NCBI GenBank assembly: GCA_051362555.1
Contig: CM120646.1
Span: forward strand, 13,330,001-13,394,000
Origin: Lingula anatina
Lineage: Eukaryota; Animalia; Brachiopoda
Reading direction: 5' to 3'
DNA length: 64,000 bases
The notes below the pieces were generated by a model. The model was not told the DNA's origin, did no database searches, and was given only the letters and a program-made list of their open reading frames with translations. Position numbers and translations under genes: made by a program. Below are positions 1 through 64,000 of this stretch, in pieces (position 1 is the stretch's first letter; every line of letters begins with the position of its first letter).

Positions 1-3000
1 GTTGATTTCGTGTTGTATATCGGATCTCCTGCAGAAGTTTAACAGATAACTTTAACTTTATAATTTAATATAACGTAAAACTAGTTCAGATCGAGGAATT
101 GTAGATATGATTAAAAGCAATTAATTGGATCTTATATATCTTATATACATTTTTATGCAAATTATGAACGACGATGGACAAAGGTGTTCAAACATATGTA
201 CATGAAGGAGGCTTTCTAGTGTCGTTACGCCATTTTGTTGCTAAACAATATCTTTTGACAAATCACACCTTTTCGAAACTGGCAAATAATACTTCTCCTT
301 GCGTAGCAGTTCGAATCGTACCACCTGCCGCTTGACCTGTCAAGTTCTACGCAACTCTCTTGTCCATTGTGGTCATTGGGTTCTCCAGCAGCCCAATACA
401 CAAAGTCCACTGCTGTCCTGTCCACCCAGGTATAGCCACTGTCCTTGCTTGGTCTGGAGAGTCCAATCCAATACGGATCCCGCCTATCATTGTACACGAA
501 GAAGGGGCAAGTAAATATGAGGTGTTTTTATTGTATTATATCAATATAATTGCTTGTAAATTAAACAGGTGTCATGACTTAAAGAAGCCGTTTTTTACAC
601 GGTTTTCATTTATGTCCCATTGCTTGGTTAATTGAAGCGAATTAGTTAGACAACTCTGGAACTCTTCCCGCTGCTGCTGAATCCCCTTCATATTTCGGAA
701 CTAGAAAACCTGACACAGTCAATCATACACAAACGTGTGACCATTTGGCAAATGTCATGAGCAAAGAGGTAAATTAAACCTATATTTTAGTAATCGTTGA
801 AAAAACACCCATAGCATTAACGACAATCTACGCTTCGAAACTTAAACAGCGATACCTATCAAACAAAATGCATTTAATATTATTGACATAAGAAAGTATT
901 GAATGACTAGTTGGACATGTTAGGCAACAGCATTATGCTATTATGATAGCACGAGACTTAATACACCGGCTGTTATTTTTTTTTGGATAAAGTATAAAAT
1001 ATGCAGCAAAAGAAATAAACATTTCTACGCTGTTTAATTGGATAATCTTATCTAAGCTAATGGAGTTAATGTCCAAGCAAACACACGCACAGAAAAACAA
1101 ATAATTTCAAGAAGGGTGTGAGAAACACAGCCACAATTTGGTCAATTAGAGGACGTAGGGCTTACCGACCGGCTTGGGTCCTGATTGCCCCTTTCAACTG
1201 TGCCTCACTGTGGAAGCTTGCCAGCTCTCCTCCCAGCATCTTGCAGTGGTCAATTGCCTCGAACCACGTGCGCTTTCTGAAACCATGAAGATACTCCATC
1301 TAGAATGAAAAAAGAGAATGGCATCCGAGACACTGTTCAACTTTCTGTCCTTCAAAACAGAATCTCTATCAGGTTTCTAGCTTAAGTCTCCATAGTGAGT
1401 AAAGATCTGCAAATGTTGTATTAACAATGAAGTGCTAGTGTTGTGCACGCAACTACGTAAGTTAGGATGACACTTTACTATCAACCTTACAGAAATACAA
1501 CCTTAAAGCGAAGGCGTCGTACAATGTTTCTCTATCGTCAGTCAATTTGATTCACGGCACAACCGCCAAAATTCAAACCAACATATTTAACTTAACTAAA
1601 CAGATGATGATGATATTTGGCAATTGGCAAATACCTTGTAACAGAAATCACCATACTCCGAGAAGGAATATTGGTTTGGACACTTGGCTGGAGGCGGCGT
1701 AGTAGGCGCCGGCGTCGTGGTGGCATAGTCGCCCCTGCTATACTCGCAGATAAAAGGAATGGTCTCGGAGCATGCTCGGCCAGACCATTCCCCTGTGTTG
1801 CGAGGACTTTTGGTAATTGCCACGCACCTGTCTATGTCATTGCCTGGTGAGAGGACATGGGTGACACGATGTCATTAACAACCCACGTAGTTTAATATGT
1901 AGGAGACGTACATTGAATGAACTTATTTGTAGTCTTTAAATACAGAGTAAAAACTACATATAAACTTGCATGTGCATGTATGAACGTATACATTAACGTA
2001 CACTGTATGGCAAACATCATATATATATACACGGACATGAGCTAAAATACCTGTATGCTTTTTGTCCCAATTTGTGAATAACACACGGGTATCCGAATCC
2101 CACACGTAGATCCCATCATTTACATTACTTAGGCCTATCCAGTATTCGCTATTAGCAACCATACTGCTAAGCTTGGCAGATATGTAAGCCTGCTCCACCC
2201 TAGGAGAAAACGTTAATTATGACTTCTAATGCATCATTTTTCATTACCAACATTAAAAACCAATTGCCAAATGGTGACAAACAAGCATGAAAACAACTGA
2301 TAAATAATCCAGTCTGGTAAGATAACAAGTCAATATTGGTCTTAACCGTAAACAATATTTAGAGGGATATTACATAATACGAGCTCTATTGTGCGTTCTC
2401 TGAACACTTTTAAATGTTAGCTCTTGGGCTGCATGGAAAGTAAAATCAAGGACGCACAATATTTGTATCATATTTGTATCATGGAAGCTAGAGATACTAG
2501 TAGACAAACCGCATCAAATATCAGTACCACCGCCTACTCACTGGTCGTTGATCGTCAGGAGTGTTCCACCGGTGCTGTTGCAGGTGTGCCGGGCATCAGA
2601 CCAACTCGCACCTTTCTCAGAGACGATATAGCAAGAGCCTCTGTTGGCTCCAGTAAGGTTCTGGCGGTGAAAGAAGTGAAAAATAGTGTACGCTTCAACA
2701 TAACCCTCTTTACTCATGCGTAAGTGCTATACACTAGAGTGTGGCGGTGCCTTAACAATTCTAAAAACAATAGTTTGACTCTAAATCAGATCGTGAAGCC
2801 TGCTCCCACGCGGGCGCCGCATGGATCGGAACATGCTGGCAGTACACTGGTACACGCACATCGCGTGGCAAATGTAACCTAGCCTTAAATTTTGGATATT
2901 TGCTAAACTTTATCTGTGCGTGCAGATTTCCAAAGCTCCAGATTTACAAAGTACACAATGCATATATGCGCCTGTAGCTGCTATAATACTGATTAGTTAA

Positions 3001-5664
3001 ATGGCAAATTATGACTATCAATTCAAGACATTTTTTAGTGTACGTCACTGCGTGTAAGCATATTGCTTGGTTGAATACGACGTCGTTAGGCAAAGGCTGA
3101 AAGGAATCAAGGCAAATCACTTCCACCTAGGCGGTCCGAACCAGTTCCCAAAATGCTGTTAGACCAAACCAGTTAAACATATCGGCGTTAATTCCGGACG
3201 AGGCTTCCACGCTTGCATACGTACTTACAGCTGCTGACTTCTGTATTTTAATACAGAAAAAATAAAACATAAAAAAATTGAAATTAAAAACAAATTAAAA
3301 ATTTACCTCATCATATTCTGATTTGTGTACTCCCAGGGCACCTGTCTTGTGTATACGGAGAAACAACTCAGAGCACCCCCTTTGCCAAACAGGAGGCACT
3401 TTGTCCATTGACGTAATTATAGTAGCCGGCTTCTTACAGATATAAGGCAGTAATTGAGCACAATCAGCATCTTGCCATTTCCCTGTCTAGAAACAAGAAA
3501 AGATCAGTGATACATATATTTTCGTAAGCACATGTACTATAATTAATTGTGTAGTCAAATAAAGGACGTTACAAAGTGCATTCACGGCAAAATATCGATC
3601 ACCGTGATAAAGGTGACGTGTACTTCATACTCAACAAATTTAAGAAATAAAATAAAATGTTAAAATAAGTAGGCCTAAATGAAAGAGCAATAAAATAAAT
3701 AAATAAATAAACAGACAAAAAATAAAGGGAACCTGCTTATCCTATCAAATATTTGAGATAAATGCTCATACAGAATCAATAAGCACCGTGTGTTGAAGCC
3801 CTATGAGTCATTTGGTTTAAAGTCAACAAAATGGTGCCGATGTGTTGATAGTCACTTACGTTAGTCCCTGTTGTATACAGACTGACGCACAGTTCCTTCC
3901 CTAGATGGTTGTTCGGTTCACGTGACTGCCAGCGGGTGAAGGTCACGGTACTGTCGTCTGTCCACTCAAATTGGTTGACTATCCGGCGGTCGTTCAGGCC
4001 TGTCCAGACCTCCACAGGGTTGACTGCATGATACAAATAAAGAAAGAAAGAAAGAAAGAAAGAAAATGAATAAGGAAAAACTGCTTTATCAACTATTTGG
4101 ATTTTTTTCTCCAACTGAGCGCAAAACTGTGCCCATATTATTTTATATCGAATCAGGTATTTTTGAAAGACTGTTTATTATATAAAAGGCGTATTATTAT
4201 TCTTAATCATACATCTCTGTATTACTTATTACAGTCCATATATTACATACCATGTGCCCCACCAGCAAAGCCAGATACAAAATTGTTCTCATCCTCATTC
4301 AAAATTGATACCAGATCCCCGCCCTGTCGTCTGCAAGTGTTCTTTGCAGAAGTCCACGTTCTCTGATCTTCAAATGTTTTATAACAATGCCGACCAAAGC
4401 GGGCCCAATCTCCACTACATGATGGGTAACCTCATGATGTAAAGAGAATATGACATTTTCCATATATATAAAAATGACTGGATTTTAAGGGTTCTTATCT
4501 ATTTACAGTATATCTTAACATTATTATAACCCTATTTGTTGGAATTGATGGCGTGGCTGGTTTGATGGGTTAAAGTTTCTCACGTTACGTTTTAGATAAC
4601 TATGTTTGATATATTTGCTTCAACACGCTGCCAAGCATAGTTTGTTAGGCAGTGTCAAGTACATTCAAATTCACGTGAGGAAAAAAGTAGGTTATGCATC
4701 TTTTAGTGTTGCCATTTATTCTGTATAACTTCTTATTATGATTTACATACGTTTCTTGCGTGTTACCTGGAGTCGTTGGGGTTGTTGTTGTATTCACGGG
4801 AATAGGCGTAGCTTTGGAAACGTTCCCTAAAACAGGTGGTGATAAAATTGGAAAGATTTCAAGAAATGCAATAATAAAGATATGATAAAGTATACAGTAA
4901 TTATTAGATTCTGTGGTAGCTATAGTTAAAATGTTCGGTTAAATAAGGACGTGCATCGTATACAAAATGGACATTTTTATTCAATTTTTGATTAAAAATA
5001 AAAAACGGTTAAAACCTGCAAGCATGATTAGGAGATAAAGTTGACCACCTTGATCAATCTACCGAACTCACAAGCAGTCACAGCATTCAGGGAAGACGAG
5101 ACCATAAAATGTGAAATATAAATTTTCTTATCACGAACCTTTCTTCTTGCACACGTATCCACGCCTGTTCTGACATTCTTCCTTCAACCAAGATCCACTT
5201 AACGCATCCATTTCCATACACCTTGCATTTGATCGAGATTCTATCATATCTGAGAAGATAAACTAAGATTGTTATTTTGGCAATTAATTGAGCAATATCT
5301 CCTATCAATTAGTTATTCTTTTTTAAATGGCCCTCACGTCATTGTAGATGTTACACTATGATTGATGGAATTAGACAAACGGTTAAAAGAATTGTATCGT
5401 ATATGTTTCGATAACCTTTTATTTTTGACATTAAGAAAAATCAACTTCAAATATAATTCATTTTACGAGATCATAGTCCCACATTATGTTAACTACATAA
5501 TTAACGGGTTTTCTACAGCGCGATAGGAATTGTCCTGGCAAGAGAGAGAGGGAGATAGAGAGAGAGAGGAGAGAGGGGAGAGAGAGAGAGAGAGAGAGGG
5601 GGTGGCAGACACTGGGACAGATATATGTACCCACGGACTGACGATCGGACAGGTGGTAAGGTAA

Positions 5665-5695
<31 letters not shown>

Positions 5696-8600
5696 TAGTT
5701 AAATTCTGACCTGCACCCCAGTTGAGAAAGGCAAATGGATTTCCGTCACTCCAAATCCAACCGTCCTCCTCTCCCAGAGCGCTGGCACCAAGCCAGAAAT
5801 ACCTCATGTCTGGGATGGTGTGTGCACGGCCTAGGACGAAGTTTTACTTGCATGTAGGTGATATTACAGAGTGATTGATCAATATAGTTTTATTTAAAAT
5901 GTATAAGAACAGAGAACGATAAATGAGTCATAGACAATGCAGCAAACCAACAACTATTTATCTTAATGTGTCCTAATAAAGTGCTGGATCTGCTCTTGGC
6001 GCATTTATTGTTTTACAGCTTGTTAGATAACTGTACAAATTGAATTAAATCTATGAAAATACGTCCGTCGTTGAATCTTTTATAATTATTTTTTATCAAA
6101 CACACTTATGTACATTTTAAGATCAAAATAACGACTTTTTGATACAATGCTACATATTCAAAGACTAGATACACTTATTGCCCGTCAAATCTACGTACCG
6201 GCTATATATTGTTGCTCCTCCAGGCTGGGGACACTGGCCAGTTCTCCACCATTATGTTGACACTGTAGCAGGGCCTCGGACCAAGACAACGTGTTTGTGT
6301 TAAATTGGTAACAAAAGTCACTGAGGGGATCGTCTTCCCAAAATAAGCCGCACTTGACAGAGGCTAAAGCTGGAATTATTTGGTTATTCGGGAAAAAAAG
6401 AGCATGGCTATTAGTCACAGACAAAGGGATATTTGTCATTTGAAAATTATCCTGCGTGGTATGATGCAAATAGTTGGATTCAGATTAAAATTTGGTGTGA
6501 ACAGAAATTCCTACGCTTGTACAAATTATTTTTCAAGCAAATAGTATATTCGATTCAGAAAAACGCTGAATGTTATAAGAAGATCCTTTTAATAAACTAG
6601 AAATCCTGAATAAAAGATTCAAATATGTCTTACGAATAAGAGATGTGCCTCCTGGAGTTGTTGCAGGCCCTGAAAAAAAACATCAAAACACGTTTTTTGA
6701 GAATTTTCTGAAACAGTATTTCTTTTTTAAACATTTCCATTAATTGAGAGCATTTTAAACAGTTAGAAATAATGTTGAGTCAAATTTGATATAACCTTGA
6801 AAAGATATAACTTGCCTACTGTGTTCAACTAAAATTATGAAAATTAATATAAAACCCTCACAGAAGAAATTGCAGAGTGTAACTACGATACCTCACCTGT
6901 CATCTTCTCACATATGTATGCCCTCTCTTGACTGCACTCCACGTTGGACCACAAACCCTTGGCATCACCGGTCAGTACAACGGCGCAGTGCTTGCCAAAT
7001 GTTTCACCGGAATGCTCTGGTTTTCCTGGGGCCCAGTTAGTGTACATTGCCTGAAACATACGGAACAGGCTTTAACTGTTTGTGGTAGTTGTGGTGTAAA
7101 AGAAACCTGGGGAGATGTTAAGGGATTCATTCGGTTTGTTGTCGTTACACAGGTTTAATGGGGCACCACCTTATGTTACACTTACGTTAGGTGTGATCTG
7201 AAATAAATGCAGGTAATTGAGGCAAACTTAGTACATACATGGCGAACGTAGTACATACATAGGCTGTATAGTTATATTTACAAACATTTGGAGAAAAATG
7301 AAAAAACAATGATGTGCAAATTATAGGGCTTTACCTAAAACGTTTCTTAACATATAAAAAATCAACAAAAGCGAACAGAAGTAGGTGGCATTTGCACATT
7401 AAATGTAGGATAACAATTACATATAATACTTCAAAGTCTCGTGTACTCAAAATGGATTAATTTTTTACTAGTTGTACAATATCAATATAGTAGATGAAAA
7501 ATACAATTAAAAAATTGAAAGTTAGGAAAGGGGCACACAAATTCTGAGTAATCAATTTTTAGTGACGTAAATTTCCAACATCAGCTTTTGACTGCCGTGT
7601 TGTGCTGATAACTCATGGCCTGTGTTTTTTAAATCAACATTGCACAAATACCATGTGTGAGATAATACACTGTCACCCGAGCGATATATGCCATAACACC
7701 TCGAGCGTCAGCGAGAGGTGTTCATGGCATATATCGCGAGAGGGTGACAGTGTATTATTTGACATACCTACCGAGAACAAACATAGTCATTTCATCCTAA
7801 AACACCCCTTAAATCGAATAAAGTGACCCTATATCACGCTCTAGAGATGTTATACGGAATAAACTCGTCCACGTGCGCTGGTCACCTCCCGCCAAATTCT
7901 TACGTAATGTTTGACCAATTTGGTCAATTTTTGCTAAATACTTGTCGTGGACGTTCAACTGGCTTGAAAAGTATTTAATCAACCGTCGACACTGACCATG
8001 CGCGTCTCAGCTGAGCCACACCTAGCTGGGACTGCTGAGGAAAAAAGGTCCCAAGGCAAAACCTCTACCTTTGAGTGACATTTCTGATAAACAAGGAGCG
8101 TCGGACCGGAATATAATTTTTCACAAGTGCAAAGGAGAAAGAGATTTACTTTTTGGTGATATTTCTGGCAACGAGGCAGTTTCGGAATATGGTCAAAATC
8201 AGACGGATGTTTGTTACAAGTTCACGGGAATAATAATTCTAGTTTTGGTGACATTTCTTACTACGAGGCGGTTCGGAATATACATGTGCTGGTTTTCAGA
8301 GCATTTATGTGCTACATGTAATTACAAGTTCAAAGGGGAATATATTTGATTTTTACCGATATATCTGATAAAGAAGAAGAATGAACAGCTTAAAAACAAA
8401 AGGTAAATAGCACAATCCTCGTTAAAAAGTTATAGATTTATAAATAATTTGTACATGTATGCACGTGTGGCTTATATATAAACGAATTTCCGTTTTCAAA
8501 CCATACCCATATGATATGACTTAGTGTAATAAAATTATAAATAATAATTGTTAAACGTTAAAAGTTTATGCTAATTTTTTAAGAGTGTGAGAGATTTTAA

Positions 8601-11600
8601 ATTTGTCTAATGGTAGGTGTATAACGCAAACAACGTCACTATTCTCTTGATGCCAAGATGGTCACATGATCACTCTGTCTTTGGCTTTCAGCATTTAAGA
8701 GACCTCGACTGATTTAACCAAGATGTAGTCGTGAAATTCTAGACTACATCGAGGTTAAATCCGAGTTTTCCGAGAGATGCTACGCAGAAATGTCGAGTGA
8801 AGCGAGATATTTTTGGGTAGCGGCTCGAGGTTGCCCTCGATCTTCACTGCAGCTTGGCTAAATGGACAGGCTTCAGTGATCATCATATCGCCACGGTCAT
8901 ATAACATCCCTAGGTATGTATTTTCATAGTAATGAACACGTGCTTGTTGACGACTTACCGACTCCTGGTCTTGCCATACCCAATGGTCCTGGATCCCACG
9001 GTCATTGAGGCCAAGCCAAGAAGACTCCGTAAGTTTTTCTAAAAAAAAATTGGACGTTTTTTTGTCACATATAGTGTAGCGTGAAAATAGTTTACAAATA
9101 ATGGATAATTAATATGCCTTGAATTTGTTTTCATGGAAATCGCCTGTTGTTTAAATTTTCAGCAGTATCTATACACGAATGTTGTCATATAAAAAGAGAA
9201 AAAAAATGGGGTAGGCAGGACATATATAAGCGTAATACCTTGAAGGTTTTATGGTTTTCCTATTTTATGCTTGTCAGTATCACTTATTGTTGTGTTGCTT
9301 TTAGAAACAGTAGAAACATTTCAACAGGTTACTTCTCTATCAAAACTGTATGTAAACACCAGACGTTGATTAAACGGGTATCTGCACATCGGTGAGTAGG
9401 TAATGCACATACGGAGAGTGTGTGTGTGTGTGAGTGTGTGTGTTTGTTCATGCGTGTGTGTGTGTGTGTGTGTCCGCATAAATACTCACTTTGAATAAAG
9501 GCCATCTCCCTTGCATTATCAATTTTCACAAGATGTGCTCCCATCTTAAGACACGCGTCTCGTGCACTCAGCCAGGAAGACGAAGCAGTGTTTGCATAGT
9601 AGTAACAAGAAAAGCCGTGTCCTTCCCAGCCGGAATCGCACGTACCGTTGGCTTCATTCAGAAATAACATTTTGACAGTATCAACATAGATTTTTCACTG
9701 TTACGATACCTTTGAAAAAGTTGACTATTGGCTTTTTAAACAAGTGAGATTTCAATTAGTGCGAATGACAGTTTTCGAAAATTTAATGAACTTACCTGGG
9801 AGAACCGTTGGTGGAAAGACAATTTTGTCATCTGAAACCTGGCATATAAATTGCTGTTCGTGCAGACAGTGCTCGCTGGTGGTCCACTTTCTATCATCTA
9901 TACAAAACACACCAACACGTTTAAATCGTTGAAACGTACATCAATATTACAGACTTTTGAACAGTAAATACACCGCTTACTTTATGCGAATGAATTACTT
10001 TAAAGTCAAGACCATATCAAGTATTCAGCTCTCCAGATTAGCAGTCTTAATTAGTTTTGAAAAAGCCATAAAAAGCTTAAGATTTATGGTGTTGCTGATG
10101 AAACCTTTATTACCTGCCCGCATCTGTACACACAGAGAGTAAGAGCTCCTCTTTGGTTGTGCCGGTTCCCAGTTAGAGTACGCTTCCGTTATATTCGTCC
10201 CATCAGTCCAGTGCAATTCTTTGGGATTAAGATCAATATCTGAAACGTTGAATTACGGCGTAGTTGCTGATATTATATTTGCGAAATATAGAAACCAGAA
10301 GCATAGAATTTGATATGTCTCGCAAATGTTAACATGTAGTTTTCCAATTAAAGCTGCTTGAAAGTTAGCTGCTGAGTAAAAAATATAAAACCAATATAAA
10401 TATTTTATTATTAATTGTGCAGGTTGGAGATAATGCATTTAGTATTAGGTGGAAATTTTAGTTTTGTTGAATTTTGTCTTCGATTCAACCCTTTACTCGA
10501 AGTTTGTGACACCTGTTCATATGTATGTAGTGCAGATTCATAATATACACTCCGCCCATTGTATACTTCGGGTATTTTACAAAATGAGTACAGGTAACGG
10601 TTGCTGAATGCTCGACGGGATTTCTTTAATTCTCAACTCGGTCCTTATTTATAATAGGAACAACTTTATATGTACTATGTGGTTTAGAGAAGAAGATTCT
10701 TTAAAATGTGGTTGACCTGGCCCACATAAAACTAGAGGGAAATTGTAGCCTGTACGTTCTCAAAGCACTACGTAATATGTCGCCAGTTTGATTAGGATGT
10801 ATGGCAGCATGGGTTTAAATAAGTTGTCACACTGGGCAAACGGCCTTTAAAAATGTTTTCAACACAACACACAAACAGTACCGCCATGCATAAACACTTG
10901 CTTCGTCATTTCTGGTAAATTCATACCACCATTACTTACCCGAGCCCCCAAGCCAAATCTCCGTCTGGAATCCCATATCCCGAACTTTATCTTCGATGAA
11001 GTTCTGCGTTTTTTTACTATAACAAAAGCGACTACATGTAAAATTACAGTAATTTTAATAGGTGACATCAGTTTTAAAGCAGCTCATTGACAAAAAATAA
11101 AAAATAATAATATTAATAAATGAAGAATGGATTAGAGTCAGTCAACGAAAAGTGAGACACCTTTATACTGTACCGTAATGTTAGCCAGTGTTTTCCAGAA
11201 AAGCATTACACTATGTCCCATGACCACTTAAGCAGAATATAACTTGGTCTGGCCACATTCGATTCTACATTTGTTTACTCAGTTTTGCTCTAATAATAAC
11301 TGATAACTTAATACACTATAACCATTGATATATTATTCTGAACTGAAGTTTGGACATTTTATAAAAATGCTTGAAAGAAGGGACAACTATTACAAGCTTA
11401 CAACACATGAAAACAGTGTAGATGTACAGTACAGCCTATGGCACCCATCTAGAGTCCGAAGAAAAGAGAAGTAGCCAATGATGGACTGGGAGAAGGAAAT
11501 GGCTAACATGTTATACCCCCCCCCCCCCTTGGTTCTTCATGTACCAAGGCAAAAGTTTTCAACTTCCTTACCTCTGTATAGTAACCATTTCTGCTCCCTG

Positions 11601-13497
11601 CGATCTACAATAGGTGGCAGCATCATACCAGGATAGCTGGAGGTTGGCATTAAATTGGTAGCACGTGCCGTTATGAGCAACCCAGCCCGTTGCACATGTT
11701 CCTTAAGGAAGAACAGTCAAGTATAATCCGGGAAAACAGACGTACACATATGTCTTTAACATTTACAGTTTTGGTCGTCAAAAGCATGAACAATGAATAA
11801 GGATATAATATTACATAAATTAATAAATGAAATGATATTAGAAAGAAAAAATGGCAAACAATTAGACAGGTTGAATAGATCAAGTAAAATGTATTAAAAT
11901 AAGGAAAAGGGGAGTATTGTTGGATGAGATTATTTGCCTCAAAGTTTTTTATGAGATGCATACAAGAAATTAAAGTTTATTCTGAAGCAAGGTGGTAAAA
12001 TAAAACAGTATCATATGACCTGCTGTACACGCTTTCTCATTACGACAAAAATAAAAGCAACAATTTCGTTAACATTGTAAAACATCCTGTTAACATAACT
12101 ATTCCACTGCTGCATCATTCACCTTCACGTTTTTTACAAATATATGATCTTTCTGTAGTGCACAGGTTTGCAACCCACGATTGCTCGGCCTCTTCCGCTG
12201 TTGGAACCACCTCTGCACACATGCCTTCTCTTGTATCTCTGTAATAAGAGTGATGCGAATTTTTGTATTCCATACATCGTAAATATGACTTCTCAAACTA
12301 AGAAATACGATGTTCAAACAAGTTGTTCGCACAACATTAAGGCTTTTTGGGAGCTAAATCATGATGCAAGGTGTCGTCTTGTAAGGTTTTGTTAATTGAA
12401 ATCAAATGCAATTAATGAGTCCCATGTTTAGCTTTACGAAGTCCCGTCAGCATGAATTACAATGGGTGTAAAATTTGCCCATAGAGATTGCAAAGTATTA
12501 GGTATCTCAATCTCTCCATACATTAAGAGAATACAAACCCCATAGCTTGTGGTCTACGTCCATCTGACCAAAACTCCGAGTCGGACTGATTACTGTGAAC
12601 TACTGGATCCAATCCAACACCGTTTTTCTTCCACTGCATGTCAGTCTATAAGAGCAAAAATTGTATGTACGAAATAATGAAGTACGTTTAAAAATTAGAA
12701 ATGGATTATCAACTACATGAAAATGATAGATTGTAGGATATATCTTACCCTATAAAGTCTCACTGCTGTTGGTATTGTCGAAAAGGTGTAGGCGAGCAAA
12801 TTGCCATTACATGATCAGAAGTACTTACAGAATTAATGTCCAAAGAATAACCAATCCAAACGGGCTTATTTCTGAAGCGGGAAACATCGTAGATATACTG
12901 CTGCTGTACAGCGTTATCCACCGTGGCTAATTCTGCACCGTAATTGCCGCAATCGGCTCTAGAGTTAGGATAAAAAATAGAATTCAATGAAAAAAGAACC
13001 AAATTGTTATTGCAGAGTTCGGGGAACAGATCATAGAAAAACATTGTGTGTGCGTGCGTGTGTGTGTGTGTGTGTGTGTCACAGGCCAGATTACTCACTG
13101 GCCTAGACCACATCCCAATTGGGTCTTTGCATTGTTAATGAGCATGAGCATAATGAGCATGTTAATTGGCCAATTTATTTACAGGCGAGCTGCCAGTTTG
13201 TGTGTTTGGCATGTGTTATTTAATAGGGGATGTCATAGATCAAGGCACATATTATGATACTTACAGGTGTGGCAAATAAAATAAAGTTGTATTCATAATT
13301 CACCATGAAGTTTGCAAAAAACGTCCGAGGACGATACTTTTAGAGATAATTGCATAAATGTTTAAAGAAAAGGCATGTAGATTGATTTAGTAACATTAAG
13401 TAAGGGAATGTTAAATTAAAGGCGAACCGAGTGCTGTTGTAGTGTCAAGGGCAAGAAAAAAATATATCCAACTCTTCATGGGTTGAAGATTATTGAA

Positions 13498-13528
<31 letters not shown>

Positions 13529-16500
13529 TATAATAATACAGTGCGATATGAATTTTTCTAATGACATGGTGCCTTACTCAAACTGGAGAAAGTAAATCAG
13601 CCCTGAGAATTTGAATCACAAAGATGAAGATAAGAATATACAAATACAATGCACTGTCATTACGTCATAAACATAAAAAATAATGCAATTGTCATTATAT
13701 TGATATGATTTCAACAATATCTAAGGCCTTATCTAAGCCTATTATCTTACGATAAACCATAACGATATTATATCGTTTTTACATATTTATCTTTGCTACC
13801 TTATATCAACCACCATGTGGCACCAGTGACACTCACCAACATTATTCCTTTGCCGGTGTCTTTATAATTGTCATCTCCATAATTTACGATTCATAACATG
13901 TCCAGTTCAATTGTAAAAAAATAATCTCAAAATAATGTTGTAACCTACTCAGCAGTTCTCCATTCCCTTTCGAGGTCAAAGTAAATGTAGCATGAGTCTT
14001 GGACTTGTTGCCAACCGGTTGGGCAGTTGTCCACCATGGCTGAAATGTAATAGACTGTGCTCACAAAATAGGTGTGACAGGAATGGTAGTCCACTAAGAA
14101 CCATACTCGTAGTCCGTTCCCCATTACTTTGTACAGGTGGCATTCGTCCCATATACTAACCCAATACTCTAACTAACCCAACCTGCATTTATCATATGGG
14201 GCTCTGGACTTCCATTCCTAGGAGTAGCATTCCTCTTTTCTTGGAAGAAATTCCACAAATGATATGAATATCACAAATACAAATGCATGCTTTAAGTATT
14301 GTTTACTTCATTCATATTAAGAGTACAAAAATCTTCGTTAAAACGTTTTTGTTAAAGAAATACCTTTTTGTCTCTTGCAAATGTAAGGTTTTGCAATGAA
14401 GCAATTTGCATCACGTAGCTCTCCCAGGTAAGTGCCATTTCGTTTTACCCACATTTCAGCACAGTTCTGTTCGCCCTTTCCATTATCATTCGGTTCTTGA
14501 TCAGCCCAATCACTGCACAAATGGAACATCAACAAAATATATATTGTGAGTTATTTCATACCTCTTGCTAAATAACATATAATTAATAATGACTGTTATT
14601 AAAATGAACGGTATAAACATTTAACGTCAAGACGAAAAGAATGAATCAAATGACAATACAATAACGTCACCATTGCAATATGATTTAAATAAGACTTTGT
14701 TTATAAATGCATGGGTCACTTGTAAAAACCTCGAACAATTCAAATCTGTCAACTTTTAAAACAATTAACGAATTGATTAAAACAAACACGGAGCTCAGAA
14801 AATGCCAAAAACGAAGGAAAAATAGCCTATTAATTTTACAAACATTTTCAGCGCTGGATTTTCTCCTTTGACCCACTTCCACGTTCCCTCCTTCTCTTCA
14901 TCCGTCAATCCTATCCACCAGCTGAGGTTCTCGGGGTCTGTTTGACTTAAACGTTCGGACGTTTTAAAAACGAAATTCTGAAAGCATTTTGGTCGAGAAA
15001 AAATAAATATATGTATGGTGTAAAATTCGAGGTTATCACACAATACTTACGTACAATACCTATTAAAGTTATTAGTGGGTAATTATCTTTACCCCCTAGA
15101 TGATTCGGTAGGCGTGATAGATATTTAAGCTGGTTAAGTTGATAGCAATTTAGTGAGACTCTCCAGGGAGTTAGACCGATCCAAACGGATCGATCTAGGT
15201 ATGGAAACCCAGTCTATTTACGTACTAAGGACCGATCTATCTCAGAGGGGATTCTCGCTAAATTGCAATAAACTAAAGCGGCTTTAATGTCTGTCACGCC
15301 TACTGAAGCTGCTAGGGATAATTAATTGTTGTTTAGCAGCTTCAGTAGGCGTGTCAGACATCTAAGCCGCTTGAGCTGAAAGCTATTTAGCGAGAAAGCC
15401 CTTGGAGATGGATAGATCCTGTTCGATCGTTCTAGGCATGGGAACCCAGTCTTATGCATCCGTTATAAATCTACCTTTTCATCCACATTTTCAAACCACA
15501 CCAAATCCCCTAGTCTGGCTTGGCAGGATTTCCTGGCTTCGTGCCACTTTCTACGCATTTTGCTAGGGTTGAACTGAAAACAGTGATCACTGACGGGGCT
15601 GCTTACCCATCCTGCTGGACACAGCTGACCTGCCACTGGACAAAAGAACCATTAGCATATGTTAGTAACTGGACCTTTAATATCATGGAATATTGCATGG
15701 TGGCGTGCCCAAAGCTCACAGCATGCTGCTGTGGTTTATAGGGTCTCGGTTTACATCGTCACCATGTTTACGCCAATTAACACTTGATAATTAAATCAGT
15801 CAATGTGTTATTAAACAAATATCAAAAGAGCACCTAGTAACTGTAACGACGGAAAACGCCCTTGCAGTACATGTATTCGTTTGACACATAATAGGATTGG
15901 CCTAATTTGTATATTCTTCTCTTAAATTATACGAATGGAGATTCTTTATACGAGTGATGAGATTAAACGAACCCCAAATAATTAGATTGAGGAATTGGGC
16001 ATGCCTTTTCACAACTATCAGGTATCTATGATTTTCTAACCCCAACTGAATAAGACCAAGATACAAGTTTACAACAAGACTACTTTTTTAAAAAGGCTAG
16101 GGTGCACATTATATATTACATGTGCAATGAAAGGCCCTAGTAAGCAAACAGAGTTAGGTTGAGAATATATTAAATACAGGCCCGTAGCCAGCAATTTGAA
16201 AAGGGGGGTTATTTTTCTGAAAAAGTGGACCTTTTCCAATAAACACCTCATGTACCAAGATCAAATTTTACCCAGAGTAGACCTTTCCCAGCAAAAGGGG
16301 AAGTTCTTTCGAACCCCCCGAATCCCCCCCCCCCTGCATGTCTACGGGCCTGAAATAATACGAACGCCGCACGAGTAACATTTAAAAATCAACATCAGCC
16401 AAAAAGAATATTAAAACGAAGACTTGTACTATCTGCACTACACGGAAAAATAAACATAATTACGTTAAGGATGCATAATTTAATGTATGTGCCACCACAT

Positions 16501-16569
16501 TAAAAAAAATCAACTGTTATACTTACCGTACGGCAGAATAACCAGTGCCAGGTGAAAAGACGGCGTCAT
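1..16569 (-). CDS. Macrophage mannose receptor-like multi-C-type-lectin-domain protein (>=8 CTLDs); 3' end lies outside the window
   Basis: Phase-consistent GT-AG exons, 5'->3': 16527-16569 (signal peptide MTPSFHLALVILPY), 15475-15635, 14844-14977, 14364-14512, 13949-14039, 12829-12958, 12539-12645, 12123-12238, 11572-11701, 10940-11016, 10114-10239, 9796-9897, 9490-9651, 8959-9038, 6897-7050, 6634-6669, 6199-6363, 5711-5830, 5139-5249, 4767-4826, 4251-4430, 3860-4023, 3307-3486, 2542-2660, 2051-2199, 1635-1843, 1166-1299, 269-483, 1-28. Repeated CTLD hallmarks: CPxGW..CY, W.(D/E)A..C, WIGL, EPN, WxD, YICK. Thr/Pro-rich linkers separate the domains. Confidence 0.93.
7662..8920. mobile_element. 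Probable non-autonomous DNA element(s) with long hairpins in a lectin-gene intron
   Basis: A ~97-bp imperfect palindrome (7662-7758) is centred on cgagcgtcagcgag. 8670-8918 recurs inverted at 36074-36152 plus 37203-37360. Boundaries are approximate. Confidence 0.55.
15065..15452. mobile_element. Fold-back MITE-like repeat family A
   Basis: Internal inverted repeats (ctcgctaaattgc/gctatttagcgag; ctgtcacgcctactgaagctgcta/tagcagcttcagtaggcgtg). Related copies at 35715-35960, 38688-38925 and 39760-39910. Confidence 0.75.
16177..16352. mobile_element. MITE with CAGGCCCGTAG termini and 5-bp TSD (aaata)
   Basis: Terminal inverted repeats flanked by aaata on both sides. A second, inverted copy lies at 50481-50648. 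Confidence 0.85.
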
Positions 16570-16908
16570 TTTGTGCTGTACACAGGTCGAAGGAAAACCC
16601 AATAATGTCATGGGATTCACAATTCACACCACCGGTGATATGATAGGATTCACCAAAAGCCCAATTGGGCATCCTGTCACCTGTTTATCATAATCGTTAA
16701 AACACTATCACGATGTTCACTTCAACAACAGATACCGGACACTGTCCTAAACTCCAAGTACGGAAATTATCTAAGGTCTATCGTGATAGCAATTTCATAG
16801 TGGCGTTGAATCGATTGATAATGGGTAAATATCTATTCGTGGGACGATAATACATCATTTGAGTACAGGTAGTCATAATGGGACGTCATAAAAAAATAAA
16901 ACCACATA

Positions 16909-17147
16909 CACACACTGGACAATAGAAGTTTCACCCCTACTGAACCAATACTTTGTGGGAGATGAATGACTGTGGAATGATATACTCCTGGTATCATTTT
17001 ATTAACATCAAATGTCACTAAAGAAACGGTTCTAACTTAACAATTCAACAGCATCGATATTCTGACATTGCTTATATTCCGCCTCTTCAGGTTAATAACT
17101 TTGATTACTCTGATTCAGGGGGTGACACTTCTATTGTCCAGTGTGTG
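16909..17147. mobile_element. Tc1/mariner-type MITE (TA TSD)
   Basis: ta|cacacactggacaatagaagt ... acttctattgtccagtgtgtg|ta. The same element is at 27011-27249 in unit B, so it predates the duplication. Confidence 0.75.
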
Positions 17148-18934
17148 TACACTGTTGGAAGAACTGAAACTTAATCCTTATAAGCGCAGAATACATATAC
17201 GTTATATATTTTGTAAAAGAACAGCATACATTTACACATGCACATTGGGCCTCGCAAAAAAACCACACTTTACTTTCGGTTTAATGAGCATGTTTACCTA
17301 GAGAAAAAAGTGTATTTTGGATCAGGTCAGATCACACTGGCTCATGCCTAGAAAATTCAGAAGCAAAACGAAATGTCAACGAACGTGTACTCGCTTTCAC
17401 TACTACACTGTGCGTCAGTGAACAGAAGTTGGACGTTAGGGTGGTGGGTGGGGGTGAGGCAATATCGTTCGTTTTGACTTTCCCCATTTCCAATGTTTAA
17501 TTTGCAAACAAACTAAGCCAAATCTGTATAAAGAGATAACAACTCTTCATATGATGCTCCAAAATCCACAATAAATACATCAGAAATGTGAAATAAATTC
17601 CAATTTACCACCAAAATGGCGGTTATCGCAATTATTCTGGAATCTGTGCTTGCCACTGGTCCACAGTGACCCTCATGGATGGGTTCCCTTCGTGATGATT
17701 TCTTAGAGGTTATTTAAAAAACTACACAAAAAAATTCAATTGACTAACTTTTAATGTCGAAACGGATTCAACAACCAAAGTAAAGTATTCGGAAATTGTC
17801 GTTTACCCCAGTAACGTAAAATCCGTTTTACGGCACTTTTCCCGCCAAAATGAAGAGTTATCATCCCTTTAAATATCTCTTCTTCCACAGAAGAATTTTG
17901 CTGAGCGCCCGATCACCGCCATTTTAATTCACAATAGATTTGATCCGGATAAACATTTTTCTGTAACTTTATTTGCGTCGTACATTGAAGCACCCAATGT
18001 CTATAATTCGACTAATTATCTGAACTGCGGTATCATATAGTTAAATCTAAATGAAGAAGATCGTCCCTATCTAAACTTCATGCTAATGTAGGCATTACTA
18101 TTAAGGTTATTTTGTCTCCAAATAAATAGGGTCTAAACTGAACAATTCTTGCAGTCGTTGTATTAAACTGAACCATCAACTATATTTATGGCTGTATTGA
18201 TGTACCAGCCGATACTAGTACTGATGTTTGTGCAGGTTGGAAACCTTACTGATGTTTCCCGTTTCATTTGAAAAAGAGGCATGCCTACCGAAAAACGTAT
18301 CATTTAAAAATCTTCAACCAAACGATAAATTGATGTAATGTTTATTTGGTTATATCCACAACAAATTAAAACGTTCAACGTGACTTTTGTGGCTATTTCA
18401 TATATTTGACATTGGCATTATTAACGCTACTATTTCATTTTTGTACTTTTTATTAAAGTAATTGAATAACAAATTTTTTGTGTATTTTTCTATTCAATAA
18501 ATTACAGTATCATCCTTAGTGCACATCAAAGCGCAATTGTTTATGAAATACCACACCCAGTACTTAAAAGTAATAATTCATATATGTGCGTTCATACCCA
18601 GCATGATATATTTCAAGTATAATATATAACCCTTACACCTTGCAAGCTTCACTACCCAACCCAACTCCTAAGGCAATAATATACATACATGAATATTAAG
18701 GTATTGTCCCCAGAAAATGGATCATGACCCGAAAACACCACGTTGTAGTCCATAAATCAAACTGCCTTTACTACATTCCAAGCACATGTATGCAAGTTAC
18801 AACGTGCTTTTGATATATCACCGACGCGAGATTTACATGTAAATGGCCCAAGAAAAATAAATACATTACACATTCAAACAATGGATTAATAAAATTTTTT
18901 CAATCAAAGACACTGATATGAAAGAAATGTTCAA

Positions 18935-21900
18935 TCAAATAATGTCACCACAGAAGACACAAAATGTGTTGAGAATATAACGACACAGGGTCCCAAGCCT
19001 TGATCGTGGAAATTGTGTCTCATTATTCACAACAACCATTGTATGATGATCTAAGATTTCCTTCCATTTCGGCATTTCGCGGTTCTTATCATACCGATAT
19101 GTTTGGCAAATATTGACCACATTGATCGATCGAGCGAATTCTGCACCCAGCATTGTCAAAGCATGCTCTTTTGTATCAGAACTTTTTTCAGGATGCACAC
19201 CAAACACTTGGTGTGAATATCGAGCAGCGGTCTTTGCAAGAAGTTGGGATAAGGTTACCACCTTGTCTTCAGTAATAATTTGAGTCAAATACTCCAGAAT
19301 GCATTCGCGAATAAAAGAGTTTCGTTCTTCAAATTTCATAACAACTTCATTTAACTCCGATGTCATGTTACCTTGTCGTGCGATGGTGTTATGTAGCGAG
19401 CTAAGCGGCTTCAGCAAAACAGCATTCGTTTTCATAAACACTCCGCCATGCATATACAATAGTACAAGTGGCATTAATGTTGTATCATAATTGCTATGTT
19501 GCGTTTCTCTCGATTTGACCATTTCCAAAAAGCTTGCAATAGGTTCCGTGAAAGTGTTGGGGTCATACTGGGTAAGTTGATCCAACATCATGCCCAATGT
19601 GTAGTTCTGAACGGCCACGTGATACCCGACTTCTGTGAACAGTTGCACATCCGACTGACCCAAAGTGTTGCTATATATTAACACCTTCGCAAAGGGGTGA
19701 TGGTAAAATATACTTTCTATTGAACGACGTTCTTTCAGAGAAAGGAAAGAAGACCAGGACAAAAGGGAGAATATTAATTCGTTTCTGAGAGGGGCATCTG
19801 GGATATTTAGAGGAACAATGCCAAAAGTTATAGCAGTTTCGCGGAAGTCATGTCGTTTTTGAATCTCATGCCACAAAGTAGCACGCAACCGCATCATCTT
19901 ACCGCCGTTTGGATTAGGTTGCGGGCGATCCCAGTCAAACCCTTCAAGTCCCGAAAACGTCTTCGTTTTGCCTTCACCCTTAGTAGTGACTCTGTGGAAC
20001 AAATCTGATAACCCTTCGAGTCGATAGTGAGAACCTCCCGGCAGATGATCTGTGTGAACAAATACGACTGGTGTGCCCATGGCAACAGAGGGTAATGCGC
20101 AATGGAGCCTTGATGTTATAACCAATTTCGCACGTGCGTATCGTTTAATCAAACTATACACGTGCTCCATCAGTGACCATGCATTGATTCGCACAACGTG
20201 TGATATTGAAATAAGAGATGCTTTAATATGGTGGGGAACGATTTCTTTTAAAGTACTGTTATCAACGTCGACAACAATTATTTCTTGGCCTCTTTCGTGC
20301 TTATCAAACGGGTTTTCCAGTAAAAGGGTGGCACATCCCGACAGGTACGAGTCTACGTTGTTGTCTAATAGGCTTCGTACAGTGAACGTATCACGCGCAC
20401 CAACTAGACCTTTGTCGTGAATATAGTTTGCATTTGTTTTCTTTAAAAACGATCTTTGTAAAAACTGGTTGGTCATATGCATTGATATCAACAATGGATC
20501 TACATAAGGTGGAGGAGGCCATGTGGTTTCCAGCCCGTACCATGCATTGATGATCATTGTGACAGTTTCTTTCTTTTTTTCGGTTGGTGTCTTTTGTTTT
20601 GGGTTGTTACCAATGCTAGACACAGACCAATCCTCTCGGTCGACACATCTGTCCAAGTAAGGCAGAAATTGCAATGCTGCCCAACTTTGCATTTCATCTC
20701 CCAAGTTGTGTGATCGCCCGGTGTAGCAGAGCATGCCGTAGTGATTTTGTCTCGGGGGTAATTTTATCAAAACCTCACTAGGACTGGCTTTTGTTATCAA
20801 ATTACTATCCTGTTTCAACTGAAATGCAAGAGACTCTATATTCCAAGTTTTGGCATTTTCGTTTTTTAAATAGTTTATATGAGTTTCTGTCATGACCCGT
20901 TCAATAAACGGTGACCCTTTCTCAAAACGTGACTGTAGGAACATACTACTGTTGCTGATCCATTCACCAATGAAGAAATCATCCGGTATTGGGGAAGGAA
21001 TGTCGTACAAAAGATTAAGGTACAGCCCACCATAGTTCCACAACACAAGCAGAACGCTTACCTGATGCAAATATGAGATGAAACGTTCACCATGCTTATG
21101 ACGGTAATATATAGATTCTGAGACAAATTTTTTAAGAGGTGTATCCTTAGCCAAATAACGTAGAAACAGACGAGTTGCTGCAACATTTCTGAATTTACCC
21201 GCCAATTGAATCCTGTTTATTTGATCTTCACAATGCTCGCTCCCACAAAATACAGTTACGTTTCGATTAGAGTTGGAAAAGAAGATTTGCTGGATCTTGG
21301 TTTCTAAATGTGCCGGGATTGCCCTATAATCTGACCACACTAACAGTAAATCCATCTTCGTATCAGTGTAATTAGTGTTTATATCCTCTAAGTATCCGTT
21401 CTTGATCTTCTTACTTCCGTTAGCCTTTAAGTCTTCATCTGTTTTCCCAACAATGCCTCTTGGTTCATCTTTTGCGTGTTTTCCTGAAATTTGATGTCTC
21501 GCACCCTGGTGAAGAAAGAGAATAAATTGTGTTTTTCTTGATGCCTTTACACCTGTTCTGTACATGGGCTAGTAATTGCAGCGCAGTCTAGACTTCTCAT
21601 ATTTAAAAATCTGCGTGGGCAAAGGTTTATTTTTGAGATATAACATGGAGGGGGTTTAACCTTAAAAGGGGAAAGGCACCACCTGACGGATTCAAAGGAA
21701 TGAACCATGATGTCTTACTGTGCTAATTAAGTGGCGCCAAAACTCAACATTCACTGTCTTTTTCATGGTAAATACCTTGGAATATAGCTGCTTGAAAAGT
21801 TTTAATGCAAGGGTCGTGTAAGTGCAGTAGACATACAGAATGTTCCAATGTTAAGTGTAAAGATTAACAATTTGCAGGTGTATGTCAATCATAATCCTAT

Positions 21901-22239
21901 CGAGTTTAAAACTCACAAATAAAGGCATAATGCTATACATGAAAAGACTTAAGCATAATTTGTCCTTAGCAAAGTATACTACTTTCTGCGTTCCTTGTTA
22001 TTTTTCTTTGAGAAAAATGCCGTTTTCAGTTGGTGTAATAATTAATCTATCAACTATCTCTTAATCCTGATAAATAAAGATGCTCAGGAAGTGGCTTTGT
22101 ACTTTCGATTTCAAACACTGTCATCATTAATTATATTACTTACCATGAAATGAAGTGCATTCCAAAAGATCTGAAGTATGAGAAGAACAAGTATTCCAGT
22201 AAAGAAAACCAGCTTTGGTCTTTGTGACATTCGAAGCAT
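18935..22239 (-). CDS. Type II membrane protein: GT32-like (degenerate) + polysaccharide pyruvyltransferase + GT32-like (degenerate); copy A, 888 aa
   Basis: Exon 22144-22239 encodes MLRMSQRPKLVFFTGILVLLILQIFWNALHFM with a GTAAGT donor. It splices in phase 0 to the 2571-nt exon 18935-21505 (acceptor ttcttcaccag). Pyruvyltransferase motifs: HNLGDEMQS, NAWY, WPPP, ISMH, GARD, YLSGCATL, VITSRLHCALPSVAMGTPVV. GT32-type motifs on the N side: DTPL..LWNYGGLYLNL..FEKGSPFI. On the C side: RRSIESIFYHHP..LYMHGGVFMKTN..FEERNSFIRECILEY..CVFCGDII. Confidence 0.88.
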
Positions 22240-22297
22240 CGTGCTTGAAGATCTGTAAATACAATAAAAGAAAAATAATATGGGTTTCACGACGTGC

Positions 22298-22373
<76 letters not shown>

Positions 22374-22406
22374 CCCAGTATTGTGGACGTGCTATTATAT
22401 ATATAT

Positions 22407-22470
<64 letters not shown>

Positions 22471-22498
22471 CACGTCCACAATACTGGGTAACAACAAT
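22298..22498. repeat. (TA)n microsatellites with a fold-back inverted repeat
   Basis: Two TA tracts. The second is flanked by perfect ~31-bp inverted arms (22364-22498). Confidence 0.9.
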
Positions 22499-25084
22499 GG
22501 ACTACCATCTTTAAAAATCTGTCAAATATTCCTTGCTGGATTATAATGGAGGTACTTTCATGTGAAAGCGGACGGATGTGTCTCATTATAACAAACAATT
22601 TCGTGTTTCTAAACTTTGCAGTGTATTTTAAACTTTTGAATTCTTTGTTGAAAATGACACTTAAACAGCACTTAAATCGGGGACACAGACATACCAGTCT
22701 GTTTTGCTGCCGTACATTTTGGAAAAGAAGGCTGTTAGAATTGTATTGTCACGACATTTGGTCAACTCAGGGATCCTTTAGGGCACACATAATAGAGACA
22801 AACAAAAATTGTTCTTCGTCGCAAATTTTGATGGGTGGAGGAAGCGGGCTGTTGTGCGTTACAATCGTTTCGTTTTCAGCCTGAGTTCAAAGTATTATCT
22901 TCCATACATATGAACTATACAATTAGTTCAATTTCAGGATTTAAATACCTAAAATCCACTCTGCTTTTCGTAGAGAAACAATGTGTAAGGGAATCCTATC
23001 ATCTGAGCGTGTAATCACAGATGTTATGGTCCAATCCTGTTTTGTTTGCTTCAGACACGCACAACAGATAGTTTCGTTTCCCCATTCAGATTCGAACCAA
23101 GGACCTAGCATAAATAGTGGAGATTTCCATTGATGACGCAATGACCACTTAAATATTAAATGAATTAGCTGCAGCCGGTTCCCACTTTTTGGCGAAAAAC
23201 GATTTCATGTCATCGCTGTTTAACCGCCGATTCAGGCTAGCAGCGTGCTTTCTCAACTCTGTGAAGTTATGTGCACTCTTTCCTGATCCTTACAATGTAA
23301 TTCATGTATAATGTACAATGTTTACAATGTATGATTTTGAGTGGTGGTCTTTGGGATACTAATATCGTCATACCTGTCAACCATAGTGCAAAGAAGGGGG
23401 AAACGATCAAAATTGTTTAAAGTATACAAAACGAATGTCAAAAAAATTCCCAAATACACCTGTACACTTACAGAGACAATACCTTGAATCTCAAGCGGTT
23501 CACAGTTCCAAGACGATACAGGCCTCTATTTGGATGTGATATTCTGAACTTGTTTGTGTTCAGAATTGTTTAAGTAAAGCTGTTGCAGCCCTGACAGTGT
23601 TAGAGCTCATGATTGATGAGGACAACGAGGGCCAAGATCTTAAACATGAGCCTCTTCGGTGAGGGAAGAGAGGACTGTTGCGCTGGAGCTGATTAAACAT
23701 TGTTTTATCGGGTGTTAAAACGTTCTCAACCTCATTCGACGACTCCAAATGGTGAATTGACCCACTAAACATTTTTGACTTTGTTCAATACAACTGTGGT
23801 ATCTATGTGGTTAACAGTATGCTTTTAAAGAAAAACCTCATACCCCTTTAAAAAATTTCACAATTAAAACGACTCCAACCTTATAAATAAGACTGCAATA
23901 CTTCTCCATTCTTGGTACATTTATTGCATCATATATGTATAAATCAATTAATCTAAAGTGTACGTAAATTACTTAAGGCCTAATACGTAATCCTTACAAT
24001 GTAATTTATGTATAATTATGTAATCATATGTGTATTTATACAATCTTTACAGCGTAAGGTTTGAATGGTGGCCCCTGCGGTTTCTGTAATTCATAAATAA
24101 CATACAGTGTCAATGCCACTGTCAAGAAACCCAACTGATAACAAAAGGCAAAATTACTCAGAAGGGGCTATTTTAATCTGTCACAAAAGAGCAAGTGATT
24201 TAAATCAGAGCAATTAACTGTCTTGATTGCTCTGACTTAGCCTGGATCTGTTAAATGGCAGTGTCTGAGCAGTTATGCAAACAATTCTGAATAGCTTGTT
24301 TTATATTGAAGTTAACTGAGGAATCGGCTAAGTAGCTCCCTACAGAGCGGGTACAATACTGTCTGCGCGAGGGTAGATTTAATTGCTTCCATCTGGCCAA
24401 AAGTTATAGGGTGGATTTTCCCATTTTGTACCACCCTGGAAGAGGGTGGGTTTGAACACTCGCAAATCTTTATAGTCAGGAAAAGAAGGGTGTCAACAAA
24501 GCTGCTTAACGGTCTGTTCATAACCAGCTGATCCACGTACTAACAGACCTGCAGAACAAATTCGGGGCGACCCACTTGAAAGCATGCCGAAATTTTAATT
24601 GCTCTGCCCCTGCTGGGACGGCGGGCGTATCAGAATCCGTATAAGAAATGATATCATAATTACCCTATGCAATTAGGCAATTAGCATTTTCTTGACAAGA
24701 GACCACCCTTTGCTACTCACACGTTGTACCTCTTCTTGATCGTTATCTTTACTTGGCTGGCTGGAAAGTCAGTCCAAGTTTGTACTGAATGTGTGAGGGG
24801 AGATTATCACTTAAGTGGAAGTCAGACTAATAATAGTCTTAGTTCTGATCTGAAATGGTACCTTAGACCAAACCAGGTGCACTAATGTACACAAAGGAAT
24901 GCTTATACGAAAGGGTTTTATTTAAAAACTACAGCTTTTAACACCACCGTGCCAAAAAATAAGATGAAATAAAATTAAACAACCTGAAATTTCCAATATT
25001 TTTTAGGATTAGATTTTAATTTTTTGTACGAGATAAAACAGACTGTGAGAGTCGGTTCAAGTCTATATGATACAAATGTTTTTA

Positions 25085-25960
25085 ATACAGGCGTGCTAGT
25101 GGGGTGGATCAGCGAAAGAATCGTGACACGTTGGATAAAAGGGCCAAATTTAGCATATAGTTACCCTTTGACATACTAAATCAAATTAGAGACGTAGCCT
25201 ACGGAAAAAATTTACTGTTTGGTCAAAAAACCCAAAATGGCCGCTAACTTGTGGAATTCTATAGCAATTTATACATACGTATATGATATTCATCAAAAAA
25301 GTATTTTCACAGTGTTTTCCACATCCTTATTACTCATATTATGCATGCATGTATATGTCAGATAGCAAAAGAGTTCCCTTGGACTTTTTGAAAAATTCCA
25401 AGATGGCGGCCGTATTTCACAGGAATACTAGAACATGTACAAGCGTTTTCAACTAATGCCAACTAGAAAGGTGCGTTGTCCACTATCTATTTAACTTTGT
25501 TTCTGAGTGTTTTCCAGATCCTTATTATTCAAATAATATATTTGTGGTGAGTAACCAACCCTCATTTTTAAGCATTTCAAGAAAATCCAAGATGGCCGCC
25601 ATGTCAAAGTAATACTAGTATACACATGGGGTTTCTGCTGCCAGGGATATATGATAATAATGTTTGTTTCTGAGTATTTTTCACATCCTTTTAATCCATA
25701 TAGTACATATGTGATGAGAATGTTATGTGTATCCTTTACATTTTGAAAACAAAACAAAATGGCTGCCATTAGCCATAAGAAGTGGGGTCCAGTAAATGCC
25801 GAGAGATAGGCTACCTTCAAAATGAAGCTAAATTCAGGCATTCAGTTTGTTTTTCAGTGTTTTCATATCATTATTATCCCATGATACATTTCTATTAGGT
25901 AATAATGTGCATATTTGATCATTTTGGATCATTTTGGGAAATCCAAGATGATTTAAATTT
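25085..25960. mobile_element. Degenerate non-autonomous DNA element with repeated CAA(G/A)ATGGC motifs
   Basis: aaaatggccgc, caagatggcggcc, caagatggccgcc, aaaatggctgcc and ccaagatg recur at roughly 150-180-bp spacing with similar intervening sequence. Confidence 0.5.
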
Positions 25961-26189
25961 TTGGTCAGAAATTTAACCTACTTATGTGATCTACTTTTCT
26001 GCACCATGTATATACAGCATAGTAAGCTAGCAGAAAAATCCATTCAAATATCATTTGTCGGGAAATGTTAAACAATGCCTTCTGACAATTTTCTTAATTA
26101 TACTGTTTGAAACTATATGCTGACATTTGGTTGGTTTTTGTGGCAAAAAATTGATTTTGTATGCATCTTTAATAGGCCTATTTTAAATA

Positions 26190-26868
26190 AGCACACGTTA
26201 CTGCAAGGAGGGACACCAAGCGTTTCTGTCGAGCAGGCTGCTCCACGCTTTCAACAGCTCCACACGTTTACAATGGGAAGTGCTAAGCCAAATTGTTGAG
26301 CCTTGTACTAAACTTATGGGACCGGTGAAACTAATCACAAAGCTAAAAGTGCGACACTTCTAAGCATGTTAAACATTTTTATTTCTTGTGAAAGAAGCTT
26401 GAAAATCTAAACATGTTGTTCAGCTACCCTCTACCAGGGCGTCAGATTTATTTTTTACAGATATTCACAGATATAATTCTAGTTAAATAGACAGTCATTT
26501 CGGTCTGATGTCGCCTCAGCAAAAAATGTCCACCATAACTGCGGCCCTGGTAGAGGGTATTGTTAAGCAGCTCCACGTGTTTACGAATTCCACACCTATA
26601 GCAGCTCCATATGTTTAGCAGCCTCACGCGCTTAGCAGGGAAGGTGCTAAGCCAATGTGCTTAGCTTGCGATAGACTTACTATAGGTTCATATACCGGTG
26701 AAGCTAAACACATAGCTAAACGTGTAACACTGCGAACGTGTTTAGCATTTTCTTCTGCGAAACGCTTGAAAAGCTGTACGTGTTTAGCTTTTACACACAT
26801 TTCTAAATGCGTATAGGTGCTTAACGTATGTTGTATGTATTTAAATGCTAAACACTGTTTTTACAGTG
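26190..26868. mobile_element. CACTA/EnSpm-like remnant with subterminal repeats
   Basis: Many gctaa(a/g)c and gtttagc motifs in both orientations, ending in tttttacagtg (reverse complement of CACTGTAAAAA). The left end was not identified. Confidence 0.45.
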
Positions 26869-26875
26869 TATGACA

Positions 26876-29800
26876 TATCGTGATAGCAATTTCATGGTGG
26901 CGTTGAATCGATTGATAATGGGTAAATGTTTATTCGTGGGACGATAATTCATCATTCGAGTAGATCTACAGGTAGTCATAACGGGTCGTCATAAAAAATA
27001 AAACCACATACACACACTGAACAATAGAAGTTTCACCCCTACTGAACCATTACTTTGGGGGAGATAAATCACTGTGGAATGATATGCCCCTGGTATCATT
27101 TTATTAACATCAAATTTCACAAAAGAAACGGTTCTGACTGAACAATTCAACTGTATCGATATTCTGACATTGCTTATATTCCGCCTCTTCAGGTTAATAA
27201 CTTTTATAACTGAGATTCAAGGGGTGACACTTCTATTGTCCAGTGTGTGTACACTGCTGGAAGATCTTAAACTTAAAACTAATAAGCGCAGAATACATAT
27301 ACGGTATATATTTTGTAAAAGAACAGCATACATTTACACATGCACATGAGGCCTCGCGAGACATCCATTTAAACACTTTACTTTCGGTTTAATGAGCATC
27401 TTTACCTAGAGAAAAAGTATATTTTGGATCAGGTCAGATCACACCGGCTCGTGCCTAGAAAATTTAGAATCAAAACGAAATGTCAACGAACGTGTACTCG
27501 CGTTCACTACTACACTGTGAGTCAGTGAAGAGAAGTTGGACGTTTGGGTGGTGTGTGGGGGTAGGGCAATATCATTAGTATTGACTATCCCCATTTCCAA
27601 TGTTTAATTTGCAAACAAACCTGTTAAAAAGGATAACAACTCTTTATATGAGAGTCCAAATTCCACAATTAATACATTGTTAACAACAAAAATGTAAAAT
27701 AAATTCCAATTTACCACCAAAATGGCGGTTATTGCAATTATTCTGGAATCTGTGCTTGCCATCGGACCACAGTGACCTTCATAGATGGCTTCCTTCTGTA
27801 ATGATCTCTTAAGATATTATTAAAAAAACTACACAAAAAAATCCAATGGACTAACTTTGAATGTCGAAACGGATTCAACAACCAAAAGAAAGTATGGGTA
27901 AAATCCGTTTTACAGCACTTTTCCCGCCAAAATGAAGAGTTGTCATCCCTTTAACAGTAAAAAATATCTTTTTCCACAGATGAATTTTGATGTGCGCCCG
28001 ATCGCCGCCATTCTAATTCACAATTGATGTGATCCGGATACACGTTCCTGTAACTTTATTTGCGTCGTACATTGAAGCACCCAATGTCTAACACAGCGAA
28101 TTATCTGAACTTCGGTATCATATATTTAAATCTGAATAAAGAAGATCGACAAGATCTGAACCTCATGCTAGTGTGGGAATAACTGTCAGAATTATTTTGT
28201 ATACAAATAAATAGGGTCTAAACTGAACAATTCTTGCAGCCGTTGTATTAAACTGAACCATCAACTATATTAATGGCTGTATTGATGTACCGGCCGATAC
28301 TAGTACTGATGTTTGTGCAGGTTGGAAAGCCTACTGATGTTTCCTGTTTCATTTTAAAAAGAGGCATGCCTACTGAAAAACGTATCATTTAAAAATCTTC
28401 AACCAAACGATGAATTGATGTAATGTTTATTGCTTCATATCCACAAAAAAAAAATGAAACGTTCAACGTGACTTCGATGGCTATTTCATATATTTGACAT
28501 TGCCATTATTAACGGCACTATTTCGTTCTTGTACTTTTTATTAAAGTAATTGAATAAAACAATTTTGGGTATTTTTTTCATTCAATAAATTACAGTCTCA
28601 TCATTATTGCACATCAAAGCGCAATTGTTTATGAAATACCACCCCCAGTACTTAAAAGAAATAATTCATATATGTGCGTTTATACCCAGTATGATTTATT
28701 TCAAGTGTAATATGTAACCATTAAAACTTGCAAGCTTGACTACCCAACCCAACTCCTAAGGCAATATGTGCACACATGACTATTAAGGTATTGTCCCTAG
28801 AAAAGGCATCATGACCCTAAAGGTCCAAATATCAAACTGTTTTTACTACATTCCAAGCACACGTATGCAAGTTACAACGTGCTTTTGATATATCACTGAT
28901 TTACATATAAATGACCAAAGAAAAATGAAATACATTACACATTAACAAAATTGATTCATATTTTTTTCAGTCAAAGACACTGATATGAAAGTAGGGTTAA
29001 ATCAAATAATGTCACCACAGAAGACACAAAATGTGTTGAAAATATAACGACACAGGGTCCCAAGCCTTGATCGTGGAAATTGTGTCTCATTATTCACAAC
29101 AACCACTGTATGATGATCTACGATTTCCTTCCATTTCGACATTTCGCGGTTCTTATCATACCGATATATTTGGCAAATATTGGCCACATTGATTGATCGA
29201 GCGAATTCTGCACCCAGCATTGTCAAAGCATGCTCTTTTGTATCAGAACGTTTTTCGGCATGCACAACAAACACTTGGTGTGGATATCGAGCAGCGGTCT
29301 TTGCAAGAAGTTTGGGTAAAGTTACCATCTTGTCTTCAGTAACAATCTGAACCAAATACTCCAAAATGCATTCGCGAATAAAAGAGCTTCGTTCTTCAAA
29401 TTTCATAACAACTTCATTTAACTCTGATGTCATGTTACCTTGTCGTGCAATGGTGTTATGTAGCGAGCTTATCGGCTTCAGCAAAATAGCATTCGTTTTC
29501 ATAAACACTCCGCCATGCATATACAATAGTACAAGTGGCATTAATGTTGTATCATAATTGCTATGTTGCGTTTCTCTCGATTTGACCATTTCCAAAAAGC
29601 TTGCAATAGGTTCCGTGAAAGTGTTGGGGTCATACTGGGTAAGTTGATCCAACATCATGCCCAATGTGTAGTTCTGAACGGCCACGTGATACCCGACTTC
29701 TGTGAACAGTTGCACATCCGACTGACCCAAAGTGTTGCTATATATTAACACCTTCGCAAAGGGATGATGGTAAAATATACTTTCTATTGAACGACGTTCT

Positions 29801-32340
29801 TTCAGAGAAAGGAAAGAAGACCAGGACAAAAGGGAGAATATTAATTCGTTTCTGAGAGGGGCATCTGGGATATTTAGAGGAACAATGCCAAAAGTTATAG
29901 CAGTTTCGCGGAAGTCAGGTCGTTTCTGAATCTCATGCCACAAAGTAGCACGCAACCGCATCATCTTACCGCCGTTTGGATTAGGTTGCGGGCGATCCCA
30001 GTCAAACCCTTCAAGTCCCGAAAACGTCTTCGTTTTGCCTTCACCCTTAGTAGTGACTCTGTGGAACAAATCTGATAACCCTTCGAGTCGATAGTGAGAA
30101 CCTCCCGGCAGATGATCGGTTTGAACAAATACTACTGGTGTGCCCATTGCAACAGAGGGCAATGCGCAATGGAGTCTAGATGTAATAACCAATTTTGCCC
30201 GTGCGTATCGTTTAATCAAACTATACACGTGCTCCATCAGTGACCATGAATTGTTTCGCACAACGTGTGATATTGAAATAAGAGATGTTTTAATATGATG
30301 GGGAACGATTTCTTTTAAAGTACTGTTATCAACGTCAACAACAATTATTTCTTGGCCTCTTTCGTGCTTATCAAAAGGGTTTTCCAGTAAAAGGGTGGCA
30401 CATCCCGACAGATACGAGTCTACGTTGTTGTCTAATAGGCTTCGTACAGTGAACGTATCACGCGCACCAACAAGTCCTTTGTTGTGAACATAGTTTGCAT
30501 TTGTTTTCTTTAAAAACGATCTTTGTAAAAACCATTTGGTCATATGCATTGATATCAACAATGGATCTACGTAAGGTGGAGGAGGCCATGTGGTTTCTAG
30601 CCCGTACCATGCATTGATGATCATTGTGACGGTTTCTTTCTTTTTTTCGGTTGGTGTCTTTTGTTTTGGGTTATTACCAATGCTAGACACAGACCAATCC
30701 TCTCGGTCGACACATCTGTCCAAGTAAGGCAGAAATTGCAATGCTGCCCAACTTTGCATTTCATCTCCCAAGTTGTGTGATCGCCCGGTGTAGCAGAGCA
30801 TGCCGTAGTGATTTTGTCTCGGGGGTAATTTTATCAAAACCTCACTAGGACTGGCTTTTGTTATCAAATTACTATCCTGTTTCATCTGAAATACAAGAGA
30901 CTCTATATTCCAAGTTTTGGCATTTTCGTTTTTTAAATAGTCTATATGAGTTTCTGTCATGACCCGTTCAATAAACGGTGACCTTTTCTCAAAACGTGAC
31001 TGTAGGAACATACTACTTTTGCTGATCCATTCACCAATGAAGAAATCATCCGGTATTGGGGAAGGAATGTCGTACAAAAGATTTAGGTGCAGTCCACCAT
31101 AGTTCCACAACACAAGCAGAACACTTACCTGATGCAAATATGAGAGGAAACGACCACCATGCTTATGTCGGTAATATATAGATTCTGAGACAAAATTTTT
31201 AAGCGGTGTATCCTTAGCCAAATAACGTAGAAACAGACGAGTTGCTGCAACATTTTTGAATTTACCCGCCAATTGAACCCTGTTTATTTGATCTTCACAA
31301 TGCTTGCTCCCACAAAATACAGTTATGTTTCGATTAGAGTTGGACAAGAAGATTTCCTGGATCTTGGTTTCTAATTGTGGCGGGATTGCTCTAGAGTTTG
31401 ACCACACTAACAGTAAATCCATCTTTGTATCAGTGTAATTATTGTTTATATCCTGTAAGTATCCGTTGATGATCTTCTTACTTCCATTAACCTGTAAGTC
31501 TTCATCAGTTTTCCAAATAATGGTTCTTGATTCCTCTTTTGCGTGTTTTCCTGAAGTTGGTGGTCTCGCACCCTGGTGAATCAAAAGAGAACACATTGCG
31601 TTTTTATTGATGCCTTTACACCTGTTCTGTGCATGCGCTAGTAATTGCAGCGCAGTCTAGACTTCTCGTATTTAGAAACCTGTGTGGGCAAAGGTTTATT
31701 TTTGAGATATGACATGGAGGGGGCTAAATAGGTCGAGTGTTGGAAAAGGCACCACCAGATGGATTCAAATGAGTGAACCATGATGTCTGACTGTGCTAAT
31801 TAAGTGGCGCCAAAACTCAACATTCACTGTCTTTTTCATGGTAAACACCTGGGAATATAGCTGCTCAAAAACTTTTAATGCAAGGGTCGTGTTAGTAAAG
31901 TAGATATGCAGAATGATCCAATGTTTAGTGTAAAGATTAACAATTTGCAGGTGTATGTCAATCATTCGTCTATCGGGTTTTAGACTCAGAAACAAAGGCA
32001 TCATGCTATACATTAAAAGACTTAAGCACCCTTTGTACTTAGCAAAGTAAACTACTTTCTGCGTTCCTTGTTATTTTTCATCTATCATCATCTATCAACT
32101 ATCTCTTAATCCTGATAAATCAAGATGCTCAGGAAGTGGCTTTGTAATTTCCATTTCAAACCCTGCCATCATAAATTCTATTACCTACCATGTAATGAAG
32201 TGCGCTCCAAAAGATATGAAGTATGATAAGAACAAGTAGTCCAGTAAAGAAAACCCGCTTTTGACTTCGTGACATTCGAAGCATTGTGCTTGAAGATCTG
32301 TAAATAAAATAAAAGAATAATAATAATATTGGTTTTACGA
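26876..32340. repeat. Segmental duplication unit B
   Basis: Same orientation as unit A, offset about 10.1 kb. Non-coding parts are visibly more diverged, with small indels, than the central CDS. Confidence 0.95.
29002..32284 (-). CDS. Paralog of the GT32-like/pyruvyltransferase/GT32-like protein; copy B, 888 aa
   Basis: Exon 32189-32284 encodes MLRMSRSQKRVFFTGLLVLIILHIFWSALHYM with a GTAGGT donor, joined to exon 29002-31572 (2571 nt, same length as copy A). All motifs are retained, with no frameshift or stop. Confidence 0.88.
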
Positions 32341-32368
32341 ACAGACAAAGGTATTACAATTGAGGAAG

Positions 32369-32423
<55 letters not shown>
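32369..32423. repeat. (TA)n microsatellite
   Basis: Pure TA tract at the position equivalent to the tract at the end of unit A. Confidence 0.95.
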
Positions 32424-32425
<2 letters not shown>

Positions 32426-33339
32426 ATCAAGCCCATTTAGTCACGATCATCTCACTGCTTACAACCCACAGGAGTATAAGACCATTCGGAATGAATTGAT
32501 TACTGTTGTGGAAAAAATTGATGACATACCGAGTAAGTATAGCAGATCAGCTGAAAAAAAGTTGGACTGCGTCACAATAATAAAAGATGAGGCAACTGAT
32601 TGTAGTAACAAAGAAAAGCTGCCACTTGCATAGGGAAAAGGGGAAAGTCCACCCTGTGATTTATGGCCAAATGGAAGCAATTAAATCTGTCCGCGAGCAG
32701 ATGGCATTGTACCCGCTCTGTAGGGAACTACTAAGGTGATTCCTCAATTAACTGCAATACGTACTAACAAGCTATCCAGAAGGGCTTATTTTTATCTGTC
32801 ACAAAAGAGCAAGTGATTTTAAATCAGATTAAAACACTCTCCTGTCAAAAGACAATAGGTCATGCCAATGTCTGAAGGAATCTGAGTTCCAGGTAAGGGT
32901 TAGGTCTTATCAAGCGGCTTTAAACATGGGATGGGCCAGTGGGGATGTTTCATGGTATGGGACTGAACGTCCGCCGTTCACTAAACAGACTTACGGCCCA
33001 TTTGATACTTGCTTGCGTTTTGTTATGTATTCTAGTTGCCAAATTCCGAAAAAAAATCAGAACTAGCCGACGGCTTCTCGAACCTCTCCAGCTGCTCATC
33101 TTTAATGTCATGTTTAAAGAGATTTTGCTTTAGAATTGCCATCATGACAGAGAGACGTCGTTTTCCATTGTTACTTCTGCGTTATGTTACCTGCTGAGTG
33201 ACACAGATAAGTGAAGCTATTGGTGTGACCGCGTGTTACCAGACTCGTTTCACGTGCCGCATTGCGACAAAGTGACAATTAACCGTTCAGTTTAATTAGT
33301 CATTACCAGGGTTAATGAATCGTGCTTTAAGCCAGATTA

Positions 33340-33447
33340 AGCACTCGGCGCTGAGCTTTAGGAGAAAAAGAGCAGATAACTGTCTCGGCTTCGCCTCGCG
33401 AATTGTCTGCTCTATTTCTCGTTAAGCTCAGCGCCTTGTACTTTATC
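33340..33447. repeat. Long imperfect palindrome, likely a transposon-derived hairpin
   Basis: ggcgctgagctt..gagcaga [ctcggcttcgcctcg] tctgctc..aagctcagcgcc. Confidence 0.6.
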
Positions 33448-34077
33448 TATACCGGAATTAACTGTCTTGATTGCTGTCAAAGAGACTCAGCCTGGATCTG
33501 TTAAATGTCAGTGTCTGAGCAGTTATGCAAACAATTACCAGCCCTGTAATCAACCTAGAAATTTCATAACAGGGTCAGGGATAGTAAAATGGCCGTCTAT
33601 TTATGTAAAGACATATCTGTAAATATCCTGTGGCCCTGGTAGAGGATACAATATTACATGGTGTAACCACAGAAGCAGTACTTCGACATGCAATCAAGAA
33701 AACGAAGAGAATATCCAAAAATAATATTGAAGAAAACATTGAGACTAACAACTGCGCCGTAGAAGCAGTCACACACTTCAAGGGACCAAATTACACAGTG
33801 AACGAGGTTGAAAAATCCCTTCCAGACTTGAAGGTTCAATGAATTACGTGTGTCAATTGGCACAACAGACAATGTTAACTGCTCCACAATAAACGTTTTC
33901 AATGGGGTTGAACTCCCAAAATGAAAGTACGTTTACAATTGTCGTTCATTGATAACCCTGGCATTTTATATATTCACACAAGAATATTAAAAACTAAAGG
34001 ATCAGAGAGGCAATACCGCCTCCAGGTATTGTACCACCGGCTGGAGCAAGCGCATTCGAGGGAAAACAAAAAAGGGG

Positions 34078-34943
34078 GACACCACCTCCAGTGTTGTGCT
34101 TGACAAGCTCTAGAAAATGCAGTACAAGAGTTATCAACTTTTTTGTTGATTACAATTTATAACAAAATCAAAGGGAAAAGTAAAAGGTCAAATTCAAATT
34201 TGTGAAGTGCAGTTCATGGCAAAAAGTAGGTCAAAGGTCAAATTTAAGGTCACAGTTATATTGCCAGTTTATGACTTCCTATTGAAGTTCAATAGTAACT
34301 ATGCGCGTATCTCTGCCAGTTTTGGAGAGATAATGGACAGATAATTTCAAAGTTCACTTTATGGTTAAAAGTAGGTTAAAAGTCAATTTCAAGGTCACAG
34401 TCAGATTGCCAGGATATGACTTCCTATTCAAGCTCAATCGTAACTATAAGTGTATTTCTGCCAGTTTCGGAGATGTAAGGGACAGAAAGGTTCCAAAGTT
34501 CAGTTCATGGTGAAAAGTAGGTCATAGGTCACAGTAAGATTGCCAGTATATGACTTCCTTTTCAAGTTCAGTAGTAACTATGGGCGTATCTCTGGTAATT
34601 TTGGGGTTATTTCACATTTTATATTCACCACTGAATATTGCGACGTTGATCGCATTTCGAAGTATCATACCCCAGAACAAATTTTGTAGGACTACCGCGG
34701 GCTCATCCTGTCGGTGTTCTGACTGATGCTCCGAAATGCGATCTGACACACACCTTGAAAACGAGTAGTGTGGTCATATATACCGGTTAATTCAGGATCC
34801 TCATGTGCCGAGTCTGGTAGTTGGGTAGGCCAGATATATACCGGTACATTGTATATAGCGCAACTATAGTAAACTGTATGGTAAAAGAAAAAAAAAACAG
34901 ACACCACCTACAGTGTTGCGCTTGACAAGCTCTGTAAAATGCA
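34078..34943. repeat. Minisatellite (~125-bp unit x3) bracketed by a ~44-bp direct repeat; Helentron-like
   Basis: The unit aaaagtaggt..aggtcacagt..attgccag..tatgacttcct..aagttcaatagtaactat occurs three times at 34205-34600. gacaccacct.cagtgttg.gcttgacaagctct..aaaatgca occurs at 34078 and 34900. Confidence 0.75.
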
Positions 34944-35714
34944 AAAAAAAAAAAAAAAAAAAAAAAAGGTCTCTATCATTAACCGTTCAGAATTAGAGTT
35001 TTCGGTTTCGGCATCTAATGGCTGCTCCTCTGGTGAAAATGCTCCGATTGACCCCAAAATCTAAGCAGTATAGAAACTATGTATATGAGCGGCTGTCAGA
35101 ACTCTACTGGGTCAGGCCTTATAAACGGAATATTGTGTGGTACCCTGTGAGAGGCGTCTCGCCTTTGTATGAGTTTGATCTAGAAAAGCTGGTTTTACGA
35201 GGGACGTTGGTGATTGGTGATTAAGGGGGAGTGGGGGTGTGGTAGTTCATCAAAGGTGTTTCGCCTTTGTCAGTGTGTATCTGCTTGTGCAAATCACTTA
35301 TGTGCCAGGACATCTCGTCTTAACAAGGGTGTCTCGCCTTTGTGTGTGTATCTGCTATGCTTTTCACAATGAAAAACGTCCTCAAGTGTCTCGCTCAAGA
35401 TGATTTCAGTACTTTCAAAAAAGTATCTCGTTTCTGTGGCTGCGGGGCTTAAAGATAAGGGCACAGTGAATGAGGTAGTGAGGACACTTACCTGTGTCTG
35501 CTGTGGTCACTAATGTGAGCTAGGGATTCAAACCAAAAACAAATCAAATTTGTTGATTGCTCAAGAGTCGAATGAGAACTGTTAGGTATTGTTTGGGGGG
35601 GTCCGCTCATGCCTTGGTTAAAATACCTCTTATAAAAATAACACGGTCCAAGGCTGGACCCCTGGGGACGTGGTATTAAACGATATATCTGATCACCTAG
35701 CTAACGCGTCTTTG

Positions 35715-35960
35715 ACTGGGTTCCCATACTAAGATCGATCCATCTGGATCGACCTAACTCCCTGGGGTTTCACGCTAAATTACTGTAAGCTCAAGAGGCT
35801 TAAATGTCTGTCACGCCTACCGAAACAGCTAGGGGTAAAGATAATTACTCCCTAACAGTTTTACTATGCGTGACAGACGTTTAAGCCAGTTAGTTGGATA
35901 GCAATTTAGTCAGACTCTCCAGGGAGATAGATCGATCCAAATATCTGTGGGAATGGTCCC
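35715..35960. mobile_element. Fold-back MITE-like family A copy
   Basis: Shares gatcgatcc, ctgtcacgcctac and gctaggggtaaagataattac with the 15065, 38688 and 39760 copies. Confidence 0.75.
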
Positions 35961-36156
35961 TGTATCACACAAGCGCGCGTAAAATAATGTTAACCGAATA
36001 ACTATACATATCTTGGCTTCTTCGTCCCTAACGTACCCCTGAAATAAAGCACAGACGATGAGCTTATTTTACATACATACCTAGAGATGTTTCGTGACCG
36101 TGGCGCTATGCTGATCATTAAACATGCTGTAGTGAACATGGAGGTTGCGGCCTTAA

Positions 36157-37198
36157 CCCTCAAGAGACCAAGCTATTTTAGTGACTGAAATGACCAAGTG
36201 GGGTCATCTATGACCCCATTGTGCTCTGTACAGGGATCCTTATTATAAAAGGCTGTTGAGGCTTTATCACACCCATACTACTCCCAGGATTTAAGACAAG
36301 TATTTTATAATGATCTAATGTAATACATATTCGGTAATAATACTTTTATTGCATGAAATAACCAAGCACAGATTTTAAGAACAACATTACACCGGTATTT
36401 AGACAGTCCTTGTCAGTTTCCACTTGCAGAAATATTTTTCTTTTTATTTGGCACACTAAATGAAAAAAAAAACATATTACAAAATTACTTTGAGTAAAAA
36501 TATTTTGACTTATGAGATAGCATCCTGCTAACTTCAACAAGAATAATTAGCTGACTTGCTGGGTAGGGAATACCCTAATGCTGGTAAGGAAGTCATACTA
36601 CTCAGTACACATTCAATCAACCTACATGTATGTTACTACCACATCTGTGTATAAAACAAAATCCACACAAACAATTTGTTAATAATATGTATAATATGAA
36701 TAATATGATATTAACATAGATTTCCGAAATTCCCGAAAATTGTAACCGTCAAAATTAGAGACAAATTTATGAGAACAAGTTCCAACAAAGCTACTGAAAT
36801 TAGATTCAGCGATGCACTTTTAGTAACACTTCAAGCATAATCTTCACAAACCAATTATTTGTGCCTATGTTTTGGGCACACTGGTTGGTTGCATGAAGCA
36901 CATGCATGTGACATTTTCCTGTCAGTGTTGCGTGGGCAAAACATTTGAATAAAATTTAAAAAAAAACTAATATTTTAAAACCAATGCTTCTCTTTGGGGT
37001 CATAAATGACCCCACAAGAGTTTGTGATATATACGCCACACTTATGGGTTGATCCCTACAAAAAAAACTGTGAAAGTGTGTAGGATAAGTAGACTGACAA
37101 ACTCATGCAAGGAAAGAAAATTCGAATAAAAAATAAAGAGATGGCACATTAAATCATATGGCTGGGGTCGTAAATGACCCCACTCGGTCACTTGAGGG
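36157..37198. mobile_element. Non-autonomous piggyBac-like element (TTAA TSD)
   Basis: ttaa|ccctcaagagacc ... ggtcacttgaggg|ttaa, with three subterminal palindromes ggggtc-n6-gacccc and no transposase ORF. Confidence 0.85.
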
Positions 37199-37384
37199 TT
37201 AAGCCCGTGCCTATAAATATCCCGCTTCACTCGACATTTTTTGCGTAGCGTCCCTCGGAAAAGAACTCGGTTATAACATCGAAAAAGTCAAGACATTCTC
37301 GACCATATCTCGGTAAAAGTTGTCGAGACCTCTAAAATGCTGAAAGTCGAAGACACAGTTGTAACACATGGGTAATGTTAGTAA

Positions 37385-37608
37385 TACCCCCTTTACACTG
37401 GACGGCGTCCTTTCTGCGTCCTTTTGTGCGACCATGAAATTTGGCATCGCTGTGGTCTTAAAAAGGAGGCACGAGCATTAATTTTGTATCAGAATGAATG
37501 CTCAATGATCGACCAGTTGTCGGCACGTAAAATATTATAATTTTTTAACTCTCAAATGGGGCCGGACTGCTGGACGCAGAAAGGACGCCGTCCAGTGTAA
37601 AGGGGGCT
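37385..37608. mobile_element. PIF/Harbinger-type MITE (TSD TAA)
   Basis: ~34-bp TIR cccctttacactggacggcgtcctttctgcgtcc. A near-identical copy lies at 63601-63823. Confidence 0.88.
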
Positions 37609-38687
37609 TAAGTGACAGCCATGCGTGAATAAAGAGCGGGGAGTGCTTTGTAGAGGAACCGAGCTGATTGACATGCTCTTATGGTATATGGTATGTGATG
37701 TAACGGAAGAGGAGGCCGATAGAGATTGCATGGGGTAGAAACAGAAATGAAGAAAGCGGCGCGGGTAACAACTGGAAAGTAGTTTTAATCTTTTTTTATT
37801 ATTTATTTAAAAATAAATAATAAAAAAAGATTATAACTGAGTTGTATTTGCTACCTCGCGTAACATCAGCAAAAGATATAGTCAACAACTTCGTTACACA
37901 TGCAACTCTTTTCTTGACGAAACCGCAGGAATTGGTGAGGATTCCTGAGGCATGGAGCCTTCTTTGAACAATTCTTTTTCTATTCTCAGCCTGCAACTTG
38001 CGTGATCACTGCAAAGCTAACTCGCTGCACGGTTCAAATCCCTTAAGCTTTGACAGTATAAATAGACGTCTTGTTGTGAACCGTCTAAAACGACTTTAAC
38101 TTTAATTTATAACTGTACTGAATTTCAGTGTATCAATTTCCATTAACGAATTAACTAAGCTATGGGCACCGACATGACTCCAGATTCGACTCAGTCTTTC
38201 ACTTTACCTGCACAGAGAAGCATAACAGAATCACCTTACATCTTCAGTCTCAAGTCTAAAAGTGTCTTTATTATGTGCATGCATTCAAATTTTATACATA
38301 TTATCTACAGTGGATCTATGCGTACGAATGGCTGCTACTTATTTACATACTAATTGATGTGCAATATTAACAGGTGATATGCATCTGTCTCAGGCATAGG
38401 CCTACCTACGGGCCTCTACAGAAAATAATATTTATGTATGCAGGACAGACGCAAATTAGACAATAAAATGTTGACTATTTTGATTATACAATGTGGAATT
38501 GGTGCAGGATTCCACAGTCTGTCGTCTCTGTCATTATAGCCTTCTTCGGGTGGTCACTTCGGGGCATAGCCAGTGTCCTCCATCCTTCTGTAAACCCTGC
38601 ATATAAAGTCTGACCAGACACATGAAGTCTGACCATATCTGTCGGCTATCTGGGAAACATCTAGACGGCATACTTCTTCCCACAGAG

Positions 38688-38925
38688 GGACCATTTCCAA
38701 ACCCTAGCGTACTAACTGTGGATCGATCTATCTCCAAGTGGGGATTCTCGCTAAATTGCAATCAACTTAAGCGGGTTAGATGTCTGTCACGCCTACTGAA
38801 GCTACCAGGGGGTAATAAATTATCGTACCAGACATTAAAGCCACTTAAGCTGAGAGCAATTTAGCGAGAAGAACCTTGGAGATGGATCGATCCTGTTAGA
38901 TCGTTCTAGGCATGGAAAGCCAGTC
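38688..38925. mobile_element. Fold-back MITE-like family A copy
   Basis: ggatcgatctatctccaag..ttctcgctaaattgc / gcaatttagcgagaa..cttggagatggatcgatcc. Confidence 0.75.
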
Positions 38926-39273
38926 AAAGGAACAATTTATTTTCTTTCGCCATTTGTGGGACCAAATCACACACTGAACGAGGTCAACAAATCCCTTTCA
39001 GAAATGCATGCTCTATGAATTCTGTTTTTTGAAAACTGACAATGTTAACCTCTCCACTATAAGACCGCCACCTCCGCTCGAAAGCGACCCCCTCCCCCCC
39101 TCTCACCATCCATAAATGGCAGGTACAATATCACTTCTTGGGTTTGAACACTCGCCAGTCATTATAGTTAGGACAGGACAGGGTTTCAACAAAGCTGCTT
39201 AAGACGTGCGTGGCACATATATAATACATATCCTTCCCTGCGCTTTTGACGAGTCCCCCGCGTATGGAAATAA

Positions 39274-39385
39274 ATGGCCACAACAGTACCCAAATTAAAA
39301 ACTGTATTGTGCCTATCTGAACTTCGTCCGGTGGCACCAACTTCTGCTCCTATGAAAATCTTCGAGAAGCTGGCGTTATCACCCA
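39274..39385 (+). mobile_element. LINE (Rex1/L2/CR1-like) ORF2 reverse-transcriptase fragment
   Basis: VPKLKTVLCLSELRPVAPTSAPMKIFEKL matches the conserved PK...(D)YRP(V/I)ALTS..MK.FE(K/R)L motif at the start of non-LTR RT domains. Confidence 0.7.
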
Positions 39386-39759
39386 TTGTATATATAAAAA
39401 CAACTAGACCCGGAGATTCGGTTACCAAAACAACTGGAATATTCGATGCCTTGTGGTGTTTATTTATTTGCTTGGAATTTATTAATGTTATTCACTTTTG
39501 TTAAGCCTGTGCGTACATTGAATGTGTACTAGTACAAAATAATGCATTACTGTAAGAAATTTAATTTGACCTTAGTAGCTGTATTTTGCACTGTAAATAT
39601 ATAATTCCCACTGCATTTTAATGGCTGTTGTTGATTTTGTAATAAACTTTTTTATAATTTAAAATCAAATGACCTTTAAAGCGCTTTCCTGGTGGTAACA
39701 CAACCAAATATCTTAATATTTCAAGAAAATATTTTAATATTTTAAGAAAAAATGAGACC

Positions 39760-39910
39760 TGTCACCCTACCGAATCAGCTAGGGGGTAAAGATAATTACC
39801 CCCTAACACTTTTACTGGGCGTGACAGACATTTAAGCCGGTTAAGTTGATAGCAATTATGGATACTCCCCAGGGAGATAGATCGATCCAAATATCTGTGT
39901 AAATGGTCCT
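39760..39910. mobile_element. Partial family A copy
   Basis: Matches 35808-35960. Confidence 0.7.
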
Positions 39911-41959
39911 TTATAGTTATAGTATAGTATTCCTTCTATCTTAATTTTTTATATAAATGCGGTGAATTAGCCCCGCATTCTTTTACATTTTTGATTATGA
40001 AACACCTATCAACATTCCACCCAGGTTTTTAAGTATTGATTGATGGTTACAAAACCAAATCTTCACATTTTATGAAGAAAAAAAGAGACCTACTTGCTGA
40101 GGCTTTCTGTCTTTTGTCGCTGACTGGTATGGCTTCACTTCTATATACTTAGTTAAAATATACCTCCATATTATTTCGCACATTAAGAATGCAATGCGGG
40201 AAACAGCCGTTTTTCAGAAATGAATTATTAAAGTGTTTGACTCGCCAATGTTGGAAAAACTGTCACTGTAAATTAAATTGAACTGTCCATCTCCTGCGGC
40301 TGTCCAATCCCCAAGTGCACTAAAATATTTATGGTTTTCAATCCCCCCCCCCCCCAAGTATCAAGCAGTTTGAATCATCCTTCCCCCCCCCCCCCCATGG
40401 ACAGCCCCCCGCTTACACGTATAGGCCCATTTTATAAATATCCAAAGGCCCTACGCAGTTCTCTTAAGATAGGTCCATTGATTCCCAGTTTCAATGGGAA
40501 TAACGAGACAGCAAACCCGTAAATGTACAGATAGGAAAAAAAACGATGCACAAAATAGGTTTTGCCAACTTGATTCAACATTAAAAGACAAACTGCACAC
40601 GAGTTAACATGGACAATCAGAATATGTCAATAGGGCTTTAGGTGCATGAGATTTTAAAGCCAAACATGAAAAACAAACTAATCAGCTTGATTTTCCACCT
40701 CAAGCTGTATTTTAGCCCTAAGAATCATTCTGGTGAGTCTATGTACAGTAAGTAACAAATTAGAAGATGTGAAGATGAATAAAAAAAGTTGTAAATCCAA
40801 AATTGTCTTTCATACAGATCAATCTTTATTGAGACATGATAGCAATAAAACTGTTGAAAATGAAAATTACTACATATGAAAAGATATGTAGAATTAACAA
40901 GTCTTGAGCACAATGAAGCCTACATGCTCTCTTTGAAACTCCTTTATATTATAGATCATTACAAATCTTGAATAAAATGGAGAATACCGTACTATGAATG
41001 AGTATAAGTCTATCAAACTGTGGATTTCTTATGTAAACTGATTTGATCGTTGAACACTTGATGAAAGCTATACCAAACTCTATAAACAAACTGGTGTCAG
41101 AAAGATTTTTATCACATTTTTGCCATAAGTTTTTTTTTTTTACACCATTCCAAGTTATTTTCATCACATAATATCACTTATTTTACAAACTGCTCTTTTT
41201 TGTTCCCAAATGCACATCATCACAAACATGATTTTAATAATTTAAAAATACATTACATTACAACACACTATTCTAAATGATAAACAATTCATATTCAGAT
41301 GCCTCATTAAAATATCTTTAAAATGCACTCTGTATGAATATAGAAAATTAGTGATCAACAAGCAAAGTTTCCTCTTGCAAACTGACTTGTCTTTGTTTAA
41401 AACGTGAACTTAGTCATCATAAAAGCTATCTTCATCATGAAAGAAAAATATCAATTACATTTGAAACAAGAGAAACTTTAAAGTTGCAATTTCAAAAAGT
41501 CAATTCAAGGCACTCAACTGGCATAGTGTGATTATAAAAAATAAAATGAACTGTTTCCTTTGCAATCAATTGAAAAAATATTTAAAAAATTAATAATTAA
41601 GAAAAAGAGCTACCAGGCAAGGTATCACAGAGGACACTGCACATTATAATTATGCCGCAACTCTTATAGTTGGCTATTGTAAAATTGTCCAATAGTATTG
41701 CAATATCCCTCTCGACCAGCAGATTAACAAAACAGTGGATACTACAAATGAATTCCCTTTTACCAGTGGTTTTATTCAATTCCTCATCAAACTGTTATGG
41801 CCAAATAAAACCATGATAAAGCCAGCTTTCAGTTGTCTGTCTTGCTTTTTTACTTACACCAAATTAATAAAAAAAGCCTGAGGCTGAACATCCGGCATAA
41901 GTGTGTGTGGTGTCAAAAAGATCTGAATTTAGAGGGGATTCACAGTAGATGATCTTCGG

Positions 41960-42146
41960 ATTAAATATGGCGTTCCCTACATGAAAGCAGAGGTGACTAA
42001 TCCACTGATGTTCTCCCTGCCTCCACACGCGCTGTCCCTGCAGAGGTCTAGCAATTAAACCTCAGAGCCTTGATTAAATCTGTTTAATGGGGTGTGCGAC
42101 GGCAGGGAGACCAGCAGCGGATTAGTTGGCTCTGCTTTCATGTAGT
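41960..42146. mobile_element. Degenerate MITE related to the 54704-54954 element
   Basis: Inverted arms ctacatgaaagcagag..ctaatcc / ggattag..ctctgctttcatgtag. Shares taaatatggcg..tacatgaaag..gtccctgc with the 54.7-kb element. Confidence 0.6.
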
Positions 42147-43109
42147 TATACCACAGTGAACATAGCAAAGAAAAGAAAATAATATTAGTGAGCAACATCT
42201 GTCACCTTTGACAATTTCACTTTAAATATACAGTTCAACTACTTAAAAAATGACCATGATTGAAGATAGAAATTTGAAACAGAAATATTGATAAAATATA
42301 CATATATCAACTCTTCAAAGATTTTCTTGACTTTCATGAGCTAGTCCTTGCAGCACTGTGAAAGCAGTCCTGAAAAATAAAACAAACTCTAGATTAATGA
42401 AGTCACTCAACTGCAGAAATTAGGTATATAATCTTATTCGCCTATAGAATGACAGTTTCATTGACTGTTGTTAAATTGCTTTTCAATTATATATTTTCAT
42501 GATGATATCTGCCACATAAGAGATTATACTAGTGCCATCTTCTCAAGGTTACAAGTACTAGACAACTCCCACAGACTCTGAGACTTAGACTCTGAGACTT
42601 AGTCGACTAAGTTGCATTATACAAAGCTTTTACAAAACTACTCATTATCTCATTTTTTCCATCTGTTAACTGGAATTTTTGAGCAAATTGTGACTGTTTC
42701 AAATAAGGTTTTTACACTGTCATTGTTTACCAGGGCCCATTTAGGTATGTTAAACACATTCATTGTAGGCTTGTCATTCTTAAAAGCTTCATCTGACTAT
42801 ATATCCTGGGCTACCATGAGTCCAAAAACTGTACAATTTTTGTGGAACAAGCCTCTGGACTAATTAATGAAAAATTAAAACAATTACTGTAATGTGACAC
42901 TATAAATTAAATGAGTAAACAACAGACCTAGGTGCCCCATAGTAACTGTTACTTTTTCCCTTAAATTGGCTCAATTTATTTATCACATTCAACTACTAGT
43001 TTTAGTTACTCATTGGCCTAACTCTATGACAAGTGAATTCCATAACAAATGTTGAATCATAAAATAATAATAATAATAATGCATTCTTACCAAAAAATAT
43101 ATATATATG

Positions 43110-46100
43110 CTATGATTCTAGCGTGTTCAGATAGTTAATCCGTTGATTGAAGTACTTAAAGAAATCCATAAGGACCCCTGACATGGCCTGGTCTATTAAG
43201 TAGGTAGGTAACCAACCCTGGAAGGTACAAAATTGAGCACAATATAAAACTGACTTATTGTAAGTCATAATCACATCAGAAAGTTAATTAATTTTAATTC
43301 ATTCTGAATTATCAAAATAATTCAGACGACAGACAGGCATGTGGGAAGTTGAAGATATGTGCATAAATGTGCAAGCAAGCACACCACACACATACTAGTA
43401 CACACAGTCTGACACCAATACTCACATACCCCCATAAAGAGACAAATATACACATTATTAGAGATAGATAAACATATGCACACATGCACATACAAAAACA
43501 GTAAGAGAGAGAGAGAGAGTTGGAGAGTTAAAAAAACACATATATATATTTCTTTTTAAAACCCCTAATGGCAAGCTTACCTTGAGATTTGTATTAACTA
43601 TCCAGACAAATTCACTTTTATTTGGGTCCCCAAGGACTGCTTTGAACACCCAGCACCCTGGACCATTTTCACCTCTGAAAAATACACACAGGACAATTGT
43701 TTCAAATTTAAAACAAATATACCCCTTACCATCTTTTTTACCCCTGTCCCAATAGATCTCAATGAATAGATCTCAATGCAAAGAGTCTCAAGAAGTACAC
43801 AACTGTGTAAAAAAAAAAAAAAAAAAAATTCAACCTCTCACCTTACGTATTTTTTCTGCTCTGGCATGTCTGGGTGGGTCACCCCTTTGGAGACTGAAAT
43901 CATCATGCCGTTCACCTCTTTCCAACATCGTAAGTTGACAAAGTCCCTGGCCGACACCATGCCCCCAGCTGCCTCGGCAGCTATATTATACAACACATCT
44001 GTGTGCTCGTCTATTACCTGCAGAATCTGGGGAGAAAAAGAGATTGAGTCAGAGTCAAATTATCAGACATGAGCCTCAGTTAAAATAAAAACCTTTCTGA
44101 ACATTTCCAGTGAAACCAAAAACTTTATCTTGATGGATTTTTGGAATGACCATAATGTAAAATAAAAATTTTGGAATTCTGTAATCACACAGAAAAATGT
44201 TCATGTCTCAGATGTGGTGATTAACACTTAAAAATGTAAAAAAAATTAAAATCCCTTTTTAAATGAACAGATTTTTCATGATTTTCCTCTTGCCAGCAGT
44301 TTCAAGTATTAATTTTAACTCAGAGATTTAATGTGCATTACTGATTTCAGTTTTTATAATTTCAATAGCTCTTACCTAACATAAAATTTTTCACGTGTTT
44401 TTTTTCATTAATTTACCTAAACAAAGTATTATTATTATCAGTGAACGCAGACAAGAACATGGAATTTAACAGAGAATAATGCAATATTTGAGGCAATTGA
44501 GTTGTCATCTTCATCAACATCCACAAAGGTAAAAAAAACATCCCAATTCATATCCAAAGTTGACAAGACAGATAAATTTATTTTATTTTACTCACCTTGC
44601 TTTCCAAAACTGTTGGATTCCACGCAGGTGAATCTTCTGTGTTAAAATATATTTCTTCAAAACCTTTCTGTGGAGTGGTATTAACTACACCCTAGAACAA
44701 AACATAATAAATATTATGTTCACTTTCATTTGTCATTTCTTCAGTTCAGAAAGCTGACAAATCAAGACCTCCACCACAAAAACTGACTGAACTTTATTAT
44801 GACTTACATGTACAAATATGCAGTTTCTAATTCTATACTATTTAAATCGATTTCTTAAAATCAATTTTTGCTTTTATTCATTTATAGTTTGTGTTATTTT
44901 AACTGTAATGTAAATTAAATATCAATATTATTATTATTATTACCAAAAGATTTACACCTGTAGTAGTTGTTTTTTAAGAATCAACTATTTATCTTCATAT
45001 CCAGTTGTACACAAAACACTGTGAATGTTTTTATTCAAACCCCATGTGAAACAAAGGCGATACTTAAATTTTAAAACAAACAGAGGGTTTTCTTGACAAA
45101 TATCTGTATAATTTTATAAAGTGTACAAAAAATCTACATATCTGACATCCACTGTATAGTACATATTTTTTCTAGAAAAGAAGATTTTCTGAAAGGGCAA
45201 TTTTTACTTCAGATCTGTTATTTAAAGTCAGTCAACTGTATCCCTTACTTTGAGCTTGAAAAATTTTCCTCCCAATTCGGGAAGTTGTTTACTGTAGACA
45301 CAACCCGAGGAAAGATCCTTCTCATCTCCATTATCCAGCTTCCATCCTTCCTCATTCTCGTATAACTGCATCGCCGTGGCAAAAAGGCCTCCAGCTAATC
45401 TCTGGTACTCTTGTTCCTGGTGGAGAAAAAAAGGAGTAAAATTATAAACCTTTCTTATACATTAACATTGATCTCAAAATGTAATATACATGATAAACAC
45501 TTTTACAATGAATTAAAATGGTAATTTTTAATCTGTTAACTTGTTATTGTTCATTTGCCCAGTACAACAAGCTAAAATCATAAATCATGAACATTTCTTT
45601 CTCTATGACCTTTTTTCAGACAACAGTCTGGGTTTTGAAAAAATAACTGATCATTTAGTGTGGGACAAAACACTTAGTAATCGTTGGCTCAGTTCCCAGA
45701 ACTGAATGAAAAATTGCAGAATTGTGTGATTTCCCCCAGCCCGCCCTCCAAAAAAGTCTCAGAGTCTGTATATTCCCAAATTTCAAATATTGTCAACAGT
45801 TTGGTCTTTATGAGTATAACTTTATAAGTTTGCCTTCTGACACAAGATACGCCATTTACAGTTTAAGCTGTTCGGGTAAGAACTCAAACTTAAACTACCT
45901 GTGATCCTAACGAAAGCTGGTTGGAATTTCTACTTGAAGCTCTGCTGTTGACCGATGACGGTGGTATTGAATGGTACCTTTTACTGCCTTCTTCATCATC
46001 TGAATCTGAAAGTAAAATAAATAGATTAAATAAATAAAATAATTTTACTTATTAATCAATCAAAATAAATCAAAGCAAATTAATAAGTAATAATTCAAAG

Positions 46101-49100
46101 CCAGTTAAAATTGCTGTGAAAAATATCAGTGAATTAATTATGATATCCATACTAGTATTTATTTTTCACTGAAAAAGCAACAGATGTCTGCAGACAGCCA
46201 GGGGCTGGACAGGTCATCAACAAACCTATGTGCACTTGTCACTAGATGCCTTAATACCCTGTTGTAATGGATTCAAATAACAATTGTTTCCATTTCCTCT
46301 GTCAGATCTATACAGATTTCTACAGAATTCAAGCACCCACACCAATATCCAGAAAGTGGTAATAATTCAGTTTATTTGGACAGCATCAATTATTTCCCAT
46401 CACAAAATTTGTTTGGTAAGTAAACTTAAAAACATTGACTCCAAAGATTTTTTAAGTTGGTTGGCTGTTGTGTCTGAAAGTGATATTAAATATTCAAAAA
46501 GTGAAATATTAGCAAATGTCAGGTTTTTGAAAATTCCCAGTTATTACGTCCCATAGTCATTATACGGATAAATTCTATTTACAGGGATGAGACTGTCATT
46601 CAGTGAAAATGGCAGAAAATATGGCATGGGGTCAAGGGAAACGCCTAGATCAATGATATTTTTGACTGCTAAAAAGTCGGAAAAATCTCATCCCTGAACT
46701 TAAGTCCTATATGATGTCAATTTTTCAGTCACAGCCACAATAAAGTTACTCACCATGCGGGGTATGATATGGAGAATAGTACTGGTCATTAGTTTCAGTG
46801 CCACCTATACTTCTGTGGTCGCCACGACCCAGGAGAGACGTTCTCTCATCTAGTACAGCACCTCTTGCTTCAATCTCAGCTGGAAGTAAACAAGTTAACA
46901 CAGTTAAGCAAATTTATGATTATGATAACACATCTGATATGGGGTGGGGATTGGGGGGGGGGGACTGTCAACATCCACAGTCAATTTTGGAAAGGTGCTG
47001 GATTGAACAGCTACTGCAATCAGACTGCATGCTATGAACTTCTAATCTTACCATACAAAATATCTACAGCAAACAACTTTCATTTTCCTTCACAGAATCA
47101 ACTCAAGGTCACAAAGTCAGAATTGCACGCTATGAACTTCTAATCTTACTATACAAAATACTGACAGCAAACAACTATTATGATTTTCTTACAGAATCAA
47201 CTACAGCTCACGAACCTCGCTTTTCCTCAGGTAAAACCCTGAAATCCAGAAACCAGCATTCTACCCAGGCCACCACAAAGGAAATTATGATAAGAACGTA
47301 GTCTAGAGTGTTCTGTCCACTGCCTAGGTCCTTATTGAACTGGAACAGACATAATAAGTTATGAAAAAATTTATATTAAAAAAATCATAATAAGTAATGA
47401 AAAATTTTATATAAAAAAAAATCATAAAAATTAAAGAAAAATTTTATATTAAAAAAATCAAACTAAGTAATGAAAAATTTTGTATAAAAAATCATAATAA
47501 GTAATGAAAAATTTTATAATAAATCATATGCCACTACTAAACAGTAATTAAAATGAGTACTGATTTCAGACAGAAATAATTATCGACAACAAAATTTTAT
47601 TTTATTATAAACTGTAAAGGCTGGCTAGGTCCTCCTTAAACTTGAATACACGTAATAGGTAATGAAAATAATATACATCAAAAATCATATTACTTTACGG
47701 AATTTAAAATGAGCACCGATTTCAGACATTAAGAATCTACAGCAAAAGTTTATTTTATTATAAATTGTAGGAGTCTCACATTGAACATGAACACTTTTAT
47801 CAGTAGAAATACACAGGTGCCAAATGTTGTTAACTGAAATGTAAAAACAAACAATTATAAATATAAACTGTAATAAAATTGAAGTGCTGTGTTTATGCAT
47901 ATGTCAAGCTCAACCTAACAACAATGGTAAATCCATATTGATGACTGAATGAAAATGGTAATTTGGACTAACTTTTTTTCAAATTTTTAATTAAAAAATA
48001 CAAAGAAATAATTATTTCAAAAATTTCACTAGTGTTGTTCTATGTTGTCCCTGTGCAGTTTCCCTATCACTTATAATAACTTTTTTTCCCAATCATTTCA
48101 CCTTCAAGTACCCCAACAGTTTTAAATGACAAATTTACCAATAATAAAGACAAGGCTAAATGAAGAAAAAACCTTTCCACTACAAAAGAGGACTGTACAG
48201 AAGTTGAAGAAATAAGAGAGAGAGAGATGAAGGAAATAAGCAAAAAGTGAATTACTAACAGAGAGAAATGAAGAAAAATAGCTAAAGACAATATTTTCTA
48301 ATCATACAAAATAAAGACTTACTGCCACCAGCCATGGGTTTCTCATATTCAGTGCAGCATATGAAAAGATGAGGACTAGAAAACGCCAAAATGATAACAA
48401 CTGCAAGACAAAAATACAAATTACCTGTTAAAACTGTATTTAGATTGCATTTCACATTTTCTTACAGGAAAAGCAAAAAAATAAAAATAAAGTAATACTT
48501 TAAGCTAACTTGTTACTTTTATTATGTAACATGTATTCAAGCATTTTTACTTACAGGAATGTCAAATAATGACTGCTTAAAATCATATCCTTCCACTTCT
48601 TTCATAAAACGCTTTGAAAAAGTCCCTGCATATGTAGACAGCTGAAAGCATCAAAGATAATGAAAGAAATGTCACTCTCATGGGTGAAAGATGTGAAAAC
48701 TGATCATCCTGAAAACGTAGCTTGCAATTTCTTATCACATTTAGGCCTAAAAAAAAAAAAAAAAAAAAAAATGAAGACTGAAAATCCTGAAATCAGGCAC
48801 AGTCCTGAAAACTTTCATGCATGCATTCTGTGCATAAACAGAGAAGGTTGGTGTACACACACACATACACTATTACTACAGAGGCAGATTTAGGCCGTCT
48901 TCCGGGTCTTCTAGAAGACGGTCAGATTTTCAAGTTTACATAGACGGGTATCTAATTTTTCTGTCGGAAGACAGTCAAAAATGAGGTTGGATCGATGAAG
49001 ATAATTTGGAAGACTGTCAGAAAATATATCTGGATCCGCCCCTGTACTAGATGGCGCCACTTTATGAGCTCTCCCAGCAGAGTGTAGTCATGCAATTCAT

Positions 49101-50236
49101 ATCATATTTTTACCCTGGCCAAGGAGGTTATGTTTTCACCCCTGTTTGTCTGTCTGTCATCAACATAACTCAATAAGTTATGGACCGATTTTGATGAAAT
49201 TTTCAGGAACTGTCAGAAGTGGCCCAAGGAAAAGATGATAAGGTTTCGGTGGTGATCTGGATCAATAATCAATCAATAATAATCAAAAATGGCTGCCTTG
49301 GCAGAGGTCTGCGCTTAAATTATCATTACACTGGGTTCATGGCAAGACATCAAACACTCACCTGTGTATATAAAATCCACAGCACAAACAGCAACAAGAC
49401 ATCAAAAGTGACCATGATACAAAACGCCCTCCGACTGGTGGACATAGGTTTACAACATGGACAGGGATTGGTCTCGTAGGCCACTGATGATGATAATGTT
49501 GTGGAGCCATATGTTGGTGCAGTACCTCCATTAGAATAAGAGCTGGGTCTGAAATTTAAGAAGTTTGACTGATGTCGTTTAAAGAAAAAATTAATTAACG
49601 ATCCATTTATCATGGGGTTTACCTGGCATAAAAAAGGCATGTCCTCAAGGACGTTTTTGTAATGCAAGACAGCAAAATTTATTTCGAGTTTTTTATATTC
49701 AAAGAAGATAGTGACTGTGTTTGATTCTACAGTGTATTGTTAACAGTCATACAGATATACTGGGTACTTGTAAAACTAGAATGAAATATTGTATATGAGT
49801 ATATCAAAAACAATAAACTAAGTCCTTCTCTGTAAAAAATCAACAATACTTTAACTTACACATTATGTTTAAGTATCATTATTCCATATACATACATGTA
49901 CAAGGGTTGCTCAACTCCTTTCCATCCCTTATCGATTCTTGGTTTTCATAATATTCTGGCATTCTCTCTCTCTTTCAGACACATGCACCCAAAACATTCG
50001 TGTGTATGAACACACACACACACACAACAAAAACAACAACATTCTCTCTTTTCCTTACCCTCTCTCTCTGTCATGCATACAAACATACTAGCCATTCTCT
50101 TTCTCTGACACACACACACACATGTTTCCATCCACCTTGTCCCTCTGTCACCCTATTACCTGTTATAATTGTATGGTGCTGAGCCATGGTAAAGGAGACG
50201 TCCTGCTTGTTGTGCTACCTCCTCGCGCTGTCCCAT
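43110..50236 (-). CDS. STARD3: StAR-related lipid transfer protein 3 (MLN64): MENTAL domain + FFAT-like motif + START domain, ~496 aa
   Basis: 13 phase-consistent exons: 50160-50236, 49362-49548, 48555-48641, 48323-48400, 47780-47833, 47216-47339, 46754-46879, 45899-46005, 45249-45416, 44596-44691, 43842-44026, 43581-43674, 43110-43217. MENTAL motifs: RRAFCIMVTFDVLL, YDFKQSLFD, ISFVVAWVECWFLDFRVLPEE. FFAT-like QYYSP. START motifs: WNPTV, AAGGMVSARDFVNLR, YVRGENGPG, NTNLKGWLPTYLIDQAM. Confidence 0.95.
47030..47530. repeat. Intronic tandem repeats either side of a STARD3 exon
   Basis: A ~99-bp unit x2 (gctatgaacttctaatcttac, 47030-47200) and an AT-rich ~38-bp unit about x5 (ataataagtaatgaaaaatttt, 47350-47530). 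Confidence 0.8.
48879..49044. mobile_element. MITE with CAG termini and 5-bp TSD (tacta)
   Basis: tacta|cagaggcagattt ... ggatccgcccctg|tacta, with internal gaagac repeats. Confidence 0.75.
49108..49316 (+). mobile_element. Helentron-associated (HINE-like) element
   Basis: gccaaggaggttatgttttc, then a (tgtc)n run, ending ccttggcagaggtctgcgct. Degenerate reverse-orientation relatives lie near 50668-50900 and 62130-62240. Confidence 0.6.
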
Positions 50237-50480
50237 ATCTCCAGATGCCTACAATTCAAAGATATACATTACTAGAAACATATTAACCCTTCTTTAAGGC
50301 TCAAATCTTTTTTTCTTTTGTCTTTTCTCAAGGACCTACATAAGAGGGTTAAAACAAAGATAAGGCATACTAAGTGAGATAATTAAGTGAACTACAAGTG
50401 TGAGAAGAAATGTACCCATGCTATTTGCCATATTTATGCTTGATAACTCTCTTGTTTATTATTAACCTTACTAGACTAAT

Positions 50481-50648
50481 CAGGCCCGTAGCCAGGGGGG
50501 GGTTCGGGGGGTTCGAAAGAACCGCCCCTTTTGCTGGGAAAAGGTCCACTCTGGGTAAAATTTGATATAGGTACATGAAGTTTTATGGGAAAAGGTCCAC
50601 TTTTTCTGAAAAAGAACCCCCCTTTTGAAATTGCTGGCTACGGGCCTG
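50481..50648. mobile_element. MITE with CAGGCCCGTAGCCAG TIR and 5-bp TSD (ctaat)
   Basis: ctaat|caggcccgtagccag ... ctggctacgggcctg|ctaat; an inverted copy of 16177-16352. Confidence 0.88.
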
Positions 50649-52461
50649 CTAATAGTAAAAAAAAAAAGCACTCAGAGAGCACAAGCCACTGCCAAGCATA
50701 GGCAGCTGAATTATCATCAATAAATCAATTAACAGATCACCAAAAAATAAAAAAAAGAAACAAAAACTGCTTTTTAGTTTGCCAATTTCTAACCTATCTT
50801 GAACAATTCACCAAAATTAATCCAGAAATTATTGGCTGAACATTAACCTCTAATAAAAACCAACAAAAGCCAAAAGCATAACATCCTCAATGGACGTAAT
50901 TATTTCAGATTCAATCCACTACTGGTACTTTAAGTAAATTCATGTAAAAATAATTACTGTACAACTCATTTGACCTACTGCTTCAAATTTGTTTTTGCAT
51001 TTGATGGCCACAGATATAGATTAATTTAGAACCATAATTCTTCAACAAAGAAGTCTCCAATGCTTAAGAGAAAGGGTGCATGTTTTTTCATACACTTGGC
51101 CATCATCCTTTGAATCCCAGCAAAATTTTGAGCATCTCTTTTTTTTTAATTATAGAAAATACTAATTATTTAGAGCATCATAGTTACTACTTGTTCATAA
51201 TGCAGCAGAGAACAGCAACAAAAGAAAAAAGACTGCAGTGTTTTTAGAGAATGGAAAATTACAGTGAATCTATGAAAGCATCTTATAAAAAAAAAATCAA
51301 GTTGTTAAGCTTAAACTCCAAGCCAGTGTGTCTTGGAAGAGCCAAAAAGTCATAGCCAAAAAAATTCAAACTGGGCAGCAAGCATGCAAACACAAAAATA
51401 AGTGCAACAGAATTGAATCTGGTAGATAAAAGCATTTCTAAGCTACTGAAGTAAAGAAAAAACATTAAAACAACCATCAGAACTAATTCTGAAGTGCTTT
51501 GTGGAAAATCAAGCAAGTGTGGAAAATTTGAATGTACCTGATATAAATGTGGCCTAGAGGTCTGTTCATAATGAAACAGAAAAAAAGGAATAAACTCACT
51601 TTTAATTTGTAATTGCACAAAAGATATCAAAATTTATGAAATTGTGCTCAAAGAAAAGTGTATCTACTCAAGATGCAATTATAAACTTTTTCATAATTGT
51701 ATATAGACTTCATTCTCTTACTGAATTTTAATCTGATCATTTGATACAATCTCACTGAGATGTCAAAATAAAGCTACTAATACTAGTACTAATAAATTTA
51801 AAATCAAAGTTACTAACACCCCATTCTACCTATATAAAAATGTGAAAGGCCTACTGGCTACACTTACAAATAAGAGAAAAAATTACAAACAAAATTACGG
51901 CAACTTCCTTTCGTGTGTGTGTGTGTGTGTGTGGGGGGGATATTGCAAATTTGGACATGAAATGGTAAACTATACATAAGTTGGGGTAGATGCTGTGAGT
52001 ACAGTAACTGATTTTTAGACAACTGTGCCCTAATTTCAAATAGATGTCTGGCTTCATACTCCAGTCATATCAATGTTAACCCTGTTAAAATAATCATATG
52101 TAAATAGTTCCCTCCATAAACAAATATTTCTCTTGTGACATTTAGGCCAACATAACTCTAGATAATAAGATATTTAAATGCCTCATCTAAAACATAACTC
52201 TAAAACAAAACAATTGATCATGACATATACTAGTAATGATTTTTGAAAAATACCTTTAAGTTGACATTATTAAAATTTAATATTAAACGACTTACAAAGA
52301 TGAAAAAAATAAGCTGTATGACTTGATTGTACTGTAACCCTTGCTTATTGTTTGACTTGTTAATTTCCCTAATGATGCTAAAATTATCAATGGGGAAATA
52401 CATTCTAAGTTTGTTCTTAATTACTAGTGTGTGTGTGTGCCTGTGTTTGTGTGTTTGAGTG

Positions 52462-52508
<47 letters not shown>

Positions 52509-53473
52509 AATATATATATAAATTAAAAACCATGATATCTTGCAGGTCTACATCTGCCCAGTGCTGATTATAGAATTTTACTATATACCCTTACATTATA
52601 TATATTGCCTCTGATAAAACTGGATTCCTGTGTCTTCTTCCAATAAGACATTATTTCAATTGTCCATCTGGTCTACAAATCAATCCTTCAACTAGCAGGC
52701 TTCAGTCCAGTTTGATGACAAAAAATGTCCTTATTACAAATGATTAAAGACATCAGACTTCTTTAAAACCAGGTACTAAAAATATGTAAACGAATCCTTT
52801 AGTGACTACGATATGGATTGTTTCCACGAAGCCCATTGTGGCAGAACATGCAGTGCAATACTGTCAGGTTTTAGGAACTACTATTTTGAAAAACCTATAA
52901 TAAAGAATTTTCACCACGAAGAAACGAGTCACTTCAACCTGTCTCCTGACTGTGAACTCATCACTCAAAGGTAACTTAGTGTGACATGGTGTCCTAAATA
53001 GACCGTTAATTTTCCTGATGACCTGGATCACTGTTTACACAATGATATTATTATGACATACCACATGGTCACGAGGTATGTTCACACTGAAGATAGGTCT
53101 ACTGCTCTCACCTGACAGCAAGCAAAATCCAATTTCCAAAGTTGGCAACGTACCTTGCCCATAACAGGCATGAGAATGAGAATAAAAATTGACTAACTTT
53201 TATTAATTACTGTCTTTAAGACACAGCTTGTAAGGAAAGGTGATACTGAGAGGGACTGTCCTGTCAGTGTAAGCACATTTATCAAGCAAACAGATTTCAG
53301 TATCAACTGAGCGAAAAGGGGGCGGTGGCCTTGCTTTAAAGAAAATAGAACCCTTTCTTGACTTTATATCAATTTGTACAAAGAAAAAGACAATTACACA
53401 AAATGATAACAATATAACATACTACTAACCATGAATTTAAATGTAAAAAAAATTGTGAAACTAATTAAACTGC

Positions 53474-53519
<46 letters not shown>

Positions 53520-54703
53520 TCCTGTAAAAACATCAAAGAGAAATTTGTTCCCTTTTTCCGTCAAGTCACAAGTATTTTTTATCACAAAACTATAATTATA
53601 ATTATCATGTCCTAAGTTTCTTTCACATCTTCTTTCAAACCATTCCTGAACTTCACTAACCAGGTAAGAAGAAGTGCAGTTTTCTTCACTACTTTGTTTT
53701 TTCTATTTCTTACTTATTAAAGCTTTACTTAATAGTTATACTACATGATATGAATGCGTCATAACACACTTTATCAGAGGCTAGATATAAAATTACAGGG
53801 AGATAAAACTTATCTCTAAAACCCAGTGCAGATGAGGTACTAGACAACAATCAGATTAAATAAAAAATATCTTTTCCATGGACACCAAGGTAATAGTACA
53901 AGTATTATTGAGATTAAATAATAGCTAAAACTGGGGTAAATTACTGCCATAGTTTATCAAATTTTATAAATTGGGTGATCTTTTATATTTGGGAATGAAA
54001 CAGACACTCAGAAAGGTCTACTAGTACATTCTTTAAAAATAACTTATTTTATTCTATTCAGAAAGCTGATTGAATTTTGTTAATTAAGCCACTATATATG
54101 TGATGTAACTGACAACCAGATATGTCACTCCATACCTCAACTGTATAGTTCAGAAAGTTTAAATTCTATGATTCAGCTTTGTTATTAACTCTCTTTATAT
54201 AATTAGAAGGCTACTTGATAATGTACCAGTGTGTGAGGCCACCTGTAGGAAGCTTAAGCCAACCTTATTTTAATAAGTAATTCATTAAAGAAAATAATTT
54301 CTATAAATCACTTATAAAAGAATAAATCCAATCTTGTGCTTGTGTATATTAGATAAAGAGAGAAATAAGTTGTTAAATAGAGAGAGAGAGAGTTTGTACC
54401 AATCTCTGAAAGGTAAAATACAACAGCATGTTATGATCTAATATCATTCTAAGACAATAGCATTTGTATACAGAATGCAGTAAAATGGCACCTGTTTGAA
54501 CTGCTTACTATTATTATACTTTTTCATATTAGAAATAAATGAGATATAAACATTAAAATAAAAGCCAGTCTGAGTATCAATGTCTGTGGTGGTAGTACCC
54601 TGTCCATGGAATATTTCCAATTAAGAGCAACAAATCCAGTAAAATTGAAAGTGGAACTGAAACCTATATTTTCAGAAGGCATTTTACTGACCCAAAACAT
54701 GAC

Positions 54704-54954
54704 TAAGATCGCATTCACAACGAGTTGAGCCAGGCTTTACAAATCCTGGGGACTAAATATGGCGGTCGTACATGAAAGAAAAACCACCTAATCTTTTAAT
54801 AGTCTCTCCGCCTCTCACACGCCTCCCCACACGTCGTCCCTGCGGGGGGACAGTCATTAAATCTCGGCTCCATTGGGACGACACATGTACGTCCGCCATA
54901 TTTAGTCCCCAGGATTTGTAAAGCCTGGCTCAACTCGTTGTGAATGCGATCTTA
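54704..54954. mobile_element. Young MITE with ~60-bp perfect TIR
   Basis: taagatcgcattcacaacgagttgagccaggctttacaaatcctggggactaaatatggcgg is followed by its exact reverse complement ending at 54954. Confidence 0.88.
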
Positions 54955-55433
54955 CTGTTCCATGGACTAAACCCTGTTACATAACATCGAAATATCCGTT
55001 CTCTATTATTATCTTTTTATCTCTTATGTTGTTTTATGGACTTTAACGTTTAACTTCGAAAAAAGACATTTATTTATATACTATATTTCTACACATATAC
55101 TTTTTACGAATGAAGTAGGGAATTATTTAATCCAAGAAAAGCACATACTTTTGTTACACCAAAATTGAACTAAAAACCACCGACAAAACGAACTGTGCAG
55201 ATAAGTGCCCTTTGAATTATGGTGTGACAATGCTATCTATACAAATGAAGAAAGATAACAGGGAGAGTGACCTTAACCGAAGTGAATAGGTGTATGTAAA
55301 CTTCCCCTTTGCTCCATGTTGCAAAATGTCGATGATCGACGGTGTTAGCGACGACATAACTTGAAACTATCGAAATATGCTATAGGCCCAGAGGGTCAGA
55401 ATGCGAGGTTAAAGAATTGATACTAACACTTAC

Positions 55434-55690
55434 TGTGTTTATTGACATGTTTCAGAACGCCTGACATCTCCCTGTGAATGGAACTGGGCAGAAATAAACA
55501 TATACATGTATTTATAGTAGGAAGTCTGAGAAGCAGGAGGTCGCCATTGTTTCAATCGCCTGACTGACCTTTGGCATGTGAGATAAGTGGCCGTCGATGT
55601 TATCGTCGCACCTGCTGCAATGCGAGCACTCGGACCTACTCGGATGTTACCCTCTTGCCCTTGTGTTTCCCGCAAGCGAACACGCCCTTT
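55434..55690 (-). promoter_or_regulatory. Possible promoter / non-coding first exon of STARD3
   Basis: Locally CpG-rich block ending in a GTAAGT donor (55428-55433). The ATG-bearing STARD3 exon starts with an acceptor (ttgtag, ~50249), so an upstream exon is expected. Confidence 0.35.
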
Positions 55691-56992
55691 CAAATTTTAT
55701 CTTCTTAAAAAGTTAAAATGTTATTATTGTTATATGCCGTTATTATTATAATATACCGTAGCTCTGGTGACGAGACGACGAAGAAAAGCAAACTAACGGG
55801 TGAGTTGAAGCCCAATGTCAAACATTGATCAGCAAATCAACTGTTAAAAAATATTCTCAGAATTTCCACATGCCGAACACAGAAAAACATTCATTAACTT
55901 TTCTGTTATTATTAAAAACTTCCAATTAAAGTACTACTGACCAGAAAAAAGCCGGATTTACAATTGGAAGCAAATCTCGTTCAATAATGCACACAATAAG
56001 CAATCTCGCCTCACACAACGCGTCACAATAATGTGTATTTTAACGCGTTTTACAGTGTGTGAGTTATTTAAAGCGATGCTAACTAACATGTAGAGGAAGA
56101 AAGTTTCGTCACAGATAACGAGCAGGCATTTTATTTTTTATCATATTTATTTATTCATACTGTATATATAAAGGCGTAAATGGCTGTTATGGAATATCAA
56201 TCACCAAAATCACTTAAATATACATACAGGGGTTCAACAATATATTTTTGACAAACATTTAAGGCATCTGCTATTGCACAGTTTATGTATAATATCATCT
56301 TTACCACATGCTAACGTATATAAGATCGGAGAATCCTCACCAATGGGAAATATTGGGATACATGTAGGTAGTACCGGTAATTTGAAACGACACGGCATGT
56401 TCTGTTTTTGCTTTTATGTGAATTTGACCTGCCTTAACAGAAATTATGATCATGTAAGGCCAGGAATTAAGATAGTAAGTGATCTTGATGGTGGTAAACA
56501 TTGATGAGGTTTTTTTTCTGATGGGGTTGAACAAATTTTTTGTGTTGAATATCACAAAAGCCTACATGGCAAATTTCTATGTCAACATTAGTTTTTTTCT
56601 TAAAAATTACTAATTCACTGATTTTTGCAACTATGAAAAAGTGTGACCTTCCTAGTACTAACCGTCTTTATTTAACAACATTAATACAAAAAATAGATCA
56701 ACAAATTACCACATAAAAAAGTGCACATACATTTATGTCAGCCTCTAAGGTACTACATCAAATCAGGAATTTAACAACATCGTTTAAAACATCTCCAAAA
56801 AGACCTATGCCAACCTTTGTAGACTGCCGTCCGGTTTCAAGCACCGTTAAATCATCATGTCTATATCTTGGATTTTACAGTTTGGCCATTTTAGGGTTGA
56901 TATGACAACAGCATTTACGGAATACCTTTAACTTTAGTTCTTAACGAGGGAAAATAAGCCTGTAAGTCAAGTTTAACAGCGGCATGATCCTT

Positions 56993-57027
<35 letters not shown>

Positions 57028-57051
57028 GGTGAGCGGGACAGCAAGATAGGT

Positions 57052-59629
57052 TTAGTTGGTTGTGTTGGTGGTGGATTTGGTGGATTTGGACAAAACAAAA
57101 CCGGAGAAAAACCCTTCAACTTTTTCTTTGAACATCTGACGGAACCGAGAACCGCAAAACAAGATGACGGGCAAACATGTGCTAGTGTGGATCAGAAAAC
57201 TTATTCTAGAGACTGCTTCAAAAGTGCTGATGATATCAAGTGATTCGTTCACAATGTCATATGTCAGGAATGACTGCAACATCATACACACACACTGAGG
57301 CCCACAGAGGATAATAAACAACACCGATACTCCAACTAAAGAAACGGTGCTGGCGATCTCCTTGTTCGGGGTCTGGAAAGCGGCCTGGCTTGTGGTGAGG
57401 CTCTTGCGTTTTCTCACCTGTGACCATATTCGGTGTATTATCTTGGAATTCATCATCAAAATACCGAAGAAAAGCAGGCAGTAAGCTGACGTGTGGGTAG
57501 TGAAGTAAATTCTGTACGCTGTGATGAATTCCACGTTGGACAGGTTATTGGTAGGGCACGAGGTGTCCTCGCGGATGTGACGGTGAACAGCCAAGTACGC
57601 AGAACAACACACAAGGAATAGCAATGAACCGATGATTACCTGTGGAAAGAAAAAGTGGTTTATTCCACTAAAAAAGTGAACATGTGCGTAACGTCGGTGC
57701 CGCATACCTGTAATATTTGCATAATTTAGACTTGTACCATCATTTTTCCTGTTTTGTTTTGTTTAGTATATATAATGTGGAAAGAAATCAACAGTTGTTA
57801 AATAGTCACGCGAAGCAGTTATGCAAGAAAAAAAATGTGTGCGTCATTTAAGTAACTTAATTGTTCTCATGCCTGCTCATAAAACTTATTTGGCATCTAA
57901 AAAGACGAAATTAGCAGTTAGAACACTTTTCTTTCCGTGACCGTGCACGATTTTGTGCAGCTCGCAGTTTGGCACTTTTAGTAGCCCACCTTATCTAAGC
58001 TATTACCTCATAATAACAAACAGTCAAGAACTTAAATTTATACGAAATGCAAAATGCAAGAACAAAATATAAATTATGAGAAAAAATTAATTGCTAAATA
58101 AATTAATAAATTAATAAAACATCAACAAACAAAAAATGAATGAAGTCTGCAGTTTTGAGTAAGAATGCAATAGTGTTACTTACACTTTTTAATATTGCAG
58201 TGGGTGTTTGTTTCTTTAAAGGGAAGCAAACGACAATGAATCGGTTGACGGTAATGAAGAAGATCGTGAAGACGCACCAGTCGTACGTAAATGTATACCC
58301 CAATTCCGTCAACGTGCATACCCAATCAGGAAAAACGTTCGTGTAGAAATAGATGTCAGATGCATGTACAATTAAGAAGATACTGCAGGTCAACTCCATA
58401 ACTAGACGACATATGCTAACCGTGGCGTACGTGATAAAGAGGAACAATGCCGATTCGGAAAAGAAAGATTTTCCTCCGCGATGTAAAGTAGAGACGAGGA
58501 TTCCATCGAAGATGATGCCTATGGGACACATCGCTACCGATACATACGCCAAAGATATGCTGAAACTTTGGTGTTCTTCAAATGTCCCTATAGGTAAAAC
58601 TGCTGAGACGCATTTCAGCCCGTCCTCCACGATATCGGCTGACAAAATTTCTGCGCCGTCTGGCAGGAGGTCTGCACAAGCCGTGCTAACGAGAGCTTTT
58701 GGCTCCAACAACGTGAAATTGGCCACGTGGTGACTGAGTGGACACAATAACCTGTGTTTGGTGAGTTTTTCTTCATATGACAAACAGACGTAGGCTTGGG
58801 GCAGAGACAGGGGGCCGTTTAATTTGGTACATTCTTCCTGTGATATATCCAGCATAAACTCAGCCACGAAGTCTGACGGGGAAAGTTCGGTCAAACCACA
58901 AGGACCGTCATAAGTGGATGGAGAAAACATAGGGTTTCCAAGGATCACGTCATTTTCAGGTCGTCTTTTAACTAGACATAAGTAATAGCGTACACCATAG
59001 TTCTCGTTGAGTACATTGTTCACTATCTGTTCGGATTCCTTCCTGCTTGTGCCGGCAAGAGTGAGTGAATTTTCTGCTTCGTTATGTCCCCTCTTTGAAA
59101 ATGCGCGGAAACAAAAGGCTTTGCTGCCCGTTAAACCCGAGTCAGATGCGTTTCCCACTGTACCGGTAGTGTTCACACCCACCGGGCTGTGAACGGTGAT
59201 TCCGTTAGCTTCATCGACGGTTTGCCTTGTCAAGGAGAGACCGTCCAAAATGAGCACGTCTAGCTTCCTTTTCAATTCAATGAACGTAATTTCGTTCCTG
59301 TTGCTCTCGTCTATGAATGTGCGGCACTGGGTCGTGTTCACCCCGATGATAAAAATGTGATAAGACATCGGGGATTCTTGGTAAAAATTGAACACGGCGA
59401 ATTGGCATTTTTGAACCACTAAACTAAACAGCGTTTGTTGAGACACGTCTGCGCGTATCCCGAGAGTGGACATGATTTGATCGAAACGTTCGCCAGAGAA
59501 GTTAAAATGACAATTGGACAAGGCGTCAATACTGCCAGCCAGTTCTCCGGTAGGGGCGCCAGCATACAGGGACGTAAGCTGGTACCGCGAAAAGCGCACG
59601 AGACAAAAAGGGATGAGATAAAACAGCAT
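57052..59629 (-). CDS. Divergent rhodopsin-class GPCR (peptide/chemosensory-receptor-like) with long N-terminal ectodomain, ~677 aa
   Basis: Exon 58184-59629 (donor AGT|GTAAGT, phase 0) joins exon 57052-57639 (acceptor tttccacag). There are seven hydrophobic segments. TM3 has its Cys and ends ITVNRFIVVCFPLK (DRY-like). Other marks: ECL2 Cys, TM5 ending N..II..I, TM6 LFIILCGP, and helix 8 GSRFRQMF. Confidence 0.82.
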
Positions 59630-61857
59630 TTTGGTAGTGCGGTACAGATCGGGAGTTCTTTGAAGACTTTAAATATTCTGTAGATATTGTCCAGCTTACC
59701 CGGCAGATGTTTTTGCACTTGCTAGACACTTTGGCCTGTCTACTCAAAGCAATAATTGCAATACTTCTTTCCTCACAGAAAAAAAAGTTAATGGACAGTT
59801 TCTTTCTTTTCATTCCACATATAGTGAACGTTTCTTTAGGCCACCACTCTTCTGATCTCTTCCTAGAACGATCTCCGACTTGCTCTATGACCGATTTTTG
59901 ACGGAAAGGCCGCTTAAGTAGAAGGCGGATGCTGCGTGTGAGATATGGTTTCGTCATTTAGATAATGAAAACGTAATGTTGGGATGGCGTAATGGAATTT
60001 TATACCTCAAGTAACCCGTGCTTAGCGCATTTGCAAGTTGCTCGTGTTGCTTCATTTTCGCCACCATCTAGACCACTATCGCCTCTGAAAGATTGAGGGT
60101 TGAAGTTTTGTCTTTTTTTTTTTTTTTGGGCTTTTCCACTGCTTGCCCTTTTCAGCTTAGCACATATTGAAATACTGTATCCAAACGTTTCTTGATTTTT
60201 TAAATTTCAGAACAACATTTATTGTTATTAATCAACAAAACCAGCTTCTCCTCCAAAAGGGAGCACGCACGCACGTAGAATTTTGAAATTTGCAAGCATT
60301 ACAGTTCTTGACAAAATATACCAAGTATTTACCAAAATTCTTAAAGAACACAAGCCTAGGTATGCGTTATGGTTCTGGTGTTTGTTCTAGCGTACTGGTG
60401 CTTGTCCAGTTTCAAGTCTACTTTTCTACTAGTATTTTATATAAAATCTTACGATCACACAGAAACATTATTAAACAGAAATCGACATTTTTGAAAAAAA
60501 AATTACGCACAAGGGCGTCCAAGGATACGCCTGCTGGCGTCCTTCAACTGTTGAAAGCTCGTGAACCCGATTTTCGATAATTTTGGTAAGTTTTAGTAAA
60601 TTTTGCTAGGTAAATAATGACAAAGCCATGAAGCCATGAAGAAATGATTCGAGCCATACAATGAGCATTACACGTTTGGTAAGCAAATCCTTGAAATTCC
60701 TGGAGATTTTAACACTTTCAGTCCCCCTTTAAATATCGCCAAAGTACTATATATTGTATCCAAAATCATGGATATACGATACAAAAACACGTTTTAGAGT
60801 TGTAAATTTCTTGTTTTTTTAGTTTCTCTCATAATGGCGATGAAGACTGGTGAATATGACTAGGAACGAAAGAAAATACATTACCCCCCCCCCCCAAAAA
60901 AAAAAAAAAAAAGAAAGAAAAAAAGACGAGTTAAACAATAGATCCTCTCAACAGGTTAAGGTAAGGTACCAGTACATGTGCACCTTGGTGATGAAGGAAA
61001 AAAAATGTGGAAATTTGATAACAAATTCACTTGACAAGGTCTACCGCGCATACTGTACATTTTATAGATATGATTACATAGCATGCACCATTATGCAGTT
61101 GGCGTGCCAGTAATGCCTATTGCACACAACCACTTATAAGAATTGAAAAATATTTACTTGAACAGATGCATCAGTAACTGCAAAATGATTTGGCGTGTTT
61201 GATTAATATACCATTGCTTAAAGCCTAGCCAAAGTAACTTGACCGGAATAAATAGCCATTTACGAAATGAATCTTTTACAGTTTCGTGAACGCTTACGAT
61301 GGAAATGCACAACTATTTCGTGCAGAAAAAGACCGTCACGAAAGCTCAGGTGCAGTGTGAACCACTTTTTTTCTTTTTTCGAATGTTTATTGTTTGTTCT
61401 TGCTTTCACGTTTCTTTAAATAGAATAAATAAAATCATGCTTTGTTTTTCCTCAACACACAATGGTACAAAACAATAGTGGCTAACAAACTCTCGACATT
61501 TTCAACTTACATTGTGAAATAGCGTGATCTCGTCACTTGTACGTGACGTTCCTTTCCCCTGCGTTTTATACAATCAATAACGATTTAACGTTCATAAACA
61601 ATCGTGGTATGCAAATCAATAACAAGCTTAGAAGACAGGAGTATCTTTCCTTCACTTAATTATATACAAATCTGATACTTACTAGATTCCCTGACTTCGA
61701 AAACAAAGCGCACTGGCGAAGTCGGATTGGGGGGGGTGGGGGGGTGGGGGGGTGGCGAGTAGGAACATGGAATTTTTGGGCCTCACTTAATACACAAATA
61801 CAAAACATTTTATCTTGTTCCTGTTTTAATACTTTATTTCTTTCTTTCTTTTCCCTA

Positions 61858-61894
<37 letters not shown>

Positions 61895-61958
61895 TTTATT
61901 TTTATTTTTTTTTTGCTGTGACCTCTTGATCTGCCAATAATTTGGTACACACGGGAAA

Positions 61959-62086
61959 TAGTTCTTAATGATATATCGAGAACTACAAGAAACACTCCTG
62001 TAAACAGATTAATCAGGAGTGTTTCTTGTAGTTCTCGATATATCATTAAGAACTACAAGAAACACTCCTGATTAATCTGTTTACAG
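61959..62086. repeat. Overlapping double palindrome (inverted triplication)
   Basis: The segment agaactacaagaaacactcctg occurs forward, reverse, forward, with 13-nt loops. Confidence 0.9.
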
Positions 62087-63364
62087 AGTATGTGTTTTAT
62101 AATCGCTTGGATAAATGAAATTGCATTAGAGGATATATTAAAAATCGTTCACTAACTACTGGGGGTATACAGACAAACGGCGAAATAGACAAACCATCGA
62201 CGATGAAATCATAACTTCTTGTTGGTGGAGGAAATAATAAATTCGCGAACAATTGACACAAACGCGAACTCTAGTACATTATTATTGAAGTAACACTTGA
62301 AACAACGTGCGAAAAAAGCAGTTTAACTGTAAACTCGTGTGAAAATAGCAGTATGAGACAGGTAAGGGGTGTGTCATTTAACTGGCAACCCGTGGACAGT
62401 GAATCGTAATTAGAAGATCCGATAAGATGGACCGTCCCAAGATAGAATGCTTCACTTTGATTTAAAACATGACCTGCTTACGTTAATTTTTAACTACAGT
62501 ATAAAGAGCGGAGCGAGGATCTTATCAATAACATTAATATTTATGACCCAGAAGGGGCGGATGCAGGATTATTTGAAGGGGGGTCCGGAAGCAGACCATC
62601 GCCCTCTTGGTGAAGGGTTCGGGGCCTGCGGAAGGGCCCCGAAAATTTTTTGGTGTTTTAGAGAGCAAACCAGCTCTTAATTTCAAACTTTCACTGTCAC
62701 GATTGAAAGCCACCCAGTCCCTATACAGGCAAGCCTCCCCTTTAAGAGAGAGGAAGAACAATGAAAAACTAACCACTCAAATTCTGGGTTTATATCCTAT
62801 AATTGTAACTTTCTCAATGGTTTTGGTCAAGTTCTGTATCTTGGTGATCAAGAGAAAATTGTTGAAATTTCCAGGATATATTATAAGTGTGGTATCGCTA
62901 ATGGTATGAGTACCGCTCATGGTGTGCCCTTATCAAAGTACCTTCAGTAAATTGCCGTACTGGTAAAACAAAAGCAATCGGTCCCTACATGCTGTACGAT
63001 ATACGTACAGTAGCAGTACAAATTGCTAAATTGACCACAGCTGCTGTAGGTTGTCCTTCTGGGTATTTGCAGAAAATTCCTGATACATTACATACCGGTA
63101 TACTCAGTACAAATAAATAAATAGATAAATAAATAACCCCATGCCCCTTAGCGCGGCTTATGGTTACCCTCAACTACACGGTAGGGCCGCAGAATTAATT
63201 ATGTGCACTTTTCCGCACAGCATATTTAATTGTCATGATTTGTCCGAGACATTCACCTACTACTAGTATATCTGTGCATGTCAAAATCAATTCTGTTGAG
63301 GGAATAGCTTATGGTTCATTTTGATATATATATGACTGAGCACTATGATGCAGTGGGTGTACAT

Positions 63365-63518
63365 TTAGTGCCTGATACAGCACTGTCGCGAGTCTTCCTG
63401 ACAGTCTCCCCAGTGACATTTCTCACAGTTGACGTGGTCGTGGTTTTTAAGTCGTCTGGCAGCATTACCTGGGGCTCGTCCTGGCAACTGCCCGTCATAC
63501 TCCACCAGGTCTTCATAT
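63365..63518 (-). CDS. Probable terminal coding exon of a 3CxxC-type zinc-binding protein (RTP/ZAR1-like); gene extends beyond the right edge
   Basis: A GC-richer block after the acceptor tatttaag reads YEDLVEYDGQLPGRAPGNAARRLKNHDHVNCEKCHWGDCQEDSRQCCIRH*. H-x4-CxxC-x4-C resembles the end of zf-3CxxC domains. A phase-compatible upstream exon end may lie at 63971-64000 (weak GTCATC donor). Confidence 0.45.
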
Positions 63519-63600
63519 CTTAAATACAAATTATTTTATAATAAGCACAGATCGTGATCTAATGTCCGTGAAACTGAAGTGTGACAAGTGAGATTTCTTA

Positions 63601-63823
63601 TACCCCCTTTACACTGGACGGCGTCCTTTCTGCGTCCTTTCTGCGACCATGAAATTTGGCATCGCTGTGGTCTTAATAAGGAGGCACGAGCATTGATTTT
63701 GTATCAGAATGAATGCTCAATGATCGGCCAGTTGTCGGCACGTAAAGTATTATACTTCTTTAACTCTCAAATGGGGCCGTACTGCTGGACGCAGAAAGGA
63801 CGCCGTCCAGTGTAAAGGGGCCC
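63601..63823. mobile_element. PIF/Harbinger-type MITE (TSD TTA)
   Basis: Copy of 37385-37608, flanked by tta on both sides. Confidence 0.88.
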
Positions 63824-64000
63824 TTACTGATTAACGATCAATGACGTCGTCACAAAAATTACATTGGCCGATTACGTCATATCTGTTTTTGACCAATCAG
63901 AGAAAAGGCAGCATCTCATCAATAATATATGTTTAAATATATGAATAAACAGACAAGATAAGATGATGACCTTTCCCAAGTCAGACCTTGAAACAATATC

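What the first reader, a model, noticed from the sequence alone, without database searches (positions are those of the whole stretch)
18935..32284. Candidate animal Golgi glycan pyruvyltransferase: TM - pseudo-GT32 - pyruvyltransferase - pseudo-GT32 fusion, two intact copies
SEEN: both genes have a spliced exon encoding a short basic tail plus a hydrophobic anchor (type II Golgi topology). A 2.57-kb intronless exon follows, whose middle (~20050-20750 in copy A) carries the full motif set NLGD / GARD / SGC.TL / VITSRLHCALP..AMGTP. Several N-x-S/T sequons fit a luminal protein. KNOWN: this motif set typifies polysaccharide pyruvyltransferases (Pfam PS_pyruv_trans), which add ketal pyruvate from PEP. 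They are mainly bacterial, with examples in fission yeast (Pvg1p) and giant viruses (Mimivirus L143). Pyruvylated glycans have been reported in animals (sponge aggregation factor, Aplysia phosphonoglycosphingolipids), but I know of no characterised animal enzyme. INFERENCE: this is a secretory-pathway enzyme adding pyruvate as an anionic, sialic-acid-like cap on glycolipids or glycoproteins.
Basis: partly seen in the sequence, partly recalled or inferred. Interest (0 to 1): 0.92.

Follow-up and report, generated by a model that had tools for sequence, protein, structure and literature searches.

The report
Animal Golgi sugar-pyruvylating enzyme candidates
Two neighbouring, unbroken genes in an animal genome encode a membrane-anchored protein whose middle part has the predicted fold and conserved residues of enzymes that add pyruvate to sugars; relatives in a sponge, cnidarians and starfish are fused to a likely substrate importer, so this family likely includes the enzymes, not found in the papers searched, that make pyruvylated animal glycans.

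Summary
Two tandem minus-strand genes (888 aa each, 93% identical) have a 96-bp anchor exon, a phase-0 GT-AG intron and a 2,571-bp exon. The central domain passes Pfam PF04230, keeps the NxGD / RxxxT / RxH residues, and its predicted fold matches Pvg1p and WbbZ, two solved ketal-pyruvyltransferases, best (Z 13.6, 12.8; next 10.1). It is under purifying selection between the copies (pN/pS 0.14). Both flanks are GT32-like without DxD. New here: the genes belong to a wide eukaryotic family. Named relatives in a sponge, two cnidarians, three starfish and an amoeba carry an N-terminal phosphate-translocator (TPT) domain, the likely PEP importer; Lingula relatives lack it, like these genes. Animals do not form one clade. 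No animal enzyme was found in 10 literature searches. Not shown: activity, acceptor, Golgi location, the splice junction (RNA is sparse, sense-strand) and a PEP supply here. Copy A may be hemizygous. The scan noted transporter-pyruvyltransferase fusions before on other DNA (chytrid, diatom, others); none matched this gene by sequence. New variant of a known kind.

The parts
22144..22239 (-). Copy A predicted coding exon 1: basic tail plus single hydrophobic anchor (32 aa)
   Evidence: ATG at 22239, donor GTAAGT, hydropathy 2.2; junction not seen in RNA
21506..22143 (-). Copy A predicted intron, 638 bp, GT..AG, phase 0
   Evidence: 90% identical to the copy B intron over 608 aligned columns
18935..21505 (-). 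Copy A exon 2 (856 aa plus stop)
20801..21352 (-). Copy A N-terminal GT32-like (GT-A) domain, DxD replaced (GGLYLNL)
   Evidence: profile-profile match to the C-terminal GT32 domain, probability 98.5%, control 0.1%; Atlas neighbours are GT-A families; no Pfam GT hit on its own
19811..20755 (-). Copy A PS_pyruv_trans (GT-B) domain with N267-G269-D270, R371..T375, R466, H468 (exon-2 numbering)
   Evidence: PF04230 E 6e-12; model pLDDT 91; best matches 5ax7 and 6x1l
18938..19783 (-). Copy A C-terminal GT32/A4GT-like domain, DxD replaced (GGVFMKTN)
   Evidence: PF04488 E 5e-5; aligns with Lingula GGVYMDTD; full model matches GT-A structures
32189..32284 (-). Copy B predicted coding exon 1: basic tail plus anchor
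   Evidence: about 90 bases of RNA depth in the bin holding it in run X11
31573..32188 (-). Copy B predicted intron, 616 bp, GT..AG, phase 0
29002..31572 (-). Copy B exon 2 (856 aa plus stop), same three domains; PS_pyruv_trans domain at 29878-30822
   Evidence: PF04230 E 1.6e-12; coordinates; sparse sense-strand RNA
16779..22364 (.). Duplicated segment holding copy A (about 5.6 kb)
   Evidence: 87-91% identical to 26876-32423
26876..32423 (.). Duplicated segment holding copy B

Best explanation
These are two tandem animal genes for a predicted type II Golgi membrane protein whose central GT-B domain likely transfers pyruvate from phosphoenolpyruvate (PEP) onto a sugar as a cyclic ketal. Shown: gene structure at DNA level, family membership, conserved active-site residues, selection on the central domain, loss of DxD in both flanks. 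Inferred: exon 1 anchors the protein with its catalytic part in the lumen; R371, R466 and H468 bind PEP and D270 contacts the acceptor hydroxyl, by analogy with Pvg1p R217, R337, H339 and D106; the two GT32-like flanks are catalytically dead here and would act as scaffold or acceptor-binding modules. In about half of the family the C-terminal GT32 keeps its DxD and would add a sugar in the same polypeptide. In many relatives a fused TPT transporter would import PEP; in this animal a separate transporter would be needed. The acceptor is unknown.
For: PF04230 above the curated cut-off in both copies, 46.5 and 48.4 bits against 25.3. AlphaFold model of the domain pLDDT 91, pTM 0.90. Foldseek: the only matches at E<=0.001 are the two Pvg1p chains. 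VIA-align: Pvg1p Z 13.6 (rmsd 4.6, 245 aligned), 6x1l Z 12.8 (rmsd 4.5, 216 aligned), next 10.1; 6X1L is the pyruvyltransferase WbbZ (PMC10629545 passages). The motifs that paper gives as conserved, NxGD, Rxxx(S/T) and H, are all present. D270, R371, R466, H468 are kept in 132, 133, 125, 131 of 151 fusion-type relatives and 65 of 65 bacterial-context relatives. Between the copies, residues 251-500 have 19 synonymous and 9 non-synonymous changes, pN/pS 0.14, p 2e-7 against neutral; flanks 0.67. Named relatives with TPT + PS_pyruv_trans by Pfam: Hydractinia, Balamuthia, Halichondria, Asterias, Xenia, Patiria; Acanthaster by precomputed domains. The Patiria transporter matches the solved TPT-family translocator 5Y78 at E 2e-16; the K..KR triad is kept in 80 of 118 such domains. 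105 of 118 fusions have one more hydrophobic segment between transporter and enzyme, which would place the enzyme in the lumen. S. pombe uses Golgi transporters Pet1p/Pet2p to supply PEP to Pvg1p (PMC4872226). Bacterial relatives inspected lie among polysaccharide genes.
Against: No member of this subfamily was shown here to have measured activity; identity to Pvg1p and WbbZ is 12-13% and Z 13.6 is well below the 22.1 reported between WbbZ and Pvg1p. The sequence match to Pvg1p is weak (E 0.025 and 0.12) and the NCBIfam CsaB model scores far below its cut-off. RNA support is thin: depth about 1 or less over parts of the coding region in X11-X13 and X17, none in X14 and X18, and no joint listed at the intron. 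No TPT gene lies in the window and no genome is held, so PEP supply in this animal is untested. The known animal pyruvylated glycans carry pyruvate on beta-Gal (PMC6801904), whereas the fused GT32 domain belongs to an alpha-glycosyltransferase family, so the link to those structures is not shown. No pyruvylated glycan is known to me for this animal, whose phylum was not determined.
Confidence: 0.75

Rival explanations
1. The central domain is an active PF04230-fold enzyme but does other chemistry or uses another acceptor class (for example a different donor, or a small-molecule or lipid head-group acceptor).
For: Only 12-13% identity to the solved enzymes; other GT-B proteins follow at Z about 10; no characterised member of this subfamily was found.
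Against: All modelled PEP-binding residues are kept; fusion with a TPT-family transporter in named animal and amoeba relatives fits a phosphorylated C3 donor.
Confidence: 0.13
2. The genes are decaying or non-catalytic in this animal: the protein would be a glycan-binding or scaffold protein, or copy A a silent recent duplicate.
For: Both flanks lost DxD and their pN/pS of 0.67 is not distinguishable from neutral (p 0.13); RNA is sparse; the duplicated segment ends at 22364, so copy A does not carry copy B's upstream DNA; copy A lies at about half the DNA depth of copy B in run X1.
Against: Both ORFs are intact over 888 codons; the central domain shows pN/pS 0.14 even with the homogenised tract left out; coding-region reads in X11-X13 all lie in the sense orientation.
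Confidence: 0.09
3. The locus is contamination from a protist or bacterium, or the two copies are alleles wrongly assembled in tandem.
For: The long exon is intronless and the genes nest among protist sequences in the tree; copy A has half depth in X1.
Against: The window holds multi-exon C-type-lectin, MENTAL and 7TM receptor genes; the duplicated segment includes host repeats; the nearest named relatives are three Lingula genes (97/94 support); ten DNA runs of one species label hold words of the stretch; copy B contigs are at about 98-121 and copy A at 49, which does not fit one allele each. X1 may be the source of the assembly and is not independent.
Confidence: 0.03

Closest known systems
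Schizosaccharomyces pombe Pvg1p (PDB 5AX7) with Golgi PEP transporters Pet1p/Pet2p
   Same: PF04230 GT-B fold (best structural match); type II anchor; NxGD, R and RxH residues; in relatives a TPT-family transporter travels with the enzyme.
   Different: 12-13% identity; two extra GT32-like domains; 888 aa; animal host; transporter fused in many relatives and absent from these genes; acceptor unknown.
Klebsiella WbbZ (PDB 6X1L), Paenibacillus CsaB, Bacteroides WcfO
   Same: Same fold and the conserved motifs listed in PMC10629545; WbbZ structure is the second match (Z 12.8).
   Different: Bacterial single-domain enzymes of cell-surface polysaccharide pathways; CsaB model scores 14-15 bits against a cut-off of 213. 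WcfO and Mimivirus L143 sequences were not compared.
Lingula anatina uncharacterised LOC106160056 / LOC106160055 / LOC106160029
   Same: 37-40% identity, same domain order, no TPT, sister group with 97/94 support; three paralogues, each on a contig of the same length.
   Different: LOC106160056 keeps the C-terminal DxD (GGVYMDTD) and full Gb3_synth region; none is characterised.
Bacterial Caps_synth + PS_pyruv_trans fusions (e.g. Sphingobium WP_285833803.1)
   Same: GT32-like domain directly followed by the same pyruvyltransferase subfamily; beside rfb genes.
   Different: 559 aa, no C-terminal GT32; uncharacterised; falls outside the eukaryotic clade.
GT32 / A4GT glycosyltransferases (PF04488 + PF04572)
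   Same: Both flanks have this GT-A architecture.
   Different: DxD is absent from both flanks in both copies, so they are predicted not to be active transferases.

Membership tests
PS_pyruv_trans (PF04230) ketal-pyruvyltransferases | Pfam score above gathering threshold | tested here: met
   46.5 and 48.4 bits against 25.3
PS_pyruv_trans (PF04230) ketal-pyruvyltransferases | GT-B fold like Pvg1p/WbbZ | tested here: met
   Predicted model; top matches 5ax7 Z 13.6 (rmsd 4.6, 245 aligned) and 6x1l Z 12.8 (rmsd 4.5, 216 aligned) among 1000 Foldseek-ranked chains
PS_pyruv_trans (PF04230) ketal-pyruvyltransferases | NxGD, Rxxx(S/T), (R)xH active-site motifs | tested here: met
   N267-L-G269-D270, R371-DTF-T375, R466-L-H468 in both copies; motifs from PMC10629545. 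Matching of D270 and R371 to Pvg1p D106 and R217 is by motif, not by a printed residue alignment; the TxRLH match to 5ax7 was printed
PS_pyruv_trans (PF04230) ketal-pyruvyltransferases | PEP-dependent ketal transfer to a sugar | not testable with these tools
   Needs an assay
Pvg1p-type Golgi pathway | N-terminal type II membrane anchor | tested here: inconclusive
   Predicted exon 1 encodes it in both copies and Lingula paralogues have one, but the splice junction was not seen in RNA
Pvg1p-type Golgi pathway | A Golgi PEP transporter of the TPT family in the same organism | tested here: inconclusive
   None in the window; no genome held. Fused in relatives
CsaB equivalog (TIGR03609) | NCBIfam score above cut-off | tested here: not met
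   14-15 bits against 213
GT32 / A4GT active glycosyltransferases | GT-A domain of PF04488 type | tested here: met
   C-terminal flank PF04488 24.4 bits (A, cut-off 23) and 20.5 (B, below); N-terminal flank by profile-profile match 98.5%
GT32 / A4GT active glycosyltransferases | DxD metal-binding motif | tested here: not met
   L-N-L and K-T-N in place of D-T-D

The most novel reading that the evidence does not exclude
This is the animal glycan-pyruvylation machinery: one family, present in sponges, cnidarians, starfish, brachiopods and this animal, in which a single polypeptide can import PEP into the Golgi, add a sugar and cap it with pyruvate. It reached animals at least twice, the lineage seen here and in Lingula by a separate route from protists or an old paralogue, and it makes the pyruvylated epitopes of sponge aggregation factor. 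Pyruvylation would then be a widespread, overlooked anionic glycan cap in marine invertebrates.
Probability: 0.35. Interest if true: 0.88.

Novelty: new variant of a known kind. Interest (0 to 1): 0.74.

Why it matters
Pyruvylated glycans are reported in animals (sponge adhesion proteoglycan, Aplysia nerve glycolipid; PMC6801904, PMC6994554, passages), and the pyruvylated trisaccharide is one of the two self-binding epitopes proposed for sponge cell recognition (PMC7828597, passages). The reviews read name no animal enzyme. The 2019 sequence survey was limited to proteins of 250-600 aa, which would exclude these 850-1250 aa fusions. The family gives named, cloneable candidates, including one in Halichondria panicea, a sponge whose glyconectin glycans were partly sequenced, and predicts pyruvylated glycans in starfish, cnidarians and brachiopods.

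Tried and rejected
Sequons as evidence of a luminal protein: rejected, 8 observed against 6.6-6.9 expected. Splice junction by RNA: 6 of the 9 listed RNA runs were laid (X11-X14, X17, X18; about 6% or 25% of each read); no joint listed at either intron, with a 3-read threshold and truncated tables, so no verdict. No RNA holder was listed by the index; this is no evidence. Single-sequence search of PDB: 0 hits at E<=1. Pairwise BLAST of the two flanks: no significant match; only profiles show it. Foldseek on the full-length model listed GT-A matches and no Pvg1p among the rows shown; the domain had to be folded alone. The wide VIA search never ran. Prokaryote genomes gave one weak locus with the single-protein query; phage records none; plasmids 1-2. 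Viral contigs gave 1 and 10 unnamed loci, so Mimivirus L143 could not be placed. The alignment figure in the PMC10629545 supplement held no searchable motif text. Recent direct transfer from bacteria: rejected, since the eukaryotic-type sequences form one side of a branch against 17 bacterial-context rows (SH-aLRT 96, quick tree). A first dN/dS included a near-identical tract (residues 501-690, 3 differences; probable gene conversion); it was recomputed without it and held. Complex prediction was not used: no binding claim is made.
Full report
Observation. The window has two long minus-strand ORFs, 18935-21568 and 29002-31656, far beyond chance (longest in 20 shuffles 176 aa). They lie in a duplicated segment, 16779-22364 against 26876-32423, 87-91% identical. 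Each has a predicted 96-bp first coding exon (22239-22144; 32284-32189), a phase-0 GT-AG intron (638, 616 bp) and a 2,571-bp exon, giving 888 aa with no internal stop. Exon 1 holds a basic tail and the only strongly hydrophobic segment. The sequons are at chance level. Residue numbers below count from the start of exon 2.

Host. The rest of the window holds multi-exon C-type-lectin exons (228-13134), a MENTAL-domain exon (about 49.4 kb) and 7TM-receptor-like ORFs (57-59.7 kb). That MENTAL is an animal domain is my recall. Exon 2 GC is 0.41 against 0.37 for the window. The phylum was not determined and no genome is held.

Central domain. Both copies pass PF04230. Folded alone on an 86-sequence alignment it gives pLDDT 91. 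Foldseek's only matches at E<=0.001 are the Pvg1p chains. VIA-align on Foldseek's top 1000 chains ranks Pvg1p (Z 13.6, rmsd 4.6, 245 aligned) and 6x1l (Z 12.8, rmsd 4.5, 216 aligned) above other GT-B proteins (10.1 and lower). PMC10629545 (passages) identifies 6X1L as the pyruvyltransferase WbbZ and lists NxGD, Rxxx(S/T) and H as the conserved motifs. PMC4872226 (first two of five parts read) and PMC10435577 (passages) assign D106 to acceptor contact and R217, R337, H339 to PEP in models of Pvg1p. The equivalents here by motif are D270, R371, R466, H468. They are kept in 132, 133, 125 and 131 of 151 fusion-type relatives and in 65 of 65 bacterial-context ones (the grouping is mine and includes near-duplicates and fragments). 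Against this: identity is 12-13%, sequence hits to Pvg1p are weak (E 0.025, 0.12), and I found no measured activity for this subfamily.

Selection. Between the copies, residues 251-500 show 19 synonymous and 9 non-synonymous differences (pN/pS 0.14, p 2e-7 against neutral). The flanks show 15.5 and 38.5 (0.67, p 0.13 against neutral; p 0.002 against the central domain). Residues 501-690 are nearly identical (3 differences), probably through gene conversion, and were left out.

Flanks. The C-terminal domain is PF04488-like and aligns with the GT32/A4GT domain of relatives, with K-T-N in place of D-T-D. The N-terminal domain has no Pfam GT hit, but its family profile matches the C-terminal profile at 98.5% against a 0.1% control, and its Atlas neighbours are GT-A families. 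It also lacks DxD. Among the 150 best representatives, 52 of 97 C-terminal domains and 13 of 134 N-terminal domains keep a DxD.

Family. The first search gave 21 hits among 6,906 candidates, led by Lingula (37% over 95% of the query). The profile search's best 150 representatives split as 44 TPT-N-PvT-C, 35 N-PvT-C, 35 N-PvT, 15 PvT-C, 9 TPT-N-PvT, 7 PvT and 5 other. The profile included transporter fusions, so their share is inflated, and many entries are fragments. Most entries are unnamed. Named ones: Lingula (3, no TPT); Hydractinia, Xenia, Asterias (2), Acanthaster, Patiria, Halichondria and Balamuthia (TPT fused); Bolivina (foraminifer), Durusdinium, and Phaeodactylum (with GT8). The Patiria transporter matches the solved translocator 5Y78 at E 2e-16. 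The K..KR triad, which I recall as the phosphate-binding residues of that family, is kept in 80 of 118 domains, and in 7 of the 8 named fusions (Hydractinia has K..KC). 105 of 118 fusions have one more hydrophobic segment between transporter and enzyme, the counterpart of exon 1 here. Since S. pombe feeds Pvg1p through Golgi PEP transporters, this fusion is the best independent sign that the family uses luminal PEP. It is inference; TPT-family members also carry other phosphorylated substrates.

Origin. In a 77-row quick tree the 60 eukaryotic-type rows form one side of a branch against 17 bacterial-context rows (SH-aLRT 96; the careful search did not finish). In a careful tree of the 16 named rows, the window genes are sister to Lingula (97/94) inside a 98/97 group with Bolivina, Balamuthia and Durusdinium, apart from the TPT-fused animals. 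One animal clade is rejected (p-AU 0.001), with the caveats that I had seen an earlier tree, two protist branches are long and all unnamed rows were left out. Ancient paralogy with losses and transfer from a protist both fit. Bacteria have a Caps_synth + pyruvyltransferase fusion of the same order, a plausible remote source.

Expression and copy number. Six of nine listed RNA runs were laid. In X11-X13 the few reads on coding bins all have the first mate on +, which in most stranded libraries means minus-strand RNA. Depth is about 1 on parts of copy B in X11 and one read or so on copy A in X12 and X13; X17 has traces, X14 and X18 none. No joint was listed at either intron. In DNA run X1, an exact contig on copy A and the spacer lie at depth 47-49, copy B contigs at 98-149 and the DNA upstream of B at 96. 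This suggests copy A is on one haplotype only.

Literature. Ten searches of the held library listed no paper on an animal pyruvyltransferase or on this fusion; most subscription papers are not held. PMC6994554 and PMC6801904 (passages) report pyruvate on an Aplysia glycolipid and sponge glyconectins and name only Pvg1p as the eukaryotic enzyme in what I read; the latter's survey was limited to 250-600 aa. PMC7828597 (passages) describes the pyruvylated trisaccharide of Microciona and lists Halichondria panicea among the three sponges with partly sequenced glyconectin glycans; the passages did not say that the Halichondria glycan itself is pyruvylated. PMC11670116 has no occurrence of 'pyruv'. 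PMC10117803 (passages) gives L143 only as annotated. The scan's earlier notes describe transporter-pyruvyltransferase fusions in other eukaryotes, one mentioning molluscs; none matched this gene by sequence or place. They are unchecked leads.

Verdict. A real, intact gene pair and a strong candidate for a Golgi ketal-pyruvyltransferase (0.75). It is a member of PF04230 by every computable test, with an undescribed architecture and host range. The domain calls are already in databases, but the proteins are uncharacterised. The value lies in making the biosynthesis of animal pyruvylated glycans directly testable. Interest 0.74.

Noticed in passing
window 228-13134, minus strand: Seven short ORFs hit Lectin_C, likely exons of a multi-domain C-type-lectin gene directly downstream of the pyruvyltransferase pair. 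No functional link shown.
   Followed up: no
window 49353-49739, minus strand: Exon with the start of a MENTAL (cholesterol-capturing, STARD3-type) domain, E 3.5e-6, followed by a GTGAGT donor.
   Followed up: partly
window 57052-59668, minus strand: Two ORFs (236 and 521 aa) that look like parts of a 7TM receptor with a long N-terminal region; Srx-type hit E 7e-5 on the longer one. Possibly one spliced or broken gene.
   Followed up: no
window 19436-20005 vs 29503-30072: Near-identical tract between the copies (3 differences in 570 bp against about 5% elsewhere in exon 2), probably gene conversion.
   Followed up: partly
window 16779-26800: Copy A and the spacer lie at about half the DNA depth of copy B in run X1; possible presence/absence polymorphism.
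   Followed up: partly
window 22240-22260 and 32285-32305: A pyrimidine-rich acceptor-like site (TTTACAG) sits just upstream of each ATG, suggesting a non-coding 5' exon; copy A does not share copy B's upstream DNA beyond the TA repeat.
   Followed up: no
P0016, P0047, P0058, P0059, P0067, P0069 and related unnamed proteins: A group of TPT fusions has lost pyruvyltransferase motifs but keeps the C-terminal DxD, the mirror image of the window genes.
   Followed up: no
P0018-P0021, P0251 (Phaeodactylum): In these relatives a GT8 domain replaces the C-terminal GT32 or precedes the module, so the partner glycosyltransferase is exchangeable.
   Followed up: no
L084, L085, L089: Giant-virus contigs encode single-domain members of the same subfamily with an N-terminal hydrophobic segment and intact motifs.
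   Followed up: partly
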